Source: Candidatus Kuenenbacteria bacterium
Lineage (GTDB): Bacteria; Patescibacteriota; Patescibacteriia; UBA2196; GWA2-42-15
Length of the DNA: 64,000 nt
Assembly: GCA_012797775.1 (NCBI GenBank)
Contig: JAAZOM010000006.1
Location: forward strand, 12,815 to 76,814
Direction of reading: 5' to 3'
Shown: piece after piece, positions 1 through 64,000 of the stretch
How the letters are laid out: the number at the start of each line of letters is the position of its first letter
How positions within the stretch are numbered: the first letter of the stretch is position 1
The notes under the pieces: model-generated
What the model saw: the letters and a program-made list of their open reading frames with translations, nothing else
The model's database searches: none
Told to the model about the DNA's origin: nothing
Made by a program: the position numbers and the translations under genes

Positions 1-161
1 GAGATGACGTTAAAGAAAAGATTATTGCTGCTGAAAAAAACAAAGAAATCACCGAAGATGAACGCTATAAAGCAGTAGAAGACTTAGACAAACTTGTTCG
101 TGAATACAACGACAAAGTTGAAGAGTTGGGCAAAAAGAAAGAAGAAGAAATCAAGTTATAA
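1..161 (+). CDS. frr: Ribosome recycling factor, 3' end only; the start lies upstream of the window.
   Basis: The frame starting at nt 3 translates to ...DDVKEKIIAAEKNKEITEDERYKAVEDLDKLVREYNDKVEELGKKKEEEIKL*. This matches the typical Frr C-terminal coiled-coil tail. The stop is at 159-161. Confidence 0.7.
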   Translation, partial: DDVKEKIIAAEKNKEITEDERYKAVEDLDKLVREYNDKVEELGKKKEEEIKL

Positions 162-174
162 AATTATATAAAGT

Positions 175-361
175 TTATCCTGAACGGGCCTGACCTCCAG
201 CCTAGAATTATCCTAGAACGAGTGAAGGATCCCAGCTGGGTCAGCCCCAACTGTGATTAGTACAGTTGCTTTGCGGCACGGGATCTTTTCATAGATTCAA
301 GATAAATTAATTGCCCACGGGATCCTTCGTCCCGCAAACTCAATGCGGGGCTCAGGATAAA
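175..361. repeat. Interspersed repeat element, copy A. It has terminal inverted repeats TTATCCTGA...TCAGGATAA and internal cggga-tcc-...-tcccg hairpins centred on GGATCC.
   Basis: Shares a 5' end (TTTATCCYGARCG), a middle block (CGAG.GAAGGATCCCA) and a 3' end (CCCGC-loop-GCGGGGCTCAGGATAAA) with the copies at 34897-34980 and 49617-49740. The terminal 8-mers are exact reverse complements in this copy. Confidence 0.6.
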
Positions 362-373
362 ATAATAAAAATT

Positions 374-1537
374 ATGCTAATAACTGCCCTGACATTTTTT
401 ATCATCCTTGGTCTTCTTGTACTCGTTCATGAATTGGGTCATTTTTTGAGTGCCCGTCTTTTCAGAGTCAAAGCTGATGAGTTTGGTTTTGGTTTGCCCC
501 CAAGAGCTATTGGCTGGGTAAAAAATAATAATAAGTGGCAACGCGTCAAAGCTAGCGACCCGGCTGAAAATTATCAAAACACAGTTTGGTCTCTCAACTG
601 GTTGCCGATTGGTGGCTTTGTCAAAATCAAAGGAGAAGATGGTCAGGGAGAAAATAATCCTAATAGTTTTTCCAGCAAAAAAATCTGGCAAAGATTTATC
701 ATGCTTTTTGCCGGAGTCTTTATGAACTTTGTTTTGGCTTTTTTCCTGCTCTCAATCGGCTTTGCTTCGGGTATTCCTACTATGGTTGATGATGTGCCTG
801 CTGCCAACCTCAATCTAAAAAATGAAAAAATCCAGGTTATCTCTTTGAGTGAAAACTCTCCGGCCGCCAAAGCGGGTGTCACCATTGGCGATGCTATTTA
901 TCTGATAGATGGAGAAGCCGTTGCCACCATTAAAGACCTGCAGGAAAAAGTTAATAACCGCCAAGGTCAACCCACTGATTTTGTCTTTTTGCGTGGTCAG
1001 GAAGAAATCAAAAAAATCATTACTCCAGAAGTTGTACCAGACTCTGGTGGTCGCGCCGTGATTGGTGTTGGTTTGGTCAAAACAGCCACCGTCACTTATC
1101 CTTGGTATGAAGCTATCTGGGAGGGCGCCAAGAACAGCTTTGGTTTGTCGGTCGCTATCGTGAAGGCTTTTGGCCAGATAATTGGGGATATCTTTGCCCA
1201 CGGCAAGGTCGCAGCCGAAGTTTCCGGACCCGTGGGGATTGCTGTTTTGACTGGCCAGGTAGTTAAGCTTGGTTTTATTTATATCCTCCAATTCGCCGCC
1301 ATGTTATCTTTAAATTTGGCCATTGTTAATTTATTACCCATTCCCGGGCTAGATGGTGGCCGCATTTTATTTTTGCTCTTTGAAAAAATTAAAGGCCGAC
1401 CACTCCGCCAGAAATATGTGGAATGGACACATCAGGCCGGCTTTTTCTTTCTGATCGCTCTGATCATCCTTGTTACCTTCCGCGATTTGCGCACTTATGG
1501 TGCTGGCATCCTCAATGCTTTTAAATCATTTTTTTAA
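374..1537 (+). CDS. rseP: RseP-type site-2 protease (M50 zinc metalloprotease with PDZ domain).
   Basis: HELGHF zinc-binding motif sits in the first TM helix. An internal PDZ-like segment and an LNLLPIPGLDGG motif are present. Start moved to the ATG at 374 because the upstream part of the track ORF is covered by the repeat element. Confidence 0.85.
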   Translation: MLITALTFFIILGLLVLVHELGHFLSARLFRVKADEFGFGLPPRAIGWVKNNNKWQRVKASDPAENYQNTVWSLNWLPIGGFVKIKGEDGQGENNPNSFSSKKIWQRFIMLFAGVFMNFVLAFFLLSIGFASGIPTMVDDVPAANLNLKNEKIQVISLSENSPAAKAGVTIGDAIYLIDGEAVATIKDLQEKVNNRQGQPTDFVFLRGQEEIKKIITPEVVPDSGGRAVIGVGLVKTATVTYPWYEAIWEGAKNSFGLSVAIVKAFGQIIGDIFAHGKVAAEVSGPVGIAVLTGQVVKLGFIYILQFAAMLSLNLAIVNLLPIPGLDGGRILFLLFEKIKGRPLRQKYVEWTHQAGFFFLIALIILVTFRDLRTYGAGILNAFKSFF

Positions 1538-1559
1538 TTTTTTCGTCTCTCAAAAAAAT

Positions 1560-2519
1560 ATGAAGATTATTAAACGCTTTTATTCATTTGATGGCACTGT
1601 AAAATATTTACTGCAGTTAGAAGACAATTCAATTATTGAAACCGTTTTCTACCCATATTCCAGAATATCTAGCTTAATAATCAAATTAATTTTTTGGGGG
1701 AGCTACTTCAAAATACCCTATTTCCTCTATAATTTTTCCCCATTAAAATTTTTATATCAACACACAGATTTTTATGGTATTTGTATCTCTTCTCAGATCG
1801 GCTGTGCGCTTGGTTGCAAGTTTTGTGCCACCGGTAAACAGAGTTTTGTTCGCAATCTCACCACTGAGGAGATAATAGCCCAGGTAGTTACTGTCCTTAA
1901 TGATTATCAACCAAAAAATATAAAAAAAATTGAAATAACCTTCGCTGGCATGGGTGAGTCACTATTAAATTATCAAAATGTCACCGCGGCTATTAAGGAA
2001 TTTCCTCTTCGGCTAAAAAAATTTGGTATTGAGGAAATAATTAATTCTCTCATGACCGTTGGCATTTTATCTGGATTGTCCGAGCTCATTAAAGACAAGA
2101 TAATCCTGAACCTTTTTATTTCTTTACATTCTGTTTCTGATGAATTAAGATCAAAATTAATGCCGATAGGCGAGACTTTAAAGATCAGAGAAATTTTAGA
2201 GCTGGCGGCCGAATATCAAAAAGAAACAAATGCTCGCCCTGTCAGACTAAACTATACCCTAATAAAAGGTATTAATGACAGCGAAAGAGATGCCCAAAAA
2301 TTAGCCGATCTATCAAAAGAATTTGGATTCATTGCTCAGATAAAAATGTTCAATCCTGTTATTGACCTGCCTTATCAGCGAGTTTCTTTGCCAGCGTTAA
2401 AAAAGTTTTTGAAAATCCTTAAAACCTCAAGTGCCGGCTACGTGTTTGATATTAGCAAGGGTATCAGTAATACTTCAGGCTGTGGGCAATTAAAATATCA
2501 TTATAATAAAATTAATTAA
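1560..2519 (+). CDS. rlmN: Radical SAM 23S rRNA/tRNA adenine-C2 methyltransferase, RlmN/Cfr family.
   Basis: DGTVKYLLQLEDNSIIETV block followed by the GCALGCKFCATG CxxxCxxC cluster, then AGMGESL and other RlmN-like blocks. Start taken at ATG 1560 just after the rseP stop. A roughly 40-aa low-complexity insertion sits before the Cys cluster. Confidence 0.8.
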   Translation: MKIIKRFYSFDGTVKYLLQLEDNSIIETVFYPYSRISSLIIKLIFWGSYFKIPYFLYNFSPLKFLYQHTDFYGICISSQIGCALGCKFCATGKQSFVRNLTTEEIIAQVVTVLNDYQPKNIKKIEITFAGMGESLLNYQNVTAAIKEFPLRLKKFGIEEIINSLMTVGILSGLSELIKDKIILNLFISLHSVSDELRSKLMPIGETLKIREILELAAEYQKETNARPVRLNYTLIKGINDSERDAQKLADLSKEFGFIAQIKMFNPVIDLPYQRVSLPALKKFLKILKTSSAGYVFDISKGISNTSGCGQLKYHYNKIN

Positions 2520-2524
2520 AATCT

Positions 2525-3748
2525 ATGCGCCAATCACAACTTTTCACCAAAACCAAAAAAGAATTTGCCAAAGACGAGGAATCAATCAATGCCAAGCTTC
2601 TAATCAAAGCTGGTTTTATCGATAAATTAATGGCTGGCAGTTACACCTTTTTACCGCTGGGTCTTCGGGCCTTGGTCAAGATTGAAAATATTATCCGCGA
2701 AGAGATGAATGCCGCCGGTTGTCAGGAAATTTTGATGCCCGCCCTCCACCCCAAGGAAAATTGGGTCAAGACCGGTCGCTGGGATGGTATTCATGAGATT
2801 CTCTTCAAATTGCAGGGCGTTCGCGGCAGTGAGTTTACTCTCGGGCCAACCCACGAAGAAATTGTTACCCCCCTGGCCAAACAGTACATTTTTTCCTATA
2901 AGGATCTGCCCTTTGCTGTTTACCAAATTCAAAGTAAATTTAGAAATGAGGCCCGGGCCAAATCCGGACTTCTGCGCGGTCGGGAATTCCGCATGAAAGA
3001 TGTTTATTCTTTTCATGCCAACGAAAAAGATCTGGAAGATTTTTATGAGCGCATGGCCAAGGCTTACGAACGGGTTTGGGCTAGGCTATCTCTCGGCGAT
3101 ATCACTTACAAGACATTTGCTTCTGGCGGCAGTTTTTCCAAGTATTCTCACGAGTATCAGACTGTTTGTGAGTCTGGCGAAGACGAGGTTTATCTTTGTG
3201 AAAAATGTCGTCTGGGCATCAATAAAGAGATTATCGCCGAGCAAGACTCTTGCCCTGAGTGCGGCAACAAAAAGTTGATCAAAAAGAATGGCATTGAGGT
3301 CGGCAATATTTTTCAACTTAAAACCAAGTACTCCGAGCCATTTAAGCTGGTTTATCAAGATGAAAAAGGTGGTAATAATTTGGTGCAAATGGGTTGCTAC
3401 GGCATTGGTCCTTCGCGCTTGATGGGCACTATTGTGGAGGTCTTTCATGACGACAAGGGCATGATCTGGCCAGAGGCTGTAGCGCCCTTCAAATATCATT
3501 TGCTAAATTTGTCAAAAGAGGGTAAGGTAAAGAAACAGGCTGAAGATATTTACGCCAAATTGGCGGCTAGGGGCGAGGAAATTCTCTATGATGACCGCTC
3601 CGAGAGCTCTCCCGGAGAAAAACTCCAAGACGCTGACCTTCTTGGTCTACCCACAAGACTCGTCGTCTCTGACAAGACGGATAATAAAATAGAAGTTAAA
3701 AAAAGAGTCTCTAAAAATGTTGACTTGAAAAATTTTAATAATTTATAA
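2525..3748 (+). CDS. proS: Prolyl-tRNA synthetase of bacterial type that lacks the INS editing domain and carries a small C4 zinc-ribbon insertion.
   Basis: MRQSQLFTKTKKE...AGSYTFLPLGLRALVKIENIIREEM...GRW and GREFRMKDVYSFH (motif 2) align with ProRS. MGCYGIGPSRL is motif 3. The CEKC...CPEC insert is the zinc ribbon. At 407 aa the protein is too short to contain an editing domain. Confidence 0.8.
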   Translation: MRQSQLFTKTKKEFAKDEESINAKLLIKAGFIDKLMAGSYTFLPLGLRALVKIENIIREEMNAAGCQEILMPALHPKENWVKTGRWDGIHEILFKLQGVRGSEFTLGPTHEEIVTPLAKQYIFSYKDLPFAVYQIQSKFRNEARAKSGLLRGREFRMKDVYSFHANEKDLEDFYERMAKAYERVWARLSLGDITYKTFASGGSFSKYSHEYQTVCESGEDEVYLCEKCRLGINKEIIAEQDSCPECGNKKLIKKNGIEVGNIFQLKTKYSEPFKLVYQDEKGGNNLVQMGCYGIGPSRLMGTIVEVFHDDKGMIWPEAVAPFKYHLLNLSKEGKVKKQAEDIYAKLAARGEEILYDDRSESSPGEKLQDADLLGLPTRLVVSDKTDNKIEVKKRVSKNVDLKNFNNL

Positions 3749-3753
3749 TTTTC

Positions 3754-4794
3754 ATGTTGAACAGTGTATTCAAAAATATCAGACCTGATATTGGCATTGA
3801 TCTTGGCACCAGTAATACCCTCGTTTATATCAAAGGCAAGGGTATTGTTGTTAATGAACCATCCGTTGTCGCCATCAATACCAGAACTGATCAGGTTTTG
3901 GCCATTGGCGAAGATGCCAAAAGGATGGTCGGCAAGACACCCAGCCACATTATTACTTCCAAACCTTTGGTGGAAGGGATAATTTCTGATTTTGAAGTGG
4001 CGGAACAAATGCTCAAATATTTTATCAATAAATTTGTCGGCAATAAGCTTGGATTTTTTTCCGGCAAGCCGCGTATTGTTATTGGTATACCGCTCGATGT
4101 TACCGAGGTGGAGAGAAAAGCAGTCGAAGATGCCGCTCTCGGCGCTGGCGCCAAGGAGGTTTTCCTAGTTGAAGAGCCCATGGCCGCCGCTATCGGCGCT
4201 CGCCTGCCCGTCCAGGAGTCCACTGGCAATATGGTAGTGGATATTGGGGGCGGCACGACCCAGATTGCCGTTATTTCACTCTCTGGTATTGTCGCCTGGA
4301 AGTCACTGCGTCTAGCCGGTGATACCTTGAATAAAAATATTATTCAATATATTAGAGAAAATTTTAATCTTTTAATTGGTGACACAACAGCAGAAAAAAT
4401 AAAAATTGCCATTGGATCTGTTTTTGCTTCTGATCGGCCGGTTGAAATGGCTGTTAGCGGCCGTGATCTTATCAACGGTTTGCCCAAAGAGATTGTTATT
4501 TCTGATAGTGAAGTGCGAGAAGCGATCAGCCGTAGCGTTAGGACCATCGTCAGTAGTATCAAATCAACAATAGAATCCACTCCACCCGAGTTGGTAGCTG
4601 ATATTTATAAGCGCGGCATAGTCCTTTCTGGCGGTGGGGCCCTCTTGCGTGGGCTCGATTCTCTTATCGGCCAGGAAACGCGCATCCCCGTTGCAATTAT
4701 TGATGATCCGCTGACTTGTGTTGTGCGTGGGACTGGCCTAGTTTTAGAAGATTTAGAAAACCTCAAGGACGTCTTACTGCCTTCTACAAAATAA
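3754..4794 (+). CDS. mreB: Rod shape-determining actin homologue MreB.
   Basis: IGIDLGTSNTLVYIKGKGIVVNEPSVVAI at the N-terminus, plus DIGGGTT and LSGGGALLRGLD motifs. Confidence 0.92.
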   Translation: MLNSVFKNIRPDIGIDLGTSNTLVYIKGKGIVVNEPSVVAINTRTDQVLAIGEDAKRMVGKTPSHIITSKPLVEGIISDFEVAEQMLKYFINKFVGNKLGFFSGKPRIVIGIPLDVTEVERKAVEDAALGAGAKEVFLVEEPMAAAIGARLPVQESTGNMVVDIGGGTTQIAVISLSGIVAWKSLRLAGDTLNKNIIQYIRENFNLLIGDTTAEKIKIAIGSVFASDRPVEMAVSGRDLINGLPKEIVISDSEVREAISRSVRTIVSSIKSTIESTPPELVADIYKRGIVLSGGGALLRGLDSLIGQETRIPVAIIDDPLTCVVRGTGLVLEDLENLKDVLLPSTK

Positions 4795-4805
4795 TTTATT
4801 TTTTT

Positions 4806-5621
4806 ATGGCTCGTCGCTCTCTATCTTTTAAGATAACCCTTGGGGCCATCATTTTTTGTGGCCTTATTTTTTTGGGTTATTATTCTGGGCTAACCAGATA
4901 TTCCAGCTCTCTTTTAATTTCTATCTTCAATCCCTTGATTCGGGCCAGCAGCCACTTAGCCGACAGTTTGGGTGATTTTTTTTCTATTTATCAAAATCAA
5001 GATGATATTATCAAACAAAATGATTTTCTCAAAAGCGAGCTCATCTCCCTAGCCAAAAAAAACGCCGTTCTCTCCCTTGTTCAAAAAGAGAACGAAATTC
5101 TCAAACAAGAACTCCAATTTGTTGATGAATATAAATATAATTATGTTGTTGCCAGGGTGGTTGGCCGCAGTTTTGATTTTGATAAAAATTATTTTCTGAT
5201 TGACAAAGGCGCTCGTCATGGGCTCTCTGTTGGTCTGCCAGTCACCATGGATCAGGGCCTAGTCGTCGGTCGTTTGATCCGCGTAGAAGAAAACATTGCC
5301 GAGGTTCGGCTCTTGACCGATAGTGAAAGTCAAATAGCTGTCACTATCATTGGCGAAGAGGGATCTGCCGGCTTGGCTAAGGGTGAACACAATATTAATC
5401 TAAGGATAGAGATGTTGCCCAAAGAAGCAAAAATAGCAATTGGTGATCTAGTGGTTACTTCCAATCTCAATCTAAATACCCCCCCCGGTTTGGTCTTGGG
5501 CAGGGTGCAAAAAATAGAATTTTCTGATAATAACCTTTGGCAATCAGCCGTGGCCGAGCCCCTAGTCGATTATTCTAATTTATCACTGGTCACCATTATT
5601 TTGCCGGCGAATAGCCAATAA
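4806..5621 (+). CDS. mreC: Rod shape-determining protein MreC.
   Basis: N-terminal TM helix, then a coiled-coil (LKSELISLAKKNAVLSLVQKENEILKQEL) and a beta-rich C-terminal domain. Lies directly downstream of mreB. Start set at ATG 4806 after the mreB stop. Confidence 0.75.
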   Translation: MARRSLSFKITLGAIIFCGLIFLGYYSGLTRYSSSLLISIFNPLIRASSHLADSLGDFFSIYQNQDDIIKQNDFLKSELISLAKKNAVLSLVQKENEILKQELQFVDEYKYNYVVARVVGRSFDFDKNYFLIDKGARHGLSVGLPVTMDQGLVVGRLIRVEENIAEVRLLTDSESQIAVTIIGEEGSAGLAKGEHNINLRIEMLPKEAKIAIGDLVVTSNLNLNTPPGLVLGRVQKIEFSDNNLWQSAVAEPLVDYSNLSLVTIILPANSQ

Positions 5622-5625
5622 TTTT

Positions 5626-6132
5626 ATGACCCGTTTTATTTTAATTTTTTTGGCAATTATTTTTATTACCCTTTTACATCTTGGTTTTTTGCCAAGCATT
5701 TTGGGCGGTAATTTTTTCTATTTGCATCTGCCCTTGCTTTTTATTGTTTTTGTGTCATTTTTTGCCGCCCTTGATCTGGGTGTCTTCGCGGTTTCTATGC
5801 TCGGTCTTTTTTTGGATCTTTATTCCCCATTATTTTTTGGTTTTTATAGCCTTGTATTTATTATAACGATTTTGATTATAAAATTCTTTATCTTCAATTT
5901 TTTTCAACACAAGAATTTTTTCTCTCTGCTGCTTTCCAGCTCCATTGGCCTTATTGTTTTTCATCTATTTTCCCTTGGCTACAATTTTTTATCCCTGGGC
6001 TCTAGCGCCTTCAATCCTCATTACTTAGTAGTTTTCTTCTATCAATTACTTTTTCACTCACTTTTTGTTGTTTTGGCATCCTTGACTCCGAACCCCTTAG
6101 GTCGCCAACTCAAAAACCAGGTAATTTCTTGA
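5626..6132 (+). CDS. mreD: Polytopic membrane protein, probably MreD.
   Basis: Very hydrophobic 168-aa protein sitting between mreC and PBP2. Its stop overlaps the mrdA start by 4 nt. Confidence 0.55.
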   Translation: MTRFILIFLAIIFITLLHLGFLPSILGGNFFYLHLPLLFIVFVSFFAALDLGVFAVSMLGLFLDLYSPLFFGFYSLVFIITILIIKFFIFNFFQHKNFFSLLLSSSIGLIVFHLFSLGYNFLSLGSSAFNPHYLVVFFYQLLFHSLFVVLASLTPNPLGRQLKNQVIS

Positions 6133-8036
6133 TTATTATGAAAAAAACAGATCCCTTTTGCGTTCAGGATACCATCTCCGATATTTCCGGTTTTAGCCGC
6201 CTTCGAGAAGAGGGGGATAGTTTTTGGTTTGGTGACTTTGGGGAAAAAATTTCTCTTTTTATCAATCAATCAAAGATAAAAATAATTTTTTTTGTTCTTA
6301 TTTTTTGTTTTATTGTTCTTTTTGGTAGGCTCTTTTATCTCCAGCTATTTCGTGGCGGGGATTATCTTGTGATTGCCGAGGGCAATCGTCTGCGTCTCAA
6401 TATTCTCCCGGCCAGTCGTGGTATAATTTACGATCGCTTCAACACGCCCCTTGTCAAAAACACTGCCCACTTCTCTTTATCCTTTATCCCCGGTGATTTA
6501 CCCAAAGAGCCCGCTGCACGAGAATCTTTGGCTGAAGAAATTTATAATCTTTCTGGTAAAAACAAAGATGAAATTTTGCGTTTATTTGCCTCGACCGCAG
6601 ACAAATCTTACGAATCAATTACCATTACTGAAGATTTGACACACGAGCAGTCCATCAGGATTTCTCTTTATGAAAAAGAGCTTCCCGGCATCAAACTTTA
6701 TATCGAACCGCGCCGTGAATATTTGACCGTTGGCGGACTTTCGCATCTCCTCGGTTTTTTGGGAGAAATAAACATTGAGGAGCTAAAAAAGTTAAAAAAT
6801 TTTGGCTACCGCCAAGGTGATTACCTTGGCAAGAGCGGTATTGAATATGTTTATGAGAATATTTTGCGTGGCAAAAATGGTTTGGAGGAAGTAGAAGTTG
6901 ATTCTTTGGGCAAGCCCAAAAAGATTATTGCCCGAGAAGAGCCGGTCGATGGCGGGGATTTGGTTTTGAGCCTTGATCTTGATCTGCAAAAAAAAATGGC
7001 CGAGAGCCTGAATCGGGCTATTTCTACCGCCGGTGGCTCTGGCAGTGGTTCGGCCATCGCCATGGATCCCAGGAACGGTGAGATCCTAGCTATGGTCAGC
7101 CTGCCTGATTTTGATAATAATTTTTTCAGCGCCGGTATTGACAAAGAAGCTTATAATAATTATCTCTCGGATGAGCGTAAACCACTTTTTAACCGTTCTA
7201 TCGCCGGTGCTTACCCGCCCGGCTCTACCTTCAAGCCAGTCGTCGCTCTAGCCGCCCTTGAAGAGGGGATTATCAATGAGTCAAAAACTTTCTTGTCCAG
7301 CGGCGGACTACGTATTGGCAGTTGGTTTTTCCCAGACTGGAAGGCCGGTGGGCATGGTCGTATAAATGTTATTGGTGCTTTGGCTGAGTCAGTTAATACT
7401 TTTTTTTATTATATCGGTGGCGGCTATGGAGACTTCGACGGCTTGGGTGTAGAAAAAATAAAAAATTATTCCAACCGGATCGGGCTGGGTACTATATTGG
7501 GTATTGATCTGCCGAGTGAAGTGGCGGGCTTTCTCCCGGATGAAGATTGGAAGCTTTCGAACAAAAAAGAACCTTGGTATATTGGTGACACCTATCATCT
7601 CTCTATCGGTCAGGGAGATATTTTGGTTACCCCCCTTCAGGTGGCGGCTTATACTTCAGTTATTGCCAATGGCGGTACTCTTTACCGCCCACATTTATTG
7701 CGACAGGCCGAGGGTGAAGCCCCTTCCCAAAATTATATTATAAAAAGCAATTTTTTCTCTCCCAAAAATATAGAAATTGTTCGGCGCGGTCTGCGCGCAA
7801 CCACCCTTACTGGGTCAGCTAGATCTCTTGGCTCCATGCCCTTCACAAGTGCTGGCAAAACCGGCACCGCTCAGGTCGGCGGCGATGATCGCACCCATGC
7901 TTGGTTTACGGGTTTTGCCCCTTACGATGAGCCCTCAATCGTTATCACAATTTTGGTAGAATATGGTGGCGAGGGCAGTTCTGTGGCTGTGCCGGTTTTC
8001 AAAGAAGTTACCAGTTGGTATTTTAGTGAAAACTAA
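6129..8036 (+). CDS. mrdA: Penicillin-binding protein 2 (elongasome transpeptidase).
   Basis: N-terminal TM helix and dimerisation domain (YLQLFRGGDYL...NRLRL...RGIIYDRFNTPLV). Transpeptidase motifs STFKP, SVN and KTGTAQ are present. Confidence 0.88.
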   Translation: MIIMKKTDPFCVQDTISDISGFSRLREEGDSFWFGDFGEKISLFINQSKIKIIFFVLIFCFIVLFGRLFYLQLFRGGDYLVIAEGNRLRLNILPASRGIIYDRFNTPLVKNTAHFSLSFIPGDLPKEPAARESLAEEIYNLSGKNKDEILRLFASTADKSYESITITEDLTHEQSIRISLYEKELPGIKLYIEPRREYLTVGGLSHLLGFLGEINIEELKKLKNFGYRQGDYLGKSGIEYVYENILRGKNGLEEVEVDSLGKPKKIIAREEPVDGGDLVLSLDLDLQKKMAESLNRAISTAGGSGSGSAIAMDPRNGEILAMVSLPDFDNNFFSAGIDKEAYNNYLSDERKPLFNRSIAGAYPPGSTFKPVVALAALEEGIINESKTFLSSGGLRIGSWFFPDWKAGGHGRINVIGALAESVNTFFYYIGGGYGDFDGLGVEKIKNYSNRIGLGTILGIDLPSEVAGFLPDEDWKLSNKKEPWYIGDTYHLSIGQGDILVTPLQVAAYTSVIANGGTLYRPHLLRQAEGEAPSQNYIIKSNFFSPKNIEIVRRGLRATTLTGSARSLGSMPFTSAGKTGTAQVGGDDRTHAWFTGFAPYDEPSIVITILVEYGGEGSSVAVPVFKEVTSWYFSEN

Positions 8037-8131
8037 TTTATCTGCCCCATTGACAGAAAATTCCCTTTATAATATCATAGGGAGTATATATAAAATTTAT
8101 TATCATCATTAACCATAACTTTTAACCAAAC

Positions 8132-8587
8132 ATGTATATAACCAAAGAAGGCCTAGTCAAACTAAAAGAAGAATACAGCCAACTTGTAAACATGGAACGC
8201 AAAAAAATCGCTGAGCGCATCCAGGAAGCCAAAGAGCTCGGCGATCTAAGTGAAAACGCCGAATACGCAGCTGCCAAAGAAGAGCAGTCTTTTTTAGAAA
8301 TGAAGATTGCTGAATTGGACAATATTATCAAAAATGCCTCTATCATTGAAGAAAATAATCATTCAACCAATGTGGTAAGCGTCGGTTCGACCATTACCTT
8401 TTTGGACAGCAATGGCCAGAGTCGAGAGTATACTATCGTTGGTAGCCAGGAGGCCAATCCATCTCTCGGCAAAATTTCCAACGAATCTCCCTTGGGCCGA
8501 GCCTTCCTCGGCAAAAAAGCCGGCGACACCGTAGAATTCCAGGCGCCCAAAGGACCGGTTAGTTTTACTATTGAAAAGATTAAATAA
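8132..8587 (+). CDS. greA: Transcription elongation factor GreA.
   Basis: MYITKEGLVKLKEEY...ELGDLSENAEYAAAKEEQSFLEMKIAELDNII followed by an FKBP-like C-terminal domain. Confidence 0.9.
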   Translation: MYITKEGLVKLKEEYSQLVNMERKKIAERIQEAKELGDLSENAEYAAAKEEQSFLEMKIAELDNIIKNASIIEENNHSTNVVSVGSTITFLDSNGQSREYTIVGSQEANPSLGKISNESPLGRAFLGKKAGDTVEFQAPKGPVSFTIEKIK

Positions 8588-8702
8588 TTTTATACACAGG
8601 AAAATTTAGAGAATATTTTGATCTGTGATATAATAATCTTGTCCCTTATTTATTAACATGATAGGTGCCTTTTTTTACTACACCTGTCAAAAAGGAGAAT
8701 TT

Positions 8703-9254
8703 ATGGCTATGGATTTCAATCCAGAAACAAAACCCGATACCGGGTTGGAACTACCCGAGAGCCTCAAGGAAACCAAAAAAGAAAAATGCTCTTGTGGTGG
8801 TAAAGGCATGGGTGGCCTCGTTGTCGCCCTTGTCGTGGTCGTCTTGGTTTTAGTGGCCGGCTTTGTGGTCGACCGCTACACCAGCGTTAGTCTTTTTGGC
8901 GAAAAAGATTCCGCCTCTCTTAGTATGGTCTACAGCAAAGACAGCTATTATGCAGTCTTTTTGAGCAACGGCCAAGTATATTTTGGTAGGGTTTCCAAAA
9001 CCGATGCCAAATACACCACGATTGAAGATATTTATTATCTCCAAGTATCCAATCCTCTGCAACAGGTCCCCCCGACTGGTGAGCAACAGCAAGCCCAGCT
9101 TTCTTTGGTCAAACTGGGCCAAGAGCTCCACGGGCCACAGGATTTTATGCAGGTTAACAACGACCATATAATTTTTGTAGAAGAGCTAAAAAATGATGGC
9201 AAGGTGGTCGAGGCTATCACTAGTTATAAAACTAGCAATCAGCCTACCCAGTAA
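8703..9254 (+). CDS. Hypothetical single-pass membrane protein.
   Basis: An AAAGGAG ribosome-binding site precedes the ATG at 8703. One TM helix (GLVVALVVVVLVLVAGFVV) is present. No recognisable family. A terminator lies downstream. Confidence 0.5.
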   Translation: MAMDFNPETKPDTGLELPESLKETKKEKCSCGGKGMGGLVVALVVVVLVLVAGFVVDRYTSVSLFGEKDSASLSMVYSKDSYYAVFLSNGQVYFGRVSKTDAKYTTIEDIYYLQVSNPLQQVPPTGEQQQAQLSLVKLGQELHGPQDFMQVNNDHIIFVEELKNDGKVVEAITSYKTSNQPTQ

Positions 9255-9276
9255 AATTGTTATTTGAGACAAAAAA

Positions 9277-9312
9277 GCCAAAAGAACCGCCTTCAAAAGC
9301 GGTTCTTTTATT
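9277..9312 (+). terminator. Intrinsic terminator.
   Basis: aaaagaaccgcc-ttcaaaa-gcggttctttt hairpin followed by a T-run, just after the stop of the 8703-9254 gene. Confidence 0.7.
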
Positions 9313-9336
9313 AGCCCTTGACAGATTTTCTATTTG
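9308..9336 (+). promoter_or_regulatory. Sigma70-like promoter, TTGACA-17-TATTAT.
   Basis: The -35 TTGACA is at 9308-9313 and the -10 TATTAT at 9331-9336, separated by exactly 17 nt. No protein gene lies downstream on the + strand before the terminator at 9502-9533. Confidence 0.5.
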
Positions 9337-9342
9337 GTGTTA

Positions 9343-9533
9343 TTATTATGTAATACTTTTAAAAGCAATTTTTGCCTATATTTCCTTCAACAGTGGCGAA
9401 AGTGAAGACACCCCTCCTTGTCAGATCAATTAGCCGCAAGTCCAGGGTAGCTGGGTTCTCCCAGTCTATTCTGGCACTGTTGGGGGTAATATGGGCAAAA
9501 GAAACCCCGCGACGATTATCGGCGCGGGGTTTT
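9343..9533 (+). ncRNA. Candidate small RNA of unknown class, about 190 nt, running from the promoter to a strong terminator.
   Basis: Bounded by the consensus promoter upstream and the aaaccccgcg-acgattatcgg-cgcggggtttt terminator downstream. GC-rich relative to its surroundings, with internal complementarity. No credible ORF. Confidence 0.35.
9502..9533. terminator. Bidirectional intrinsic terminator.
   Basis: 7-bp GC stem (ccccgcg/cgcgggg), flanked by an A-run on one side and a T-run on the other. It ends the minus-strand dipeptidase gene and also the + strand candidate sRNA. Confidence 0.75.
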
Positions 9534-9542
9534 AGGTTAATA

Positions 9543-10619
9543 TTATTTTATGGCCGCTTTCAGCCATTCTTTTGCGTTAGTTCTCATTATGCCTTTTATT
9601 TGCTCATCTTGAAAGCCAAATCGTTCAGAAAGCGCGTCGGCAATTTTTACCAAATCTTCTGGCCCCTTTATATCCGTGGTTAGTCCCGGCGGCAATCCGC
9701 CAAAATCACTGCCAATTGCCAAGCGATTTGGTTGCCCAGTTTTTTGGGCTACCTGATCTATCCTTCGGGCTATATGTTCTGCGCCCGAAAAAAATGGTTG
9801 GGAAACACCTAATCCTATCATGCCGCCCATTTTAATAATCCTTTCAACCTCTTCTTCCTTGAGAGCCCTTTCGCCAATCCTGTTAATCCAATCAGCCGAA
9901 ATGTCTTCTTCGGTGGAGCCATGCGTGTATGACACGCGATTGCCGGCATCTGCTTCCTCCGCTATATCCATCACTTCTTGCCTAGTTTTATAACCAGAAT
10001 GTGCCAAATCAACCACTAAATGATTATCCAAAAAATATTTTACCACCTGCCGACCGAATTGTGTCAGGCCACCTTTGCTGGTGATAGTATTCTGTGTCTC
10101 GTCACCACCATACTGTAAACCAAATATTTTTATGCCTGCATCAACCATTTTCTTTGCGTCTTCACCAGAGTGGATTAAATGCGCTCCGCCCTCCAGCGTC
10201 ATTACCAAATTATTTTTTTCCTGAAAATCTCCGCCTCCTCTAATTATTTGCATGCCAGGGATTGCTCCTAGCCCGTGGTATTTTTCCGTCATTTCTATTA
10301 GTTCTCTAAATCTCTGGTTTTGTTCCGGGTTTACTTCATTTTGATATAAATATTTATCAAAAACTGAGGACACAACCACGTCGTAATATCTATTAATTAA
10401 TTCCGCCATCAATTCGTTATATTCGCCCCAACTCAATTCCTCAGCCTTTTTTCCAAATTTTTCCTCTACTTGAGATTTGGTTATGCCAAACTGCTCTATT
10501 CTGTCTGTGATATTGGCACCGTAGATTCTCTCGCCATTGTCTCCAATTTTATATTCCTGCCCTTCTCCTTTGGGTCGGTATGCGTCTGTATGCAGAGTCG
10601 AAGTCAGTTGCTCGTTCAT
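9543..10619 (-). CDS. Membrane dipeptidase homologue (peptidase family M19-like).
   Basis: LAIGSDFGGLPPG resembles the M19 GxGSDFDG block. VVDLAHSG and SYTHGST resemble the VDLSH and SHS blocks. An extra roughly 100-aa N-terminal region is present. Confidence 0.6.
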   Translation of the reverse strand: MNEQLTSTLHTDAYRPKGEGQEYKIGDNGERIYGANITDRIEQFGITKSQVEEKFGKKAEELSWGEYNELMAELINRYYDVVVSSVFDKYLYQNEVNPEQNQRFRELIEMTEKYHGLGAIPGMQIIRGGGDFQEKNNLVMTLEGGAHLIHSGEDAKKMVDAGIKIFGLQYGGDETQNTITSKGGLTQFGRQVVKYFLDNHLVVDLAHSGYKTRQEVMDIAEEADAGNRVSYTHGSTEEDISADWINRIGERALKEEEVERIIKMGGMIGLGVSQPFFSGAEHIARRIDQVAQKTGQPNRLAIGSDFGGLPPGLTTDIKGPEDLVKIADALSERFGFQDEQIKGIMRTNAKEWLKAAIK

Positions 10620-10623
10620 ATTT

Positions 10624-12084
10624 TTATGTTAAATTATTAAATTTATTTTCAAAGATTTTTTTTAGATCAGCTTCTGTATATGGGAGAGGCACGGCATTTT
10701 CTAAATTTCCATATTTACTCAAACCATAGGTATAAGCAAAAGCTAGATAGGGGATTAATAGATCTTTGTATTGAATGCGACCTATTTTGTTTAGTACTCT
10801 CTTGTCAAAACCGCCATTAAAAATAACATCAAAAGCGTAAAGTTCCTTCCAGCCACCATGGCCATCAGAACCGAGGGTTATCGAAGCCACATTCATACTA
10901 TTCAAGACGATTTTTTCTGAAAGTTGGTATTCGTCAGGAAAATCTTCTTTCAATAGTTCTCTGATGGCCCTGACCATGCGTGTAGTATATTCCAAAGAAA
11001 AACCAGTCAACGTCTTCATGCCCAAATAAACTATTACTAGGGCAAATTTTAAAAGCATACAGGGGATTAATTTTCTCTCTGTTAATAATTTAATAATTGC
11101 TTCTGGCATTATTGGTATTCTGTGTTCTGCGCCAACCAAATATTCCCCTTCGACCGTCAGGCGCACACGCTTGTTGTCATCATCCACCAACCAAAACAAT
11201 TGGCTACCGACTTCTTTTTCATCGTTCCAAGCGCCGGGTATACCTTCAAATTTTTTTAAAGCCCTTGTTCTAAAATTATTATCAAAAATCATTTGATAAA
11301 TAAAACTATTTTGTTGTTTCCTGATTAATGCTATTAAATAGTCAGTAAAAACCGTGTCCTCAATAACCACCAGATTGGCAATTTGTTTCCGGTCTTCTAG
11401 CGGGAATAATCTTTTCCATAAATAAAAATTTATTTTGGTCATTTCATCGCCCAAATATTGGCAACCGGACAAATCCAAACCTCTTAATTCCCCCGTTATT
11501 TCTTCCAAAAATTTTTGCTCCTCGGTATTAAATAAATGCCATTGATGTTTTTCTTTTAATCTGCCAGCTATATCAAAATCATATTTGGGCATGCCCCACA
11601 TCAGCTTGTGTTCATATTTTTTGGGGAATAAATTTATTTTTTTGTCATGGAAAATTATTCCTCTTTTATGAAAGGGATCGTTAAACGGTACTTTGGAAGT
11701 GGCAAAAGTCAAAATGTCACCGAACTCTTCTCGATTATATAGCTTATAAAAATTTGTTAAGGCGTGAATCGAGGTCAAAATCGGGTGGTTCAAAATCCCA
11801 TGGTGATCCATACTGCCGGCTATTAGACCCCCCTCATCAGTTAAGCGTAAGTCAATATTTTTTCTTTCCCCCGGATTAAAAATAGATTCTATTTTATTCC
11901 TAATTAATATTTTTAGTTCTTTTTGCCGCTCGATGTGTGGCGCAGGTGCATCGTAAGTATTGATCCTCCTAGAATATTCGCTCAAGGTTTCCTCACTACG
12001 AAAAAACTGTGCCAAGGTCGGCATCAGTTCCACTACCAGATTAGCCATGTTATTTAATCCTGGATCATCGTAAAATTTTTCCAT
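10624..12084 (-). CDS. Hypothetical protein, 486 aa.
   Basis: Long ORF with no recognisable motifs. Start trimmed to the internal Met (MEKFYDD...) at 12084 so that it does not run into the tRNA at 12090-12164. Confidence 0.5.
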   Translation of the reverse strand: MEKFYDDPGLNNMANLVVELMPTLAQFFRSEETLSEYSRRINTYDAPAPHIERQKELKILIRNKIESIFNPGERKNIDLRLTDEGGLIAGSMDHHGILNHPILTSIHALTNFYKLYNREEFGDILTFATSKVPFNDPFHKRGIIFHDKKINLFPKKYEHKLMWGMPKYDFDIAGRLKEKHQWHLFNTEEQKFLEEITGELRGLDLSGCQYLGDEMTKINFYLWKRLFPLEDRKQIANLVVIEDTVFTDYLIALIRKQQNSFIYQMIFDNNFRTRALKKFEGIPGAWNDEKEVGSQLFWLVDDDNKRVRLTVEGEYLVGAEHRIPIMPEAIIKLLTERKLIPCMLLKFALVIVYLGMKTLTGFSLEYTTRMVRAIRELLKEDFPDEYQLSEKIVLNSMNVASITLGSDGHGGWKELYAFDVIFNGGFDKRVLNKIGRIQYKDLLIPYLAFAYTYGLSKYGNLENAVPLPYTEADLKKIFENKFNNLT

Positions 12085-12089
12085 ATTTT

Positions 12090-12164
12090 TGGCGGCCCGT
12101 GAGGGAATCAAACCCCCGTCTCCCTAAAAACATTAGGGTGTCCTAAACACTAGACGAACAGGCC
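12090..12164 (-). tRNA. tRNA, probably Asn (anticodon GTT), with atypical U37 and U56.
   Basis: Manual cloverleaf: GGCCTGT/ACGGGCC acceptor stem, GTCT/GGAC D stem, CCCTA-ATGTTTT-TAGGG anticodon arm, GGGGG-TTTGATT-CCCTC T arm, discriminator G and encoded CCA. Total 75 nt. Confidence 0.6.
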
Positions 12165-12207
12165 ATATTGACTTATCTTATAATAATTTTTTACTACTTA
12201 CAAATTT

Positions 12208-13674
12208 TTATTTTATTTTCCTCACTATTCCCTTGTCCGCATCTACCTCTACCAGATCCCCGTCTCGTAAAATCTGCGTAGCAACTTTAGTGCCGATCAC
12301 ACACGGAACAGCCAACTCCCTAGCTACGATTGCCGCGTGGCAAGTTATTCCACCCATATCAGTCACAATTGCCGCCGCCTTTTTCATAGCGGGTACAACA
12401 CTGGGGTTTGTCATGTGTGAGACTAAAACATTTCCAGCGTGCATTTTAGCCATCTCTTGCATGGTATTAATAATTTTTACTCTTCCTTTTGCACTACCTC
12501 CATAAGCTGTTTGCCCCCGCAACTCTTCCTCGGATGCAATCTCTTCTTGGTATTTTTGAATTTTTATTTTTTTCATTATTTGTTTAGCTTCCTTGCCAAC
12601 CCAGCAAGCTGTTTTCCCCTTATGGGCTATGGTCAAGCTGTAATTCTGTCTCCCTGTTGTCATTTTGGCCAACTTGTTATTTTTAGACAGTGCTTGTTTA
12701 AAATCGCTAGGCAGTAAAAATCTGACTTGTTCTAAAGTGACTCCTGCCCGCTTAGCGACCTCTCTGAAAATATTTTCCATAGCATAATAACTAAAAAACT
12801 GGGCATCTTTGCTGTATAATCTGACGGACAGAGAATCCCTTACTATTTTAAAAATCTTTTCATGTGTTTTCCCAACATTGTATAAATGCTCAACCTCTCT
12901 TTGCTCCCTTAATAATTTTGCTGTTTCTCGTTCTAGTTTTTTCTCATAATCTTCATATTTTATTTTTTCTAAAGATTCTTCAAAATCTGCCAACATTAAT
13001 ATTTTACCTTGTAGCCCATATTCTAGCCACTCATATTTTTTGGCGTGCCGTTTCAGGAGCTTCTTTTGCACCCCATTATTTTTTACTTTGGCAATTTTGG
13101 ACAACTCTTTTTTTTCTTTTATCCAATTGCTTTCTCCTGTCGGAGTAGTCAAAATTCTCAACGCCTCCTGCGGTGGGTACTTTATTTTTCTTGTCTCTTG
13201 GTATATTTCATCCAAATAATCATGCAAGTAATTAGTAATAATATTCTCCGGCGTCTCCAAAATCCACATCGGTAGCCTCGGTACATGCACACTAGCCTGC
13301 CCAGATTGAAAAAGTTTTATCCATTTTATCAGTTCTCTGTTACTCAATTTTTCCGCTCTTATCTTTTTTATAATTTTGCTTAACTTTAGTAGCTTATCGG
13401 AGTTATCTCGGTTAATATCATGTAGCTTGTCCCACAATTTTGGATTATTAAATAAAAGCTGAAAACTACTTCGGTTTACTCGATCATACGATTCCTTCGA
13501 GCAAAAAAGATTACAGGCTGATTTGATATATTCAGCTCCGGCGTATTCTATAGGTTCAAACCCCCATTTTTTAGGTGTCAATGTTGCGCCTTCCCAATTA
13601 ATAGCCACAAATAAATAATTTGCGTAATCTTCTCGTTCAATTAGCTCAAATTTTTTATGGTAGGGTATTTTCAT
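12208..13674 (-). CDS. PEP-utilising-enzyme mobile (phosphohistidine) domain protein with an unknown approximately 380-aa N-terminal region. Paralog 2.
   Basis: The C-terminal ~100 aa (GGITCHAAIVARELAVPCVIGTKVAT...GDLVEVDADKGIVRKIK) is the swivel His domain of PEP synthase, PPDK and rifampin phosphotransferase. Confidence 0.7.
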   Translation of the reverse strand: MKIPYHKKFELIEREDYANYLFVAINWEGATLTPKKWGFEPIEYAGAEYIKSACNLFCSKESYDRVNRSSFQLLFNNPKLWDKLHDINRDNSDKLLKLSKIIKKIRAEKLSNRELIKWIKLFQSGQASVHVPRLPMWILETPENIITNYLHDYLDEIYQETRKIKYPPQEALRILTTPTGESNWIKEKKELSKIAKVKNNGVQKKLLKRHAKKYEWLEYGLQGKILMLADFEESLEKIKYEDYEKKLERETAKLLREQREVEHLYNVGKTHEKIFKIVRDSLSVRLYSKDAQFFSYYAMENIFREVAKRAGVTLEQVRFLLPSDFKQALSKNNKLAKMTTGRQNYSLTIAHKGKTACWVGKEAKQIMKKIKIQKYQEEIASEEELRGQTAYGGSAKGRVKIINTMQEMAKMHAGNVLVSHMTNPSVVPAMKKAAAIVTDMGGITCHAAIVARELAVPCVIGTKVATQILRDGDLVEVDADKGIVRKIK

Positions 13675-13759
13675 ATTTTTATTGTTTTATTTTTTACAAC
13701 GTCGTTATCGGCCTAAATCGCTAGATTCATTTCATCTTTGGTTATCTCTTGTCGCATTA

Positions 13760-13781
13760 TTCTGTACCCATCTGTACAGAA
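13760..13781. promoter_or_regulatory. Perfect 8-bp inverted repeat TTCTGTAC-N6-GTACAGAA, an operator-like site.
   Basis: Seen directly in the sequence about 90 nt upstream of the start of the 12208-13674 gene. Confidence 0.35.
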
Positions 13782-13836
13782 TAAAATAATGTCAAATTTT
13801 CTAGCACTGGGTGAAGACCAAATTCGTTTATTTTTT

Positions 13837-13879
13837 AGTCTAAATATTAGTCTAAAGTTTGGTCTAATCTATAGTCTAA
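13837..13879. repeat. Four direct repeats of RGTCTAA with an exact 12-bp phase.
   Basis: agtctaa, agtctaa, ggtctaa and agtctaa start at 13837, 13849, 13861 and 13873. They lie between two PEP-utiliser genes and overlap the stop of the upstream one. Confidence 0.6.
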
Positions 13880-14907
13880 TTTTTCATTTTTCTCACTATT
13901 CCTTTATTCGCATCCACTTCTACCAGATCGCCATCTTTTAGAGCTTTCGTCGCGATTTTTGTCCCCACAATGCAAGGAATTTTTAATTCTCTAGAAATTA
14001 TGGCCGCATGACAGGTTGCTCCCCCTTCATCAGTAATAATTGCTGCAGCTTTTTGAATAATTGGTATGAACATTTGATTTGTCATGGTGGCGACCAGAAT
14101 GTCATTTTTTTTAATTTTTGGAAAATCAGACTTATTTTTTATAATTTTAACCCGCCCATTTTTTATTCCCGGAAACGCTATAGCCCCCCTTAGGTTTTTA
14201 TTTAAATTAAATTTATTTTTTTCTTTTAGACCCAGAGAAACGGCCATTTTTTTAGCTTCATTCCCAATCACAAGTAAATTTTTATCCGCATAATATAAAT
14301 AAGCTGTCTGACGCGCGGCCGCCCTACTATAATCAATTAGTTTGTTAGAAATCAATAGTTGTATTTCCATTAAGCTCAGGCTGTTAATTATTTTTGTGTT
14401 TATATTTTTAAAACTGCGAGCAGTTTTAAAAATATAAACGCCAAGCTCTACCCATATACCCTGAATCTTATGCTTAATTATTTTTTGACGATACTCTGGA
14501 TTTTCCTCCAAGAATTTTTTATTTAAAGCGTATCCTATATAAGCACATATAATATAGTAAGCCCAGTATTTTATCATTATATGTTTTATTTTTTTATGAT
14601 CAAAACGTAGGGATTTCCCATCTATAATTTTTTGAATTTTTTTTTCGCAATCGTTTATTTTATTGAAATAAGTTAGATATTTTTTGGGATAAATTTTTAT
14701 CTCCCGCTCGATTTTTTTTATTATTCTTTTGTATTGAAAAACATTTCGGTATATTTCGCAGACATTGTTTTCGGCAAAATAATAAACACGACTAAAGGGT
14801 GATTTTAAAATTCTCCCAACCAATTTATAAGCCCCCAAATGAGTTTCCATCAAAAAGAAAGGCAGTTCCCTGGTAATTTTTTCATATTGATCTCGCTTTA
14901 TAGGCAT
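13876..14907 (-). CDS. PEP-utilising-enzyme mobile (phosphohistidine) domain protein. Paralog 1.
   Basis: The C-terminus (GGATCHAAIISRELKIPCIVGTKIAT...GDLVEVDANKGIVRKMK) is nearly identical to the C-terminus of 12208-13674. The N-terminal ~240 aa is of unknown function. Confidence 0.7.
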   Translation of the reverse strand: MPIKRDQYEKITRELPFFLMETHLGAYKLVGRILKSPFSRVYYFAENNVCEIYRNVFQYKRIIKKIEREIKIYPKKYLTYFNKINDCEKKIQKIIDGKSLRFDHKKIKHIMIKYWAYYIICAYIGYALNKKFLEENPEYRQKIIKHKIQGIWVELGVYIFKTARSFKNINTKIINSLSLMEIQLLISNKLIDYSRAAARQTAYLYYADKNLLVIGNEAKKMAVSLGLKEKNKFNLNKNLRGAIAFPGIKNGRVKIIKNKSDFPKIKKNDILVATMTNQMFIPIIQKAAAIITDEGGATCHAAIISRELKIPCIVGTKIATKALKDGDLVEVDANKGIVRKMKN

Positions 14908-14967
14908 ACATTATAAATTATTTTTTTGGCCATTTTTAGGATTATTATCGTCTGCCCGCCACATTTA

Positions 14968-15906
14968 CTACAAAGTAGTAATCGGTCGGCTCTGGGTAAT
15001 ATACAAGTTATTTTTCTCCATCGCCCACTCAATATCGCAGGGAAAGCCATAATGTTTTTCAATTTGCCCGCACAATTTGGCTAGCTCAATGATTTTTTTG
15101 CCTGGCAATTTTTGTTTCTCCTGGATATTTTTGGCCACCTTGGCGTGAATAGTTACCTCGCCTTTTTTGGTGATCATCATAACTTGGCTCGCAATATTAA
15201 TATCCATTATTGACCAATCGCGCTTGTCCAGCACGTAAGAATCTGGTGTTATCTGCCCAGACACGATCGCCTCACCGAGCCCAAAGCCTGCTTCCAAAAT
15301 CATCTGGTTTTTGTCTTTAGTCACCGGATGGACCGTAAAACAGATTCCCGACACCTCTGATTGCACCATCTTTTGTACGACCACTGCGACAGACACATGG
15401 GATTTGAGGAGTTTTTTCTCATGGCGATAAAAAATCGCCCTTGGGGTAAACAAAGACGACCAGCATTTTTTGACATTATTCAATAATTCTTTTTCTGTTG
15501 TATTGAGATAGGTTTCCAATTCCCCAGCCCAGGAAGCAGTCTTAGAATCTTCCGCTGTGGCCGAACTTCGAACTGCCACATAAGGCGCTTTGAGTTTTTT
15601 AAATTCACTCGTTATTTCTTTGCCCAGATCAGCTGGGAATTTTGTATCAGCAATCATATCTCGGATTTCATTGGACGCTCGATCCACCGAATTAGTGTCT
15701 TTATAATTTACCTTATCCAGCTCTGCCTGAATTTCTTGTTTCAAATCAGTTTCTTCCAAAAATCGATCAAAGGCCGTAGCCAAAACCACAAAGCCCGGCG
15801 GCACTGGAATTTTGGCGTTTAGCATTTCTCCAAGCGACGCGCCCTTGCCCCCAGCAATCCCTACATCTTTTTTAGTAATTTCTCGGAAATTTTTGGTGAA
15901 TTGCAT
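14968..15906 (-). CDS. Stand-alone PEP/pyruvate-binding (PPDK_N-type ATP-grasp) domain protein.
   Basis: VGIAGGKGASLGEM...IPVPPGFVVLATAF...VAVRSSATAEDSKTASWAGELETYLN matches the N-terminal nucleotide-binding domain of PEP synthase and rifampin phosphotransferase. Confidence 0.75.
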   Translation of the reverse strand: MQFTKNFREITKKDVGIAGGKGASLGEMLNAKIPVPPGFVVLATAFDRFLEETDLKQEIQAELDKVNYKDTNSVDRASNEIRDMIADTKFPADLGKEITSEFKKLKAPYVAVRSSATAEDSKTASWAGELETYLNTTEKELLNNVKKCWSSLFTPRAIFYRHEKKLLKSHVSVAVVVQKMVQSEVSGICFTVHPVTKDKNQMILEAGFGLGEAIVSGQITPDSYVLDKRDWSIMDINIASQVMMITKKGEVTIHAKVAKNIQEKQKLPGKKIIELAKLCGQIEKHYGFPCDIEWAMEKNNLYITQSRPITTL

Positions 15907-16090
15907 AGGATTTTACTTAATTTATTTATATTTTAATTCTACCAAATCTAGCCAAAAAAGCCACAAAAAGGTGAATTATGAAGAATGAATTAAGAATTAT
16001 GGTTAAAAACTGAGCAATTTATATCCCATGATTTAGTTTAAAAGCAAAACAATCTGAAGGCATAATTCATAATTCTAAATTCATAATTCA

Positions 16091-16125
16091 AAAAAGAGCG
16101 CAGTCGCCCACGCTCTTTTTTTCTG
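16091..16125. terminator. Bidirectional intrinsic terminator.
   Basis: aaaaaagagcg-cagtcgccca-cgctcttttttt hairpin, downstream of the 16166-17764 gene. Confidence 0.65.
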
Positions 16126-16165
16126 TATTGTTCCGCGCCTCTTTCGTTTCCGTGTTAGTTCCGTT

Positions 16166-17764
16166 TTAGTTGCAGCTGCCTGCCGGCGCGCTTGTCGCAC
16201 TCTGGCCTGTCAGCGTTTTCTCACAGCCAGCTACATCATTGTACTGGCAGAAATTTTTTCTGACTGTTTCGGCATCGATACCATTAAAAGTATAACGGTT
16301 ATTGACCATCCAGGTCGGACTGGCGCCGATATTCAATTCATTGGCCAGTTTTATATTTTCACTCAAGAGTTTTTTACCCTCATCGCCAGTAGCGCAGGCC
16401 TTGATCTTCCCGAAATTGGCCGCGCAGGTCGTCCAGTCGCCCTTGATATCTTTGTTGCGGCACCAGACATAATCCATAAAATTACTTGGGTAATATTTGG
16501 CCGCACATAACTCGCGGATATTTTCATCTACCTCACCCTGCCCATGGAGAGATTGGAAGGTGCCGTCAGCCTTTTCATTGGCAATATAGTAAAGATTGAA
16601 ATCAATATTCTGGCCAAAATTGTCCAGCACTTCTTTCATCGCATTCATCGCCTGGATACCATAGGGGCACTCGCTCATCACAAATAGATCCAATCTTTTT
16701 GTCTCTTCTGTCCGACAACCTAGAAACCCCGCGCAGTCGCTGTCATCGCAGTCCACTTGACCATTGCCCGTATCATCAGTCTTGTTATCGCAGATTTCTT
16801 TGGTCGGGTTGAAGCTCGCGCCAATAGCTAGATTGTACAGATCTTCTGTTTGCGTCAGATATCTTTCTACTTGGCTATATCCTTCGGCCTCTTTTACTTT
16901 CTCCTCAAAAAGCACGGCTGGCAAAAGAGCCAATTTGTATTTTTCATAAAACTTCTTGCCTTCTTCGGTGTTATAATCTTTTCTTTCAATTTTGATCTTT
17001 GGGAAAACGCCCGTGAGCTGGCTCTCTAGCCCGGCCGTGTCGCACTCTTCTTTCTGACAGCGGCTATCACCGAGGATATAGGCGGTAAATTCTTTGTCTT
17101 GGGGCAAATCACCGCAGACCTTTGATGGTCTGTTATTGGTCGCCGCACAGATGGCGCGACCAAGGGCCGTCTCTGTCCTCTGGCCAGTGTATTGTTTGCC
17201 GGCGATATAAAATGTTGGGCTGCCGGCCACATTGAGCGCCTGGGCTTTTTCTAGACTGGTAGTCAAAAGACTGGCCGACTCCTCGCCTTCGGCGCAGGTT
17301 TTTATACTTTCAAAATTGGCTCCGATTTCTTTGGCACAAGATTCAAAGCTGGATTTTAGATCCTGATAATTTTTGTTCTGGCAAGCCAGATAATCCCAAA
17401 ACTTATCCGGGTATTTTGTTTTGACACACAATTGGTAACGGTTGCCCTCGACCTCGTTTGGGCCGTGCAAGGATTGGAAGCTGCCGTCTGCTCCCTTGTC
17501 AGCGATGTATTCCACATTAAAATTAACCACCTCTTTGAAATCCGGGATGATTTTATAAACCAATTCCTCGGCTTGTGAGCCATAAGGACACTGGCTCATC
17601 ACATAGAGATCAAAATCGATCTTTTCACCACCCCCATTTTTACCCGCCTTGGTGGCGATATAGCCGCCGATGGCCACTACGATGATGAGAATGGCCAAAA
17701 ACAATATGCCGCGCCCACCGCTCTTTTTTGGCGTGAGAGGGGCGTCTTTTCGCATTTCTTCCAT
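16166..17764 (-). CDS. Signal-anchored protein with two tandem thioredoxin-fold (DsbA/GILT-like) domains carrying a CPYG motif.
   Basis: N-terminal TM helix. A roughly 200-aa module is present twice: DLYVMSQCPYG...FNVEYIA...GSFQSLHG and DLFVMSECPYG...FNLYYIA...GTFQSLHG. The protein is Cys-rich throughout. Confidence 0.55.
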   Translation of the reverse strand: MEEMRKDAPLTPKKSGGRGILFLAILIIVVAIGGYIATKAGKNGGGEKIDFDLYVMSQCPYGSQAEELVYKIIPDFKEVVNFNVEYIADKGADGSFQSLHGPNEVEGNRYQLCVKTKYPDKFWDYLACQNKNYQDLKSSFESCAKEIGANFESIKTCAEGEESASLLTTSLEKAQALNVAGSPTFYIAGKQYTGQRTETALGRAICAATNNRPSKVCGDLPQDKEFTAYILGDSRCQKEECDTAGLESQLTGVFPKIKIERKDYNTEEGKKFYEKYKLALLPAVLFEEKVKEAEGYSQVERYLTQTEDLYNLAIGASFNPTKEICDNKTDDTGNGQVDCDDSDCAGFLGCRTEETKRLDLFVMSECPYGIQAMNAMKEVLDNFGQNIDFNLYYIANEKADGTFQSLHGQGEVDENIRELCAAKYYPSNFMDYVWCRNKDIKGDWTTCAANFGKIKACATGDEGKKLLSENIKLANELNIGASPTWMVNNRYTFNGIDAETVRKNFCQYNDVAGCEKTLTGQSATSAPAGSCN

Positions 17765-17930
17765 AAAAAATAGTTAGTTTGTAAAGAGGACCCACTAGGG
17801 TATTTAGTAATTTACTTTAGCATATTTTAATAATAATTCAAAATTTGAGTAAAATAAAAAACCGGACCTATCTTTTTGGTAGACAGAGTCCGGTTGTTTG
17901 GTTCGGGGGTTTTCGCGATGGTTCTAGGCG

Positions 17931-18422
17931 CTAGCGGCGGGGCAAAATATGCCGCAGTACTTTCCCGACGATTTTTTCGTCGGGCAGTACTGGGTTGCCC
18001 CAGTCGCAGTCCCGGCCTAGCCGCTCGATAATGGCCCGGGTTGAGCCGTCGTTCAGGGGGATGAACTCGACGGCCCAGTCCATCTCGATCATCGACCGGC
18101 TGGACGGCCGGAAGCCCCGACCACTTTTGAGAGAGTCCTCGAACTGAGCCCGGAGTCTCAGGCTCCGCTGGTTTGTCGTGTCCGAGACGGACACAAAAAT
18201 ACGAACCAGTCCCTGCTGTCCTTCCCACAGATGGGGGATAGCCGGGCGGGGGGGCAATGTGGTGGGCAGGGTGGTGTCCGGGGCGGGGGTAAGCGGACCA
18301 ACCGTCGTGTTGATGACGGTGGTGTCGGAGTTGTTGCGGGGGGTGTAGAACAGGTAGGCGCGGAGCAAAAAGAATACTCCGGCCAAAACCAATAACGCCC
18401 CGATGATATACATCTTTTTCAT
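17931..18422 (-). CDS. Hypothetical signal-peptide protein (163 aa) sitting inside the GC-rich island.
   Basis: AGGAG ribosome-binding site 8 nt before the ATG. N-terminal signal/TM segment MKKMYIIGALLVLAGVFFLL. A consensus promoter lies upstream at 18478-18506. Coding sequence is about 60 percent GC. Confidence 0.5.
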   Translation of the reverse strand: MKKMYIIGALLVLAGVFFLLRAYLFYTPRNNSDTTVINTTVGPLTPAPDTTLPTTLPPRPAIPHLWEGQQGLVRIFVSVSDTTNQRSLRLRAQFEDSLKSGRGFRPSSRSMIEMDWAVEFIPLNDGSTRAIIERLGRDCDWGNPVLPDEKIVGKVLRHILPRR

Positions 18423-18477
18423 GACACATTTCTCCTTTTTGGTGATTGCAAATAAAATGAACTATTTTTATGTTAAA

Positions 18478-18506
18478 ATTATAGCATATTTATCTATTTT
18501 TGTCAA
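18478..18506 (-). promoter_or_regulatory. Consensus sigma70 promoter TTGACA-17-TGCTATAAT on the minus strand.
   Basis: The reverse complement reads TTGACAAAAATAGATAAATATGCTATAAT. It drives the 17931-18422 gene. The same extended -10 (ATATGCTATAAT) recurs at 33117-33145. Confidence 0.65.
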
Positions 18507-18622
18507 ATGGTTAAGTAATAAGCGAGGTAAGTAGTCATTAAGGTAAAAAACAAACGCTGATTTTATCGGTTTTCTATTATTTGCCTTATTTATCTCGCTT
18601 ATCGCTTATAGCGACCACTCTC

Positions 18623-18651
18623 TTGACAAGGGCCTGTCTTTGCTCTAAGAT
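18623..18651 (+). promoter_or_regulatory. Sigma70-like promoter TTGACA-17-TAAGAT.
   Basis: The -35 is at 18623-18628 and the -10 at 18646-18651, with a 17-nt spacer. It sits immediately upstream of the long structured non-coding region. Confidence 0.45.
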
Positions 18652-18657
18652 AATTTT

Positions 18658-19495
18658 ACAAACAAAATTGAAAATAATCTGGGTGGTGGTTCGTGGCACG
18701 GCTTTTGCTGCGTTGACATTCCACGTTGCGATTACCATCGCCCAGATTTGTTCTTTTAAAACGGGAGCTAGTTAGCTGGTTGATTACGACTGGCGGAGAC
18801 CCGCAGGGCGCATTATTGCCTTGTTGGCGGTCCCGTGGCTAGTACGGACATCGGCAGCTAGCTCCCTAAAATATAAAATGGGAGAGAGGGCTGGCGATAG
18901 CTGAAATTTGTCATTCGTTGGGCCGAGTCCTTTTGGCGACTTGGGCGAATGATCAGAGGACGGCCGTTGCCCTCCTCCCTTTATTTTACGACTGCGGACC
19001 AGTGTGCCAAAGAAATGGCTCACAGCTCGTGTGTTTCCCGAGCTTCGCGAGTGGCGTGTCTATTTTGCCGCCAGTTCCGCGGCCATCGGTACATTACCCC
19101 CAGCCTTCCAAGCGAGCGCACCACAGCATGGTGTTGGCAACCACTCTCCTCCCAAATACCTATGGCGAGGATGGAAGGACAGTTAGTCCCCATGGACTAG
19201 GTTCCGCAGTCGTTCATTTTTCGGCGGCATCTTGGCTTTCGACAAGACTGGTAACCCCCCTAACTCCAGCAGCTCACTGCCAGGGTGTCCGCCACTATTT
19301 TCGCTGCCTGATCAGCTCTTTGGGAATTGGTTCCCGAATGATCTTAGTCTCGGCTCTCAAAAGCGAGACGCAAAATAGGTCCAACCGTAAAGGTTGTGAG
19401 CTGGTAGCGAAATGCGGGTCACTCTTGCGCGCGTCAAAGCCGCAAATCGTGATCCCGCCGGGCCCTGATGACTTTGTCACCAGGGCCCCTTTTTT
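18658..19495 (+). ncRNA. Candidate large structured RNA (about 840 nt, about 58 percent GC) of unknown class.
   Basis: No credible ORF in any frame. Bounded by the promoter at 18623-18651 and the terminator at 19460-19495. Long-range stems include G-U wobbles: cugggUgGuggu (18679-18690) pairs with accaucgcccag (18735-18746), and gggagcuag..gcug (18764-18779) pairs with cagcuagcuccc (18855-18866). Confidence 0.45.
19460..19495 (+). terminator. Intrinsic terminator.
   Basis: gggccctg-atgactttgtcac-cagggccc hairpin followed by TTTTTT. Confidence 0.7.
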
Positions 19496-19496
19496 A

Positions 19497-19525
19497 TTGC
19501 CAAAAATATTTTTTTGATATATAAT
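19497..19525 (+). promoter_or_regulatory. Sigma70 promoter TTGCCA-17-TATAAT.
   Basis: The -35 is at 19497-19502 and the -10 TATAAT at 19520-19525, separated by exactly 17 nt. Confidence 0.55.
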
Positions 19526-19531
19526 ATTTTT

Positions 19532-19750
19532 ACCAAATAAAAAAACGGTCCGGCATTTCTCACTAGGTTATCCCCCTAGAGGCTGGTAGAGATTTTCACC
19601 ACTCCTTATTCTCTAGCAGTTTGAGATTTGCCGGGCCGCCAAATATCGGTCAGCAAATTGGCGCCTTTCTCTGGTGTCAGTAATGCTTGGCCAGCGGCAA
19701 ACGGAAAAATGGCCCCCTTCCCGGCCATAAAACCGTTTGCCGTTTTTTTA
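19532..19750 (+). ncRNA. Candidate structured small RNA of unknown class, about 220 nt.
   Basis: Runs from the promoter to the ggcaaacgg...ccgtttgcc hairpin plus T7 terminator at 19696-19750. Contains several internal hairpins (ctagag/ctctag, gccaa/ttggc, tggcc/ggcca). No ORF. Confidence 0.4.
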
Positions 19751-19756
19751 TTTCCC

Positions 19757-19886
19757 GTCATTGTGAGCGACCTAGCCTCTCAGGAGGGGAGCTTGGCAAT
19801 CTCGGGATTGCCCGCCTAGACTCGGCGAGGCTGGCTTCGTCGTGCTACTCCCTGCCTCGCCGGCAGGCGGGCTCGCAATGACAGAA
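19757..19886 (+). ncRNA. Candidate structured RNA domain of about 130 nt, closed by a 13-bp long-range stem.
   Basis: gucauugugagcg (19757-19769) pairs with cgcucgcaaugac (19874-19886). Nested stems ggcaauc/gauugcc and cggcgagg/ccucgccg lie inside. GC-rich with no ORF. Confidence 0.35.
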
Positions 19887-20330
19887 ATTTTTTGAAAAAA
19901 GTATTCATTTGACAATTTTTTGGGGTCTGTTAATATTAAATTATAAAGCTCCTTAAAAAAGTAAAAAAGCGGTCCGGCGGACCAGTCGCATTGTTCCATT
20001 GCAGTCGAAGATCGGGCATTCATGGCCTATATGTGTTCCACAATGGCGAAAAAAGAAGGGCAGCTTCATCGCCCATGCTTCTCATCCAAACCCTAATTCA
20101 CCATTCACCAAATTCCACTGCGAACCTTTTAACCGTTTCATCTCCATTCATGGTCCCGCCGGACCCGTTTTCTATAAAGGCAATCTTTGTTTATTTTAGT
20201 ACACCAAGTACTGAAAAAATGAAGGTTGCCGTTTTTTTATTTGCCAAAAAATTTAAAAGTGCTAAGGTAAAAGCACAAACCAAGGCAAAACTAAAATTTT
20301 GAAATACCCCAATTTGGGAGGGAGAGAAAG

Positions 20331-21272
20331 ATGGAACACGTAAAGATATTGGCCGTCAATCGCCGGTGGGATCTGCCAGTATTGATCACCAGACAACTGG
20401 GCTTGCCCCTTGTCTGGGTAGAGAAAAAAATTTTTGCCGACGGTGAGTGCTGGGTCAGACTCCCGGAAAGCGTACGCGGCAAAAGGGTATTTATCATTGC
20501 AGAAAATACACCGGCTGAGAAACTCATGGTTTTGTTGGTGATGATTGATGCTTGTCGCCGGGCTTCAGCCGCTGAAATCAATGTGGTTGTTCCCTATTTT
20601 GGCTGGGCGCGCCAAGATCGCATGAAGGGTCGTGATCCGGTCACTGTAAAATTGGTCTGCAATCTCATTGTCCAGGCCGGTGCTGATCGCCTGCTTTCGA
20701 TGCACCTACACTTCCCCCAGCTTACCAGCTTCGTGGACATTCCTTGGGATCATCTGTATTCGGCCTATGCTATCATCGACTGGGCGAGAAAGCAAGGTAA
20801 AAAATTTACTGTAGCTGGTCCTGATTATGGCGCTTCGCCCTTGGCAGACTTCGTCGCCAGAAAACTGGATATGCCCTTGGCAATTTTGAGAAAAAAACGG
20901 CCGGCGCACAATCAGGCAAAAACTAGTGGTATTATGGGCAGTGTTAAAAACTCGGACGTTTTGATGGTCGATGATATTTCAGACACTGTTCGGACCATGA
21001 TTGGTGGCTGTGAATATTTGGGAGAGCTGGGAGCCAGAAATATTTATCTCACCGCCACCCATGGTTTGTTATCAGCTGGCGGGGCCAAAAGGATAGAAGA
21101 GTGCTCTCGTGTTAAAAAAGTATTGATTACCAATACGACGCCCATGACGGCCAGAAAAAAATCACCAAAAATTGAGCGTATATCAGTACATGACATTTTT
21201 GCCAAGGCCATCAATGCTATCATCAGGGAGGAATCGGTCAAAGATCTTTTTGAAAAAGAACTTTTCGCCTAA
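20331..21272 (+). CDS. prs: Ribose-phosphate pyrophosphokinase (PRPP synthetase). Copy 1, GC-rich.
   Basis: FADGECWVRLPESVRGKRVFIIAENTPAEKLMVLLVMIDACRRASAAEINVVVPYFGWARQDR matches the Prs N-terminal and PRPP-binding blocks. A strong ribosome-binding site GGGAGGGAG precedes the ATG. Confidence 0.8.
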   Translation: MEHVKILAVNRRWDLPVLITRQLGLPLVWVEKKIFADGECWVRLPESVRGKRVFIIAENTPAEKLMVLLVMIDACRRASAAEINVVVPYFGWARQDRMKGRDPVTVKLVCNLIVQAGADRLLSMHLHFPQLTSFVDIPWDHLYSAYAIIDWARKQGKKFTVAGPDYGASPLADFVARKLDMPLAILRKKRPAHNQAKTSGIMGSVKNSDVLMVDDISDTVRTMIGGCEYLGELGARNIYLTATHGLLSAGGAKRIEECSRVKKVLITNTTPMTARKKSPKIERISVHDIFAKAINAIIREESVKDLFEKELFA

Positions 21273-21317
21273 ACAAAACCCCTGCCGGATTTCCGACAGG
21301 GGTTTCTTTTTTTATTT

Positions 21318-21381
21318 CTACTTTTCTACCACCCTACTTTCCTACCGACCTACATCCCTACTGTCCTACCTCCCTATCTTC
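21318..21381. repeat. Array of eight CTAC(N4) units with an exact 8-bp phase.
   Basis: CTAC (CTAT in the last unit) starts at 21318, 21326, 21334, 21342, 21350, 21358, 21366 and 21374. The array sits in the convergent gap between prs and the AMP phosphorylase gene and overlaps the latter's stop. Confidence 0.7.
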
Positions 21382-22865
21382 ACCACCTGATTTTTTCTAG
21401 CCGCGACCAGCCCTAGCTTCAGCCGGCCTTCATTTTCCGCATACAGAGTGAAAAGTTTTTGCCCTTTTGCTACCTTGTCATTAATTCTCACATGCATATG
21501 GATGCCCGCCAGTTTTTCTCTTGGCGCACCCAAATTTACGCAGATTTCTTCTATCGCCTTATTATTTACCGCCACTACCTTACCATCGCGCTTGGCATGC
21601 ATCTCATAATTTAGAGCCCCGAGCGCTACTGCATCAGCTTTGATTTTTTGATTGCCTCCCTGTGCTTTGATGATCTCCTGCATTTTTTTCCAAGCCGCCA
21701 GACTTTTTAGTTGTTGCTCGGCAATTTTTCTACCTTGGCCTTTTTTGCAAAATCCTTTCAACTCCAAAAGTTTGCCTGACAGATAAACACCTTTTTTCTC
21801 GAGATCGATCGGCCGGAGTTTGTGCTGTTGCAAGACCCGGAGCACATCTCTCGCTTCGAGTGCCGGACCCACACCCGCCCCCACCGGCTCTTTGGCCTCG
21901 AGCATTTCTACTTCTACTTTTATTTTAAATCTCTTCCCCACCGCCACAAATTTCTTGGCTATTTCTTTGGCGGTTTTCAGGCTGTGCACCTTGGCTGTTG
22001 GCCCATAGGGCAGGTCAATTACGAGGTAATCTACTCCCATCGCCACTTTTTTGGCGAGAATAGAAATAATCATTTTATCATATGGCTCCAAGGACAATGG
22101 CTTGGACACTTTGATAATAATGTCATCAGCTGGTGCCATACTGACCGCTCCGCCCCAGACCATACAGGCTTTGGTTTTCTCAATGACTTTTTTTATTTTT
22201 TCTACGCTCAGATCGACCGGCGCCAAGACTTCCATCGTATCCGCTGTGCCCGATGGCGAGGTGATCGCCCGTGAAGAAGTTTTTGGGATATAGAGCCCAA
22301 GCGAGGCGATAATCGGGATGACTATCATTGTGGTCCGATTGCCCGGTATGCCCCCAATAGAGTGTTTGTCCACCACCCTCTCTTTTAAATTCAATTTTTC
22401 TCCGCATTCAGCCATGGCCTTGGTCACATAGTAAAGCTCATCCAGGCTATATGGTTTTACAAAACTGGAAGCTACATAGTAGGTAGTTTCGATTTGTCCT
22501 AGTTTGCCCGTAGAAATATCCGAGATGATGGAATATATTTCTTCATAATTTAGTCTCTTGCCCAACATTTTTTTATTGATCGCCTTGATTGACTCTGGCC
22601 GGGAGTAGAGCATTATTTCCACGATATCTTCACTGTCAATTTGGTTTTTCTTCCAAATCTCCTCAAATAATCCCACTTCCCCATAATCAACCTTGCTGTC
22701 AGAAACATCCACGGTGGCAATCATGGTTTTGTTTTTGCTCCATTTTAGGTTTACCCGGTCGCCCGGCCGGATACCCTGATTTTCCGCTTCTTTTTCTTGG
22801 AGCACTACCGTTGGCTCACCACCGGATGAAAAGTCTATTTTTTTGCATTTGTAGAATAGGCGCAT
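21366..22865 (-). CDS. AMP phosphorylase (thymidine phosphorylase family with the AMPpase-type N-terminal extension).
   Basis: DKHSIGGIPGNRTTMIVIPI...TSSRAITSPSGTADTMEVLA are core thymidine-phosphorylase-family blocks. The N-terminus MRLFYKCKKIDFSSGGEPTVVLQEKEAE matches archaeal-type AMP phosphorylase. Start set at the internal Met at 22865. Confidence 0.75.
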   Translation of the reverse strand: MRLFYKCKKIDFSSGGEPTVVLQEKEAENQGIRPGDRVNLKWSKNKTMIATVDVSDSKVDYGEVGLFEEIWKKNQIDSEDIVEIMLYSRPESIKAINKKMLGKRLNYEEIYSIISDISTGKLGQIETTYYVASSFVKPYSLDELYYVTKAMAECGEKLNLKERVVDKHSIGGIPGNRTTMIVIPIIASLGLYIPKTSSRAITSPSGTADTMEVLAPVDLSVEKIKKVIEKTKACMVWGGAVSMAPADDIIIKVSKPLSLEPYDKMIISILAKKVAMGVDYLVIDLPYGPTAKVHSLKTAKEIAKKFVAVGKRFKIKVEVEMLEAKEPVGAGVGPALEARDVLRVLQQHKLRPIDLEKKGVYLSGKLLELKGFCKKGQGRKIAEQQLKSLAAWKKMQEIIKAQGGNQKIKADAVALGALNYEMHAKRDGKVVAVNNKAIEEICVNLGAPREKLAGIHMHVRINDKVAKGQKLFTLYAENEGRLKLGLVAARKNQVVKIGR

Positions 22866-23009
22866 AAAATTAGTATCAAGATATAAAGTATTTATTGTGT
22901 GTAATTTTATTTCTGTCTTTATTTTACCGCACCCCGTCTGAAAAATCAAAAAAGCTAAAAGGTTATATCTATAAGATTTTTTAATTGTAGCATGGCCCCT
23001 TGACGCGCC

Positions 23010-23038
23010 GGATAAAATATTTTATTCTTATTTCAAAG
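23010..23038 (+). promoter_or_regulatory. Possible sigma70 promoter TTGACG-17-TATTCT.
   Basis: 17-nt spacing. Lies about 100 nt upstream of the 23139 gene, which has the ribosome-binding site AAGGAGAAGG. Confidence 0.3.
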
Positions 23039-23138
23039 TTTTTTAAAAAGAAGAGACTAAACATAAAAAGGAGCAGGAAAATTTGTTGTTTTCAATTCAC
23101 GAGAAATTAAACCAGCCAAATGACAAGGAGAAGGTCTC

Positions 23139-23711
23139 ATGCAGACAACTTTAAATCTCCCGCTAATTCCCAGTGAAGTTTTTTTCACCAGGGGTTGGGG
23201 CAATGGCAGAAGCAAAGACATTTCACGGCGGCTGGCTCTTCGCGCTGCAGGCATCGGGGATTATAACATCGTGAATGTAGATGATGCTATTTTGCCCCCT
23301 AAATGTAAAGTTATCAGCCGATTTGCTGGCTTGTCAAAGTTAAGGCGCGGCGAATTTATTTTTTGTGTCTTATCTTGTTCTTCTGACAGCGAGCCCAACC
23401 GCCTAGTCTCGAGCGCTGTTGGTTGGGCCTGGACACCAGACACCGAGCAAGACGGCTTTGTCTCCAGGTGTGCTTTGAATGGCCAAACCGGCATAAAAAC
23501 CGGCGACGAGGCAGAAGACCTTGCCGCCACTATGCTGGCCAGTAATTTGGGGATAGAATTTGACCCCGAAAAAGCCTGGAGAGAAAGGGAGGAAACTTAT
23601 CAAGCGGCTGGTCAGGATATTCGCACCTCGCGCCTTTTCCAATCTCGGAGGTGCGGGCCAGATAAAAATATTTGGACTACCGTAGTGACAGCTGCGGTTT
23701 TCCTCATGTAA
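23139..23711 (+). CDS. Pyruvoyl-dependent arginine decarboxylase (PdaD) family protein.
   Basis: FFTRGWGNG...LALRAAGIGDYNIVNVDDAILPP parallels the archaeal PdaD N-terminal region (F.T.G.G...AL..AGIGN.N...SIMPP). The gene is GC-rich. Confidence 0.5.
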   Translation: MQTTLNLPLIPSEVFFTRGWGNGRSKDISRRLALRAAGIGDYNIVNVDDAILPPKCKVISRFAGLSKLRRGEFIFCVLSCSSDSEPNRLVSSAVGWAWTPDTEQDGFVSRCALNGQTGIKTGDEAEDLAATMLASNLGIEFDPEKAWREREETYQAAGQDIRTSRLFQSRRCGPDKNIWTTVVTAAVFLM

Positions 23712-23730
23712 TAAGTAATTATCCCAAACG

Positions 23731-23760
23731 AAAAACTCCACCCCTAGGGGCGGAGTTTTA
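23731..23760. terminator. Bidirectional terminator between convergent genes.
   Basis: aaaaactccacccc-ta-ggggcggagtttta. Confidence 0.6.
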
Positions 23761-23761
23761 T

Positions 23762-24691
23762 TTATATATTTTTTACAAACAGCTCGGCCACCGTCAGCAC
23801 TTCAAATTTTTTATCCTTCTTAAAATCCTTGGTCGAGACAATGGAATTTGTGGTAAATATTTTTTTAATATTTTTCTCGCGCCGCAGATTGGCTACCACT
23901 GGTCCAGTGGCTACCAAGTGTGTCAAAACTACATAAATATCTTTTGCTCCTTTGGCCTTCAGGGTTTTGGCCGCCTGGATCAGCGTCCCTCCGGTCTGGC
24001 TCAAGTCATCCACCATCACCACTGTTTTATTTTTCACCTCTCCTCGAAATTTGGTCACCTTCGCCTCATCCACTCGCGGCCGGATTTTTTCTATGGCGGC
24101 CAGATTTTTTATCCCTAATTCATCCGCAAAATTTTTACTGCGCTCGTCAGCGCCCAGATCCGGCGCTAAAACCACCACATCTTTCAGTTTTAATTTTTTG
24201 ATCTTTTCTATAAAAAGTCCCCGCGCTTTTAATTCGGTTATTTTCACTCGGAAATATTTGGCCACTTGGCGGCTGTGCAGATCTAGGGCCACGATTTCAT
24301 CTACTCCTGCATCTTCAATAATTTTTGCCATGAGCTTTGCACTCATCGCATCCCCAGAATATTTTATCCTGTCCTGCTTGCCATAACCAAAGTAGGGGAT
24401 AAGAGCCACTATTTTTTTCGCCCCGTTTTCCTTTAGCGTGTTGATGAGAATTATCAATTCCAACATATTTTCCGCTGGTGAAAAAGTCGAGCCCAAGACA
24501 TAAACTTTTTTGCCGCGGACATTTTCGTTTATATGTACCAAAATTTCCCCGTCTTTATAGTGGGATATCAGGCACCTGCCTTTTTTGATTTTTTTTGTCC
24601 GCCGGTTGGCGGATTGTAATATCTCTCCAACCAATTCTTCATTGCTATGGGTGGAGAAAAGAAAGTTAGACATTCTATTTGAGTTTAGCAC
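23762..24691 (-). CDS. prs: Ribose-phosphate pyrophosphokinase (PRPP synthetase). Copy 2, AT-rich.
   Basis: KDGEILVHINENVRGKKVYVLGSTFSPAENMLELIILINTLKENGAKKIVALIPYFGYGKQDR and VVLAPDLGA blocks. Confidence 0.8.
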   Translation of the reverse strand: MLNSNRMSNFLFSTHSNEELVGEILQSANRRTKKIKKGRCLISHYKDGEILVHINENVRGKKVYVLGSTFSPAENMLELIILINTLKENGAKKIVALIPYFGYGKQDRIKYSGDAMSAKLMAKIIEDAGVDEIVALDLHSRQVAKYFRVKITELKARGLFIEKIKKLKLKDVVVLAPDLGADERSKNFADELGIKNLAAIEKIRPRVDEAKVTKFRGEVKNKTVVMVDDLSQTGGTLIQAAKTLKAKGAKDIYVVLTHLVATGPVVANLRREKNIKKIFTTNSIVSTKDFKKDKKFEVLTVAELFVKNI

Positions 24692-26432
24692 TCCCTGGGA
24701 TCAGCGGATCATAGCCATGCTCTACTTCATCGCCATCTTTATAGCCATCACCATCAGTATCAGCTTTTGATGGATCAGTCTCCCAAATAAATATTTCTTC
24801 TTCATCAGTGATACCATCATTGTCTGTATCTAGATCGGTGCCCATTTCCAAGCCCATTCCATAGTCTTCCCCATTGTTCATCGAGCTTATGCCGTTGGGC
24901 GTGGCCACATTTTCTCCGGCCTTCAGATTGCCGCTGTCACCCAGCAACTGGAAGACCAAAGTATAATCATTTGGTTTTATGCTGGTATACAAATAGCCAC
25001 CATCTATTATTTTGTCTCCGCCCGGTACTTCACTCATATAGACTGTTGAGCCGGCACACTCTTCTATACTAGCCCTAAATCCCTTGGAACACAAAACTTT
25101 CATATTGCCGACACCCGTAGCCGCCGGTATCTCGTTTTTTGGATAGCCATTATTATCGACGAAATAAAGCTCTAGCGCCGTTTGTATCTGCTTTATTTCG
25201 CTCACCGTTTTGGCGTCACTATTTTTTGTCTGCGCTTTGTCCAACGCCCCAAACATACCTCCGCCAAAAGCCTCACTTAATAATTTTTCTAATTCCACTG
25301 GGTCTTTTGGTGACTCTATCTCCATTATCTGGTTAAAATTATCAAATGTTATGGTCATCGCCCCTCCCAAAGTCTGGTTGCCGTCTTTGTCTTTGCCGAT
25401 ATTATCAAAAGGGATTTCTATTTTTCTTATAAAATATTCTTTTTTATCTATCCAGATATCTAGGCTGAAATTTTTAACAAAGCGGTCAAAATTCTGCCAG
25501 TCTTCTTCTTTCATCTCGGCCATGTTTTTTTCTATCTCGGCTTTATTTTTAGAAACAGTTTTTATCTTTTCTATCATATCCAAAATACCCTGTTTATCCA
25601 GACCCAACTGATAGTGGTATGTTTTATTTTCTCCCAATGTTTCCACGCCGTAGTCATTTTTTAATATTATTATCTTGTCCGCATCTTGCTCTAGGATTTC
25701 CCCAATTTTCTTTGTATCCTCATCCTCTTGGCCGGCAAATTTATCCAAGACCGTCGTATTAATACTATATTTCACCCATTTATCTTTTATACTGCTAGTG
25801 TCAATAAACATAGCCAGCATAATTGGCAGTTGGTTTATTTTGAAATAAAGATTTTTCCCCAGAGTTACTACCTCGCCGGCTATATTATTAGTTGTACCGC
25901 CAATATCCAAACCAATATCTATTTTAAATTTTGAACGCAGATTATTTTCGTCGGTATTATCAGTGTATCCTTCTATTTCTGCGTACATCTTTTGTTTTTC
26001 CGTTCCAAGCAGCCCCCCAATTAAATTTAGCGTTGGGGTCGAAGTGGCTTGCTCCGCAGCTTGTTTTTCCTGAAATTCCAATTTCAAATCAAGCTTAAAA
26101 CTGGAAGCCTTTATTTGATTGGTGGCTTGGACGGATTTTTTTAGTACCTTGTCGGGTGTATTGGCGATATATTTGCTATAGCCCCAATATCCACCAAGTG
26201 CTACTCCAGCAAAAATTAAAACTCCAGCTACAATAGCCAGTATTTTTTTTATACCACCACTTGTTTGTGGCATCTCTGGATTCAAAAATTGAGAAGCATC
26301 CACGCTGGGTGGGTTATTCGGTACTGCGACGTTAGGGGTTGTCTCGTAAAGTGGGGTATGACAACTTTGGCAAACGTGGCTTTCCGGGCTATTTTCCAGC
26401 CCGCATTTTTGACAGCGCATATTGTTTTGCAT
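24675..26432 (-). CDS. Hypothetical membrane-anchored protein with an N-terminal zinc ribbon and a C-terminal Asp-rich calcium-binding-like repeat.
   Basis: CQKCGLEN...CQSCHT zinc ribbon, then a TM helix and a large extracytoplasmic region. C-terminal DTDNDGITDEEE...DTDGDGYKDGDE repeats resemble TSP3 or calcium-binding motifs. Confidence 0.5.
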   Translation of the reverse strand: MQNNMRCQKCGLENSPESHVCQSCHTPLYETTPNVAVPNNPPSVDASQFLNPEMPQTSGGIKKILAIVAGVLIFAGVALGGYWGYSKYIANTPDKVLKKSVQATNQIKASSFKLDLKLEFQEKQAAEQATSTPTLNLIGGLLGTEKQKMYAEIEGYTDNTDENNLRSKFKIDIGLDIGGTTNNIAGEVVTLGKNLYFKINQLPIMLAMFIDTSSIKDKWVKYSINTTVLDKFAGQEDEDTKKIGEILEQDADKIIILKNDYGVETLGENKTYHYQLGLDKQGILDMIEKIKTVSKNKAEIEKNMAEMKEEDWQNFDRFVKNFSLDIWIDKKEYFIRKIEIPFDNIGKDKDGNQTLGGAMTITFDNFNQIMEIESPKDPVELEKLLSEAFGGGMFGALDKAQTKNSDAKTVSEIKQIQTALELYFVDNNGYPKNEIPAATGVGNMKVLCSKGFRASIEECAGSTVYMSEVPGGDKIIDGGYLYTSIKPNDYTLVFQLLGDSGNLKAGENVATPNGISSMNNGEDYGMGLEMGTDLDTDNDGITDEEEIFIWETDPSKADTDGDGYKDGDEVEHGYDPLIPGSAKLK

Positions 26433-26440
26433 AATTTATT

Positions 26441-27709
26441 TTACTTTTTTAATTTCCAATATTCCAAGGCCCGCTTTAATTCCAGACGAGTTTCAGCATA
26501 AATTTTGGCTGGGATTTTTTTGACCACTGCTTCTACTGATTGTCGACAAGCTCTAGCTCCGGCGATTGAGCCATCCGGGTGGCCATGTAGTCCGCCCCCG
26601 AAATTAATCACCAGATCAGCCCCGAGTATTTTGACCAATTTTTCCACCAGTCCCGGATGCAATCCGCCCGAAGCAATCGGCAAAACCGGCTTGATCTTTT
26701 CCCAATTGGTTATTTCCTTATTCACTCCAAACCAATCTTCCTCCATTTCCAGATTTATTTCCGTCACTTCCTCGGCCGTGCCTTCCATTTTCCCGACCAC
26801 TGTACCCGTGTGCAGCTGATCAATGCCTGTCAATCTGGCCAGTTTGGCCAAAAGCAGCATGGTCATGCCGTGGCGTGAATTTTTGGTAAACATCGAATGC
26901 CCAGCTCGGTGGCCATGCAAAATCAAGCCCAGATTTTGTTCTCTCAAAAATTGGATATTATCCAACCCAGCCACCACGAGATCAATCATTGCTACCTTGC
27001 CACCGTATTTTTTGACTAGTTTAGCCCGTTTGAGCATCACATCAGCTGGTCCAGTCACATTAAAAACATAAACTTTTTTCTCGCCTGTCTCTTGCTCCAC
27101 TTGTTTTTTGAGTTTCATTACTTCTTTCACCCGTTCTTCAAATTTATTAAAAACCATATCTGTCAAATTCTCATCATCCTTGACTAGATCCACACCGTTT
27201 TTCCAGATTTGATAAGCGAGTCTAGCCTGCTCTTTGGCCGAGAGTCCCACCTTGGGTTTGATGATTGAGCCGATAATCGGCCGCTTGTAAATTTTCAGAT
27301 ATCTTCTCACTCCCTCGATACCAAAGGCCGGTCCCCTGAATGAATCCAGATATTTTTTGGGGAACTGAATATCCAAGAGGCGCAGATTGGCTATCACTTT
27401 CATACTAAAAACATTGCCAGCCAAAGCAGAGAGCAATTGCGTGATATTGCCGAGCTCAAACAATGCCAGTGGGTAGGCAATGTGCACTGTTTTTTTCTTG
27501 TTATCCAGTTTGAAAATCTTTGGCCCCAGCTTTTTTAGGGTTGCCTCTTTGAGCGTGCCGAGTTTTGTCCAGGTGCCGATGGATGATTCAGCGGCGATAT
27601 GCGCGGCCGCCTCGGCCAAGGGTAGTTTGCTTTCTAGATAATAGCTTACCACCAATTCTTCTTTGTAATTTGGCCGGTAGCCCAGCCGGAGATAAGGAGA
27701 TTTACTCAT
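26441..27709 (-). CDS. rbcL: RuBisCO large subunit, form II/III-like.
   Basis: GxxVKPKVGLSAKE catalytic-lysine block, KDDENL block and HxHRAGH block (LHGHRAGH). Start set at MSKSPYLRLGY (27709). The upstream part of the track ORF merely translates the GTAGG array. Confidence 0.85.
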   Translation of the reverse strand: MSKSPYLRLGYRPNYKEELVVSYYLESKLPLAEAAAHIAAESSIGTWTKLGTLKEATLKKLGPKIFKLDNKKKTVHIAYPLALFELGNITQLLSALAGNVFSMKVIANLRLLDIQFPKKYLDSFRGPAFGIEGVRRYLKIYKRPIIGSIIKPKVGLSAKEQARLAYQIWKNGVDLVKDDENLTDMVFNKFEERVKEVMKLKKQVEQETGEKKVYVFNVTGPADVMLKRAKLVKKYGGKVAMIDLVVAGLDNIQFLREQNLGLILHGHRAGHSMFTKNSRHGMTMLLLAKLARLTGIDQLHTGTVVGKMEGTAEEVTEINLEMEEDWFGVNKEITNWEKIKPVLPIASGGLHPGLVEKLVKILGADLVINFGGGLHGHPDGSIAGARACRQSVEAVVKKIPAKIYAETRLELKRALEYWKLKK

Positions 27710-27715
27710 AGGGTT

Positions 27716-27808
27716 GTAGGTTAGTAGGTATGTAGGGAGGTAGGTTAGTAGGATGTAGGTCAATAGTTAGCTTTTTCCTACGACGCTACTTTCCTACCAA
27801 CCTACTAC
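27716..27808. repeat. Inverted pair of 8-bp-phased arrays: GTAGG six times, then CCTAC four times.
   Basis: GTAGG starts at 27716, 27724, 27732, 27740, 27748 and 27755. CTAC starts at 27778, 27786, 27794 and 27802. The pair lies between rbcL and the four-helix-bundle gene. Confidence 0.65.
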
Positions 27809-28173
27809 TCTCTGTTATTAATCATTTTATTTAATATTTTCATTACTTCATTTAATATATTATCTGCTTTTATAAAGCTACTTTCTTTTGCTAGTTTTAA
27901 TCTTTTCGCTATTTCAATTTGTGTTTCCAGTTCCGCGCCAGAGCCGAGGGCGATAATTAAGAAATGCCGAAAATCTGTGACACTACCACGCCTTCTTCCC
28001 TCGGCGATATTGGATGGTATAGAAACAACGGTTTTCTTTGTGTGTGTTGTTAAACCATATAATTCTGATGGTGGGTATTCTCGAGTCAACTCATAAACTG
28101 CAATAACAAGTTCCATTGCTTTCTGCCAGACAATTAGATCTCTATAATCTCCCCATTTATAATTCCCTTCCAT
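27805..28173 (-). CDS. Four-helix-bundle protein of the 23S rRNA intervening-sequence protein family.
   Basis: About 120 aa, with ...ELTREYPPSELYGLTTHTKKTVVSIPSNIAEG...FRHFLIIALGSGAELETQIEIAKRL, typical of that family. Flanked on both sides by CCTAC arrays. Confidence 0.65.
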   Translation of the reverse strand: MEGNYKWGDYRDLIVWQKAMELVIAVYELTREYPPSELYGLTTHTKKTVVSIPSNIAEGRRRGSVTDFRHFLIIALGSGAELETQIEIAKRLKLAKESSFIKADNILNEVMKILNKMINNRE

Positions 28174-28193
28174 AGTATTTAATAATTAATTTC

Positions 28194-28229
28194 CTACTTC
28201 CCTACCCACCTACACCCCTACTTCCCTAG
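28194..28229. repeat. Five CTAC(N4) units with an exact 8-bp phase.
   Basis: CTAC or CTAG starts at 28194, 28202, 28210, 28218 and 28226. Confidence 0.65.
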
Positions 28230-29159
28230 TATCCACGGATAATATTTCTTCACATATTTATCTACCTCATTCGGTTTGATCACCCCAAATTCGGTGATAT
28301 AGCCGGTGATCAGCTGCGCTGGTATTTTGTCAAAAGCAAAATTGATAATCTTTAGTTGTGCTGGGCTGTTCTTCCAAATTTCGGTTTTGGCGCGCAATTC
28401 TATCCCCATTTTTTTATTGGTTTTTTTCATGAGTGTGCCAGCCAGATAGACCGGGATCTTGGAAGTGTAGGCCGCGAGCGCAATGCCAAAACTACCCACT
28501 TTATTCAAAGCGGAATTGTCCGCCAAGATCACGTCAAAACCGATTATCACTTTGTCTATTTTTACTTTGTCGCCGGAAAAATTGGAAATCAGAAATTCGG
28601 CGGCTGAATCCACCACCATGGTATTATCAATTTTTAGTCTAGCCAGATCTTCAGAGGTTTTTCGTCCCTGCATGAGTGGCCGAGTTTCATCATTATAAAC
28701 GTGTATTTTCTTTTTCTGTTCTTTGGCCGCGCCCAAAATATTGATGACTGTTTGCGCATGGCAGTGCGTGAAAATATTTTCTTTGTTTTTTATCGTTCTA
28801 CTACCATAGAGAGAAATCCGCTGGCCATTTTTATGGAGTAATTCTGAAAAATCGGTTGCCTGTTTTTTGGCCAGTTTTTTCAATTCTACCACTTCACTAG
28901 CCCTGCTTTTGATCCCATGTTTTTCTGCCAGACGCAGATGCAAGTATTTAAAAGCATTAATCGTTAGTGGTTCATCTGGTCGGGCTTTGGCCAAGAGCTC
29001 GCCAGCGCGCTTGGCTTCATTCAGGAAAGTCACCGGATTTCTCATCTTCAGGATTGATAAATAGGCGACCCATGCTTCAATGCTCGCCCGGCAGATATTG
29101 CTGGCGCCCTGTATTTTTATAGAACGGATATCTTTTATTGTTTGGTTTAGACTAGCCAT
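28218..29159 (-). CDS. Ribose-1,5-bisphosphate isomerase (eIF-2B alpha/beta/delta-like, e2b2).
   Basis: IQGASNICRASIEAW, THCHAQTV and VIIGFDVILADNSALNKVGSFGIALAAYTSKIPVYLAG match the eIF2B-like MtnA/R15P isomerase fold. Sits next to RuBisCO. Confidence 0.75.
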   Translation of the reverse strand: MASLNQTIKDIRSIKIQGASNICRASIEAWVAYLSILKMRNPVTFLNEAKRAGELLAKARPDEPLTINAFKYLHLRLAEKHGIKSRASEVVELKKLAKKQATDFSELLHKNGQRISLYGSRTIKNKENIFTHCHAQTVINILGAAKEQKKKIHVYNDETRPLMQGRKTSEDLARLKIDNTMVVDSAAEFLISNFSGDKVKIDKVIIGFDVILADNSALNKVGSFGIALAAYTSKIPVYLAGTLMKKTNKKMGIELRAKTEIWKNSPAQLKIINFAFDKIPAQLITGYITEFGVIKPNEVDKYVKKYYPWILGK

Positions 29160-29268
29160 AGTTCAAAATTTAATGATGCTTTAATTTTACCAATTTTCGG
29201 GCGCCAAAGCAAAATTTGATTTTTTTGGCTGTTATTATATACTTGCTACATCAACTAATTTAATTTTT

Positions 29269-29760
29269 ATGGACAAAAGAATTCGACCTGACCACCATTT
29301 CCTTCGTCCAGAAGGCGACAAGAGCGCAGACAAAAAAGAAAGAAGTGAGCTCGAACAAGCGCTGGCCGATATTGCTCTCGAATTTATTACCAAAACAGAA
29401 CCGCACCCTGATAATGAAAAAATAGAAACACCGCTTTACTCGCCTTTAATTTTAAGAACACCAAGCAAGGCCAGACTTCGATCCGGGCTAAGGGAGAAGA
29501 AACTCTCTGAAGCTATAAAAATAAGAATATCAGATCAGCGATTAACAATTGATCTTCGTGAGGCCATTGAAAATCTTAACGGAGAGACCGAAGCGATGGA
29601 TGCGCAGGCTTTTAAAAATACCCTAGTCCAGGATGCTAGACCAGATCTCTTCAATGAGGCGACAGCCTATCTGCAAAATGACCTTACCGATTTTATTAGG
29701 GAAAAGTATCCCCAATTTACAGATATCAGAATTCTTCTTACCTACGAACCCACTCCATAA
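29269..29760 (+). CDS. Hypothetical protein, 163 aa.
   Basis: Charged, helical sequence with no recognisable family. A terminator follows. Confidence 0.45.
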   Translation: MDKRIRPDHHFLRPEGDKSADKKERSELEQALADIALEFITKTEPHPDNEKIETPLYSPLILRTPSKARLRSGLREKKLSEAIKIRISDQRLTIDLREAIENLNGETEAMDAQAFKNTLVQDARPDLFNEATAYLQNDLTDFIREKYPQFTDIRILLTYEPTP

Positions 29761-29761
29761 T

Positions 29762-29788
29762 AAAAAGCCCCTTCATGGGGCTTTTTTT
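29762..29788. terminator. Intrinsic terminator.
   Basis: aaaagcccc-ttcat-ggggcttttttt. Confidence 0.7.
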
Positions 29789-30045
29789 AGTAGAAGATAA
29801 ATTGCGACCGCTTGAGCTAAAATTATGAGATACATTATCAGATAAAAGTTAGCCTTGCGTCTTTTGTGTCTGGCTATCTCCATAGCCATTATCCCACCGA
29901 GTGACCCGCCGAGCAAAGACAACAGCCAGAGCACTTTTTCTGGTATGCGCCAGCCACCATATATTGAGCGCTGTTTGTCAAAAACAAAAATAATGAACGT
30001 TAAAACATTAATAGTGATGAGGTAGTAGAATAAATATTGAGTCAT
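29773..30045 (-). CDS. DUF1294 small membrane protein.
   Basis: FIIFVFDKQRSIYGGWRIPEKVLWLLSLLGGSLGGIMAMEIARHKRRKANFYL matches the DUF1294 pattern. Confidence 0.6.
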   Translation of the reverse strand: MTQYLFYYLITINVLTFIIFVFDKQRSIYGGWRIPEKVLWLLSLLGGSLGGIMAMEIARHKRRKANFYLIMYLIILAQAVAIYLLLKKAP

Positions 30046-30060
30046 TCTATCTTTAGTAGC

Positions 30061-30081
30061 GAGTAACGAGTGACGAGTAAT
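30061..30081. repeat. Three GAGTRAY heptamers with a 7-bp phase.
   Basis: gagtaac, gagtgac and gagtaat. This is the inverted partner of the array at 30490-30515. Confidence 0.55.
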
Positions 30082-30096
30082 GTGCTAAAGGGCGAC

Positions 30097-30468
30097 CTAA
30101 GTGTTTATTGATCTGATTAATCCATTTATTATTTGTCTAGTCTGATTACCCAGTTCGCCCAGTCTTTTGCATGTTTCCAAATTAATATACTCCAAGTCTT
30201 TTGATAATATCAAAAAATTTTGTACTTCGGCCACCGAGCCGCGCGCTTGATAATAAAACTTAGTCTTATCTTTAAAATGATATCTAGCAAAACCCTCAGC
30301 GATATTAGCACCAACAGAACTAGCTGCCCTTCTTAATTGGTTGGTGATTCCATATGTTTCGTCAGTCGGGAAAAGTTTTGTTATTTTATAAATTTCCAAT
30401 GCCAAAATGTGGGAGTATTTCCAGGCCTCTAAATCATAAAAATTATTTATTATATTTTTCTTTGACAT
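30097..30468 (-). CDS. Four-helix-bundle protein of the 23S rRNA intervening-sequence protein family. Paralog 2.
   Basis: About 123 aa, with ...ITNQLRRAASSVGANIAEGFARYHFKDKTKFYYQARGSVAEVQN. Flanked by inverted heptamer arrays. Confidence 0.65.
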   Translation of the reverse strand: MSKKNIINNFYDLEAWKYSHILALEIYKITKLFPTDETYGITNQLRRAASSVGANIAEGFARYHFKDKTKFYYQARGSVAEVQNFLILSKDLEYINLETCKRLGELGNQTRQIINGLIRSINT

Positions 30469-30489
30469 ATTAATTATTCATTTCCCTTA

Positions 30490-30515
30490 TTACCTATTAC
30501 ACATTACTCATTACT
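30490..30515. repeat. Four ATTACNN heptamers with a 7-bp phase (reverse complement GTAAT).
   Basis: TTAC starts at 30490, 30497, 30504 and 30511. Confidence 0.55.
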
Positions 30516-31902
30516 AAAGTACCACTCGTTCTCCCTTTTCTGGCATCACAATCTGCCCAATCTGATTTTTATCTAGCTTCTCCGCCAAGACACTCATCGC
30601 TCCTGCTTCACCATGGACTAGAAATAATTTTTTCAGTTTGCCAACGCCCCCAATAAATTTAACCAGATCATACTGATCCGCGTGGGCGGACAGAGAATTT
30701 AAAACCACTATTTTCGCCTTGACTGCCAGATTTTCATTCAAGATATTTACCTTTTCTGCTCCCTCGAGTAGTTTTCTACCCAAGGTATTCTCGGCCATGA
30801 AACCAACTATCACTACGGTATTTCTCGGGTCACTGATGCTATTTTTCAGATGGTGCCGGATGCGTCCGAACTCACACATACCCGAAGCTGAGATAATTAT
30901 GCATGGCTGTTTTGTATTATTCAATTTTTTTGATTCTTCTGGCGTTTCTACAAAACGCAGTGTGGTAAAAATAAAGGGATCTTTGCCTTGCTCCAAAAAA
31001 GTTTTCTGTGTTTCTTCGTCCAGTAGATCAGGATAATCAGAAAAAGCCTCACTCACTCTTTCTGTTAGTGGACTGTCCAAATAGACAAATAAAGGCGGTA
31101 TGGCTTTTTGATTGATCAATTCATGGATAATATACAAGAGTTCCTGCGCGCGCTCTAAGGCAAAAGAGGGGATGATCACCTTGCCGCCTCGGGCATAGGT
31201 CTCATTGATTGCTTTGGCCAGGTCGAGATATGAAGTGGACAGGCTGTCATGGACCCGGTCGCCATAAGTACTTTCCGAGATCAGATAATCAACCGCCCGG
31301 ATTTGCTCCGGGTCTTTGAGAATCGGTAAAAATTTGCGACCCAAATCTCCGGTGAATCCGAGGCGCACTATTTGTCCATTTTCCGTTAATTCCAAAGTCA
31401 ATAAAGCTGAGCCAAGTACATGCCCAGCATCGCGGAAATAAGCTTTGACCCCCGGCAATGGTTCAAATTCTTCATGATAATTCACGCCCACAAATTGCTT
31501 CATGGCTGGAGCCACATCATCAGGTGTATAGATTGGTTCTAGCGGTGTTGTCTCTGGTAATTGTTTGCGATTCAGATATTCCACATCATAAACCTGCACT
31601 CGGGCACTATCCTCGAGCATCAATTCCGTGATCTGCTCAGTAGCTTTGGTGCAATAAATTTTGCCCTTGAAACCCTGCTTGACCAGATTGGGAATATTGC
31701 CCGAGTGGTCAATATGGGCATGGCTCAAGATCATGGCATCAATACTCTTGGGGTCAAAAGGAAATTCTCTGTTTATACTTTCCATATCCCGCCTTTGTCC
31801 TTGCCAAAAGCCGCACTCCAAAAGGAGTTTTTTATTATTTATAGTGATCACATATTGTGAGCCAGTGACAGTTTTGCAGGCCCCGAAAAATTCTATTTTC
31901 AT
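30514..31902 (-). CDS. Metallo-beta-lactamase / beta-CASP family ribonuclease (RNase J / CPSF-like).
   Basis: HAHIDHSG motif within an MBL fold, plus a beta-CASP region and a C-terminal HGE block. Confidence 0.7.
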   Translation of the reverse strand: MKIEFFGACKTVTGSQYVITINNKKLLLECGFWQGQRRDMESINREFPFDPKSIDAMILSHAHIDHSGNIPNLVKQGFKGKIYCTKATEQITELMLEDSARVQVYDVEYLNRKQLPETTPLEPIYTPDDVAPAMKQFVGVNYHEEFEPLPGVKAYFRDAGHVLGSALLTLELTENGQIVRLGFTGDLGRKFLPILKDPEQIRAVDYLISESTYGDRVHDSLSTSYLDLAKAINETYARGGKVIIPSFALERAQELLYIIHELINQKAIPPLFVYLDSPLTERVSEAFSDYPDLLDEETQKTFLEQGKDPFIFTTLRFVETPEESKKLNNTKQPCIIISASGMCEFGRIRHHLKNSISDPRNTVVIVGFMAENTLGRKLLEGAEKVNILNENLAVKAKIVVLNSLSAHADQYDLVKFIGGVGKLKKLFLVHGEAGAMSVLAEKLDKNQIGQIVMPEKGERVVL

Positions 31903-31905
31903 AAA

Positions 31906-31945
31906 TAAGCGAGTTAAGCAGTAAGTGAGGTAAGCAAGATAAGCA
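31906..31945. repeat. TAAGYRAG-type array with an 8-9 bp phase.
   Basis: TAAG starts at 31906, 31915, 31922, 31931 and 31940, immediately upstream of the beta-CASP gene start. A similar array lies at 18512-18545, upstream of the 18478-18506 promoter. Confidence 0.5.
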
Positions 31946-32109
31946 ACTTAAAAGAAACTTTTTGCCCATCACCTCTTTGTAATTATAATTTTATCCCATA
32001 TCACCGCCCTTTGACAAATTTTCAAAAATAGTTTATTTTAAAAAGCACTATCTCAGACACAAAAGAACGGTAAACAAAAAAGAAAAAACGGAACAGAAAG
32101 GAGCAGAAA

Positions 32110-32271
32110 TTGGAGGAGTGTATTTTTTGTAAAAAAAGAAGGCTCATTGGCAATCCGCACTTCATCCACTGGGAACATCTGCCCAGCCCGTACTCAATTC
32201 GGGGCCAGGAACTGCGGACGGTCAATGTCCAGATGGTAGTCTGTGAGGAGTGCAAGGGCAAACAATCGTGA
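32110..32271 (+). CDS. Small C4 zinc-ribbon protein, paralog a (53 aa, TTG start).
   Basis: AAGGAG ribosome-binding site 6 nt before the TTG. CIFC...HWEHLPSP...CEEC. The gene is GC-rich. Confidence 0.4.
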   Translation: MEECIFCKKRRLIGNPHFIHWEHLPSPYSIRGQELRTVNVQMVVCEECKGKQS

Positions 32272-32284
32272 GGAGGTGTGTGGT

Positions 32285-32521
32285 ATGATAAGGAACCGAA
32301 AAGCAGCAGCAGTAGGTAAATGCCGGGTTTGCGGAAGGCATCGCTGGGAGGGTGCTTGGCATAGTCGTGGCTCTGAACCCCAGTCTCTTCGGGCTATTTT
32401 AAACAATCCCTTGGGACACAGGGTGAAGCCGACCATTTGCAGTAACTGTCAGACTGCCAAAGATCAGCTCACTACCCGGTCAGTACCAGCCAATCTTCGC
32501 CGAGTTAGGAGGCAAGAGTGA
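32285..32521 (+). CDS. Small C4 zinc-ribbon protein, paralog b (78 aa).
   Basis: GAGGAGG ribosome-binding site before ATG 32285. CRVC...W..AWHSRGSEP...CSNC. Confidence 0.45.
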   Translation: MIRNRKAAAVGKCRVCGRHRWEGAWHSRGSEPQSLRAILNNPLGHRVKPTICSNCQTAKDQLTTRSVPANLRRVRRQE

Positions 32522-32679
32522 TAAGATACCCCCAATGTCCCATCTGTAACTTAGTGGAGGTAGAGAATGGCCGGTGGCAGCCACTCTATACTTTCTCTAA
32601 GGAGGAACAGCGAAAAATAGTTCCTCATCTCCACCGGGTGGACGGCTGCCATTGCCAAAGGGGAGGAGAACGCGGATAA
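32518..32679 (+). CDS. Small zinc-ribbon protein, paralog c (53 aa, GTG start overlapping the upstream stop).
   Basis: GTGA start-stop overlap with paralog b. CPIC...RWQPLYT...CHC. Confidence 0.35.
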   Translation: MIRYPQCPICNLVEVENGRWQPLYTFSKEEQRKIVPHLHRVDGCHCQRGGERG

Positions 32680-32738
32680 ATAAACTTCCGCGGGCCCTTC
32701 CTAGCCATACGAGGCGCAACTGTTTTAAAGGTTGTGCC

Positions 32739-32768
32739 TTATTTTTTACCAAAACAAAATCCACTCGC
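32739..32768 (-). terminator. Intrinsic terminator on the minus strand.
   Basis: ccactc-gccatg-gagtgg hairpin followed on the minus strand by a T-run. Lies downstream of the 32883-33059 gene. Confidence 0.5.
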
Positions 32769-32882
32769 CATGGAGTGGATTAAAATATGATCTTCTATTT
32801 TCAGTTGGCAAACCGCTTTTACCAGCTAAAAATAAAAGGGGGAGAGCAGTAAGCCACCACACCACACCCCCCGATTTTGCTT

Positions 32883-33059
32883 TCAGTCGGCCATAAAGTC
32901 AATGGCCCAAAGAAAGGCTTCGCCCAGTCCCTCCCAGCGCGCCTGCGCCAGAAAGAACAGGGTGACGAGCCCCAGTCCGAAGCCGAACAGCTCAGCCCGG
33001 TGCTCTTTTAGGGTTTCGAGGAGGTCCTCGACCCCATTAAAAATAAAATCAATCAGCAT
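32883..33059 (-). CDS. Small hydrophobic protein, 58 aa.
   Basis: GGAG ribosome-binding site about 7 nt before the ATG. Driven by the consensus promoter at 33117-33145. Sequence MLIDFIFNGVEDLLETLKEHRAELFGFGLGLVTLFFLAQARWEGLGEAFLWAIDFMAD. GC-rich. Confidence 0.45.
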   Translation of the reverse strand: MLIDFIFNGVEDLLETLKEHRAELFGFGLGLVTLFFLAQARWEGLGEAFLWAIDFMAD

Positions 33060-33116
33060 ATTTTTTCTCCTTTCTGCTGATTTTTATTTTTTTGGTTTTT
33101 AATGTTCAATTAATAT

Positions 33117-33145
33117 ATTATAGCATATATTAATACTTTTGTCAA
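33117..33145 (-). promoter_or_regulatory. Consensus sigma70 promoter TTGACA-17-TGCTATAAT on the minus strand.
   Basis: The reverse complement reads TTGACAAAAGTATTAATATATGCTATAAT. It is near-identical to the promoter at 18478-18506. Confidence 0.65.
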
Positions 33146-33203
33146 TAGACAAAAGTAAACAAAAACCGCTTAAAATTTGTCTAAACGGTTTTTATTAAAA
33201 AAA

Positions 33204-33533
33204 TTAAAGTAACTTTTCCAATTCTGCTTTCAGGATTTCTTTGGGTCTAAAACCAACAATTTCATAAATCAGCTTGCCAGCTTTGAAAACCTTGAGGTTG
33301 GGGATACTCATGACTAGATATTTCTCTGATAATTCATAATTATCTTCCTCGTTGGTATCCAGCTTGGTAATTTTTATTTTACCTTCCATTTCTTCAGCTA
33401 GCTGATCAAGAACTGGAGCCATCATCTGGCACGGCCCACACCATGGCGCATAAAAGTCCACCAAGACCGGCAACTCCGATTCTAGGACTTCTTTTTGAAA
33501 ATTATCTTTGGTTAGTTCCATTGCTTTTAACAT
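33204..33533 (-). CDS. trxA: Thioredoxin.
   Basis: WCGPC active site in the FYAPWCGPCQMMAP context. Confidence 0.92.
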   Translation of the reverse strand: MLKAMELTKDNFQKEVLESELPVLVDFYAPWCGPCQMMAPVLDQLAEEMEGKIKITKLDTNEEDNYELSEKYLVMSIPNLKVFKAGKLIYEIVGFRPKEILKAELEKLL

Positions 33534-33673
33534 ATATTTTTTTGATTGATTTATAAGGTGTGTCTATCTTAGCATATAATATTTTTGCGGTAAAGTTTGA
33601 CATATTTTTCTTTATTTAGTAAGTTTAGCTCAAAAGAAAATCACCCACAGAACCATAAAAGGAGGTAGCTGTC

Positions 33674-34420
33674 ATGAGTACGCATATTGGAGCAAAAAAA
33701 GGCCAGATCGCCGACGTAGTCTTATTGCCCGGTGATCCGCTCCGAGCTGCCTGGCTGGCAAAAAAATTCTTAAAGGCCCCAGAGACAGTTCATGATGTCC
33801 GCGGTATGCCCTGCTACACCGGGTTCCGTCATTGTTTCAGGGCCCTCCCCGGTCAACTCGCTTGTACCAAAAAATTGATATCCATCCAGTCCAGCGGCAT
33901 GGGCATGCCATCACTCGGCATTTATGTCGAGGAGCTGGCAAGAGACTTCGGGGTCAAAAAAATTATCCGTCTCGGCACCTGCGGAGCCTTGCAAGAAAAA
34001 ATTAATCTTCGCGATATTATCATCGCGATGGGGGCTTGCTCTGATTCGGCCTCCAATATTCACCGCTTTGGGCCAGCCATGAGTTTCGCTCCTATCGCCG
34101 ATCCGGCTCTTTATCGTGACGCCGTCCTCCAGGCCGAAGACCGGGGATTGCCTTTCCACACTGGCAATGTCTTTGCCACGGATGATTTCTATGATCACAG
34201 TGAGCCGCCGAGGTGGCAAAAGTTTGCTCGATATGGTGCTCTGGCTGTTGAAATGGAAACAGCAAAGCTCTATACCCTGGCCGCCTATTATGGGATACAG
34301 GCGCTGTCGCTACTCGTGGTCAGCGACCACCTGGCTCGCGAGGAAAAGCCCCTGACCTCAGAAGAGCGGGTGACCTGCTGTAGCGACATAGCTATGATCG
34401 CCCTGAGCATTGTTGCCTAG
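33674..34420 (+). CDS. deoD: Purine nucleoside phosphorylase, DeoD type (PNP/UDP family 1).
   Basis: VVLLPGDPLRA, GMGMPS, RLGTCG, GACSDS and EMETAKLY blocks align closely with DeoD. The gene is GC-rich. Confidence 0.8.
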   Translation: MSTHIGAKKGQIADVVLLPGDPLRAAWLAKKFLKAPETVHDVRGMPCYTGFRHCFRALPGQLACTKKLISIQSSGMGMPSLGIYVEELARDFGVKKIIRLGTCGALQEKINLRDIIIAMGACSDSASNIHRFGPAMSFAPIADPALYRDAVLQAEDRGLPFHTGNVFATDDFYDHSEPPRWQKFARYGALAVEMETAKLYTLAAYYGIQALSLLVVSDHLAREEKPLTSEERVTCCSDIAMIALSIVA

Positions 34421-34686
34421 TGGCTATCCGTCTCAAAAACAAAGAGCATTCGATTTTATTGAGTGCTCTTTTTATTATTGTTCAAAACAAAAAATACCCT
34501 CTCGCGAGGATATTTTTTTACGCTGTACAGCCCGCCTGCCGGCGAGGCAGTGATTGAACTGTTAAAAAGATTCACTGGATCTTTTTAACCTTTCTCCTTA
34601 GTTGAGAAGTGCCGGGGGCACTTCCAACGGAGCTGCTCGCCGCTCCCTTTTAAACAAAAAACATTCGCCGCAACGAATGTCTTTTG

Positions 34687-34762
34687 TGGTACGCTGTACA
34701 GGATTCGAACCTGTGACCTTCTCCTTAAAAGGGAGCTGCTCTACCAACTGAGCTAACAGCGC
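34687..34762 (-). tRNA. tRNA-Lys (anticodon TTT).
   Basis: Manual fold: GCGCTGT/ACAGCGT acceptor stem, GCTC-AGTTGGTAGAGC D arm, GCTCC-CTTTTAA-GGAGA anticodon arm, ACAGG-TTCGAAT-CCTGT T arm, encoded CCA. Confidence 0.85.
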
Positions 34763-34896
34763 ATATGGCAAAAACTCAAAATTCAAAAATTAAAAGTCAA
34801 AATTAAGGTTAATTTATTTTATTAGGCGAAGTTGGTCCAACTGCCTGCCCCGCACCTTTATGGCTGCGGGGAGCTAACAGCGCATAAGTTTTGTAA

Positions 34897-34980
34897 TTTA
34901 CCCTGAACGTCAGTGAAGGGTCCCATCTCAATTTGATAAAACGCGAGATTTTTCCCCTGCGTCTGTGGGGTAAGGATAAA
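34897..34980. repeat. Interspersed repeat element, copy B (short form).
   Basis: TTTACCCTGAACG...AGTGAAGGGTCCCA...CCCCTGCGTCTGTGGGGTAAGGATAAA. It abuts a 16-bp copy of the tRNA-Lys 5' end. Confidence 0.5.
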
Positions 34981-35049
34981 CTCAATACAACATATCTAAA
35001 AAAATCTTAACAGAAAATTAAAAATCAATCAAGGCTTTGGCTAATTATT

Positions 35050-35093
35050 TTATTTAAAAAAAGAGGGCGTCAGGAAATTTTTCCTAACGCCCA
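35050..35093 (-). terminator. Intrinsic terminator on the minus strand.
   Basis: gggcgtcagga-aattttt-tcctaacgccc hairpin, downstream of the 35111-35257 ORF. Confidence 0.55.
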
Positions 35094-35110
35094 AAATTGG
35101 GCCACTCAGC

Positions 35111-35257
35111 TTACATAGTCTGGGTTACATTCCCATTATTATCAACCCTGATTATGTTCACTTTATCCCATCTGGAGCAGCTATGGGAGCCGCCCCAGCG
35201 CACCATGTGTGTACAGCGGCACAGATTGCAAGTAACTTGTTTGTATCTTAAACTCAT
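35111..35257 (-). CDS. Small Cys-rich protein, 48 aa.
   Basis: AGGAGG ribosome-binding site about 7 nt before the ATG. MSLRYKQVTCNLCRCTHMVRWGGSHSCSRWDKVNIIRVDNNGNVTQTM. GC-rich. Confidence 0.4.
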   Translation of the reverse strand: MSLRYKQVTCNLCRCTHMVRWGGSHSCSRWDKVNIIRVDNNGNVTQTM

Positions 35258-35400
35258 CCCGCCCTCCTCTGGCTATTTATATTACTATTTTTGCTCTATT
35301 TTTTGTCTTATCAATACAATCTAGACAACCTAACTTTTTTGCATTATTTTGCCAAACAACAAAACCTGCCAGTAGCTTTGCCAGCCGACCTATGTCTTTT

Positions 35401-35688
35401 TTAATAGAAAAGTTTTGCTCCCTTGAGAGCAGAAAACATTATCTCTGTCATTGGCTCAGGGATTTTTATTTCAAAAGACTTACCTCTTCCCCGAGCCAAT
35501 TCCTGGGCATCCGCCAGTCCTCGAGCCTCACTAGGGTCGATAGCCACCAACTTGGTCAGGTCCACTACGATCAGCTCAGCCTTTTGCCGGCGGATGAGGG
35601 CGCCCACCTCCGGTGCTAGGTTGAACAGGTCATTTCCGTTTTGAACCATCAGAGAGAAAACCCTGGCACCCAAATTTTTTACTATCAT
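35401..35688 (-). CDS. STAS-domain protein (anti-sigma-factor-antagonist-like). Paralog 1.
   Basis: ELIVVDLTKLVAIDPSEARGLADAQELARGRG resembles the STAS LDLSxVxFIDSSGLG core. Confidence 0.5.
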   Translation of the reverse strand: MIVKNLGARVFSLMVQNGNDLFNLAPEVGALIRRQKAELIVVDLTKLVAIDPSEARGLADAQELARGRGKSFEIKIPEPMTEIMFSALKGAKLFY

Positions 35689-35702
35689 CTAATGCCTCCA
35701 TT

Positions 35703-35999
35703 TTATAAATCCAGACACCCTCGCAATTGTCTATTATTTTGTAGGCTTGTCACCACTGATTCATGCGCCCGAAAAGTAGAAATTTGGAAAGTGGCATCAG
35801 CCTCTTCTATCCGTTCTTTGGCTGCCATCAAGCAGGCGATGTCTGCTTCAAAAAGCAACTCAGCCTCTGGCAGATCAATAATTATTCTTTGAGAGCCGTC
35901 ATCTATTGCCGCCTCTATAGCCTCAGTCATTCTTTGATAGTCACCGCTCACCTCCAGCATAATCTGGGAGGCATCATCTCCAAAAGGCAGTAATTTCAT
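35703..35999 (-). CDS. STAS-domain protein (anti-sigma-factor-antagonist-like). Paralog 2.
   Basis: QRIIIDLPEAELLFEADIACLMAAKERIEEADATFQIS follows the STAS pattern. Confidence 0.5.
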   Translation of the reverse strand: MKLLPFGDDASQIMLEVSGDYQRMTEAIEAAIDDGSQRIIIDLPEAELLFEADIACLMAAKERIEEADATFQISTFRAHESVVTSLQNNRQLRGCLDL

Positions 36000-36123
36000 A
36001 TTTTATCCTTCCTATATTTATTTTATTTTTCTGGTTTTTTATTTTTATTAAAACTACTCTTTTCCTTCTTTTTTGTCAAATAAAAAAACCGGCGAAGAGA
36101 AACTCTCCGCCGGTTCGATTGTC

Positions 36124-36414
36124 TTAGCTCAACAGGCCGGCCGCATCAAGGGCTTCAAGCATCCCTTCTCCATCGCCGTTGGCCCCGTTGACTCCGCTAA
36201 GATCAAAACGGGCGCCAGCTTTCCTGACAGCATCTCGAGCCGCCAAAAGGGCCCTGATGACTTCATCATCTACCCTCCGGAAGTACCCAATGTCCAGCAA
36301 GACGGTCTTTGTCTTTTTGGTCATCATTCCGGTGACGGCCACCGGCAAGTTGCCGATGTCCTCGCTGTCTATACGAAGACCAAGGTTAATTCTATCTTGA
36401 GAAAATTGTTGCAT
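36124..36414 (-). CDS. STAS-domain protein (anti-sigma-factor-antagonist-like). Paralog 3.
   Basis: TVLLDIGYFRRVDDEVIRALLAARDAVRKAGARFDLSGVNG follows the STAS pattern. Confidence 0.5.
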   Translation of the reverse strand: MQQFSQDRINLGLRIDSEDIGNLPVAVTGMMTKKTKTVLLDIGYFRRVDDEVIRALLAARDAVRKAGARFDLSGVNGANGDGEGMLEALDAAGLLS

Positions 36415-36432
36415 CGTAAATCCTCCTAAATT

Positions 36433-37977
36433 TTATGTTGCGTTTTTTCTTCCAAACAAATATTTTTTGTAATTTTCACTCTGCCTCCAGACTGGTGCCA
36501 AAATTCTTGGATGCACTGCTCTGGGGCCATTTTGGATCGTATCAGCTATTTCCTCCACTGTGTATTGCCCATAGACATAGGCATTTAAAAGCGTTGGCCA
36601 ACTGATTTTCGATCCCCACACCTTACCACTGCCAATGAGTTTTGTCAAGGTAGTTTTCAATTCTTGTGCCTTCTTTTTCTCTATCTCCAAAGGCAATTTC
36701 AACTGCCCATAATTTTTATCTCTTTCTCCGATTTTAAAGCGATAATATTTCAAGGTATTCTTATTGCCAGACTGGTCGAGCATCAGCCCTAGATTATTAA
36801 AAACAACCAAATCACCCCTATTAATTATGGTTATTTTTGGGCTGACTGTTTCTGTCGGTATATTTATCATTCTCTCCTGAAAAAGAAATTTCATATCACC
36901 AAAATAATTATCCGCTAGCAAAAGCTCGGCCATATTGGAAAAAGAAATATCATCATGATAGCGCGGCTCACGCCCACTGACTGTGGCGTGATATTCCAGT
37001 CTGTCTGGATGATCTCGGTCTGAAAAAAATCTGTCGCCCCAAGCATAATTTAAATAAGTAGAAAAATCGGCATAGCCAAAACGATAATTCAAGATTCCCG
37101 CTCCCAGATAAAACTGTGCCCCCAGCCCCACTGGCCGGATTCCAATGCTTGCCTCCACCATCCCATTTTTGAAAGTTATCGCCCGGAGGTTTTCTGCCAT
37201 TTTTTTACTTAAGTTCAAAATCTGCTGATCGCTCGTCAAGTCTCCATAAATCATGAGCGCTGTGGCTGTCACCAGATGATAGTGGGGGTTGAAGGCCATT
37301 GGCTTGCCCTCTTCATACCAGCCACTATTTATGTCCTCTTTTATCACTTTCTCGATTTTGTTTTTTATTAATTTATCAAAATATTGTTTTCTGTCTGCTG
37401 TTAGAAAAGTCTTTGCATAAAAATTATTCACCACGGCCTGCCAGTATACTGCCGACAGCGCCGCCCGGTTGGAAGTATCATCGGCCAAAATTCCCGCTTC
37501 TATTCTTTCATAAACCGTTTGATAAAGTTGACTTTTTTCTTCAGTGGTCAAAATATCTGGCAACTGGTCAGCTAGTCGTACCAGAGCAAAGGCGGCAAAG
37601 GCCTCAGAAAAAGACTGGCTTTGAACCAAGCGGTTGGCCAGAGCCACCCGGCAGCCAAGCATGCTTTGGCGCAATTTTTCTCTGGCTATATTATCACCAG
37701 CCAAAGCGCGGTATTTATAATAAAGTCCCAGGCTGATTATTTCTCTGGGTTCGCCCGGCGTGGTAAATTCTGGCGCGCCATAGTCTGGGGCCTGGTAAAC
37801 AAAACCAAAATTGTCCAAGTGTCGGCTATAGCGATTATAAAAATAGGACAGATATTTTTCCAAAGACAAATCATTTTCTGCCGCCTTGGTTTTTGGTGTG
37901 CTAATAAAAAAATTACCAGCGACGATTAGGGCTAGTAAGGTTATAATAGAGGTAGTGTGCAAATACTTGGATAACAT
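36433..37977 (-). CDS. Hypothetical secreted protein, 514 aa.
   Basis: N-terminal signal/TM segment. No recognisable motifs. Confidence 0.5.
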   Translation of the reverse strand: MLSKYLHTTSIITLLALIVAGNFFISTPKTKAAENDLSLEKYLSYFYNRYSRHLDNFGFVYQAPDYGAPEFTTPGEPREIISLGLYYKYRALAGDNIAREKLRQSMLGCRVALANRLVQSQSFSEAFAAFALVRLADQLPDILTTEEKSQLYQTVYERIEAGILADDTSNRAALSAVYWQAVVNNFYAKTFLTADRKQYFDKLIKNKIEKVIKEDINSGWYEEGKPMAFNPHYHLVTATALMIYGDLTSDQQILNLSKKMAENLRAITFKNGMVEASIGIRPVGLGAQFYLGAGILNYRFGYADFSTYLNYAWGDRFFSDRDHPDRLEYHATVSGREPRYHDDISFSNMAELLLADNYFGDMKFLFQERMINIPTETVSPKITIINRGDLVVFNNLGLMLDQSGNKNTLKYYRFKIGERDKNYGQLKLPLEIEKKKAQELKTTLTKLIGSGKVWGSKISWPTLLNAYVYGQYTVEEIADTIQNGPRAVHPRILAPVWRQSENYKKYLFGRKNAT

Positions 37978-38041
37978 AATTTTATTCTAACAAATGATGA
38001 GAAATAAAAAAAGCCCCAGGCGTAGCGCCAAGGGCTTATCG

Positions 38042-38137
38042 TCAGGGGATACAGTAGAGGCTGACACAAATTGCCAAAATTCCATAGGCAATAATTATTA
38101 CCAAACCCACAACGGTTCCCCAATTATACTTTTTCAC
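38042..38137 (-). CDS. Small membrane peptide (31 aa, GTG start).
   Basis: AGGAGG ribosome-binding site 4 nt before GTG. MKKYNWGTVVGLVIIIAYGILAICVSLYCIP. Confidence 0.3.
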   Translation of the reverse strand: MKKYNWGTVVGLVIIIAYGILAICVSLYCIP

Positions 38138-38151
38138 TGTGCCTCCTTATT

Positions 38152-38268
38152 TTATATTGACCCGAGCCACAGCATTGCTCCGCCAACGACAATTGCTAAT
38201 AATGCCGCCAGCAGGAGAATCTCCCCAAAATCGAGCTGCAATAGTTTATCAAAAAATTTTTCTATCAT
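38152..38268 (-). CDS. Small membrane peptide (38 aa).
   Basis: AAGGAGGTGGG ribosome-binding site before the ATG. MIEKFFDKLLQLDFGEILLLAALLAIVVGGAMLWLGSI. Lies directly downstream of trxB. Confidence 0.45.
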   Translation of the reverse strand: MIEKFFDKLLQLDFGEILLLAALLAIVVGGAMLWLGSI

Positions 38269-38360
38269 GCCCACCTCCTTTTTGTTGTTTATTTTTCTCC
38301 TTACTATATATTAAAAGCAAAATAAAAACAAGGGCCATGAGCCCCTGTCTTTAAATTAAG

Positions 38361-39278
38361 CTATTTTTTCAGGATATATTCATAGGCCGAGAGTGCCGCC
38401 TTTACTCCATCGCCAGCCGAGATATTATTTTGCTTATAGGCCTCATCCGTCACATCACCGGCCGCAAAAATACCAGGCATGGAGGTGGCTGAAGTCCGGT
38501 GATCCAAAACTATTTCTCCGCCGCTATTCAATTCCACCAGATCTTTGACCAAATCCGAATTAGGGACTGCGCCTATTTCTACAAATACACCTTGAACAGC
38601 CAGGGTTTTTCCTTCACCCGTCAGTCGGTCTTTGTATTTTAGGCCATTGACCAACTGTTCGCCAGTGATTTCTGTTGTCTCGGCATTATAAATCACACCT
38701 TTAAAATTTTCAGCACTTTGGATTTTTTCCAGGGTGCTCGGATCGCCTTTTATCTTGTCAGAATAATTTAAAAGATAAACCTCGCTGACATAAGGCAACA
38801 AATCTTGGACTGCCTCGAGTCCGGAATTCCCGCCGCCCACCACCGCCACTACCTTGCCGCGAAACATCGGCGCATCGCAGGTAGAACAATAAGCCACGCC
38901 CTTGCCGTCAAATTCCGCTTCGCCCAAAACATTCAATTTTCTATGCCTAGCGCCTGAGCAGACTATGACCGTTCTGGTTTCATAGGAGCTGGTATTGGTC
39001 GTGACCCGAAAGCCATTAGTGATCTTTTCTACCAGTTGAGCCCTCTCACCCTCTTTTATTTCTATTCCTTCTTGCGCTTTTAGGTGCTCTTCCAGATCTT
39101 TGGCCAATTGTATTCCGGCAATAGATTTGTGTCCGATCCAATTGCCAATGTCATCAGATACCACTGACTGACCGCCAAAACCCTCGGTTATAAATAAAGC
39201 TTTCATTTTTTTTCTGGCCGCATAGACTCCGGCCGAGACTCCGGCTGGTCCGCCGCCAATGATGATTGTATCATACAT
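38361..39278 (-). CDS. trxB: Thioredoxin-disulfide reductase.
   Basis: GGGPAG FAD-binding site. CSTC redox-active disulfide where CATC is the more usual form. GGGNSG NAD(P)H-binding site. Confidence 0.85.
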   Translation of the reverse strand: MYDTIIIGGGPAGVSAGVYAARKKMKALFITEGFGGQSVVSDDIGNWIGHKSIAGIQLAKDLEEHLKAQEGIEIKEGERAQLVEKITNGFRVTTNTSSYETRTVIVCSGARHRKLNVLGEAEFDGKGVAYCSTCDAPMFRGKVVAVVGGGNSGLEAVQDLLPYVSEVYLLNYSDKIKGDPSTLEKIQSAENFKGVIYNAETTEITGEQLVNGLKYKDRLTGEGKTLAVQGVFVEIGAVPNSDLVKDLVELNSGGEIVLDHRTSATSMPGIFAAGDVTDEAYKQNNISAGDGVKAALSAYEYILKK

Positions 39279-39397
39279 AAAATTATAAAGCTTAATTAGA
39301 GTATCTTTATCATATAACGCTTTATCTTTTTTTTCAAGAAAAAACGCCGGCTCTTTTTTGCTAAAGAGTCCAGCGTTCAGGTAGGGCTAGGGAAGAC

Positions 39398-39682
39398 CTA
39401 TCTCGGTACTGTCCCTCGCCCACTGCACTTTTTGCAGGGGCCGACAGGGCGCTCAGCATCGTCCGGCCAGTCTGAACCCCCGCCGCCACAATCAGGGCAG
39501 TCGCTAAGCTCCGTCCCATCGGGCCAGGGCGGGACATCAAGCTTCCCGTCCCCACCACAGACGGTGCATTTCTCGTCGCCCCACATTCCGTCACCCGAGC
39601 AGGTGACACAACTGGCCTGCTTACAGCCGGCTACAAAAGCAACCAGCAGCAAGGCCACGAAGACAACCATTAATTTTTTCAC
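39398..39682 (-). CDS. Lipoprotein with four CxxCxGxG (DnaJ CR-type zinc-finger-like) repeats.
   Basis: GTG start with an AGGAGG ribosome-binding site. Lipobox LVAFVAGC. Repeats CVTCSGDG, CTVCGGDG, CPDCGGGG and CKKCSGRG. Coding sequence is about 62 percent GC. Confidence 0.55.
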   Translation of the reverse strand: MKKLMVVFVALLLVAFVAGCKQASCVTCSGDGMWGDEKCTVCGGDGKLDVPPWPDGTELSDCPDCGGGGSDWPDDAERPVGPCKKCSGRGTVPR

Positions 39683-39860
39683 TAAATCCTCCTGTTGTTT
39701 TGGTTTTTAGGATTCGTGAAAAGTTACCATATTTTTATCTCTTTGTCAATCATTACCCAAAATAATAAAAACAAGCCGACCACTATAATGATTTTTTTTC
39801 AAGAAAAAACAACCGCTGGTTTATCAGCAGTTGTTTTTTTGAACTTCTATCTGAAGAAGT

Positions 39861-40115
39861 TTATTGCCCTATGCGATTTCTATTCATCTGGCAGCCACCG
39901 CCACACTGGCAGGTTTTGCCTTCTTTTCCGCAATTGCCCCCGCAAGCAGAGTTTGCTCCGCAACCACAGGTAGCAGCTTGCACCACATTAGCATTATTGG
40001 CGCCGACTTGGACGCCCGCTGGGGCTGAATTTTGGCTGGCCGCGCTGGCAACGCTAAAGATCACCACTGCCATTACCAGAGCTATAAAGCCTCCCAAAAA
40101 CCAAAGTTTATTCAT
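39861..40115 (-). CDS. Secreted Cys-rich peptide (84 aa precursor).
   Basis: Signal peptide followed by TCGCGANSACGGNCGKEGKTCQCGGGC. A terminator lies downstream. Confidence 0.5.
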   Translation of the reverse strand: MNKLWFLGGFIALVMAVVIFSVASAASQNSAPAGVQVGANNANVVQAATCGCGANSACGGNCGKEGKTCQCGGGCQMNRNRIGQ

Positions 40116-40182
40116 ATGCTAGGTTTATTAGTTTTTAATTGGGCCCTCTATACACTAATACGCACTTCGCCTAGCTTTTATT

Positions 40183-40917
40183 TCAATGTTGGCAATTGCC
40201 ATCGCAATTTTTGGGTTTTAGGCAGCCGCCACAGCCACACCAAGGGCGGATTTCCTCGGCCGTAAACTGGTTTTCTAGGGTTATATCGCCGATAATTTTT
40301 ATACGTTCGCCAATTTTTAAAATTGCATCGTTTTGTACATTGGCGGTGAGTGCGTTGATCTGCCAGTGATCTCCACTCAAATCCTGCAAGATAAAGCCAT
40401 TTTTGGTGATCGCCACTATTTCTCCGGCCAAAAGACCCTGGTCAGTCTTTTGCCACAGTCGGTGCTCATAATTCAGCTGAGCATAGCCAGGCAATTTTTC
40501 GTTAAAAATATTATTTAATTTGTAGCCAAGCCCAAAATTATAAATCAAAATCCCCAAAATTACCGTTGCCAACAAATAAAAAATTATCAGTCTGGCCAGG
40601 GGCAGGCGATAGCCAAATTTGGTATTTTTATAATTATAATAACCCAACCCAACAAAAACCACTAAAGCTGCCAGCCAGAAATATGGCAAGGTTAGGAGTA
40701 AGATTTTTCCAAAGTTCATTTCAATCCGTTGGTAGATGTCCCATTCCTGATTGGCCAAAATAAATATTGATATCCCGACCGCGAGCGCACCAAAAATTAT
40801 TGACAACCCAAACAAAAACCAAAGCAATAAATTTTTTGCCCGAAGATTTGATTTCGGCGTTGGTTTTAGCCCTTGATCTTTTATAGTTTCTAATATTTTA
40901 TCACTTATTTGGCTCAT
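40183..40917 (-). CDS. Membrane protein, putative anti-sigma factor, with a Cys-rich C-terminus.
   Basis: Overlaps the ECF sigma gene by 17 nt. Has about four TM helices. The C-terminus WCGCGGCLKPKNCDGNCQH shares the CGCGG..C.GNC motif with the 39861-40115 peptide. Confidence 0.5.
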   Translation of the reverse strand: MSQISDKILETIKDQGLKPTPKSNLRAKNLLLWFLFGLSIIFGALAVGISIFILANQEWDIYQRIEMNFGKILLLTLPYFWLAALVVFVGLGYYNYKNTKFGYRLPLARLIIFYLLATVILGILIYNFGLGYKLNNIFNEKLPGYAQLNYEHRLWQKTDQGLLAGEIVAITKNGFILQDLSGDHWQINALTANVQNDAILKIGERIKIIGDITLENQFTAEEIRPWCGCGGCLKPKNCDGNCQH

Positions 40918-41491
40918 AGTATTCAGGATTAATTTTAATAAACTCTTCTTTAAATTTTCTTCTAGCCCTGGCGATCAGCGTCCCGACGGTACTAACCGGC
41001 AAACGCAGAATGTCGGAAATTTCTCGATAGTCCAGCTCTTCCACAAAGCGCAAAATAAAAATTTCTCGATATTTTTCTCCCAGCCGGCTGATTATTTTTT
41101 CCAACATCGCCCGGTCATATTTGGTATTTATTTCTTTATTCAGATCAGTATCAGCCGTTATCTTTTGCCATTCCTCGTCATCGAGTATTATCTGTGGCCG
41201 CGCTTGTCTTTTGCGCAGTTCACTCACTGTTTCATTGTGGGCGATCCGGTAAGCCCAAGAAGAAAATTTTAGCTTATCATCAAAATCATTAAGGTTATAA
41301 AAAATTTTTATAAAAACCTCCTGCAAAACATCTTCGGCGTCCTCTTGACCGAGACCTGATATTCTCCGAACATAAACCAACAGCTGTCTTTCATAGCGTT
41401 TTATTAGACAAGCAAAATAATCGGCGCTCTTGAGAGACAGAGCGACGAGTTCATTATCCGAGAGCTGTATACAGCTTTCCTGAGTGACCAT
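40901..41491 (-). CDS. ECF-type RNA polymerase sigma-70 factor.
   Basis: Region 2 (EDVLQEVFIKIFYNLNDF...SWAYRIAHNE) and region 4 (DYREISDILRLPVSTVGTLIARARRKFKE). Confidence 0.8.
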   Translation of the reverse strand: MVTQESCIQLSDNELVALSLKSADYFACLIKRYERQLLVYVRRISGLGQEDAEDVLQEVFIKIFYNLNDFDDKLKFSSWAYRIAHNETVSELRKRQARPQIILDDEEWQKITADTDLNKEINTKYDRAMLEKIISRLGEKYREIFILRFVEELDYREISDILRLPVSTVGTLIARARRKFKEEFIKINPEYYEPNK

Positions 41492-41600
41492 ATTAATTAT
41501 AATACGTGTTAGGCCTTAATTTTATTTCAGGTTGCTTTATCATAACATAAATTTTTGTTTCCAAAAATCCCGCCCTGAGGCGGGATAATTTTTTGGATTA

Positions 41601-41671
41601 TCGGGGCGCGGGGAATTGAACCCCGGCTACAAGACCCCCAGCCTTGCGTACTACCGTTATACGACGCCCCG
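41601..41671 (-). tRNA. tRNA-Pro (anticodon GGG), with no encoded CCA.
   Basis: Manual fold: CGGGGCG/CGCCCCG acceptor stem, CAAGG-CTGGGGG-TCTTG anticodon arm, CGGGG-TTCAATT-CCCCG T arm. Total 71 nt. Confidence 0.7.
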
Positions 41672-41926
41672 GTAAAAAATTAATTTAAAAGCCCCAAAGC
41701 AACCATTCCTCAATCTAGTTCCTATTGGGAAACCGGTACGCTCCAAACTGTTAAGGCCAGCGGAGAATATCACTCATAGGGAACAAAACAATAATATCAT
41801 TTTGTCCTTAAAGGGAAATCTGCCCGGTGAACCGCAATCCCGAAACTTTTCGGGAAATACGAGTTGCCAAAAGAACTGATTGTCGAACATAGAAAAAGGA
41901 AATCAAGTGCGCTCTGGGGCAAGGGT

Positions 41927-41955
41927 ATTATAACATCAAAAAAACAAGAAATCAA
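41927..41955 (-). promoter_or_regulatory. Sigma70 promoter TTGATT-17-TATAAT on the minus strand.
   Basis: The reverse complement reads TTGATTTCTTGTTTTTTTGATGTTATAAT. It would yield a roughly 245-nt leader ahead of tRNA-Pro. Confidence 0.5.
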
Positions 41956-42086
41956 CAATGAACAAAAGCACAAAATCCCAAATCCAAAATCCAAAATAAA
42001 TCACAATTCTCAATAAGCAATACCCAAGTCAATCTATGTTTTGGAATTTGTGATTTGAAATTTATTTTGAGCTTGGAACTTGGAAT

Positions 42087-42533
42087 TTAATTATCAATCA
42101 ACCTTTGTTTCCGCCGTTCAAATTCCTTTTTCTTTATACTTTCCCGCTTGTCAAATTTCTTTTTGCCCCGCCCCACTCCGATTTCTAGTTTGATCAGCCC
42201 GCCCTTCAAATAAACCTTCAAAGGCACAATCGTGATGCCCGGCTCGCGTGATTTGCCAAAAAGATATTTCAACTGTTTTTTATGCAAGAGCAATGACCGG
42301 TTTTGATATGGATCATAGTCTTTTTGGTATATTGCCGCTGGCTTGTAAGGAGCGACATGCGCCTTTATCAGAAAAGCACTACTCGTACCATCGAGACCAA
42401 CGTATGATCCCTTAAGATTAATTTGTCCTTTTTTTATAGATTTTGCCTCTGGTCCAGACAACGCCAAGCCAGCCTCAAGCGTCTCGAGGATCTCATAATC
42501 AAAATATGCTTTTTTATTATCAGCAATAGACAT
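42087..42533 (-). CDS. smpB: SsrA-binding protein SmpB.
   Basis: NKKAYFDYEILETLEAGLALSGPEAKSIKKGQINL, and later ...LLLHKKQLKYLFGKS, followed by a basic C-terminal tail. Confidence 0.88.
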   Translation of the reverse strand: MSIADNKKAYFDYEILETLEAGLALSGPEAKSIKKGQINLKGSYVGLDGTSSAFLIKAHVAPYKPAAIYQKDYDPYQNRSLLLHKKQLKYLFGKSREPGITIVPLKVYLKGGLIKLEIGVGRGKKKFDKRESIKKKEFERRKQRLIDN

Positions 42534-42591
42534 ACACCCTTTTATTATACCAAACTTTACTATATAATAAATTCAGAATTAAGTTTCAGCT

Positions 42592-44304
42592 ATGACTATC
42601 AAAGATACCCTAAAAAAGCAAATTAATCAAGCTGTTTCCAAACAATATCGCCTAGTCGGCCTTGGTTTCAACGTTGATTATCCTCCCTCCGTTGAGCTCG
42701 GCGATTATTCCACCAACGTTGCGCTGATGCTTGGCCACCAATTTAAAAAGAATCCTCTTGATATTGCAGCAGGGCTGGCCAAAGAATTATCTACTCATAA
42801 AATGTGGCGGCTGGTTTCCGTTGCTCCGCCAGGCTTTATCAATTTTTATTTGGATAATCATTGGGCCGCCAGGCAGCTATCTGTTGTTGCCAGAGAGGGG
42901 ACCAAATATGGCAGTAGTCGTCTTGGCCGGAACCAGACAGTAGTCATTGATTATTCCTCCCCAAATATTGCCAAAAAAATGCACGTCGGCCACCTACGCT
43001 CTACCGTCATTGGCGCCGCTATTTGTAATTTATATAAATTTCTCGGCTACAAAGTCATCAGCGACAACCATCTCGGTGATTGGGGCACGCAGTTTGGCAA
43101 GTTGATCTATGAATACAAGCAGATCTATGGCCACAAAATCAAGAAAAATATTACCGTCGAAGAGATGGAGTCTCTTTATTTGGGTTTTCACCAAAAAGCC
43201 AAAGAAAATCCTGTGTTAGAAGAGGAGGCCAGAAAGGAACTCAAAAAACTTCAGGACAAAGAAAGGTTCAATTATCAGCTCTGGCAGCTTTTTTATCAGG
43301 TGAGCCTCAAAGAATTTAGAAAAGTTTATAATTTGCTCGGAGTTAAATTTAATTATTGGCACGGCGAAAGCTTTTACCACCCCATGCTTGCCGCCATTGT
43401 TGATGAATTGTTGAGAAAGGGTGTCGCTCAAAAAAGTGAGGGGGCAATTATTATAAATTTGTCTGACCTTGGCCTGCCGCCCCTAATGATCCAAAAATCA
43501 GACAGTGCTTATCTCTATGGCACTTCGGATTTGGCTACTATCAAATATCGCCGCTCTCATTTTCACCCCGTCAAGAACATTTATGTTGTCGCCAACCAGC
43601 AAGCCCTTCATTTTGAACAGTTGTTCAAGGCGAGCTCCCTCGCTGGCTATCACGACAAAGAAGATATGGTACACGTAAAATTTGGCTTGATCCTCGGCGC
43701 CAACGGCAAAAAAATGTCTACCAGAGAAGGCGAAGTAGCCGACCTTATAAAGATGATCGAAGAGGGGATCTCTAAGGCGAGAAAAATTATTAAAGAAAAA
43801 AATAAAAAACTCTCCGGCCGGAAGTTGGATCAGATAGCCAAACAAATCGCTCTTGGTGCTATCAAATACAATGATCTTTCCCAAAACCGTCTAACAGACA
43901 TTGTTTTTGATTGGAACAAAATGTTGAACTTTGAATCTGGCTCTGCTCCTTACTTGCAATATACTTATGTTCGCATACAAAGTATTTTCAAAAAAGCCCC
44001 GCGTTCAAAAAATAAAAAAATAGATTATAAAATACTTATTGAACTCTCGGAGACTCAGCTCATAAGAGATATTATAAAATTTCCCGAAGTCATAGAGTCT
44101 GCCGCTTTGGAGTATAAGCCAAATGTCGTTGCCCTTTATCTCACCGAACTTTCCGGAGACTTTCATTCTTTTTATGAAAAGATAGCAGTTCTCTCGGCCG
44201 ATAAAAAATTACAGCAGGCCAGACTCGCCCTCCTTCGGGCGGTTTCTGTTGTTATGAAAAATGGGCTGGCCCTACTCGGCATAGAGGCGCCCGAACAGAT
44301 GTAG
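42592..44304 (+). CDS. argS: Arginyl-tRNA synthetase.
   Basis: Class I HVGH motif (NIAKKMHVGHLRSTVIG) and the KMSTR region (GKKMSTREG). Length 570 aa. Confidence 0.9.
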   Translation: MTIKDTLKKQINQAVSKQYRLVGLGFNVDYPPSVELGDYSTNVALMLGHQFKKNPLDIAAGLAKELSTHKMWRLVSVAPPGFINFYLDNHWAARQLSVVAREGTKYGSSRLGRNQTVVIDYSSPNIAKKMHVGHLRSTVIGAAICNLYKFLGYKVISDNHLGDWGTQFGKLIYEYKQIYGHKIKKNITVEEMESLYLGFHQKAKENPVLEEEARKELKKLQDKERFNYQLWQLFYQVSLKEFRKVYNLLGVKFNYWHGESFYHPMLAAIVDELLRKGVAQKSEGAIIINLSDLGLPPLMIQKSDSAYLYGTSDLATIKYRRSHFHPVKNIYVVANQQALHFEQLFKASSLAGYHDKEDMVHVKFGLILGANGKKMSTREGEVADLIKMIEEGISKARKIIKEKNKKLSGRKLDQIAKQIALGAIKYNDLSQNRLTDIVFDWNKMLNFESGSAPYLQYTYVRIQSIFKKAPRSKNKKIDYKILIELSETQLIRDIIKFPEVIESAALEYKPNVVALYLTELSGDFHSFYEKIAVLSADKKLQQARLALLRAVSVVMKNGLALLGIEAPEQM

Positions 44305-44342
44305 CTATTATCAACACAAAAATAAAATGTTATTATAAAATC

Positions 44343-45245
44343 ATGGCCAACAAAAATAATGAAATTCAAACTACTATTACCGAGGAGATACCTGACTGGA
44401 AGATAAGGCTTGCTTATTTTTATACCGAGCACAAGACCACCATAAAGCGCGCGTTGGTTTTTAGTGTCTTTTTTCTAGATCTGATTATCGTTTTTGTTTT
44501 CGGCTCTGCCTTTGTAAATTATCGTACCGGCCTTATCAGCGATGAAAAATATTTATCAGATTTGCCAAAAAATTTGGTCAACAATAATGTCGCCAGTCAG
44601 CTCTTGGCGCCCAGCCCTTTGATTTTTGGTACAACAAAGGCCCTAAGGAGCACCGACAGAACTGACAATCTTTTGCTGACAGTAAAAAATGAAAATACCG
44701 ACTGGGCGGTAAAAAAATTAGTTTATACAATTGAACCAGCCACCCAAGACGCCAAAGTTCTTTCTACTTTTATTTTGCCCCAGAGTGAAAAAAATATTTT
44801 ATATTTTAATGTGCCGTCTGGTAGCGGCGCCAGTATCAAGATCATCGAAACAGAGTGGGAGAGGATAAGAGATTTTAGTTTGGTCAGCTATAAAGACGCT
44901 GTCAAAGTAGAGTCATCGGAATTTATACCGAGTCAGTCGAGTGTGGTCTCTGGCCAAGTAAAGATAAAAATTTTCAACGATACACCCTTTAGTTTTTGGG
45001 AGGTCGGTCTGCCGGTAGTCCTTTATGATTCATCTGGCGAGCCAATTTCTGCAAACTATACAGTTATAAACAAACTCAAATCTTTGGAGGAAAGGGAAGT
45101 CTCTCTTGGCTGGTCCGATGATCTTTTCCGCACAGTTTTCCGGGCAGGCGTTTATCCGGAGATAAATCTTCTGGACAACAGTTCTCTCATGCGTCTCGAT
45201 CCCGGCCCCGGCTCACCTCCCGGCCTAGAAATAAAAAAACAATAA
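44343..45245 (+). CDS. Hypothetical membrane-anchored protein.
   Basis: One N-terminal TM helix. No recognisable family. Confidence 0.45.
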   Translation: MANKNNEIQTTITEEIPDWKIRLAYFYTEHKTTIKRALVFSVFFLDLIIVFVFGSAFVNYRTGLISDEKYLSDLPKNLVNNNVASQLLAPSPLIFGTTKALRSTDRTDNLLLTVKNENTDWAVKKLVYTIEPATQDAKVLSTFILPQSEKNILYFNVPSGSGASIKIIETEWERIRDFSLVSYKDAVKVESSEFIPSQSSVVSGQVKIKIFNDTPFSFWEVGLPVVLYDSSGEPISANYTVINKLKSLEEREVSLGWSDDLFRTVFRAGVYPEINLLDNSSLMRLDPGPGSPPGLEIKKQ

Positions 45246-45314
45246 TTAAAACTAATATTTACAAGCTATCATAATAATTCTAGACTAAATTCAGTGGTCT
45301 AGAATTTTGTTTTT

Positions 45315-46424
45315 ATGTCTTTTTTCGCATATTTTTCCTATATAAAAAAAATAGACTGGCTTCTTTTGTTGCCGGTTATTTTATTAATTGTGCTCGGTCT
45401 AGCCACCCTCTATACGACCAATCTAAATATTGAAAACCCGGACTGGTCATCACTCCAAAAGCAATTATTGTTTTTTATTTTGGGCCTGTTTATCCTTATC
45501 TTTTTCGGTTTTTTTGATTATCGGCGTCTGGGCAGCTACAGCTGGCCACTGTATATTTTTTCTGTTATTCTTTTGATCGTCGTCCTTTTGTGGGGTCGGA
45601 CTATCCGGGGGACTACCGGCTGGTTTTCTTTTTTGGGCTTTAATTTTCAGCCGGTTGAGCTGGCCAAATTTTCTCTCGTCTTGGTCTTATCATTTTTTTA
45701 CAGTCGTCGCCGGGGCCGGGAAAAAGAATCCCAGACCGTTTTTTCTCTCGCCATTATTACTGCCATACCCACTTTTCTCACGATGCTCCAGCCAGACCTC
45801 GGCTCAGCCGCCATGCTTTTGGGCATTGGGCTTTGCTATTTTATTTTTTTGAGCCTGCGCCCTAGACAGATAATTTTTATTATTTTGGGTATTTTAATTT
45901 TATTTTTTTTACTGTGGAATTTGTTTTTGGTAGATTATCAAAAACAAAGAATTCTGACCTTCATCGATCCTATGAGAGATCCTCTTGGACGTGGATACAA
46001 TGTTCGTCAAGCCATCATCGCCATTGGCTCGGGTGGCCTTGCCGGCCGCGGTTTGGGACTCGGCACCCAGAGTCAACTCCGTTTTTTACCAGAGACTTCG
46101 ACTGATTTTATTTTTTCCACCATTGCCGAATCGCTGGGTTTTATTGGGAGCACCTTGGTTATGTTCTTATTTTTTTGGTTTTTTTATCGACTAATTTTGC
46201 TTATTAAAAATTCACGTGATAACGTTAGTTCTTATTTGGTTTTTGGTTTTGGGGCAGCTTTTTTTATTCAAACACTTGTCAATATCGGTATGAATATTGG
46301 TATTGTACCTGTCACCGGGTTGCCCCTGCCCTTTGTTAGCTATGGCGGCTCCTTTCTGATCATCTCTATGGTGTCGGTAGGTATCATTGCCAATATTTCT
46401 TCTCGACAGAAAATAAACAGCTGA
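45315..46424 (+). CDS. SEDS-family peptidoglycan polymerase (RodA/FtsW).
   Basis: Polytopic membrane protein with IGSGGLAGRGLGLGTQSQLRFLPETSTDFIFSTIAESLGFIGS. Probably RodA, given the mre-PBP2 cluster elsewhere in the window. Confidence 0.8.
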   Translation: MSFFAYFSYIKKIDWLLLLPVILLIVLGLATLYTTNLNIENPDWSSLQKQLLFFILGLFILIFFGFFDYRRLGSYSWPLYIFSVILLIVVLLWGRTIRGTTGWFSFLGFNFQPVELAKFSLVLVLSFFYSRRRGREKESQTVFSLAIITAIPTFLTMLQPDLGSAAMLLGIGLCYFIFLSLRPRQIIFIILGILILFFLLWNLFLVDYQKQRILTFIDPMRDPLGRGYNVRQAIIAIGSGGLAGRGLGLGTQSQLRFLPETSTDFIFSTIAESLGFIGSTLVMFLFFWFFYRLILLIKNSRDNVSSYLVFGFGAAFFIQTLVNIGMNIGIVPVTGLPLPFVSYGGSFLIISMVSVGIIANISSRQKINS

Positions 46425-46509
46425 GGACATTTTCATGGTGTTCTAGTTGTTTGACATTGGCGCCCTTTTCTATTATACTGACCTTACTCTAAAACAAAAT
46501 TATAAAAAT

Positions 46510-46809
46510 ATGTCCATTATTTTGAGCAAATTAAAAAAAGAAACCCTTATTTATTGTCCTTTGTGCAATAAGGATTATAGCCCACAAAATCTGCAGATTG
46601 TTGATCAGGCCGAGGAAACAGTACTCGCCCATAGCAACTGTCCTATTTGCGGGGGCTCCGTCCTTTCTCTGCTTTACAAGGATTTTTTGGGCCTTACCCT
46701 GCTTGGGTTGGCGACCGATATGAGCTATGAGGATGTTTCTCGTTTAAAAAAAGCCGAAGTGGTGGACAGCGACGAAGTACTCTCGCTTTATGAGCGTTTA
46801 GCCCATTAA
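46510..46809 (+). CDS. Hypothetical small zinc-ribbon protein.
   Basis: CPLC...CPIC. Start set at the internal Met 46510. Confidence 0.4.
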   Translation: MSIILSKLKKETLIYCPLCNKDYSPQNLQIVDQAEETVLAHSNCPICGGSVLSLLYKDFLGLTLLGLATDMSYEDVSRLKKAEVVDSDEVLSLYERLAH

Positions 46810-46831
46810 TTATTAAATAAGCAAAAGATAT

Positions 46832-47500
46832 ATGACCGCTATTTCCCTTCAAGCAGAAACCAGAGAAAAAGGTAAGAAAGATTTTTCTTCAAATGAGCAG
46901 AAAAAAATCCCTGCCGTGGTTTATGGCCCCAAAGTAGAAAACCAAAATATTTTTATCAACTATCGTGATTTTGAACGCGTCTTGAGAGACGCCGGCGAAT
47001 CCACCCTAGTCGACCTCGCTATTGGTGGCAAGGATCCGGTCAAGGTTTTGATTCACGATATGCAAAAAGATCCCCTGAATGGGGAATGTATTCATGTGGA
47101 TTTTTATGAACTCGACATGAGCAAAAAGACTCGCGTTGACGTGGAACTAAAATTTTTAGGCGCCGAAGAAGTTATGAAGTTGACCGGTGGGGAAATTTCT
47201 GAAAGTGTTGACCACCTCGAAGTGGAATGCTTACCCAAAGACCTAGTCAAGGAAATAGACATTGATTTGTCCACTCTCAAGAGCATTGGTGATGTTATTT
47301 ACGCCAAAGACATAAAGTTGCCAGCCGGGCTGGAATTAATTTCTGATCCCGAGTTGCCAGTCGCCAGCCTCCAGGCCATTGTTGAAGAAAAAATAGAAGA
47401 AACTGCTCCGGCCGCCGAGGGTGAGGCTCCGGCGCCAATGACCGAAAGGGAAGCCAAGGCTGCCGAAGCCACTGAGAGTGAAGAGGGAACAGAATCCTAG
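46832..47500 (+). CDS. rplY: Ribosomal protein L25 / general stress protein Ctc.
   Basis: KIPAVVYGPKVENQNIFINYRDFERVL...IHVDFYEL, followed by the Ctc-type C-terminal domain and an acidic tail. Confidence 0.8.
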   Translation: MTAISLQAETREKGKKDFSSNEQKKIPAVVYGPKVENQNIFINYRDFERVLRDAGESTLVDLAIGGKDPVKVLIHDMQKDPLNGECIHVDFYELDMSKKTRVDVELKFLGAEEVMKLTGGEISESVDHLEVECLPKDLVKEIDIDLSTLKSIGDVIYAKDIKLPAGLELISDPELPVASLQAIVEEKIEETAPAAEGEAPAPMTEREAKAAEATESEEGTES

Positions 47501-47517
47501 TCCTAATTTTCTCTAAA

Positions 47518-48615
47518 ATGATTAACAATCTTTTTATTAGAAATATTTTTAAATACCAGCTAATTATCTTAGTTGGTATTTTTGTTGTTTTGTTTGGGCT
47601 TTTATTTTATCATCTGATTTTTTGTTTGTCTTTTCGGCCGGCTGATTATTCTTCACCTGCCAATACTATAGCCGACCAAGATAAAATTCCAGCTGGTCAA
47701 AAAATTATCAATGGTTTGCCGGCCCCACTCGGAGAGGAAAATGTCTGGCCAGTAGCGGTCTCTATCGACAATCATCCTGATGCCCGGCCGCTTTATGGCT
47801 TGTCCAAAGCAGATATTGTTTATGAGTTTTTGGTCGAAGGCGGGGCCACTCGTTTTCTGGCTTTTTATACCCCGACTAGTACCATGGCAAATAAAATCGA
47901 AAAAATCGGGCCAGTCCGTTCTGTCCGTCCTTATTTTCTCCCTATTGCCAAAGAGTATGAGGCCCTTTTGGCTCACTCTGGCGGTTCAGTCGATGCATTA
48001 AAAGATATTGAGAAGTTAGAAGTCTATAACCTAGAAGAGATCGCCTGGTGGGGGCCTGATTATTTTTGGCGCGTTTATTCGAGGACCTCTCCGCACAATC
48101 TTTTTACATCATCGGACAAATTGGCCACAGCCATCATAGACTGGAAGCTAGGAGGCAAAATTCCCGTTTATACCGGCTGGCGTTTTTTTTCTGAATTGGA
48201 GCGTAATTTGGAGAAAGATAGGGTAGAAAAAATTGCTTTTGATTTTTCTGGCAATACCAATTACCGCGTAGAATATGTTTACAGTACTTCTACGAAGAGC
48301 TACCTACGCTCTACTGGCGGCTCCAAAGATATTGATGCTCTGAGCAAAAAACAAGTCTCTCCCGAAAATATTCTAATTCAATTTATCCCGGCGGAAAAAA
48401 CCCTCGATGCCATCGGTCGCCTGTCACTTGATCTCCTTGGCGATGGTGAAGTCTGGCTTTTTCGTGATGGCGTGAAAATATTGGGCCAATGGCAAAAAAC
48501 ATCTCCAGAATCGCGTACCCAATTTTTTGATGCCAATGGCAATTACCTGCCACTGAAGCCCGGCCAGATCTGGATAGAGATCATTCCCGGTGCGCGAGAG
48601 ATAGAGCTTGATTGA
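47518..48615 (+). CDS. DUF3048 (YerB-like) secreted protein.
   Basis: N-terminal TM helix. NHPDARPLYGLSKADIVYEFLVEGGATRFLAFY matches the DUF3048 core. Confidence 0.55.
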   Translation: MINNLFIRNIFKYQLIILVGIFVVLFGLLFYHLIFCLSFRPADYSSPANTIADQDKIPAGQKIINGLPAPLGEENVWPVAVSIDNHPDARPLYGLSKADIVYEFLVEGGATRFLAFYTPTSTMANKIEKIGPVRSVRPYFLPIAKEYEALLAHSGGSVDALKDIEKLEVYNLEEIAWWGPDYFWRVYSRTSPHNLFTSSDKLATAIIDWKLGGKIPVYTGWRFFSELERNLEKDRVEKIAFDFSGNTNYRVEYVYSTSTKSYLRSTGGSKDIDALSKKQVSPENILIQFIPAEKTLDAIGRLSLDLLGDGEVWLFRDGVKILGQWQKTSPESRTQFFDANGNYLPLKPGQIWIEIIPGAREIELD

Positions 48616-48712
48616 TTCAATAAATACAGAACAAACCGCCAGCCGGGTCAATCCCGCTGGCTTTTTTATTCATTCATTTTTTGAGTTTTGTTAATTGCGT
48701 TTTGTATTTTGT

Positions 48713-49603
48713 TCAAATATTTCCTCCATGTACCCACTTGAGCCCAGCCCGCTTCCCGATTTCTATCGCTTCCATAATTTTGTTTTTGGGCGTCGGTGGC
48801 AAATTAGTTATTTTATGTGTCGGATAAAAAGCGCTCACATGCCACGGTGTGTCTAGCCCTAGTTTTTCAAAAATAAATTTAGCGATTTTTGTCAACTCTT
48901 TAGCCGAATCATTTTTGGTTGGGATTATGAGAGTGGTTACTTCTAGGTGGATGCCTAGTTTTTTTATTTTTACCAAATTATCTAGGACCGGTTGCAGTCG
49001 CGCCCCGCAAGTTTCCTGGTAAAATTTGTCGGAAAATGATTTCAGATCCACGTTAATCGCATCGAGATATGGCGCGATTAGCTCCAGCGTTTTCTCCGAC
49101 ATAAAGCCATTACTCACCCAGATATTTTTTAGATTCTTTTTCTTGGCCAGCTTCATGGTCTCAAGTGCGTATTCGAGAAAAACAGTTGGCTCATTGTAAG
49201 TATAGGAAATAGAAGGCAATTTGTTTTTTAGTGCTGTAGCCACGATTTTCTCCGGTGTTATTTCCTCAATTCTTTCCTTTTGATAAATTTGCAGTTCCTC
49301 ATCATCTTCTGCCACTTGGCTGATAAAAAAATTCTGGCAATGCAAGCAATAAAAATTACAGCCAAGTGTTCCAAATGACAGAGTGTGGGTACCCGGCAAA
49401 AAATGATACAGCGGTTTTTTCTCAACTGGGTCAATAGACAGGCCAGTTGATTTTCCATAATTCAACACAAAGATTTTGCCGCCCTGATTTTCCCGCACCC
49501 GGCACTTGCCCTTCTCTCCCGGCTTTAAAACGCAAAAATGGCAGCAGGTCTCGCACTGGGTTATGTTATTTTTGAGTTTTTTGTAGAGCATGGATTCTTT
49601 CAT
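48713..49603 (-). CDS. AmmeMemoRadiSam-system-like radical SAM enzyme (AmrS-like).
   Basis: N-terminal C-rich region, then IDPVEKKPLYHFLPGTHTLSFGTLGCNFYCLHCQN (CxxxCxxC). Neither an AmrA nor an AmrB partner is seen nearby. Confidence 0.55.
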   Translation of the reverse strand: MKESMLYKKLKNNITQCETCCHFCVLKPGEKGKCRVRENQGGKIFVLNYGKSTGLSIDPVEKKPLYHFLPGTHTLSFGTLGCNFYCLHCQNFFISQVAEDDEELQIYQKERIEEITPEKIVATALKNKLPSISYTYNEPTVFLEYALETMKLAKKKNLKNIWVSNGFMSEKTLELIAPYLDAINVDLKSFSDKFYQETCGARLQPVLDNLVKIKKLGIHLEVTTLIIPTKNDSAKELTKIAKFIFEKLGLDTPWHVSAFYPTHKITNLPPTPKNKIMEAIEIGKRAGLKWVHGGNI

Positions 49604-49616
49604 AATTTTTTAGTAA

Positions 49617-49740
49617 TTTATCCCGAGCCCCGATGAATATCGGGACGAGGGATCCCGTTTAGATAGCCACTTACTATAATTAATATAATATTCATTTTAG
49701 CACGGGATCCTTCCCCCGCCCATGGCGGGGTCAGGATAAA
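49617..49740. repeat. Interspersed repeat element, copy C.
   Basis: TTTATCCCGAGCC...GGGACGAGGGATCCCG...GCACGGGATCCTTCCCCCGCCCATGGCGGGGTCAGGATAAA. Confidence 0.55.
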
Positions 49741-49758
49741 TTTGATGGAATTTAAAAA

Positions 49759-49784
49759 GCCACCATTGCGGTGGCTTTCATCTT
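49759..49784 (-). terminator. Intrinsic terminator of rpmB.
   Basis: gccaccgc-aat-ggtggc hairpin followed by a T-run on the minus strand. Confidence 0.65.
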
Positions 49785-49785
49785 T

Positions 49786-49962
49786 TTACTTTGCTTTTTT
49801 CTTCAAAGTCTTCAAACATCTAGTACAGACTTTCTTTTTCACCCCATCAATAATTTTGCTTTGGAGATTTATATATTTGCGTGTCAGGGTTTTATTTTGA
49901 GCGTGGGAACTTTGGACAAATTTTTGCGGACCACGGCCGCACAAATCACAGATTCGAGACAT
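49786..49962 (-). CDS. rpmB: Ribosomal protein L28.
   Basis: 58 aa: [58 protein letters not shown]. The ORF is below the size cutoff of the provided track. Confidence 0.75.
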
Positions 49963-50025
49963 ATAAAAGTTTGATTAATTATTGGAATTATAATACCATA
50001 AAGATATTATAAGTCAAGCTTTTAT

Positions 50026-50631
50026 ATGGATTTTACACATCTTATTTTTTATTTCCTCATTATTATCCCTTCGGCTATCATCCACGAATATTCTCATGGT
50101 TGGATGGCTGATCGCTTGGGCGACCCAACCGCCAAATATGCTGGCCGCCTGACCCTTGACCCGCGAGCTCACATTGATATTTATGGCACTCTTCTTTTGC
50201 CCCTATTTTTACTCTTGGCCTCTGGCGGCAGTTTTATGTTTGCCTATGCCAAGCCCGTGCCTTACAATCCTTACAATCTAAAAAATAAAAAATGGGGGCC
50301 GGCCTTGGTCGGCTTGGCTGGTCCGCTGTCCAATCTCATTGTCGCTATTTTCTTCGGTGCGCTCTTCAGACTCCTACCAATCAGCACGTTCTCCTCACTG
50401 CTCGGCTTGATCGCTTTTGCCAATATCATTCTATTGGTTTTCAATTTGGTGCCCATTCCTCCCTTAGATGGTTCCAAGGTTTTATTTGCTATCCTGCCAG
50501 ATTCTTGGGGTAATTTTAAAATTGTATTAGAAAGATATGGTATAATTTTTCTTCTAATTTTTGTTTTTTATTTTTCTGGGGTCATCAACCCGATTGTTAA
50601 TTGGATATTCCGACTTGTGGTCGGAGTATAA
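50026..50631 (+). CDS. Site-2 protease family (M50, SpoIVFB-like) membrane metalloprotease.
   Basis: HEYSH zinc motif in the first TM helix. NLVPIPPLDG motif. Confidence 0.7.
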   Translation: MDFTHLIFYFLIIIPSAIIHEYSHGWMADRLGDPTAKYAGRLTLDPRAHIDIYGTLLLPLFLLLASGGSFMFAYAKPVPYNPYNLKNKKWGPALVGLAGPLSNLIVAIFFGALFRLLPISTFSSLLGLIAFANIILLVFNLVPIPPLDGSKVLFAILPDSWGNFKIVLERYGIIFLLIFVFYFSGVINPIVNWIFRLVVGV

Positions 50632-50636
50632 ATTTT

Positions 50637-51092
50637 ATGTCTCAAATCACCGCTCATTCAATCTCGGAAACCCAAAAGTTGGCTGTTAATTTTATTCATA
50701 AAATTACAGGTCCAGCGGTTTTGGGTTTGGTTGGCGCTCTCGGCTCTGGCAAGACGCATTTCACCAAAGGTCTGGCCCAAGGTCTGAAAATCAAAAAACA
50801 CATCACCAGCCCGACTTTTGTTTTACTCAAGATTTATCCCGCTCCCCAAAACAAAAAAGGGATCAAAAACTTGATCCACGTTGATTGCTACCGCCTTGGC
50901 CACGAAGAAGAATTATTGGCGCTTGGTTGGGAAGAAATATTAAGAAAGAATGATAGCTTGATCGTCGTCGAGTGGGCGGACAAGATAAAAAGTATTATGC
51001 CCCAAAATACTATTTGGTTCAATTTCCGTCAGGGTAGGGGAGAGGAAGAGCGAATTATAAGCACCAAACCCCAAATTCAAAATCCAAAATAA
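50637..51092 (+). CDS. tsaE: tRNA threonylcarbamoyladenosine biosynthesis ATPase TsaE.
   Basis: LGLVGALGSGKTHFTKGLAQGL P-loop, SPTFVLLKIY, HVDCYRL and VVEWAD blocks. Confidence 0.8.
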   Translation: MSQITAHSISETQKLAVNFIHKITGPAVLGLVGALGSGKTHFTKGLAQGLKIKKHITSPTFVLLKIYPAPQNKKGIKNLIHVDCYRLGHEEELLALGWEEILRKNDSLIVVEWADKIKSIMPQNTIWFNFRQGRGEEERIISTKPQIQNPK

Positions 51093-51190
51093 ACCTTAAA
51101 AACCATAAACCCCCCTTAGTGTTTATTTGACATTTTTGTAACCATGTGTGATGATAAATAAAATGTAAAATATAGTATAAACACATATAT

Positions 51191-52201
51191 ATGAAAAACA
51201 ACAACAAATTAAAAGTTGGTGTTATCGGGCTGGGTCATCAATCTTTAGAAGACCACATCCCAGCAATAAAAGCATCATTAGATGTTAATCTAGTTGCTGT
51301 TGTTGAGATTGATAAAAACAGACTGCAGTCTTTTCTTAAAGACAATCCTGCCGTCAGGGGCTATAAGAGTTTAGATAATTTTTTAAAAAAGGAGAAAGTC
51401 GATTTTATAATTTTGGCTGTTCCTCACTATCTGCATGATGAAATGACGAAAAAAATAATAAAAAATAAAATACATATTTTAAAAGAAAAACCATTTTCTA
51501 CAAACCTAAAAGAGGCAAAAGAAATAATTAAAATGGCCAATAAATATAATGTTAAAGTTAGCACTACCCTACAAAGAAGATTTAACCCAATTTATTCAAC
51601 CTTTTTCCAATTAGCTGACAAAATTGGGAAACCATTCTATATTGAAATAAAATATACTTTTTTTACTGATAAACCAGGGGAAGGATGGCGGGGAAAAAAT
51701 AAATTAGCTGGTGGTGGATGTCTTTTAGACATGGGTTATCACATGGTTGATCTTTTAATGTGGTATTTTGGACTAGCGGACAAAGTAATGGCTGAGACCT
51801 CCTGTACTGGCAATGATTTTCAGCAATATGACGCAGAAGACACAGCCCAAGTTCTATTTAAATGGGAATCTAAAAGTTTGTGGGGCTCGTTATTGGTCTC
51901 CAGGGTAATTCCACCCAAACAAGAATTTTTGAATTTATATGGAACCAGAGGATGCATACACTTAGAGCGTGGCAAGATTGAGCGTTATTCTTCTAACGGC
52001 GAACTGTGTGAATCTTTAAAAAGAGAAAATAGTTGGCCCTCAGCTGCTCAAGACCAGTTAGATTACTTTATCAAGGTGATCAGAGGAGAAAAAGAAAATA
52101 TTAATAGCCCAGAATCTCATCTTTGTCACTTAGCCTTTATTGAGGCCGCCTATAAATCAAAAATATTAAATAAATATATTAATCCAAAAGAGTTTTTTTA
52201 A
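51191..52201 (+). CDS. Gfo/Idh/MocA family NAD(P)-dependent oxidoreductase.
   Basis: KVGVIGLGHQSLEDHIPA Rossmann N-terminus and a C-terminal alpha/beta domain. Confidence 0.75.
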   Translation: MKNNNKLKVGVIGLGHQSLEDHIPAIKASLDVNLVAVVEIDKNRLQSFLKDNPAVRGYKSLDNFLKKEKVDFIILAVPHYLHDEMTKKIIKNKIHILKEKPFSTNLKEAKEIIKMANKYNVKVSTTLQRRFNPIYSTFFQLADKIGKPFYIEIKYTFFTDKPGEGWRGKNKLAGGGCLLDMGYHMVDLLMWYFGLADKVMAETSCTGNDFQQYDAEDTAQVLFKWESKSLWGSLLVSRVIPPKQEFLNLYGTRGCIHLERGKIERYSSNGELCESLKRENSWPSAAQDQLDYFIKVIRGEKENINSPESHLCHLAFIEAAYKSKILNKYINPKEFF

Positions 52202-52219
52202 TTTGTTAATCATAAATAT

Positions 52220-53482
52220 ATGACCACGGAAAAATTAGCTATATTAGGCGGAGCCAAGACAATAAACAAAAAAGCCCCACACTACTCATGGCCCATAATT
52301 ACTAAAACCATTAAAGACTCTGTCGTAAAGCAGTTGAGCGAGAGCATATCTATTTATAATAAATCTGGGATTATTGAAAAGTTCGAAAATTATTTTGCGA
52401 ATTATCATGATGTAAAGCATGCTGTTTTATGTAATTCTGGGACCACCGCAATTTACTCTATGTTTATTGCAGCTAGATTTAAAGAAGGAGATGAGATAAT
52501 TTGTCCGGCATATACATTTTTTGCTTCTGTCACCCCACTTCTTTTTACCGGGGCAAAACCAGTTTTATGTGATTGTGATGATAATGGCAATATAGATCCA
52601 GCCGAGATTTTAAAAAAGATAACCCCCAAAACCAAGGGCGTCGTTGTTACTCACATGTGGGGTGTTCCCTGCCAGATGGATAAAATTGTTAGTCTGTGTA
52701 GAAAAAATAACCTGTTACTCTTAGAAGACTGTTCCCATGCTCACGGCGCCAAATTTAAAGGAAAAAAAGTTGGGTCATTCGGAGACTTATCAGCGTGGAG
52801 TTTGCAGGGCCCCAAAATTATAAGCGGTGGAGAAGGTGGCATTGTTACTACAAATAATAAAGAGTTCTATTATAGGATTCTTCTGCTAGGGCATTATAAC
52901 AAAAGATGTAAAGATGAAATTAATAAAGAACACAATTTATATAAATACTCAACTACAGGTATGGGTTTAAAATTTAGAAGCCACCCAGTAGCTGTTCGTA
53001 TAGCTTATAGCATGTTGAGTAATCTAGACACAATTCTGAGAGTTAAAAGAATGTTTGCTAAAAAAATAATAAAAGAATTTAAAAAAATACCATATTTTGC
53101 ATTACCGCCAGCTTTTTCGGACCCCGCATATGAACCAGCTTGGTATGGTTTGGTTTTTCAATACAAAGGTTATAATTATAAGTATCCATCAATTGATAAT
53201 TTTTTTAGAGCGATACAAGCAGAGGGCTTATTGGAGGTTGATCGACCCGGTTCAACCTCGCCCCTTAATTTATTACCACTTTTCCAGAACCCCACTGAAT
53301 TATTCCCCATATATAAAAAAAATTATTTTTCTTATAAACCCGGAGATTTCCCCAAAGCAGAGAAATTCTATAAATATGCTATCAAATTGCCAGTCTGGGC
53401 ATTGAAGAAGGAACACAAAATGGTGGATTATTATATAAAAGGTTTTAAAAAAGTGTGTAATAATCTTGATAAAATAATTTGA
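52220..53482 (+). CDS. DegT/DnrJ/EryC1/StrS-family PLP-dependent sugar aminotransferase.
   Basis: CNSGTTAIYSMFIAARFKEGDEIICPAYTF and a lysine region (SLQGPKIISGGEGG). Confidence 0.75.
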   Translation: MTTEKLAILGGAKTINKKAPHYSWPIITKTIKDSVVKQLSESISIYNKSGIIEKFENYFANYHDVKHAVLCNSGTTAIYSMFIAARFKEGDEIICPAYTFFASVTPLLFTGAKPVLCDCDDNGNIDPAEILKKITPKTKGVVVTHMWGVPCQMDKIVSLCRKNNLLLLEDCSHAHGAKFKGKKVGSFGDLSAWSLQGPKIISGGEGGIVTTNNKEFYYRILLLGHYNKRCKDEINKEHNLYKYSTTGMGLKFRSHPVAVRIAYSMLSNLDTILRVKRMFAKKIIKEFKKIPYFALPPAFSDPAYEPAWYGLVFQYKGYNYKYPSIDNFFRAIQAEGLLEVDRPGSTSPLNLLPLFQNPTELFPIYKKNYFSYKPGDFPKAEKFYKYAIKLPVWALKKEHKMVDYYIKGFKKVCNNLDKII

Positions 53483-53913
53483 GTATGTTAAACAATGTTA
53501 TTTCGCAAGTAGTCTTGGGCGCTGTTATATTTAGTGGGAATAAAGTCCTAATAGTTCAACGCAATAAAGATGAAAATATTTTTCCAAACATGTGGGAATT
53601 GCCCAGTGGAAAAAAAGAATTGCTTGAAGGGTGTATAACATCTTTACTTAGAGAAATAAAGGAAGAAACAGGATTAAGGGTTAAAGTTATTAATATTCTT
53701 TCCGTTTTCAATTATCAAATTAAAAAAGAAAAGATTATAAAAGACTGTACGCAAATTAATTTTTTGGTGAGAGCAGTTGGCCATAAAGTTGTTATCAGCA
53801 AAGAACATCAGGATTATGCTTGGATATCAAAGAATCATATTAGAAGATATAATTTATCCAAAGAAACAAAAAAAGTCATTAGGCAAGGTTTTAAATTAAT
53901 ATATAAAAAATAA
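53479..53913 (+). CDS. NUDIX hydrolase.
   Basis: Nudix box: GKKELLEGCITSLLREIKEETGL. Start overlaps the DegT stop by 4 nt. Confidence 0.75.
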   Translation: MSMLNNVISQVVLGAVIFSGNKVLIVQRNKDENIFPNMWELPSGKKELLEGCITSLLREIKEETGLRVKVINILSVFNYQIKKEKIIKDCTQINFLVRAVGHKVVISKEHQDYAWISKNHIRRYNLSKETKKVIRQGFKLIYKK

Positions 53914-53951
53914 AATATAATTTAACAAATTAAAATAAACAAAAAGGAGAA

Positions 53952-54422
53952 TTGGCCATGAAGCATTATATGCTGGAAAAAACATGGGAATTGTTGATGG
54001 AAGAGGCTGAGGGGCTGCGCAAAAAATTAACAAAAGAAATATCCGCAGACATCGGTGTGGGTTATGAAACTGGTGGCGGTTGGCACGACAACGCTCTTTT
54101 TGAGAGCGCTTTAGTAGATCAAGCAGTTGCGGCTTCCAAGCTCGCAGAGGTCAGTAGATTAATGCAATATCCCGTTTTTATTGATAATTTAGAAATACCA
54201 GGCAATATGGTTACTATCGGAGTAGAGGTCCATCTGGAATTCGACGGCGAGGAAGCAATTTCTTATCAAGTTTTGGGGGCAGCTGATGCTAGATATAATG
54301 ATTCTGTTATTTCATCCACATCCCCGCTAGCCAAAGTTATCATGCAACACAAGGTCGGCGATATTGTCATGGGCCCAGGTGGCAAGACAATAAAAATTGT
54401 GGGGATTAAAAAAATAATATAA
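53952..54422 (+). CDS. GreA/GreB-family-like protein.
   Basis: N-terminal coiled-coil, and WHDNALFESA resembling the Gre finger region, plus an FKBP-like C-terminus. Assignment is tentative. Confidence 0.45.
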   Translation: MAMKHYMLEKTWELLMEEAEGLRKKLTKEISADIGVGYETGGGWHDNALFESALVDQAVAASKLAEVSRLMQYPVFIDNLEIPGNMVTIGVEVHLEFDGEEAISYQVLGAADARYNDSVISSTSPLAKVIMQHKVGDIVMGPGGKTIKIVGIKKII

Positions 54423-54495
54423 ATTTTCTTAACTTTAAATTGAGGCGCTATGATTTTAATACAATAGCGTCTTTTTTATTAAAATTTATTTAGAT

Positions 54496-55275
54496 CTAAC
54501 CCCGGGCCAATGCCGCCCCCCACACTTCTTTGGCTCCGGCCTCTTTCAATATCTTGGCACACTCATTCATCGTTGTCCCTGTTGTGATAATATCATCTAT
54601 CAAAAGCACAGTTTTATCTTTGAGCCCCTTTTCCAATTCATCACTCATCCCAAAAACTCCTTGTAAGTTTTTCTCCCGCTCTTCTTTTTTGAGTTTGGCC
54701 TGCGGTTTGGTATATTTGTTGCGCCGCATCAGTAGTGGCATTATCGGCCAGCCAAATTCTCTGCCAATTCTTTCTGCCAAAAGTTCCGCCTGATTAAAAC
54801 CTCGCCAATTGAGTCTTCTTCTGTGTAAAGGTATCGGCGCCAAAATTATATTCTTACTCTTTAATAATTGGACCATTTGCGGCTCACCTGCCCAGATAGC
54901 CTGTCTAGGCGGGGTTATTTTTTTTATCAAAATTTGTGCCAGAGGCTCGGCCAATCCTTTTACAAAACTATACTTATATTTATGAATCGCCTCTTGTAAT
55001 AATTTGTCCTCCCACTCCGCCGCCACAATCACCCCGTCCAAAGCTGTTTTTTCTTGGCACGAACGATGCGTCTGCCCGAACACCGTCGGCTCCTTGCACA
55101 CTACGCATTGATCAATTGTTTTCAATTTTATTTTCGCCTGGCAGAGTGGACACAGCCACTCGTTTTCTCGGCCGCAACCTAGACATTCGATTGGAAACAA
55201 AACATCCAAAAAACGCCCGGTCAATTTTTCCAAGGCGTTTTTTATCACTGGCCAATTCATATTAAGCCAAAACAA
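54496..55275 (-). CDS. comF: ComF/GntX-family phosphoribosyltransferase.
   Basis: N-terminal double zinc ribbon (CLGCGRENEWLCPLC...CVVC). C-terminal PRTase motif LLIDDIITTGTTM. Confidence 0.75.
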   Translation of the reverse strand: MFWLNMNWPVIKNALEKLTGRFLDVLFPIECLGCGRENEWLCPLCQAKIKLKTIDQCVVCKEPTVFGQTHRSCQEKTALDGVIVAAEWEDKLLQEAIHKYKYSFVKGLAEPLAQILIKKITPPRQAIWAGEPQMVQLLKSKNIILAPIPLHRRRLNWRGFNQAELLAERIGREFGWPIMPLLMRRNKYTKPQAKLKKEEREKNLQGVFGMSDELEKGLKDKTVLLIDDIITTGTTMNECAKILKEAGAKEVWGAALARG

Positions 55276-55684
55276 TTAAAATCGCTCCAATGGCCATCAT
55301 GGCCGCCCCGATGCCAATTTTCAGACTTATCTTTTCTCCGAGTATCAAAGCCGCCAAAATTATCGCAAACACTACACTTAACCGATCCAGGGGCGCCACT
55401 TGAGATACCTTTCCGAGCTTCAAAGCAAAAAAATAAAATAGCCACGAAAGAGCCCCAGCTATTCCTGACAAGACTATATAATAGAGAGCTTTTTTATTGG
55501 CTATTATATCATCAATATGGCCTATTTTTCCTTGGATCAAAATTACCACCAATAAAAATATAGCCATGACAATCGCTCTCATCGTTGTCGCCGTCGCTGT
55601 ATCAATGCCGTGCAAACCCATCTTGCCAAAGATGGCGACCAGCGCTGCAAATACAGCGGCCAAAAGTCCAAAGATGATCCACAT
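55262..55684 (-). CDS. EamA/DMT-family small membrane transporter (single EamA repeat).
   Basis: 140 aa with four TM helices and an EamA-like pattern. Confidence 0.55.
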   Translation of the reverse strand: MWIIFGLLAAVFAALVAIFGKMGLHGIDTATATTMRAIVMAIFLLVVILIQGKIGHIDDIIANKKALYYIVLSGIAGALSWLFYFFALKLGKVSQVAPLDRLSVVFAIILAALILGEKISLKIGIGAAMMAIGAILIVLA

Positions 55685-55688
55685 AAAT

Positions 55689-58172
55689 TTAGGTTAATTT
55701 TATTTTATTATTTTGGACGGTTATTTGGATAGTCTTATTTTTTATTTTCTCACCACCAATAATTTTGTCCGCCAAGGGCTCCTCTATTTCTTTTTGGAGG
55801 GTCTCTCTCACCGCCCTAGCCCCAGTCTCTCTTTTTTCACACTCTTTGAGTAGTTTGTCTACCACTGGTTTTCCCCAGCCAATTTTCAGTTTTTTATTTG
55901 CCAGTTTTTCATTTATTGCTTGCATTTCCAGCTCAATTATTTTTGCTAGTTCTTTTTTGCCCAAATTTTCAAATATCAAAATCTGGTCTATTCGGTTCAA
56001 AAATTCCGGCCGCAAAAATTCCTCCAAAGCTTCTTTAAAATTATCCCTTTCGGCCATTCTCTCCTCATCCCCAAAACCCAGTCTTTTCTGTTCACTTCTT
56101 TTTTTGAGCCCTATATTGGTCGTCATTATAATTATAGTATTCCTAAAATTTATCACCCGACCCTTGCTGTCTGTTATTTGCCCGTCTTCGAGGATTGATA
56201 GCCAGAGGTTAAAAATATCCGGATGGGCCTTTTCTATCTCATCGAGCAAGACCACCGAATAGGGGTTTCTTTTGATTTTTTCGGTCAAAACACCACCCTC
56301 ATCATAGCCCACATAGCCAGCCGGTGCCCCGATGATTTTTGAAGCATTAAATTTTTCTCCATATTCAGACATGTCCAACCTGATGAGTCCGTCTCCCCTA
56401 GGATTCAGGGTTTCTGCCAATACCTTGGCGGTATAGGTTTTACCAACACCCGAGGCCCCGGCAAAGACAAAAGAACCCAAAGGTCTTTTGTCGCCAGCGA
56501 GCCCCACGGCCGAGCGCTTTATTACGCCGGCTATTTTTTTTATTACTTTTTCTTGACCGATGATCTTGGCCTTGAGCTTGTCTTCTAGCGAGGCGATTTC
56601 CCCCGCCATTTTTTTCTTATCAGAAATATTGATCTTGGTTGCCTCAGCCATGAGTTCTCGGATATCGTCTCCTTTTATTATATTGCCAGCCAGAGATTTG
56701 GGGTTACTCTTCATTTTATTGTTCATCTCTTCTGTCTCGAGCTGATAAATTTTATTCACCAACTCAAACTCTTCCCCTTTGATTTTTATTGCCTCTTTGT
56801 ACTTTTCTTCTTTGACCAAATTATCCTTTTCTTTGCCGAGTCGTTGCAGCTCTTTTTTGAGCAGACTGATCTTTTGCCGGTTACCTCGACTCGGCCGCTC
56901 GACTCTTTTTTTACTGGCCGCTTCATCGATCAGGTCAATCGCCTTATCTGGCAAAAATTGGTTTGGCAAATATCGCTCTGACAGGCGGACCGCTTCCTCT
57001 ATGGCTTCATCGCTGATTTTCAGGAGGTGATGTTTTTCATAGGCCGGCCGGATGCCTTTGATTATTTCTATAGCTTCCTCTGCTGTCGGTTCACCGACCA
57101 TTACTTTTTGCAGCCTTCTCCCCAAGGCGCTGTCTGGCTCAATATGCTTTTTGTAGTCTTCAAAAGTTGTTGCTCCTATACAGTGGATTTCCCCGCGGGC
57201 TAGAGCAGGTTTCAAAATATTGGCGGCGTCCATTGTACCCGAGCTCGAGCCCGCGCCGACGATATTGTGTATTTCATCAATGAATAAAATAATATTGGGA
57301 TCAGATTTGGCCTCATCAACGATCTGTTTCACGCGCGCTTCAAATTCTCCCCGGTAACTGGTGCCAGCTACCAAGAGGGGCATATCGAGGGAGTATATTT
57401 TTTTATCAACCAAAACATCAGGCACTTGCCCGAGCATTATTTTTTTGGCCAGCCCTTCCACGATAGCGGTTTTACCCACGCCCGGCTCGCCCAAGAGAAT
57501 CGGATTATTTTTGTTACGCCGTGACAAAATTTGGACCACTCTTTTTATCTCTGCTTCCCGGCCGATCACCGGATTGATATTCTTCTGTGCTACTGGGATA
57601 GTCAGGTCTGTACCAAAAAAATCCAAAATGGTCTCGCGTTTCTTTTTATTATTTTTTTCTTCCTGACGCAGTTTTTCCTTGAGGTTATTGACTGCCTCGG
57701 CGATCTCGCCAAATTTGGCCGTAGAGCCAAGCACCGATTCCAGGCTTTTGAGCAAATTTTTATTATTTACTTTGTATTTGTCCAGTATTTTATTTACCTC
57801 TTCGTTGTTTGCTTTTATCAGACTATATAAAAGATGTTCTGTGCCAATATAGTTGTGCTGGTATTTGGCGGCCACGGCGGCCGAGTCCACTACTATTTTT
57901 TTTGCTACTTTGCTTAGCCCCACCTCCTCTTTCGCCGAGAGAATTTTTTCCCATTCCTCTGTCTTTGCTTCTCCTGCGTCAGTCTCGAGCCCCGCCCTGA
58001 CCCCGGCCTTATTCAAGGTCTCGCCGCCGAGTGAGCCCTTCTCGGCGATCAGCCCCCAAAATATTTCTTCCACGCCGATTTCTTTTTTCTTATTGGCAAC
58101 AGACAGGCCAAAAGCCCGGACAATAGTCTTTTTGTAATGATTGGTAAATTTGTTTAAAATATTTTCTGTCAT
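55689..58172 (-). CDS. clpC: ClpC/ClpB-type double-AAA+ Clp ATPase.
   Basis: Clp N domain. NBD1 Walker A GEPGVGKTA and Walker B LFIDEIH. NBD2 GASGVGKT. Start set at the internal Met 58172. The track ORF extends to a TTG at 58217. Confidence 0.8.
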   Translation of the reverse strand: MTENILNKFTNHYKKTIVRAFGLSVANKKKEIGVEEIFWGLIAEKGSLGGETLNKAGVRAGLETDAGEAKTEEWEKILSAKEEVGLSKVAKKIVVDSAAVAAKYQHNYIGTEHLLYSLIKANNEEVNKILDKYKVNNKNLLKSLESVLGSTAKFGEIAEAVNNLKEKLRQEEKNNKKKRETILDFFGTDLTIPVAQKNINPVIGREAEIKRVVQILSRRNKNNPILLGEPGVGKTAIVEGLAKKIMLGQVPDVLVDKKIYSLDMPLLVAGTSYRGEFEARVKQIVDEAKSDPNIILFIDEIHNIVGAGSSSGTMDAANILKPALARGEIHCIGATTFEDYKKHIEPDSALGRRLQKVMVGEPTAEEAIEIIKGIRPAYEKHHLLKISDEAIEEAVRLSERYLPNQFLPDKAIDLIDEAASKKRVERPSRGNRQKISLLKKELQRLGKEKDNLVKEEKYKEAIKIKGEEFELVNKIYQLETEEMNNKMKSNPKSLAGNIIKGDDIRELMAEATKINISDKKKMAGEIASLEDKLKAKIIGQEKVIKKIAGVIKRSAVGLAGDKRPLGSFVFAGASGVGKTYTAKVLAETLNPRGDGLIRLDMSEYGEKFNASKIIGAPAGYVGYDEGGVLTEKIKRNPYSVVLLDEIEKAHPDIFNLWLSILEDGQITDSKGRVINFRNTIIIMTTNIGLKKRSEQKRLGFGDEERMAERDNFKEALEEFLRPEFLNRIDQILIFENLGKKELAKIIELEMQAINEKLANKKLKIGWGKPVVDKLLKECEKRETGARAVRETLQKEIEEPLADKIIGGEKIKNKTIQITVQNNKIKLT

Positions 58173-58360
58173 ATTTTGATGTGTTCCTATTCTAACACAA
58201 TTAAAGCACCTTTTCAATTCAGGATAGGGGAGTGTTTTCTCTTTTGACTTTTGTCAAAATTTATGCTACAATATAATTATATCACAAATGCTAATATTGG
58301 CGTTTGTCTAAAAGGCCATTAAAGGCCAAAAAATAAAAATAAAAACTAAAATATAAAGAT

Positions 58361-61300
58361 ATGCCTAGTCTTTACAAAAACAGGAAACTGTTTGTCGCTA
58401 TTTTTCTATTGTCAGTGGTACTACTTGGTGCCGCTTTTTTAATTCCTGAAAAAAAGCAGGGGATGGTGCTAGGAGAGACTACAGCTGACCCTACCATCTC
58501 TGCTCTCACTATTAGCAATATCACCGCCACATCGGCCAAAATCACCTGGACCACGAGTGACCCGATGACCACCGTTCTTACCTATTATGTTGCTGGCACT
58601 AATAATATAAAAATTGCTTATGGTGCCGGTGCTTCTTTTAGTAATACTCATGAGGTTAATTTGACTGGACTTGCACCAAACACCAGCTACCATCTTTTTG
58701 CCGAATCAGAAGATTCTGACGAGTATTATACCCTGAATGCCTATGGTGATTTTAAAACGTTAACAAGCGCCCCCGCCGCCAGCGATGCTTTGGCCTTTAC
58801 CAAAGAACCGTCCGTCGTCGTTACTAGTTCCTCAGCTACGCTTACTTGGACTACCAACATGGAGGCTACCCACTTGGTAAAATACAAGACCAACTCAGAA
58901 ACCACTTACCGCCAGGCCTATCTTTCTGGTCAGTCCTCTACCCACACTATTTCTATCACCTCCCTCACTCCCAATACCATCTATAATTATATTGTTGAAT
59001 CAGAAGAGCAAGGTGATCGTGGTTTTATTTCCAAGAGTGGGTCATTTACCACCTCAGCTGGTTCGCTCACTCCTACGATCTCCGAGCCCAAAGTTGCCAA
59101 CCTCAGTGCTACCTCAGCCAAGATTTATTGGACCAGCAACGTACCCATGAGTACTGAGATAAGGTATGCCAAGGATGGCACCACCAGCTATACCTATGAT
59201 TCCATCGATTGGGAAGATGAGAGGGAGTGGGGCGTTGATCACGAAATAACGTTAAGCGGTCTCTTACCTGGCACTAAATATAATTTTTACGCCGGTGGCG
59301 AGGATGGTCGCACCTCTATTGAAAAAGTGGGATCCTTCCAGACTTTATCTGCCTCTCCTAGTTTTTCCAGTCTGGTTGTTCAAAGTATCACTACCACCAT
59401 CAGCACGCCAACAGCCAATCAATTGGTCCCACTTACTATTGGTGTAAAAAATAATGATAATATCAATGCTCTTACCAACGTGCCCATCGAGATAAAAGTC
59501 AATGGCTTGGCCATTTGCAGCGGCACTGTTATGCCTCGGATCTCTCCCAGCGCAACTGGTTATGCTGCTTGCAACTGGACTCCGACAGCTAGTGGTTCTC
59601 ATACCATTACCGCTTCTATCTCTGTTGGGGGCTCGGTTATTTCCACAAAGAATGTGACTTTTACCGTGGTTGGTAGTTCTGCTTACGTCACCCTGACCAC
59701 TAGCCCCTCTACTGTGGCCGTAGGCCAGAAAGTCATTTTGACTGGCAAGATTACTGGGGAACACACTTTTCAGATAGCTCAGTTCAAAGAATTATATAAT
59801 GATCCGACCCCAGATAAGGTTATTTGTGATACGACTACCAAAAATAGCACCGGTTTATACACATGCGAGTGGACACCCAAAACAGCCGGCGACTACCAAT
59901 TAGCCTTTAGAGTAAACTATGATGATGCCTTAACTGCTACAGCCAACTACGCCGTAACCGCCGCCAGTGTTACTCCCACCTACGCTTGGGTCGAAGGTGC
60001 GTGGGGATCTTGTAATGCCAATGGCACCCAATCAAGAACTGTTGTCTGTAGAAAAACAGAAGGTACTTCAGTTACCGATGTTGAGGAAAGATATTGTGCC
60101 AATGCCGGTGCCAAACCAGCTACGACTCAGGTCTGCAGTAAATTATCTATTTTAAGTATCACCACCACCAAGACCAGTATTCTCCCCAATGAGGTTATTC
60201 CCCTAAGTATTGCCATTAAGAATAGCGATCAGATAAACCCTTATACTAATATTTTATTGGAATTAAAAAGTGGGTCAGCCGTTATTTGCAACCCAACCAT
60301 TTCAAGGGTCTCTGCCGGCGTCACTGGCTATCAAACTTGCAACTGGACTCCGACAGCTAGTGGTTCTCATACCATTACCGCTTCTATCTCTGTTGGAGGC
60401 TCGGTTATTTCCACAAAGAATGTGAATTTTACCGTGGTTAACTCCACCACTAGTTATGTTACTTTGGGAGTTAGCCCCACCACCGTGGCGGTCGGCCAGA
60501 CTGTTGTTCTAGGCGGTAATATTATTGGCGACCACACCTTCACTATTGCTCAATTCAAAGTCCTAAAAGACGGCAATGATACTATTTTGTGCGAAACCAG
60601 AAATAAATCCAGCAACAATTCTTACGCTTGTAGCTGGACTCCAACAACCGCCGGTACTCATCAGTTAGTTTTTCGGGTTAATTATAGTGATCAATTGACT
60701 GCCACGACGAACTACACTGTGACCGCCGCCAGCGTTACTACCACCTACGCCTGGGCCGAAGGTGCGTGGGGTCCTTGCAATAATGGCACTCAGGTCAGAA
60801 CCGTATCTTGTAAAAAAACAGAAGGCACGACTGTCACCACGGTCATTGATAACTATTGTGTCAATGCCGGTGCCAAACCAAACACGACGCAAGGTTGTAC
60901 TTTGGGCGCGACGGCTGTCACACTTTCTGCCACTCCTACGACCGCGGCCATCGACACAAAAGTCGTCCTGACTGGGACCATAACTGGTACTCATGATTTC
61001 TATTGGGCTGAATTTAAAGATAACAAAAAATATCCGATACCAGATGATGTTCTTTGCAGCGTAAAAGAAAACGATGCTGATATCTATACCTGTGAGTGGA
61101 TACCCAAAACCGCCGGCAGTCACGAACTGGTTTTTAGGGTGAATTCGGATCCTGATCTGACAGCGACTCTTTTCTTTACCGTCACCGGTTCAAACTTAGC
61201 TACTTACTCCTGGTACTCCGGTGCCCCTCTTGGTGCCTGTACCGGAGGTAGTCAGACCGTTACTGTCTACTGCAAAGATTCTAATGGTGCTAGGGCTGAT

Positions 61301-63349
61301 GACTCCAAATGTATTGTTGCCAATGCCGGTGCCAAACCAGCTACGACACAAAGTTGCAGTAATATTACTTTTGCCTGGGGTGAACCTAGCGCCTGGGGTG
61401 TTTGCACTGATGGTAATCAAACAAGAACTGTCGTCTGTAAAAAAATAGAAGGTACGACTGTCACCGACGTTAATGATAGTTTCTGCCCTCCTGCTACCAA
61501 GCCAGTCACATCGCAGTCTTGTATATCTGATGAACCCGACCTTACCTTTACCGCCTTTTCCGTCAGCTTGAACAATGGTGGTGTTAGCGGCACAAAAACC
61601 AGAACTGTAAGATGCCTAGATAGTAATGGCGATGTTATTGCTGATGCTTTGTGTCTTGGCCCTAAGCCAAAAGAAGTAGACAGTTGTCAAAATAATTCTC
61701 TATCCTTTGAGCTATTTGAGTTTTTTATTTATTCTGAAGATGGGGAGGAACTGCTGGTTTTTAGAGGTGTCTTACCTTCTATAATAGATGAAAGGATGGA
61801 CATGTTTTTCTTTATCGATGACCATAAAAGTGAATGGCTGTCGACTATTGATAGGACCCTTTTTTTTGAATCTACTACTGAAGGAGTAAGGTCATTTTTT
61901 GCTGATGGTTTTGATCCATTTACTAATGGTGACCATGTTTTTAAGGTAAGAGTCTGTAGTCAAAACAACCCCACTTTTTGTTTTGAAGAAGAAAGATTTT
62001 ATAATATTGGAGGAGAAAAATCAGGAAACTCTTGGGAAACGTCGTTTTGGCAAACGCAAGCTTGTTCCGCCGGTACTGGCGCTAGCTCTCTGACTTTGGT
62101 TCCAGCTATCCAAAATATTGGCACCGTCGCCGTTTCTACGCCTTTCAATATCAAAGTAGAAGTCAGCATAAATGATGACCCCATCGCCGGCTCCGAGGAA
62201 ACGTTCACAGTTACTGATGGTTTTGCTCCGGGCTTTGGCAATTATTTGACCCACATTTATAATAAATATATTTTTGATGATCCGGGCAACTATGTTATTA
62301 AGCTCACTATGTTAGATGTTGCCGGTGAAACCAATACTGCCAACAACAGCATCACTAGTAATTTGGCCGTTTCTCCTGATAATAATATTGTTATCTCCAA
62401 TTTGCGGGTTTCCGATATCACCAGCACTTCGGCTACTGTCAATTTCAGCACCAACATCGCTACCAAAGGCGCGGTTTGGTATGGTACCACTGATACGATT
62501 CAGGGTCGCAATTTTAGAGCCTATGATGGTGGTAGCCATGAGGCATATCAAACAATTACACCGAGCATGATTCACCAGATTCGACTTGCCAACTTGGCCC
62601 CCGATACCACTTATTATTATCGTGGCGACGCCCTTGTCATCGCCGATCAGGTCGCGGAAACCGCTTCATATAGTTTCAAAACAAAGGCATTGGAGACTTA
62701 TTCTTGGGTTAATGTCGGTTGGTCAGATTGTGTTGATGGAAAACAAGAGTTAATGGTTGAGTGCCGCAATCAATCTGGTTCCAAAGTATCTGACAGCCAG
62801 TGCACTGGCACAAAGCCATCTGACAGTCGCGATTGTGAAATTTCTGATAATGCGACAGGCGAACGGCTCGCCGGCCGCTTACTTCTAGCGGCTGAAGACC
62901 ATGGTCGCGTCTATTATATTTACCCGGAAGATTATAAAAAATATGAAGTAACCTTTGGTAATGTCATGAAACTTTTTCAGGATTTATCTTTGGGTATTAG
63001 TAATAGTGATCTAAACAAAATTCTCATCAACCCCAATGCCGTGAGTGTGGACAAAGACAGTGACGGTGATGGCTATAATGACAAATCAGAAGTGACCAAT
63101 GGCTACAATCCATATCTAGCTTCTGACCCAGCCCATCGTGGCAATGACAAGGTTCAAGTTGATACTGTCTTGAGCAACCGTTTAATCGGCAGGTTATTGC
63201 TCCAAGTCGAGGATCGTGGTCGTATCTGGTATGTGGATCAAGAGGCCAAACGTTGGGAAGTCACCTGGGAAAATGTCATGAATTTATTCACATCTCTTTC
63301 ATTAGGTACTAATAATGATGATCTAGCAAGGATACAAAGTGGCAACTAA
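58361..63349 (+). CDS. Giant secreted repeat protein (1662 aa). It combines Fn3-like domains, repeated Ig-like plus thrombospondin-type-1-like Cys modules, and a C-terminal tandem repeat.
   Basis: N-terminal signal/TM segment. Three Fn3-like units (ITATSAKITWTT...LTGLAPNTSY). Five W..W..C...Q.R.V.C...C...KP...Q.C modules (for example AWVEGAWGSCNANGTQSRTVVCRK...YCANAGAKPATTQVC). An internal roughly 88-bp DNA repeat at 59570-59657 and 60338-60425 is almost identical. Two C-terminal RLxGRLLLxxEDxGR modules. Confidence 0.8.
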   Translation: MPSLYKNRKLFVAIFLLSVVLLGAAFLIPEKKQGMVLGETTADPTISALTISNITATSAKITWTTSDPMTTVLTYYVAGTNNIKIAYGAGASFSNTHEVNLTGLAPNTSYHLFAESEDSDEYYTLNAYGDFKTLTSAPAASDALAFTKEPSVVVTSSSATLTWTTNMEATHLVKYKTNSETTYRQAYLSGQSSTHTISITSLTPNTIYNYIVESEEQGDRGFISKSGSFTTSAGSLTPTISEPKVANLSATSAKIYWTSNVPMSTEIRYAKDGTTSYTYDSIDWEDEREWGVDHEITLSGLLPGTKYNFYAGGEDGRTSIEKVGSFQTLSASPSFSSLVVQSITTTISTPTANQLVPLTIGVKNNDNINALTNVPIEIKVNGLAICSGTVMPRISPSATGYAACNWTPTASGSHTITASISVGGSVISTKNVTFTVVGSSAYVTLTTSPSTVAVGQKVILTGKITGEHTFQIAQFKELYNDPTPDKVICDTTTKNSTGLYTCEWTPKTAGDYQLAFRVNYDDALTATANYAVTAASVTPTYAWVEGAWGSCNANGTQSRTVVCRKTEGTSVTDVEERYCANAGAKPATTQVCSKLSILSITTTKTSILPNEVIPLSIAIKNSDQINPYTNILLELKSGSAVICNPTISRVSAGVTGYQTCNWTPTASGSHTITASISVGGSVISTKNVNFTVVNSTTSYVTLGVSPTTVAVGQTVVLGGNIIGDHTFTIAQFKVLKDGNDTILCETRNKSSNNSYACSWTPTTAGTHQLVFRVNYSDQLTATTNYTVTAASVTTTYAWAEGAWGPCNNGTQVRTVSCKKTEGTTVTTVIDNYCVNAGAKPNTTQGCTLGATAVTLSATPTTAAIDTKVVLTGTITGTHDFYWAEFKDNKKYPIPDDVLCSVKENDADIYTCEWIPKTAGSHELVFRVNSDPDLTATLFFTVTGSNLATYSWYSGAPLGACTGGSQTVTVYCKDSNGARADDSKCIVANAGAKPATTQSCSNITFAWGEPSAWGVCTDGNQTRTVVCKKIEGTTVTDVNDSFCPPATKPVTSQSCISDEPDLTFTAFSVSLNNGGVSGTKTRTVRCLDSNGDVIADALCLGPKPKEVDSCQNNSLSFELFEFFIYSEDGEELLVFRGVLPSIIDERMDMFFFIDDHKSEWLSTIDRTLFFESTTEGVRSFFADGFDPFTNGDHVFKVRVCSQNNPTFCFEEERFYNIGGEKSGNSWETSFWQTQACSAGTGASSLTLVPAIQNIGTVAVSTPFNIKVEVSINDDPIAGSEETFTVTDGFAPGFGNYLTHIYNKYIFDDPGNYVIKLTMLDVAGETNTANNSITSNLAVSPDNNIVISNLRVSDITSTSATVNFSTNIATKGAVWYGTTDTIQGRNFRAYDGGSHEAYQTITPSMIHQIRLANLAPDTTYYYRGDALVIADQVAETASYSFKTKALETYSWVNVGWSDCVDGKQELMVECRNQSGSKVSDSQCTGTKPSDSRDCEISDNATGERLAGRLLLAAEDHGRVYYIYPEDYKKYEVTFGNVMKLFQDLSLGISNSDLNKILINPNAVSVDKDSDGDGYNDKSEVTNGYNPYLASDPAHRGNDKVQVDTVLSNRLIGRLLLQVEDRGRIWYVDQEAKRWEVTWENVMNLFTSLSLGTNNDDLARIQSGN

Positions 63350-63363
63350 CATTAGATTTTTCA

Positions 63364-63393
63364 AACACCGTTCCTATCAGGAACGGTGTTTGC
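63364..63393 (+). terminator. Intrinsic terminator.
   Basis: caccgttcc-tatca-ggaacggtg hairpin followed by a T-rich stretch. Confidence 0.6.
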
Positions 63394-63699
63394 ATTTTAT
63401 GAAAAATCATCGAGGCTAAATAAATATTGCGCGAGTATATCTTTGGCCAGCTTCTATGTTAGAACTGCATTATTTTTTTATAGCTAGGCATTGAACTTGG
63501 GTAATAGGCATTTGACTTTTTTAGGAGATTATGCTATACTTCAATTAGGTAATAAAGAACTTAAAGGCTCTTTTTAATTATGGTCTTAAAGCAAGAATTT
63601 TATATTATTAAATATTCTGTTAGCTCTCATTCACCCTGAAGCCGTATTTTTGTACGGTTTTTTTATTTATAAACTAATTTTTGTAATAATATGTACCGC

Positions 63700-64000
63700 G
63701 GAAAAACAAAGTCAAAATTTCAAAAAATAGCCGCCCTGGTTATTCTAGCCACTCTCTTTACGCCGTTTTTTAGTCTAGAAGCAGAGGCCGCCACCCTCGA
63801 TCTTACCCCCCGCATTTCTTATTGGGCGGGTAAAGTCAACCAGCACACCGAAGACGGAGTCTGGAAAACAGATCCCGATGGTGCTTCTGGCGCCAACATT
63901 GCCATGTTGACCTATTGCAAAAAATGGTATCCCAATACCGTCAGCGTTGAGTATTATGGGGAAACATCAGAACCAGTCTGGAGAGCTGCTGGCAACACTG
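63700..64000 (+). CDS. Secreted protein, 5' part only; the gene continues past the window end.
   Basis: ATG at 63700 followed by signal peptide MYRGKTKSKFQKIAALVILATLFTPFFSLEAEAA. The ORF is open to the window end. Confidence 0.5.

Follow-up and report, generated by a model that had tools for sequence, protein, structure and literature searches.

The repeats closest to those described here are the NTS of Neisseria (CGTCATTCCCGCGMAVGCGGGAATCYRG) and the 'Ssn-related motifs' (SRM), which in many phyla lie on either side of ssnA (Chenal et al., 2025, PMC11893778). The product of ssnA is a 94-amino-acid single-domain GIY-YIG protein (cd10448), which binds the hairpin of the repeat only as single-stranded DNA, recognizes one strand only and cuts a few nucleotides 5′ of the hairpin (PMC11893778). 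[quoted passage not shown] The SsnA/NTS system lowers transformation by NTS-bearing DNA, dRS3 constitutes the palindromic core of NTS, and the repeat–ssnA–repeat layout has been likened to insertion sequences and to REP–RAYT systems (PMC11893778). The survey of Ssn proteins was based on reference genomes, and its text mentions neither Patescibacteria nor start codons (PMC11893778). The first description of Ssn nucleases and of the hairpin repeats that accompany them dates from 2025.

In this study, a stretch of 64,000 nucleotides (the window; 42% G+C, part of a 91-kb metagenome contig) was analyzed, in which a reading of the sequence alone had proposed a novel family of interspersed elements, either miniature inverted-repeat elements or small structured RNAs with a closing stem. 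With a probability of about 0.7, the three loci are instead a Patescibacteria branch of the NTS/SRM hairpin repeats that accompany Ssn-family GIY-YIG single-stranded DNA endonucleases, a branch that would be non-autonomous and REPIN-like. The novelty claimed for this kind of element was accordingly not upheld, as the copies appear to fall in the NTS/SRM class linked to Ssn GIY-YIG nucleases (PMC11893778).

Copies in the window

Direct reading of the sequence confirmed three copies, each of them intergenic: A at 174–361, B at 34897–34980 and C at 49617–49740. All of the copies have the common termini, namely the left end TTTAYCCYGARC and the right end (G)GGG(N)TMAGGATAAA, and the GAAGGRTCCC/GGGATCCTTC blocks and 3′ GC hairpins were likewise verified. 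The terminal motifs are only weakly enriched in the window (5′ motif, 6 versus 2.6 expected; 3′ motif, 4 versus 0.6 expected), and BLAST comparison of A, B and C with one another returned short words only. Rfam at the gathering threshold gave only tRNAs in the window and no family match to the copies, and around copies A and C nothing credible was found at E values up to 10.

A covariance model of the arm (R1) was built from 49 training sequences, 46 from outside the window and three that are window modules. Run with filters off on the window and the 10 kb upstream of it, R1 matched the window modules at E = 4e-10 to 1e-3, and nothing else convincing was found in the 64 kb beyond the modules of A, B and C (Table 1). 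Three of the matches (316–363, 49701–49742 and 49615–49659) are the model's own training sequences and were matched by construction; the independent detections are those at 277–308, 172–236 and 34895–34927.

Table 1. Positions in the window of the hairpin modules and of the gene directly downstream of copy A.
Feature	Position	Strand	Basis or remark
Copy A, composite of three hairpin modules	174–361		Between frr and rseP; sequence and R1 matches
A left module	172–236	−	R1 28.0 bits, E = 6e-4
A inner decayed module, CACGGGATCTTT...AAGATAAATT	277–308	+	R1 28.9 bits
A right module, CACGGGATCCTTCG-TCCCGC..GCGGGG-CTCAGGATAAA	316–363	+	R1 56.3 bits, E = 6e-10 (training sequence)
Copy B left module	34895–34927	−	R1 26.6 bits, E = 1e-3
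Copy B decayed right module, GCGAGATTTTTC-CCCTGC..GTGGGG-TAAGGATAAA	34940–34982 (about)	+	Read from sequence; below R1 threshold
Copy C left module	49615–49659	−	R1 51.6 bits (training sequence)
Copy C spacer, 41 nt, AT-rich, common ~40-nt class	49660–49700		Spacer classification
Copy C right module, CACGGGATCCTTC-CCCCGCC..GGCGGGG-TCAGGATAAA	49701–49742	+	R1 57.0 bits, E = 4e-10 (training sequence)
rseP (M50 peptidase), directly downstream of copy A	374–1537	+	Served to fetch orthologous loci

On the plus strand the left module of copy A reads TTTATCCTGA...GAAGGATCCCAGC, which is the orientation corresponding to NTS, and its apical part carries a 34-nt insertion. The inner module, at a distance of 40 nt from the left module, has the basal stem ATCTT/AAGAT, compensated within the arm, and 12 nt separate the end of the right module from the rseP ATG. 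In copy B, the basal stem of the left module is ACCCT/AGGGT, again with compensation inside the arm. The left module of copy C has the basal stem ATCCC/GGGAT and ends 13 nt before the ATG (49603) of a divergent radical-SAM gene, and the spacer of this copy holds a promoter-like TAGATA-18-TATAAT facing the right module, which is a consensus match only and not above chance.

Several other features of the window were recorded. The first 15–16 nt of a tRNA-Lys gene on the minus strand (ATGCGCTGTTAGCTC) are duplicated 120 nt upstream (34750–34765 and 34870–34885), and the duplicate is followed by a GC hairpin, CCCCGCAGCCATAAAGGTGCGGGG (34846–34869), immediately beside copy B; the partial duplicate may have been left by an insertion or a rearrangement at this tRNA gene. 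A terminator-like hairpin, GCCACCATTGCGGTGGC (49756–49790), is located 16 nt past copy C and has T runs on each strand; no annotated gene ends there, and the next gene starts at 50026. An open reading frame of 1662 amino acids (58361–63349) with thrombospondin type 1, fibronectin III, filamin, CARDB and purple-acid-phosphatase N-terminal repeats probably encodes a large surface protein.

Repeat unit

The unit of repetition is a single directional hairpin of about 40 nt (a module) and not the whole element of 85–190 nt. On the NTS-like strand a module consists of 5′-TTT, ATCCT, GA, a variable GC stem-loop, GA, AGGAT, C and CCGTG-3′; in the gene-facing orientation this becomes CACGGG-ATCCT-TC-[variable stem-loop]-TC-AGGAT-AAA. 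Alignment of 49 distinct modules in 52 columns showed GGGATC, the TC/TC internal loop and AAA to be invariant, in a hairpin whose basal stem measures 5 bp and whose apical stem, beyond a 2 × 2 loop, reaches at most 7 bp. Paired cells amounted to 83% of this alignment, compared with 69% in shuffles and 29–44% in slid controls, and double-change cells numbered 87 compared with 32; these conservation and pairing figures are partly ascertainment-biased, the modules having been retrieved with a fixed 3′-arm pattern and then with a structure-aware model.

Since pairing of the basal stem was itself a criterion of retrieval, independent evidence comes from the left arms. These were retrieved by aligning sequences with the reverse-complemented right arm, and no pairing was required of them. 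In left arms whose outer pentamer departs from ATCCT, the inner pentamer is altered to match, giving the stems ATCTC/GAGAT, ATCTT/AAGAT, ATCCC/GGGAT, ACCCT/AGGGT (copy B), GCCCT/AGGGC and ATTCT/AGAAT. Over 18 doublets, the intra-arm basal stems are Watson–Crick in 180 of 180 cells, whereas the helices that could form between arms lose one or two pairs each in the ten doublets with differing arms. Each arm is thus an independent hairpin and, because compensation is intra-arm and inter-arm pairing is lost where the arms differ, the closing stem and the long GGATCC-centred hairpin are by-products of two hairpins standing back to back. The small RNA with a closing stem that had been proposed, a four-way junction, was not borne out by this comparison and was dropped.

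The two strands of a module differ in the mismatches that folding would involve. The internal loop of the mRNA-sense strand is UC/UC, with mostly pyrimidine–pyrimidine mismatches, and that of the NTS-like strand is an invariant tandem G-A loop with purine–purine mismatches; wobble-compatible positions number 15 on the NTS-like strand versus eight on the mRNA-sense strand. The tandem G-A loop and the larger number of wobble-compatible positions mildly favour the NTS-like DNA strand as the one that folds.

Distribution and arrangement of modules

A search pattern derived from the right halves of A and C (ACGGGATCCTTC, 12–40 nt, YMAGGATAAA) matched ten stretches in a scan of one genome per species, three of them true (in one Patescibacteria MAG and on two contigs of one Kuenenbacteria MAG). 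Applied to metagenome contigs, it matched 51 stretches, most of them true, and copies occur in about 40 metagenome contigs. A looser 3′-arm pattern had given only chance matches inside genes on viral contigs, and the pattern was tightened before the large scans. The family is widespread across Patescibacteria. Its description as an interspersed repeat family, non-autonomous in the window, was sustained, with more copies in other genomes and variable presence at an orthologous site. Literature searches yielded nothing relevant for the exact module sequence or for MITE in combination with Patescibacteria.

Many of the retrieved copies are complete two-armed elements of 83–190 nt, and as many have the right arm only; single arms make up 37 of 75 modules. 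Neighbouring modules face outwards in 18 pairs, inwards in none and lie in tandem in two. The spacers of the doublets cluster at 12–15 nt (six cases) and at 39–41 nt (11 cases), with copy C and the left pair of A falling into the 40-nt class. Copies A, B and C are outward-facing inverted pairs of modules, to which A adds a third module. With their outward orientation and clustered spacers, the doublets seem to propagate as whole units in the manner of REPINs. No flanking direct repeats or target-site duplications were seen by eye at the borders of about 20 inspected copies.

Syntenic frr–rseP spacers of relatives were fetched via RseP orthologues. An element clearly homologous to copy A is present in the spacer of L076 (RseP 80% identical), where it likewise ends 12 nt before the rseP ATG. 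The spacers of L074 (RseP 82% identical), L068 (78%), L070 (73%) and L072 (60%) are without the element, and R1 found no module in 65 kb of L068, L070, L071 and L072, which cover three of these element-less relatives. The element is not conserved at the orthologous frr–rseP site; the spacers of these relatives (RseP identity of 60–82%) do not align, and no exact empty site can be defined. Spacers of related Patescibacteria also hold AT-rich periodic low-complexity repeats (acaagatacaagat..., aaatcccaaatc..., ttttcaattttcaa...), sometimes as inverted blocks (L072 9875–10000, L074 600–750, L070 2937–3100 and several Ga0066639 loci).

GIY-YIG genes bracketed by the hairpins

In another genome (L033), the frr–rseP spacer is composed of a left arm, an open reading frame of 103 amino acids, a right arm and 14 nt leading to the rseP ATG. 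The product of this reading frame is a GIY-YIG domain protein (Pfam PF01541, E = 1.7e-14), and its homologues are single-domain proteins of about 93–103 amino acids with a C-terminal NPxWxDL. Hairpins of the same or related build stand beside the genes of these homologues at five further loci. An arm stands 23 nt ahead of the ATG at L079, L083 has perfect 26-bp inverted hairpins on both sides of the gene (GTCATTGCGAGCGCAGCGAAGCAATC and its complement), L084 has the hairpin GTCATTCTGAGCGCAGCGAAGAATC before the gene and GGATCCTTCACTTCGTTCAGGATGACA after it, and at L085 the gene and a hairpin overlap at the 3′ end of the former. At L087 the canonical NTS-like GACATCCCCGCGAAGGCGGGGATCCAG flanks a gene whose product is 55% identical to the L033 protein. 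Repeats flanking a small single-domain GIY-YIG gene are thus found in L033, L079, L083, L084, L085 and L087. At L084, tandem half-sites also occur beside the full hairpins (1380–1450 and 1800–1910; TTTGTCATTCTT upstream and TTCAGGATGACATTT downstream). The GIY-YIG gene of L080 is flanked by a 45-bp repeat with a module-like hairpin (2333–2380 and 2780–2825), which is direct and not inverted, includes the region of the stop codon of the gene and gives a layout unlike that of the other loci.

The assignment of these proteins to the Ssn clade (cd10448) rests on their size, their single-domain build, the homology to the NTS-flanked protein and their context, from which they are predicted members. 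In the PDB, no relative closer than UPF0213 was found at E = 0.01. All-against-all clustering of the open reading frames neighbouring the modules gave GIY-YIG as the sole recurrent non-housekeeping neighbour, at three loci; GIY-YIG genes are present in three pattern-retrieved loci and adjoin a module in only two of the three. The small GIY-YIG protein of L042/L043 was rejected as unrelated to the family, its gene lying beside a tRNA gene with no modules adjoining. In L043 (3790–4260, equal to L042 1–480), this more distant reading frame directly follows the tRNA gene and is itself followed by a partial repeat of the 3′ part of the tRNA, like an insertion into or beside a tRNA gene.

Searches with tblastn and a family HMM found no GIY-YIG gene of this family in the loci of the close relatives or in the window and the 10 kb upstream of it, which make up 74 kb of the 91-kb contig. 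A cognate Ssn enzyme in the genome of the window is therefore putative.

Comparison with the published motif

The modules are imperfect palindromes of 20–50 nt that are able to form hairpins. They are directional and retain the cytosine after the palindrome, AGGAT being followed by C in 49 of 49 modules (the invariant G6 in the other orientation). The triplet 5′ of the palindrome, which is GTC in NTS (HGTC in the SRM pattern), is TTT in 49 of 49 modules (AAA in the other orientation); its position is conserved, and its identity differs from NTS. The published SRM pattern, HGTCWYN(0-2)YYVSBRHN(0-5)WNVSBRGN(0-2)RNCYNB, finds canonical NTS and none of the modules. The hairpins beside the GIY-YIG homologues likewise escape it, and its one match in the window, inside a gene, is due to chance. 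Because the directional hairpin, the C, an invariant 5′ triplet and the position beside a homologous gene are shared and yet the published pattern matches none of the modules, they are classified here as a variant of the NTS/SRM class and not as pattern-defined members of it.

Position relative to start codons

The AAA end of the gene-facing orientation lies close to start codons: 27 of 75 modules end 4–21 nt before the ATG of a long open reading frame on the same strand, compared with two of 75 at the other end (background 6.5%, p about 7e-14). For single modules only, the corresponding numbers are 15 and one of 37. The downstream genes, recognizable from their N-termini, are unrelated (rpsT, rplT, atpF, rnhA, alaS, trmD, rsmH and rseP), and the spacers between module and ATG are AT-rich and without a Shine–Dalgarno sequence. 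Promoter and terminator consensus scans around copies A and C gave results not above chance.

In about 40 upstream regions of the window, most genes have no Shine–Dalgarno sequence, and their leaders are AT-rich and often carry a TATAAT-like box 2–25 nt from the ATG, which suggests leaderless mRNAs or mRNAs with very short leaders; strong GGAGG-type sites precede few genes (17827–18429, 20331–21272 and 33674–34420).

The adjacency to start codons has not been reported for the NTS/SRM class and is the part of the observations that is unexplained by current knowledge. It could point instead to a role at the level of RNA or of promoters. Given their fixed position just upstream of start codons, the modules are probably also transcribed into 5′ leaders, and a role in leaders could coexist with an explanation at the level of DNA.

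Discussion

By analogy with SsnA and NTS in Neisseria, one strand of each module would fold when the DNA becomes single-stranded during replication, uptake of transforming DNA or repair. A cognate Ssn would then bind the folded module and nick a few nucleotides 5′ of the hairpin. Pairs without a reading frame, and single modules, may have been spread or left behind by way of the arm–ssn–arm cassette, as REP and REPIN sequences are by way of RAYT, and the modules may have a role in transformation or in gene expression.

The strongest rival is a structured RNA, whether a small RNA closed by a terminal stem as a four-way junction or a generic 5′-leader hairpin that stabilizes the downstream mRNA or tunes its translation, and it is unlikely. 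The folding of copies A and C is far better than that of shuffles (z = −4.7 and −5.5), and the compensatory changes in the stems and the excess of modules shortly before same-strand start codons, with AT-rich spacers devoid of Shine–Dalgarno sequences, also speak for RNA. However, both strands fold equally well, Rfam gave no match even at E = 10 and the compensation within arms shows that a four-way junction is not the conserved structure. Furthermore, the element is absent from the frr–rseP spacer of four close relatives, the genes downstream of the modules are unrelated, the tandem G-A loop is on the strand opposite to the pyrimidine-rich UC/UC loop of the mRNA sense, and the link to a GIY-YIG nuclease gene is left unexplained.

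A promoter-proximal DNA site, that is an operator or a 'mobile promoter' with elements supplied by the ~40-nt spacer or by the GGATAAAnT tail, is less probable still. It would suit the short fixed distance of modules from start codons, the AT-rich sequence upstream of singles, where TGTAAAT/TATAAA boxes recur some 9 nt ahead of the module, and the outward-facing match in the spacer of copy C. The promoter-like matches are nevertheless not above chance, doublet spacers of 12–15 nt leave no room for a promoter, and the variable apical stems keep their complementarity while their sequence changes, which fits a folded single strand and not a duplex site.

The miniature inverted-repeat element of the sequence-only reading fared worse and is very improbable. 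As an internally deleted derivative of a DDE transposon, it would be mobilized by a transposase that recognizes the terminal inverted repeats TTTATCCTGA/TCAGGATAAA, and the 10-bp inverted-repeat termini, the size of 85–190 nt and the interspersed occurrence, present or absent among relatives, agree with this. However, the inspected borders showed no duplications, singles are as common as pairs, and the supposed terminal repeats track changes in the inner half of the arm to which they belong and not changes at the other end. In addition, the sole reading frame found between matching ends encodes a GIY-YIG nuclease and not a transposase, and only GIY-YIG and housekeeping genes recur among the neighbouring reading frames. 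Mobilization of REP/REPIN-type repeats by a RAYT (a Y1 HUH transposase of the IS200/IS605 superfamily), which hairpin singlets and inverted doublets with two fixed spacer classes, intergenic location and the lack of target duplications would allow, is equally improbable, as the only hairpin-bracketed gene found is that of a GIY-YIG nuclease and clustering gave no other recurrent family.

Within the preferred assignment to Ssn-associated repeats, it is conceivable, although doubtful, that the modules have acquired a second life at gene starts in Patescibacteria. The spreading machinery might target single-stranded DNA exposed at the promoters of genes with short leaders, or a module with the ~40-nt spacer of a doublet might have been co-opted as a portable promoter-and-leader cassette. 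Either option would explain why modules end 4–21 nt before housekeeping start codons in a single fixed orientation.

If the assignment is correct, it adds to the NTS/SRM class a branch invisible to the published search pattern, whose hallmarks are REPIN-like doublets, an internal loop of tandem GA and, where cleavage is determined in Neisseria, the triplet TTT. The very strong bias towards start codons provides a handle on how such repeats spread and on their possible influence on gene expression. Patescibacteria are regarded as dependent on DNA uptake, the process modulated by SsnA in Neisseria. Repeats of this class can also be expected to yield spurious small open reading frames and protein extensions in annotation; the called protein of one homologue (P0132) begins ahead of the GIY-YIG domain and runs through the NTS-like repeats beside it.

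Comparison with known systems

Like mobile promoters and MITEs, the modules are homologous short sequences upstream of unrelated genes; unlike these, they came with no transposase and no target duplications, and a promoter function is putative. Correia elements (NEMIS) carry promoters, are cleaved as RNA hairpins and have TA target duplications and 26-bp inverted repeats. The modules resemble these and the dRS3 elements of Neisseria as short palindromic intergenic repeats that end up (in the case of the modules, probably) in transcripts, but they show no sequence similarity to Correia elements.

REP sequences usually lie 3′ of genes, in contrast to the placement of the modules 5′ of genes. The likeness to REP/REPIN–RAYT systems lies in hairpin singlets and inverted doublets that behave as units, without target duplications, and in repeats flanking the gene of the enzyme thought to move them, a parallel that has been drawn for ssnA (PMC11893778). 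The associated enzymes differ, being a GIY-YIG nuclease for the modules and a Y1 HUH transposase in the case of RAYT.

The modules differ from NTS in the triplet TTT in place of GTC, in the ATCCT/AGGAT stem, in the invariant tandem GA loop and in the nested variable stem-loop. They further differ from NTS/SRM in their outward-facing doublets with quantized spacers and in ending 4–21 nt before start codons, and from the published cases in their Patescibacteria hosts and in the lack of an ssn gene in the 74 kb searched. In common with NTS/SRM, they are directional hairpin repeats of 20–50 nt in multiple intergenic copies, in which both the C that directly follows the palindrome and the triplet that precedes it are conserved, and with a small single-domain GIY-YIG gene bracketed by hairpins (repeat–ssn–repeat); the outward-facing doublets have the same layout as arm–ssn–arm.

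Follow-up and report, generated by a model that had tools for sequence, protein, structure and literature searches.

A stand-alone ATP-grasp gene and two swivel phosphohistidine carriers in a Candidatus Kuenenbacteria bacterium: a putative multi-carrier version of two-component RPH-like dikinases

Can one ATP-binding protein charge two different phosphohistidine carriers? This question is raised by a locus of a Candidatus Kuenenbacteria bacterium (GTDB lineage Bacteria; Patescibacteriota; Patescibacteriia; UBA2196; GWA2-42-15) in which a stand-alone ATP-grasp gene lies beside two genes for proteins with swivel phosphohistidine domains. The locus (12208-15906) was studied within a window of 64,000 nt, the whole stretch of DNA analysed, which covers positions 12,815-76,814 of the forward strand of contig JAAZOM010000006.1 (assembly GCA_012797775.1); all coordinates count from the first letter of the window. 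A sequence-only reading had proposed a trans-acting kinase module serving two His-carrier or substrate modules. Comparative evidence supports that proposal, with gene linkage, conserved swivel domains, hypervariable N-domains and gene fusions suggesting that a single ATP-grasp protein probably phosphorylates two distinct carriers.

Locus layout and transcription unit

ORFs for the ATP-grasp subunit (14968..15906), a short carrier (13876..14907) and a long carrier (12208..13674) were all present on the minus strand, and a tblastn search of the window detected one ATP-grasp gene, two carriers and nothing more of either type. As the sequence-only reading had noted, two genes follow in the same orientation, encoding a 495-aa protein of an unannotated family (10624..12111, minus strand) and a 358-aa M19 (renal-dipeptidase-like) metallopeptidase homolog (9543..10619, minus strand; Pfam Peptidase_M19, E 7e-22). 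The intergenic gaps, from the ATP-grasp gene through the M19 gene, are 60, 201, 96 and 4 nt.

Terminator-like hairpins, identified by a consensus scan, bracket this five-gene run. An intrinsic-terminator-like hairpin with a 14-bp stem and a following T run (9279..9310, minus strand) is located downstream of the M19 gene and likely marks the end of the transcription unit. The likely upstream boundary is a short, weak hairpin with a 5-bp stem (16096..16109, minus strand) between a thioredoxin-like gene and the ATP-grasp gene. A repeat search and reading of the sequence identified a perfect inverted repeat with 11-nt arms and a 6-nt spacer (TTATTCTGTAC-N6-GTACAGAATAA; 13757..13784) within the 201 bp that separate the two carrier genes, upstream of the long one. 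This palindrome is a candidate operator; its position suggests that the long carrier and the downstream genes may be regulated separately and that the two carriers may not be co-expressed.

Searches of Pfam, NCBIfam and PDB gave no match for the 495-aa protein, and its profile did not resemble those of the carriers; its family comprised 945 cluster representatives at E<=1e-3. Its gene probably shares a transcription unit with the long carrier, while a functional link to the kinase is uncertain. The pairing of a 495-family gene with an M19 gene recurs in three related loci (L086, L087 and L088), and in the window as well as in L086 and L088 a gene of this family adjoins a stand-alone ATP-grasp gene.

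Domain anatomy of the ATP-grasp subunit and the carriers

The 312-aa product of the ATP-grasp gene contains a complete PPDK_N domain as its sole domain (Pfam, E 2.9e-99), confirming the earlier description of a stand-alone gene. Its C-terminus (...QSRPITTL) coincides with the ATP-grasp domain boundary in alignments to RPH-Lm (5fbs, residues 5-316) and PEPS (8a8e). The equivalents of RPH K22, R117 and T136 are retained as K21 (15844-15846), R113 (15568-15570) and T132 (15511-15513), and every homolog at 51-89 % identity likewise stands alone, with a length of about 312-337 aa. We propose this protein as the shared ‘hub’ that binds ATP and phosphorylates the histidines of the carriers.

Both carriers terminate in a swivel phosphohistidine domain, as the sequence-only reading had recognized, and contain the GG(A/I)TCHAAI(I/V)(S/A)REL..PC(I/V)VGTK-type motifs that it quoted, with T-x-x-G-G-x-T-C-H kept in both. 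For the short carrier (343 aa), the Pfam PEP-utilizers match spans residues 265-336 (E 3e-25) within a swivel domain of about residues 240-343 (nt 13879-14190), preceded by a compact helical/beta N-domain of about residues 1-239; the catalytic residue is His300 (14008-14010; TDEGGATCH300AAIISREL..PCIVGTK). The corresponding match in the long carrier (488 aa) spans residues 413-482 (E 9e-25) within a swivel domain of about residues 385-488 (nt 12211-12522), with catalytic His446 (12337-12339; TDMGGITCH446AAIVAREL..PCVIGTK). The C-terminal 100 residues had been called near-identical, which was an overstatement as identity is 57 % in the last 100 residues and 64 % in the last 75. A BLASTP alignment of the two carriers gave 43 % identity across 157 aa and nothing upstream, and their profiles are homologous over residues 149-343 of the short carrier only. 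The N-domains are unrelated across the first ~150 residues of the short and ~295 residues of the long carrier. The claim that the N-terminal regions differ thus stands, while their designation as uncharacterised does not, since they have an RPH-type acceptor-binding fold, and not that of the PEP-synthase central domain, with a weaker match for the 343-aa protein.

In the long carrier, the RPH-type domain (about residues 1-384) was assigned from structure and profile matches to RPH. RPH-Lm was the sole whole-chain structural match of the model (pLDDT 92.4; 574-592 columns, E 5e-14, TMq 0.56), and the predicted structure matches the rifampin-binding and swivel domains of RPH along its whole length. 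Positions 609-861 of the NCBIfam RPH model match residues 230-484, and R666..K670 of RPH block 9 aligns with an acceptor-site basic pair, R285 (12820-12822) and K289 (12808-12810), with Leu286 in place of the catalytic Glu667. The short-carrier model was also of high confidence (pLDDT 90.2). Its best fold match was again RPH-Lm (E 4e-11, 250-300 columns), with a TMq of only 0.29-0.35 and an rmsd of 14-21 Å, and this match stems partly from the swivel domain; no reliable alignment of its acceptor-site residues was obtained. On this weaker evidence, the modelled 343-aa protein looks like a shortened version of the RPH-type carrier. Full-length relatives of the short carrier (30-41 % identity, about 335-365 aa) include several from DPANN archaea.

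Gene linkage, one-to-many ratio and fusions in related loci

Related loci were fetched as +/-10 kb around carriers, so that counts are per locus and not per genome. Among 150 CPR and DPANN loci, carrier genes are arrayed in groups of 2-11 on one strand, and more than one stand-alone ATP-grasp gene is not usually seen with them. The carrier-selected loci contained 283 ORFs with a swivel domain and 36 with an ATP-grasp domain, seven of the latter being fused to swivel domains. Stand-alone ATP-grasp genes adjoin one to seven carrier genes on the same strand. A set of 69 loci selected by ATP-grasp had exactly one such gene apiece, stand-alone in all except one (a fused 860-aa homolog at 40 % identity), and by our own count 18 of the 24 long loci in this set had one to six adjacent carriers. 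A second stand-alone ATP-grasp gene was seen in no locus of either selection. The sequence-only reading had suggested checking co-occurrence of the three genes across CPR genomes; same-strand linkage of ATP-grasp gene and carriers is found in related CPR and DPANN loci.

Within arrays, swivel domains had a median identity of 55 % (461 pairs), whereas for 283 of the 461 N-domain pairs no BLAST match extended over more than half the length. The 14 largest N-domain orthogroups were all represented once per locus, including that of the long carrier (c1; one copy in each of 10 loci). The basic pair at or next to the RPH block-9 position was retained in about 80-90 % of 243 carriers. Several loci encode natural fusions, among them a 3,111-aa ORF (L079) with one ATP-grasp and seven carrier modules, three long and four short. 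Two other loci (L042 and L063) combine an ATP-grasp with two carrier modules each, and another (L037) has two carrier modules plus an ATP-grasp. Genes for HAD, histidine-phosphatase and HD phosphohydrolases were enriched inside arrays (22/113, compared with <=7/144 flanking; Fisher p about 3e-4). Small-molecule phosphoesters are common substrates of such enzymes.

Proposed function and comparison with known systems

We give odds of roughly two in three that the locus encodes a multi-carrier (‘hub-and-spoke’) version of two-component RPH-like water dikinases. The 312-aa protein would bind ATP, dock briefly on each carrier at its conserved swivel domain and phosphorylate His300 of the 343-aa and His446 of the 488-aa carrier, with release of AMP and phosphate by analogy with PEPS, PPDK and RPH. 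Each phospho-swivel would then swing back to its own N-terminal RPH-type domain and pass the phosphate to a bound acceptor. As the N-domains are unrelated, each carrier should have an acceptor of its own. We infer phosphotransfer in trans from homology and gene linkage, and likewise infer that the acceptors are small molecules and that the stoichiometry is that of a dikinase. Given the dipeptidase-type neighbour in the window and the HAD/histidine-phosphatase genes inside related arrays, the acceptors may be small metabolites, for example peptides or sugar- or nucleoside-like compounds.

Macromolecular acceptors (proteins, glycans or cell-envelope polymers) would instead make this trans-acting phosphorelay a system of regulation or surface modification. 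Glucan water dikinases belong to the superfamily, as does VadK, which regulates metabolism in M. tuberculosis (PMC13400623); PTS Enzyme I hands phosphate to a protein; and the number and diversity of carriers are unusual for metabolic kinases in ~1 Mb genomes. However, the N-domains are homologous to the small-molecule-binding domain of RPH, all characterised members with an RPH-type domain (RPH, HpeH, CreH and PpsA) use small molecules, Pfam detected no carbohydrate-binding or protein-interaction domains, and the phosphohydrolase enrichment also argues against this reading, which we consider rather unlikely.

Alternatively, the carriers could act independently of the ATP-grasp protein, shuttling phosphate between small molecules from another donor (PEP, an acyl phosphate or a phosphorylated metabolite), with the adjacency of the ATP-grasp gene being incidental or relevant to one carrier only. 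HpeH alone does move phosphate from 4-phosphoacetophenone to acetovanillone (PMC12167813). Many arrays, including one with 11 carriers (L007), have no ATP-grasp gene inside the fetched +/-10 kb, and L086 has a closely related ATP-grasp gene (71 % identity) beside 495-family and M19 genes in a carrier-free vicinity. Set against this, fusions of one ATP-grasp with two or seven carrier modules argue for direct cooperation, dozens of bacterial and archaeal loci have the ATP-grasp gene at the array edge, on the strand of the carriers, the swivel is by far the most conserved part of the carriers, as it should be if all dock with a common partner, and a PEP-binding domain is absent. Carriers that work independently of the ATP-grasp protein are improbable.

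It is very doubtful that the locus is mobile, derived from phage or a module of anti-phage defence whose carriers turn over rapidly in an arms race. L088, the closest relative of the window, does have a different carrier content despite ~80 % identity of flanking genes at the DNA level, and Bro-N and AbiEii genes occasionally occur inside arrays. Nevertheless, PADLOC gave no match for any of the five proteins and 2.9 million viral contigs yielded only two matches, both swivel-domain-only. N-domain orthogroups found once per locus, with 43-72 % identity across CPR phyla (the range of long-carrier orthologs), are the mark of old specificities that have been stably maintained, and not of recent diversification.

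Finally, a fragmented PEP synthase gene (ppsA), its three ORFs being frameshift remnants of one gene, is rejected, despite best scores of the ATP-grasp and swivel domains against PEP synthase (NF005057, 346 bits; 8a8e, E 1e-74 and 2e-26) and homologs named ‘pyruvate, water dikinase’, because Pfam finds a PEP/pyruvate TIM-barrel domain in none of the five genes and the carriers are both members of conserved full-length families. NCBIfam scores are also far under the PpsA cut-offs (346 vs 598 and 129 vs 598), the gene order is wrong, with a 240-385-aa RPH-type domain preceding each swivel domain, and ATP-grasp genes of the same length stand alone in 68 of 69 related loci. The pseudogene origin raised by the sequence-only reading fails likewise, as the ORFs are intact and both carriers have full-length homologs across phyla and confident models. 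Annotation of these genes as PpsA or PPDK would falsely imply gluconeogenic capacity.

The split RPH-like architecture is already known from HpeHI (Rhodococcus), CreHI and phenylphosphate synthase PpsAB, which are two-component phenolic dikinases (PMC12167813). As in these systems, a separate ~35-40 kDa ATP-grasp subunit homologous to that of RPH is encoded adjacent to a second subunit, in which an RPH-type acceptor-binding domain precedes a swivel domain with its required catalytic His in a GG-x-x-x-H loop. In HpeHI, a His-to-Gln substitution abolishes activity and a stable complex between the subunits was not detected (PMC12167813), so that sequence is no guide to partner specificity. HpeHI, CreHI and PpsAB are 1:1 pairs, whereas one ATP-grasp gene here accompanies two carriers, and related loci of symbiotic bacteria and archaea have up to 11 carriers, or seven fused in one protein; no description of such a one-to-many arrangement was found in the literature. 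The carriers are also smaller (343 and 488 aa vs about 610-640 aa), retain the PEPS-type Thr-Cys-His in the swivel motif and occur in CPR bacteria and DPANN archaea, in contrast to the aromatic-compound degraders that host the known pairs. The NCBIfam PRK08296 models, which we take to represent the PpsA/HpeH type, match only the swivel domain of these carriers and not their N-domains.

All three domain types are shared with RPH-Lm (PDB 5FBS/5FBT/5FBU/5HV1; PMC4844700), as are the ATP-grasp residues and basic pair described above. RPH, however, is one 867-aa polypeptide with Glu at the position of Leu286, NCBIfam RPH scores are far under the cut-off (76 and 284 bits vs 999), and the analysis gave no sign of rifamycin as acceptor. 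In sequence, the ATP-grasp and swivel domains come nearest to PpsA and PPDK, which share the His-swivel dikinase chemistry, but the locus lacks the TIM barrel of these enzymes and has instead an RPH-type helical domain ahead of the swivel. The same ATP-grasp and swivel-His machinery is combined with widely different acceptor domains in TalE, which performs dipeptide N-phosphorylation (PMC6482885), PigC/RedH, VadK (PMC13400623) and glucan water dikinase. This variation indicates that the acceptor module is the evolvable part; these enzymes are, however, single polypeptides with one acceptor domain, none having a shared ATP-grasp and several carriers. The logic of the proposed multi-carrier dikinase is similar to that of the PTS (Enzyme I to HPr to several sugar-specific Enzymes II), in which one energy-coupling component likewise feeds several specificity components via phosphohistidines and the N-terminal domain of Enzyme I is homologous to the swivel domain. 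The PTS donor is PEP and not ATP, the locus has no HPr, EII or PEP-binding domain, and, in contrast to the PTS, specificity here would reside on the same protein as the swivel domain.

The gene cluster and its ATP-grasp and carrier proteins

The cluster lies in a genome of Candidatus Kuenenbacteria (CPR/Patescibacteria) and comprises five ORFs, all co-oriented on the minus strand. A stand-alone ATP-grasp gene (15906-14968, 312 aa, PPDK_N only, Pfam E 2.9e-99) is followed by a short carrier (14907-13876, 343 aa) and a long carrier (13674-12208, 488 aa), each with a C-terminal PEP-utilizers swivel domain (Pfam E 3e-25 and 9e-25, respectively). An ORF for a 495-aa protein without a Pfam match (12111-10624) and a gene for a Peptidase_M19 homolog (10619-9543, 358 aa, Pfam E 7e-22) complete the set. 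The intergenic gaps measure 60 nt (ATP-grasp gene to short carrier), 201 nt (short to long carrier), 96 nt and 4 nt, and the cluster is bracketed by terminator-like hairpins, one weak (16109-16096) and one strong (9310-9279, 14-bp stem). No further carrier or ATP-grasp paralogs were found elsewhere in the 64-kb window.

The short carrier was identical over its full length to P0121 (NCBI protein GYA54_00760), and the long carrier was 100 % identical over 72 % of its length to P0002 (GYA54_00755). NCBI gives the latter protein as 353 aa; the 488-aa start is backed by homologs and by the conserved N-terminal residues E13 and Y20. An 11-nt inverted repeat without mismatches, its arms 6 nt apart (TTATTCTGTAC-N6-GTACAGAATAA, 13757-13784), lies within the 201-bp gap upstream of the long carrier gene, and this region is a candidate operator or internal promoter. 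Four copies of TTAGAC were noted by eye approximately 60-115 nt upstream of the repeat. The 10-bp palindrome TCTGTACAGA by itself was not rarer than chance within the window; the 11-nt arms together with their spacer stand out more.

Two other features lie upstream of the cluster. The first is a gene (16166-17764, minus strand) that lies 259 nt from the kinase genes, with a terminator-like hairpin in between. Its 532-aa product has a hydrophobic segment at the N terminus, an acidic Cys-rich linker, two GILT-like stretches and other thioredoxin-fold (DsbA-type) matches, and is probably an extracytoplasmic thiol-disulfide oxidoreductase. The second is a stretch of approximately 1.9 kb (18430-20330) that is richer in GC (about 0.50) than the window on average (about 0.42). 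Neither strand holds a plausible ORF there, and no rRNA or Rfam match was obtained even at permissive thresholds; this stretch could be a structured RNA not yet described or an element that has decayed.

The full length of the 312-aa protein aligned with residues 5-316 of the Listeria rifampin phosphotransferase (RPH-Lm), which form its ATP-grasp domain, and also with PEP synthases; the terminus of the 312-aa protein coincides exactly with the domain boundary. In the alignment, K21, R113 and T132 correspond to RPH K22, R117 and T136, which mutagenesis has shown to be required for the first phosphotransfer (PMC4844700).

Both carriers have a catalytic loop of the T/S-x-x-G-G-x-x-x-H type (T292-DEGGATC-H300 in the short and T438-DMGGITC-H446 in the long carrier), and the catalytic His is invariant in the family alignments of both. 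The sequence-only reading had described the C-terminal 100 aa of the two proteins as near-identical; the GG(A/I)TCHAAI motif occurs in both, but at 57 % identity over the last 100 residues the swivel domains are similar rather than near-identical. Its view that the N-terminal regions differ was borne out. BLASTP detected no similarity between the carriers upstream of the last 157 residues, and profile-profile comparison found homology over the last ~192 residues (149-343 of the short and 296-488 of the long carrier) with no relation before these. Nor are the genes fragments left by frameshifts, since full-length homologs of both carriers are present across lineages.

Structural modelling of the carriers, whose N-terminal regions were left uncharacterised in that reading, gave an RPH match over the whole chain for the long carrier and a weaker RPH match for the short one. 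An AlphaFold2 model of the long carrier, built from 41 homologs, had a pLDDT of 92.4 and a pTM of 0.89. When the PDB was searched with Foldseek, RPH-Lm was the one structure that aligned with the whole chain (574-592 columns, E 5e-14, TMq 0.56); every further match was confined to the ~100-residue swivel domain. By sequence, residues 214-484 align to RPH-Lm ~592-865, a segment that covers the last part of the RIF-binding domain and the swivel domain. RPH block 9 (R666-E667-x-x-K670) aligns to R285-L-Y-S-K289 with both basic residues retained and E667 replaced by L286. A basic pair at or beside this position was present in about 80-90 % of 243 carriers, in a gappy alignment in which the 343-aa protein is not reliably alignable at that point.

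The model of the short carrier (pLDDT 90.2) also had RPH as its top fold match, but over 250-300 columns with a TMq of 0.29-0.35 and an rmsd of 14-21 A. The two models have a common order of secondary structure, with three N-terminal strands, a helical insert (~145 residues in the short and ~285 in the long carrier), a beta-hairpin and the swivel domain. This protein may likewise consist of an RPH-type acceptor domain in reduced form and a swivel domain, on weaker evidence than for the long carrier, and we infer from the models that the acceptor domain has been cut down.

One ATP-grasp gene with many carriers

Full-length orthologs of the long carrier (479-495 aa, 43-72 % identity) were found in Magasanikbacteria, Taylorbacteria, Doudnabacteria and other CPR groups, with remoter relatives in Micrarchaeota and Woesearchaeota. 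Full-length relatives of the short carrier (335-365 aa, 30-41 % identity) include many without names; those with names are mainly from DPANN archaea, among them a Woesearchaeota protein at 40 % and Nanoarchaeia/Nanoarchaeota proteins at 31-32 % identity.

Gene organization was compared in two sets of loci. In the carrier-chosen set, consisting of the neighbourhoods of carrier homologs and 78 loci from GTDB species representatives, swivel and ATP-grasp domains were marked in all ORFs. Carriers formed tandem same-strand arrays, with 11 carriers in a Magasanikbacteria locus (L007), seven carriers and one ATP-grasp gene in each of L018, L049 and the Micrarchaeota locus L070, and nine carriers in each of a Pacearchaeota (L076) and a Woesearchaeota (L077) locus. 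A swivel domain was present in 283 ORFs and an ATP-grasp domain in 36, of which seven were fused to swivel domains; no locus had more than one stand-alone ATP-grasp gene. The ATP-grasp-chosen set consisted of 69 metagenome loci picked with the window ATP-grasp protein at 40-89 % identity. Each contained exactly one ATP-grasp gene (69/69), stand-alone save for one fused 860-aa homolog (40 % identity), and by our own count 18 of the 24 long loci had one to six same-strand carriers. ATP-grasp and carrier genes are linked in dozens of loci, in CPR bacteria and in DPANN archaea. The arrays in Micrarchaeota, Pacearchaeota and Woesearchaeota, together with the DPANN relatives of the short carrier, suggest that carriers have been exchanged between CPR bacteria and DPANN archaea.

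Within arrays, swivel domains had a median identity of 55 % (461 pairs), whereas the N-domains gave no BLAST match over more than half their length in 283 of the 461 pairs and had a median identity of 24 % in the remainder. Clustering of N-domains at 38 % identity or more divided 243 carriers into 155 groups. Each of the 14 largest groups had a single member per locus (25 members spread over 25 loci in one case), and the group of the window long carrier had one copy in each of 10 loci. Because the N-domains have diverged and their groups occur once per locus, the arrays are, on these sequence comparisons, collections of old, individually conserved specificities rather than recent duplicates.

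The closest relative of the window locus is L088, with an ATP-grasp protein 89 % identical and flanking genes approximately 80 % identical at the DNA level. Here both carriers (window 12208-14907) are replaced by one different, apparently frameshifted carrier and an S51 peptidase gene (L088:1089-2468). There is thus turnover of carriers even among closely related loci. A group of neighbouring genes (median ~223 aa) recurs just upstream of the arrays in eight loci (L015, L030, L031, L032, L053, L058, L070 and L075), mainly from Micrarchaeota and other DPANN archaea. One scanned member (356 aa, L015) has an HTH_10 DNA-binding domain, and this recurrence suggests that archaeal carrier arrays may be under dedicated transcriptional control.

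In four loci, the ATP-grasp domain and several carriers are joined in a single protein. The largest is encoded by an uninterrupted 3,111-codon ORF, confirmed in the ORF listing and by translation, in a Parcubacteria group MAG (L079:1646-10981, plus strand, contig JAQBRJ010000006.1). In this protein, an ATP-grasp domain (56 % identity to that of the window) precedes seven modules of N-domain plus swivel domain, three long (465-505 aa) and four short (337-342 aa), which are the two size classes of the window. Median identity among these modules was 63 % for the swivel domains and 25 % for the N-domains. One ATP-grasp domain and two carrier modules are present in L042 (1,311 aa) and L063 (at least 1,166 aa), and a Nanoarchaeota protein (L037, 1,389 aa) has two carrier modules and a C-terminal ATP-grasp domain. 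These predicted fusions were the strongest evidence obtained that one ATP-grasp protein cooperates with many carriers.

In the proposed mechanism, which follows the dikinase chemistry of PEP synthase, PPDK and RPH, the 312-aa protein would bind ATP and phosphorylate His300 and His446 in trans, with AMP and Pi as the expected products of the complete reaction. Each phosphorylated swivel domain would then return to its own N-domain and phosphorylate the acceptor held there, the acceptors of the two carriers presumably being different. We put the probability that a single ATP-grasp protein charges several carriers in this way at about two in three. The design of a conserved swivel domain with a variable N-domain, and the 1:7 fusion, offer a tractable means of finding new phosphorylated metabolites and of engineering kinase specificity.

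Neighbouring genes and possible acceptors

The 495-aa protein had no detectable relative of known function in the PDB or Pfam. It is neither a degenerate carrier (hhalign probability 0.2 %) nor, with no PDB or Pfam match, a known fold. [quoted passage not shown] The family recurs with M19 genes in three other loci. L086 has the order APH kinase, 495-family, M19, 495-family paralog and stand-alone ATP-grasp (71 % identical to that of the window); L087 has 495-family, paralog, M19 and alanine racemase; and L088 has ATP-grasp, the different carrier, Peptidase_S51, 495-family and M19. This recurrence beside such genes suggests that the downstream genes have to do with peptides or amino acids. Within the superfamily, TalE phosphorylates a dipeptide amine (PMC6482885), a parallel which may serve as a lead only and not as evidence for this locus.

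Phosphohydrolase-type genes were enriched inside the arrays. They comprised 22 of 113 array-embedded ORFs (12 HAD, seven His_Phos_1 and three HD) compared with at most seven of 144 flanking ORFs (at most two HAD, at most two His_Phos_1 and three HD; Fisher p ~1e-4 for HAD and His_Phos_1, ~3e-4 with HD included). One HAD orthogroup of ~202 aa was present in 13 loci (L003:8464-9078, L012:11483-12082, L018:13646-14305, L022:4958-5554, L056:9011-9727 and eight others) and in nine of the 13 lay directly against the preceding carrier gene (-31 to +12 nt between the two). The carrier ahead of it in L003 and L012 is orthologous to the window long carrier. Genes for histidine phosphatases (~288 aa) and HD proteins are likewise embedded in arrays. 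Since members of these three families often act on small-molecule phosphoesters, their presence favours small molecules as the acceptors of the carriers.

Arrays of 5-11 genes (~8-16 kb) occur in CPR and DPANN genomes of ~1 Mb, where gene space is scarcest, and for this reason their functions are probably important to the episymbiotic lifestyle. A broader proposal is made tentatively, with the odds somewhat against it: CPR bacteria and DPANN archaea might hold an undescribed combinatorial kinase system, in which a single ATP-grasp charger serves up to a dozen interchangeable carriers with their own acceptor pockets. Such a toolkit, swapped between two domains of life, would carry out many small-molecule phosphorylations, for salvage, activation or detoxification, that these reduced genomes otherwise appear to be without. 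The window locus, with one charger and two carriers, would be its minimal example, and these carriers would act on metabolites tied to the adjacent dipeptidase-type genes.

Relation to known dikinases

Several known systems share domains with the cluster. The window carriers are not orthologs of the phenolic kinases (PpsA/HpeH/CreH), since the PRK08296 NCBIfam models, which we take to represent the PpsA/HpeH type, match them over the last 105-120 residues alone, the swivel domain, at 65-101 bits against cut-offs of 578-730. The large subunit of the phenolic kinases is also ~610-640 aa (~45 % pairwise), in contrast to 343 and 488 aa for the window carriers. RPH proper is a single three-domain polypeptide, whereas the domains here are on separate genes, and their scores with the RPH model NF041857, whose cut-off is 999 bits, were 284.5, 50.6 and 75.8. 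A fragmented PEP synthase, the alternative raised in the sequence-only reading, would have an ordinary PEP-synthase domain in the carriers; RPH-type domains were found instead, no PEP/pyruvate TIM-barrel Pfam domain was present in any of the five genes, and the NCBIfam PpsA scores (346, 121 and 129 bits) fell short of the cut-off, 598. Such genes are annotated at source as 'phosphoenolpyruvate synthase/pyruvate phosphate dikinase' or 'pyruvate, water dikinase', and metabolic reconstructions using these labels would wrongly assign PEP synthesis to the organisms. PTS Enzyme I matched through the swivel domain alone (37-45 bits against a cut-off of 342), with no HPr or EII genes in the cluster, and PigC scores were also far under cut-offs. 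A defence or phage origin is not supported, as PADLOC gave no match and viral contigs only two swivel-only matches.

The closest likeness is to two-component dikinases. HpeI supplies the ATP-grasp part of HpeHI and is homologous to that of RPH, and HpeH carries RPH-type substrate-binding and swivel domains, with His581Gln abolishing activity. The two subunits were not detected as a stable complex, and CreHI and the phenylphosphate synthase PpsAB are homologous enzymes (PMC12167813). The window system matches this architecture in having an ATP-grasp subunit separate from subunits with acceptor and swivel domains. The subunit genes are adjacent and co-oriented in both, and in the present system this linkage recurs in dozens of loci. 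By its predicted architecture, the window system is a two-component RPH-like dikinase, an enzyme class already known. In the searchable literature, an open-access subset, no description was found of the multi-carrier organization, of how large and varied it is in CPR and DPANN or of the 1:7 megaprotein. This organization extends the recently recognized two-component dikinases, which pair 1:1 in aromatic catabolism, to a one-to-many arrangement, in which many kinases would be built modularly from one ATP-binding subunit.

Follow-up and report, generated by a model that had tools for sequence, protein, structure and literature searches.

Layout of the locus and its transcription signals

The window analysed in this study is a 64-kb stretch of DNA from the genome of an uncultured Kuenenbacteria organism, about 1.9 kb of which (18430-20330, here called the island) is free of genes, a notable length given that the genomes of CPR/Patescibacteria are small and dense. 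The neighbours of the island are metabolic genes, based on the Pfam content of called genes. Its GC content is 46.5%, or 49.4% when measured over 17880-20330, compared with 41.9% for the whole window; values of 53-66% are reached only by sub-blocks, and the contrast of 55-60% against about 38% given in the first-pass annotation was thus exaggerated. A Pfam search of 18430-20330 returned no match and neither an SD-led ORF nor a ribosome-binding site could be found there, in line with the earlier reading that 17931-18422, with its textbook promoter, is the only credible protein gene. This gene, ORF163, does carry a 12/12 promoter, while structure comparison of its product yielded only weak matches to lipoprotein-like folds and no connection to RNA.

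The left edge of the AT-rich inverted repeat I4 is a breakpoint at which an IS30-type element adjoins in one sample. The sequence L024 departs from that of the window left of 18514 and encodes an HTH_38 domain there (E 3e-13). Reverse transcriptase, TnpB, IscB and IS110 genes are absent from the Pfam content of called genes between about 18 kb to the left and about 6 kb to the right, as had been stated before, and a Pfam search of the neighbourhood for integrase, Y1 transposase and Rep genes was likewise negative.

Three promoter/terminator brackets on the + strand enclose non-coding stretches, the arrangement expected of independent bacterial transcription units; they are referred to as units A, B and D (Table 1). 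The two sigma70 promoters proposed earlier (18623-18651 and 19497-19525) are indeed near-consensus, and the two proposed terminators (19460-19495 and 19696-19750) were recovered as hairpins (19460-19488 and 19693-19744) with a run of T after each. The promoter of unit D was absent from the first-pass annotation. Promoter matches in the island equal those of real genes in the window in quality.

Table 1 Features of the island and its left border (positions in the window; dG and G-U counts given as + strand vs - strand).
Feature	Positions	Strand	Description
ORF163	17931-18422	-	Small membrane-anchored protein; real gene, outside the RNA island
ORF163 promoter	18478-18506	-	TTGACA-17-TATAAT with TG, 12/12; 19-nt core identical in L035
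Inverted repeat I4	18512-18608		AT-rich, between divergent promoters; 22 nt, 82% complementary
Unit A promoter	18623-18651	+	TTGACA-17-TAAGAT, 10/12; identical in relative
Hairpin H1	18676-18748	+	dG -33.8 vs -23.7; G-U 6 vs 1
Hairpin H2	18763-18866	+	dG -54.4 vs -39.3; G-U 7 vs 1
Hairpin H3	18880-18979	+	dG -51.8 vs -41.7; G-U 7 vs 0
Domain D4	18988-19213	+	Multi-branched; z -4.2; no strand bias, dG -94.0 vs -100.6
Three local domains	19223-19458	+	19223-19293, 19299-19412, 19414-19458, borders by centroid fold; z -4.8
Unit A terminator	19460-19495	+	29-nt GC-rich hairpin, then CTTTTTTATT
Unit B promoter	19497-19525	+	TTGCCA-17-TATAAT, 11/12
Unit B	19532-19753	+	Predicted RNA of about 220 nt; z -10.7; dG -101.1 vs -82.9; G-U 8 vs 2
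Unit B parts		+	Hairpins 19546-19638 and 19648-19692; terminator 19693-19744
Hairpin C	19757-19882		Copy of a palindromic repeat family; conserved termini, variable interior; no strand bias
Unit D promoter	19909-19936	+	TTGACA-16-TAATAT with TG, 10/12
Unit D	19943-20238	+	Leader-like predicted transcript; z -4.0; ends about 90 nt upstream of prs

Folding, strand bias and conservation of the units

The island is known in two related lineages only, that is, in two sequence variants, the second of which is referred to as the relative. Digester samples containing the organism include the runs ERR1876141, ERR7569999-ERR7570003 and ERR14064713. That the two differ by a mosaic of identical and replaced blocks was considered as an island-specific property and rejected, since the lineages are mosaic everywhere, with 100% identical blocks beside blocks of 72-83% inside housekeeping genes.

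Compared with shuffled sequence, all island units fold far more stably (z between -4 and -10.7), background 150-nt windows having a mean z of -0.6 (sd 1.5). Unit A (about 18658-19495) is predicted by its centroid fold to consist of eight consecutive local domains and no long-range closing helix, and z for 18655-19500 is -8.2 on the + strand and -5.6 on the - strand. Two stems previously described as long-range and as including wobble positions (18679-18690 with 18735-18746; 18764-18779 with 18855-18866) are the closing helices of H1 and H2, and both are G-U-rich. Like the ordinary bidirectional terminators of this genome, every domain is flanked by A-rich sequence on its 5' side and U-rich sequence on its 3' side, and the U-rich tracts after H3 and after D4 could terminate transcription earlier.

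Summed over H1, H2, H3 and unit B, 28 G-U pairs form on the + strand compared with 4 on the - strand, and the + strand fold of each is 10-18 kcal/mol more stable. Hairpin loops are G-poor (7 G in 131 nt). In the relative, H3 is about 40% diverged and 27 of the 27 consensus pairs form; 5 of them carry double changes, 6 carry single changes and no pair is lost, as counted on one pair of sequences from which the structure was itself derived; sliding the pairing partner by 1-3 columns as a control gave zero such changes. The relative's copy of H3 also prefers the + strand (dG -52.5 vs -40.3). The apex of H2 is rewritten in the relative with pairing preserved (1 double and 3 single changes); since only two sequence variants exist, the covariation of H3 and H2 rests on one sequence pair. 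Taken together, the asymmetry in G-U pairs, the scarcity of G in loops and the compensatory change in H3 point to strand-specific selection, and for H1-H3 and unit B they favour selection at the RNA level, acting on the + strand. To this extent the earlier argument that wobble-containing stems indicate RNA-level structure stands. It does not extend to the core of unit A (18988-19458), which offers neither strand bias nor a comparative signal: roughly half of unit A (D4 plus 19227-19458) has no strand bias, D4 is 100% identical in the relative and hence yields no comparative information, and the lineages remain identical up to 19404. From there onward the relative has other sequence in unit A, the 3' 80 nt giving way to 125 unrelated nt with a different terminator sequence in the same place.

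Unit B is identical in both lineages. Its 5' A-run pairs with its 3' U-run (a 14/14 inverted repeat, 19535-19548 with 19740-19753), and its four hairpin loops, UUAUCCC, CACCACUCCUUAU, UUUCUCU and CCCUUCCC, are pyrimidine-only or nearly so, with 0 G in 39 nt. Units B and D have common ends and different interiors, and the 5' ends of both are the generic A-run half of the genome's bidirectional terminators. In unit D, the promoter, the closing stem (19968-19984 with 20152-20170) and the terminator (20178-20238) are kept in the relative, but a different body, one that shows no + strand bias, takes the place of 19986-20178. No conserved sensor domain was found between the promoter and the terminator.

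Hairpin C belongs to a palindromic repeat family. Its termini, CCGTCATTGCGAGCG...CGCTCGCAATGACG, recur with different interiors in two unrelated IMG/VR contigs (L031 and L032), and a 22-nt fragment of it adjoins tRNA-Lys at 34529-34550. With conserved terminal inverted repeats and recurrence at other loci and genomes, it qualifies as MITE-like. Correia, ERIC and RPE elements are palindromic intergenic repeats or MITE-like elements; hairpin C resembles them in its retained terminal inverted repeats, variable interior, intergenic position and recurrence in unrelated genomes. It differs from them in lacking a visible target-site duplication (no flanking direct repeat surrounds 19757-19882) and in showing no presence/absence polymorphism between the two lineages, both of which carry it. 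An IMG/VR scan with an 18-mer from hairpin C gave one match, a chance one within a coding region, and a full-text literature search for the terminus sequence found no paper. H1-H3 and unit B differ from such repeats in having no extra copies: no further copy of H1-H3, D4, unit B or unit D was found in 71.5 kb of contig (the 64-kb window plus 7.5 kb).

Comparison with known RNA classes and homologue searches

The first-pass annotation had recognised no known RNA class in the island, and covariance-model searches agree. Rfam 15 returned two tRNAs only for the whole 64-kb window at gathering thresholds, and a permissive scan (E<=10) of 17700-20400 and of the relative's island produced only hairpin look-alikes far below threshold, such as MIR1507 with 24 bits (threshold 73) and Xist_exon1 with 20 (threshold 50). 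The families covered include RNase P, tmRNA, SRP, 6S, GOLLD, ROOL, OLE, HEARO and raiA as well as riboswitches and group I/II introns. RNase P, tmRNA, SRP and 6S were rejected specifically, there being no covariance-model match, no tmRNA according to ARAGORN and no conserved motifs, so that the by-eye exclusion of the first three holds. A CRISPR or TIGR guide array was dismissed because the only tandem repeats reported by TRF are three trivial ones (2 copies, 7-8 nt) and the neighbours are metabolic. The guide RNAs of TnpB, IscB or IS110 and retron ncRNAs would call for an adjacent nuclease, recombinase or reverse transcriptase, none of which occurs, by Pfam content, among the genes called within about 18 kb to the left or about 6 kb to the right. 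An integron cassette array was likewise rejected, the hairpin borders having by eye no RYYYAAC/GTTRRRY attC core sites and the locus neither an integrase nor ORFs.

Homologue searches did not extend the distribution beyond the two lineages. Across protein collections totalling about 15 billion sequences, spurious ORF calls included, translated island ORFs matched only the same relative, the single protein homologue being its counterpart of the same spurious ORF. No match was obtained with a 20-mer from D4 in JGI metagenome contigs, with the ORF163 protein profile in a metagenome scan, with a D4 19-mer or the stem pattern of units B and D in IMG/VR, or by blastn against phage and plasmid records. 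A genome-collection scan anchored on prs had Paenibacillus, at 35% identity, as its sole match. Prs relatives at 58% identity are without the island, and the equivalent locus of a distant relative (L034) holds a different hairpin string with no homology and no strand bias.

Interpretation and rival explanations

We consider the island, with about even confidence, to consist of three non-coding units that are clustered between genes, are each transcribed from the + strand on their own and belong to one Kuenenbacteria lineage group; it is not one large ornate RNA. This is based on the transcription signals, fold stability, strand-specific G-U pairing and compensatory change in H2 and H3. Its structured units, lineage-restricted sRNAs and leaders, would occupy an intergenic region prone to recombination. 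Unit A would be a transcript in which eight local hairpin domains follow one another like beads on a string and H1-H3 are retained as RNA hairpins by selection, possibly to serve as a scaffold for protein binding or as stable hairpins produced by processing. Unit B would be a compact, very stable three-hairpin RNA with its ends paired together, and unit D a leader-like transcript that stops at a terminator just upstream of prs and of which only the ends are conserved. Hairpin C, located between the two, would be one copy of a widespread palindromic repeat.

S. aureus RNAIII and RsaE/RoxS-type sRNAs are multi-hairpin regulatory RNAs with C-rich loops. The island resembles them in its strings of independent hairpins, and the pyrimidine- or C-rich loops of unit B could pair with purine-rich ribosome-binding regions; it differs in having no covariance-model match and in the rarity of SD motifs in its genome. 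By analogy with the C-rich-loop sRNAs of Firmicutes, we hypothesize that unit B may act in trans, its C/U-rich loops binding purine-rich leaders or ribosome-binding regions. In a duplex prediction of its loops against 50 translation-start regions, purine-rich leaders, including that of prs, ranked high with no clear outlier, and no extended target of loop 2 was found in the 64-kb window. The proposal is weakened by the fact that only 8 of the 50 genes in the window have an SD-like motif. About half of Parcubacteria also lack the anti-SD motif (PMC9297842).

Unit D may attenuate or insulate the transcription of prs. It is similar to transcription-attenuating leaders in its promoter, structured leader of about 300 nt, strong terminator and the position of prs 90 nt further on, but differs in that the leader body is not conserved between lineages, which also makes a ligand-binding aptamer unlikely.

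It is possible, though less probable than the cluster of separate units, that terminator hairpins, promoter-like AT linkers and GC-rich palindromic (MITE/REP-like) insertions passively accumulated at a permissive, recombination-prone site, any transcripts being incidental or merely terminating or insulating. Such a pile-up would fit the membership of hairpin C in a multi-genome palindromic family with a fragment beside tRNA-Lys, the IS30-type transposase at the island border in one sample, the shared ends and unlike interiors of units B and D and the resemblance of the domain flanks to ordinary bidirectional terminators. It would also fit the unrelated hairpin string of L034 and the missing island beside Prs relatives. 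However, H1-H3, D4 and units B and D lack second copies, the promoters match as well as those of real genes, and the G-U asymmetry, G-poor loops and compensatory change in H3 call for strand-specific selection.

We regard it as rather unlikely that structured RNA classes specific to Kuenenbacteria or Parcubacteria, with a dedicated cellular role, have their first members here, either in H1-H3 plus the central domains of unit A, in unit B, or in both; such a role could be, for example, the regulation of the few genes with purine leaders, such as the flanking prs and ORF163, in an organism that makes little use of Shine-Dalgarno pairing. It is also unlikely that unit A forms one large structured RNA belonging to a new class, as suggested earlier by comparison of its roughly 840 nt with GOLLD, ROOL and OLE. 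One promoter and one strong terminator do bracket these 840 nt, the + strand fold is strong and no known family matches; unit A is also similar to GOLLD, ROOL and OLE in size range and GC enrichment. It differs in having no Rfam match, no predicted long-range or multi-junction architecture, no phage or tRNA link and two representatives instead of hundreds. Its eight local domains without a closing helix, the U-rich tracts at which transcription could end early, a central half without strand bias and the 3' cassette swapped between the only two lineages all speak against a single RNA, as does the lack of a homologue beyond the same locus in protein, JGI metagenome, IMG/VR, phage or plasmid collections.

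Very improbably, the hairpins act as single-stranded DNA, be it a recombination or transposition substrate or a single-strand origin, with G-T pairs tolerated on one strand. Folded single-stranded DNA is compatible with strand-specific G-T pairing and mobile DNA is nearby, but the neighbourhood has no integrase, Y1 transposase or Rep gene, neither attC-type core sites (by eye) nor tandem repeats beyond the trivial ones were seen, and promoters and terminators fit transcription. Least probable of all is a degraded or small protein-coding region (ORF 18918-19517 on the + strand or a 51-aa ORF, 19606-19761, on the - strand) or a high-GC assembly chimera: several frames hold long open ORFs, in the relative two of them (P0123 and the identical 51-aa ORF) were predicted as genes by a gene caller, and the sole difference within the 51-aa ORF is synonymous, but open frames are expected at 54% GC, Pfam matches and ribosome-binding sites are absent, homologues are limited to the same locus and indels between lineages shift the frame, while a chimera, raised as a possibility in the first-pass annotation, is excluded by independent assemblies of other samples, in which the island reappears between the same flanks (the same junctions from at least 5 other runs).

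In published terms, the three-unit island is a low-ranking ncRNA candidate. It is similar to the low-ranking structured-ncRNA candidates of the GC-IGR approach (PMC11109978) in being a long intergenic region of predicted structure that is GC-enriched relative to an AT-rich genome, and differs in its explicit promoter/terminator brackets and strand-specific G-U evidence. That survey of 50 bacterial genomes, which was without CPR genomes, reported 607 intergenic candidates in the same low-ranking class (PMC11109978). Given this number, two representatives and no functional link, the value of the island lies in its well-delimited coordinates and not in a discovery. A full-text literature search found no description of regulatory RNAs in CPR/Patescibacteria; if expressed, units A and B would be among the first candidate trans-acting RNAs of this radiation.

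Anatomy of the island and its genomic setting

The sequence belongs to a 91-kb metagenome contig (k127_291546, run ERR1876141) of Candidatus Kuenenbacteria, a CPR/Parcubacteria lineage. The gene-free island at 18430-20330 lies among core metabolism genes encoding PEP-utilising enzymes, a DsbA/GILT-like protein, AMP phosphorylase, RuBisCO form III and R15P isomerase. The flanking prs gene and a paralogue (23762-24691) stand either side of the AMP phosphorylase gene and are adjoined by RuBisCO form III and IF-2B-type isomerase genes, an AMP salvage gene set that is broken up by the island in the window. Elsewhere, a tRNA-Asn at 12090-12164 (-), called by ARAGORN and not in the Rfam gathering-threshold list, overlaps the start of a mechanically listed ORF (10624-12111). 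Two further stretches of raised GC that look gene-free, 32050-32750 and 39300-40100, are not RNA islands and contain Cys-rich ORFs of <120 aa with CxxC pairs and signal-peptide-like N-termini on the - strand.

The ORF163 promoter, two + strand promoters and two terminators proposed in the first-pass annotation were all recovered, each terminator hairpin being followed by a T-run; a third + strand promoter, missing from that annotation, and a third terminator were also found. These signals delimit three putative + strand transcripts, units A, B and D. As proposed, no credible ORF is present in 18430-20330 (no Pfam matches, no ribosome-binding sites). The complementary segments quoted earlier pair as the helices that close two long hairpins. 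The island belongs to no Rfam family, with no match even at E<=10, and no tandem repeats were found in it. GC is enriched (49.4% over 17880-20330 and 46.5% in its non-coding part, against 41.9% for the window), a weaker contrast than had been claimed, with 53-66% reached in individual domains only. Folding is well beyond chance.

Features of the island, fold stability (z-score against shuffled sequence) and comparison with the relative lineage
Feature	Position	Strand	Description
ORF163	17931-18422	-	left flank; promoter 12/12, TG
Unit A promoter	18623-18651	+	10/12
Unit A		+	eight consecutive local domains (centroid structure)
H1	18676-18748	+	unit A domain
H2	18763-18866	+	unit A domain
H3	18880-18979	+	unit A domain
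D4	18988-19213	+	unit A domain, branched
Further unit A domains	19223-19293, 19299-19412, 19414-19458	+	
Unit A terminator	19460-19495	+	hairpin 19460-19488
Unit B promoter	19497-19525	+	11/12
Unit B	about 19532-19753	+	three hairpins; terminator hairpin 19693-19744
Hairpin C	19757-19882		126-nt near-perfect palindrome
Third promoter	19909-19936	+	10/12, TG
Unit D	about 19943-20238	+	closing stem, loosely folded body, strong terminator
Third terminator	20178-20238		about 90 nt upstream of prs
prs	20331-21272	+	right flank; ribose-phosphate pyrophosphokinase
Fold	18655-19500	+	z -8.2
Fold	18655-19500	-	z -5.6
Fold	18988-19226		z -4.2
Fold	19227-19458		z -4.8
Fold	19532-19755		z -10.7
Fold	19943-20245		z -4.0
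Background	426 windows of 150 nt		z mean -0.6, sd 1.5
Identical in relative	18514-18795, 18971-19403, 19485-19985, 20179-20235		
Replaced in relative	18796-18832		H2 apex
Replaced in relative	18872-18970		H3
Replaced in relative	19404-19484		includes terminator
Replaced in relative	19986-20178		
Replaced in relative			ORF163 N-terminus and promoter region

ORF163 is a real gene with a strong ribosome-binding site and distant homologues. Compared with the relative, the only other lineage carrying the island, its C-terminal domain is identical and its N-terminal anchor swapped; the predicted structure (pLDDT 69, moderate confidence) shows weak similarity only to small envelope lipoproteins. No link between ORF163 and the RNAs was found beyond their divergent promoters, which share a 115-nt spacer holding an AT-rich inverted repeat. 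A TAAG-rich motif (TAAGCGAGGTAAG and variants) recurs near promoters and gene ends (18512-18533, 18587-18608, 31905-31945 and 1040-1090 of contig L034), and at 18512-18608 forms the inverted repeat separating the two promoters. The 19-nt ORF163 promoter core TTTGACAAAAATAGATAA (18490-18508) is identical in another contig (L035, 50-68) whose ORF163 homologue is just 39% identical, suggesting that the spacer carries a conserved regulatory site.

Strand preference and comparison with the relative lineage

The + strand of H1, H2, H3 and unit B folds better than the - strand by 10-18 kcal/mol, and G-U pairs are unequally distributed between the predicted + and - folds (6 versus 1 in H1, 7 versus 1 in H2, 7 versus 0 in H3 and 8 versus 2 in unit B). 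In a DNA palindrome under neutral decay, equal G-U numbers are expected for both strands. There are 7 G in the 131 nt of hairpin loops in units A and B, and none in the 39 nt of the four unit B loops. The G-U asymmetry and the G-poor loops are a signature of selection for folding as a + strand molecule. The earlier argument that wobble-containing stems indicate RNA-level structure is thus supported for H1-H3 and unit B. Strand bias of this kind is absent from D4, 19227-19495, hairpin C and unit D.

A genome-collection scan returned remote prs genes only, two metagenome scans gave no matches, and phage, plasmid and IMG/VR searches gave none for the island proper. Protein searches revealed the relative, in which the island is flanked by the same genes. 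Its identical and replaced blocks are not an island-specific feature, as both lineages are mosaic throughout: the AMP phosphorylase and RuBisCO genes combine 100% with 72-83% blocks, and across 10243-29607 the relative's contigs (L020, L023) alternate 99.98-100% stretches with 72-83% inside housekeeping genes. Such a pattern implies that homologous exchange between diverged lineages is frequent. Identical island blocks are therefore uninformative on constraint; the diverged blocks, at about 25-40% divergence, allow a genuine comparison. H3 keeps 27/27 consensus pairs in the relative with five double and six single changes, in a comparison limited to two sequences, from which the structure itself was also derived; controls with slid partners gave no double changes. 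The relative's H3 has a dG of -52.5 (-51.8 in the window), again preferring the + strand. The H2 apex is rewritten with pairing maintained, and a different terminator takes the place of that of unit A. No alignment is possible across the unit D body, which in the relative lacks + strand bias.

In run ERR14064713, the window's sequence to the left of 18514 gives way to the first part of an HTH_38 (IS30-type) transposase gene (L024 1-197). This explains why other assemblies, including the relative's Logan contigs from the three ERR757000x runs, break at the same point. Two unrelated IMG/VR contigs have the hairpin C termini (CCGTCATTGYGAGCG ... GCTCGCAATGAC) around different interiors, and a 22-nt fragment identical to its right arm is fused to a partial tRNA-Lys 3' end copy at 34520-34550. 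This copy and one of the other tRNA-Lys end (34866-34886), beside the gene at 34687-34762 (-), look like scars of integration events.

Interpretation and possible function

We regard it as about an even call that the island is a cluster of + strand non-coding transcription units that is lineage-restricted and occupies an intergenic region prone to recombination, with H1-H3 and unit B as maintained RNA structures and hairpin C as an inserted repeat. The main rival, passive accumulation of terminator-like and palindromic elements, is rather unlikely given the strand preference. Units B and D open with an A-run (AAATAAAAAAAC) that is the common left half of the genome's bidirectional terminators and have common closing stems around different interiors; the 3' U-run of unit B is perfectly complementary over 14 nt to its own 5' A-run. 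At the equivalent place in a distant relative (L034), which has an ORF163 homologue 39% identical and the same DsbA-like neighbour, lie three unrelated strand-neutral hairpins (z about -8 on both strands), and prs relatives at 58% identity lack the island. Second copies of H1-H3, D4, unit B or unit D were not found in 71.5 kb of this genome. The single large ornate RNA of about 840 nt proposed initially is improbable, as unit A forms no single long-range fold and resolves into local domains joined by AU-rich linkers. A single-stranded DNA reading is very improbable, and a coding or chimeric origin slightly more so, the chimera being ruled out because a second lineage, whose contigs come from independent assemblies of several runs (ERR7569999-ERR7570002, ERR14064713), holds the island between the same genes; these two readings and anything not considered share the small remaining probability.

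If the island is such a cluster of non-coding units, the four pyrimidine-rich loops of unit B (UUAUCCC, UUUUCACCACUCCUUAU, UUUCUCU and CCCUUCCC) might pair with purine-rich leaders. Similar C-rich loops are used by RNAIII and RsaE/RoxS-type sRNAs to bind purine-rich ribosome-binding regions. A CUUUCUCU stretch in unit B complements AGAGAAAG directly before the prs start codon (chance expectation about 0.05); duplex predictions for unit B singled out no clear target. A GGAG/GAGG/AGGA motif lies upstream of 8 of 50 long ORFs, plain AT-rich sequence preceding most starts; strong purine-rich leaders are rare, ORF163 and prs being two of the few genes that have them. This scarcity fits the reported absence of the anti-SD motif in about half of Parcubacteria (PMC9297842), which makes classical SD occlusion uncertain in this organism. 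On the simplest reading, unit D would be a leader, with its terminator limiting read-through into prs; a riboswitch is ruled out by its non-conserved body.

The island does not show the features that define CRISPR/TIGR arrays, integron attC arrays, transposon guide RNAs, retrons and riboswitch leaders. Surveys of GC-rich intergenic regions rank motifs with <5 unique representatives as low-ranking candidates, a class of 607 intergenic candidates in a 50-genome survey (PMC11109978). Since it falls in this class, the island is a new, orphan instance of an already familiar type of element: a real and fairly well delimited finding, whose significance is modest pending expression or wider conservation.
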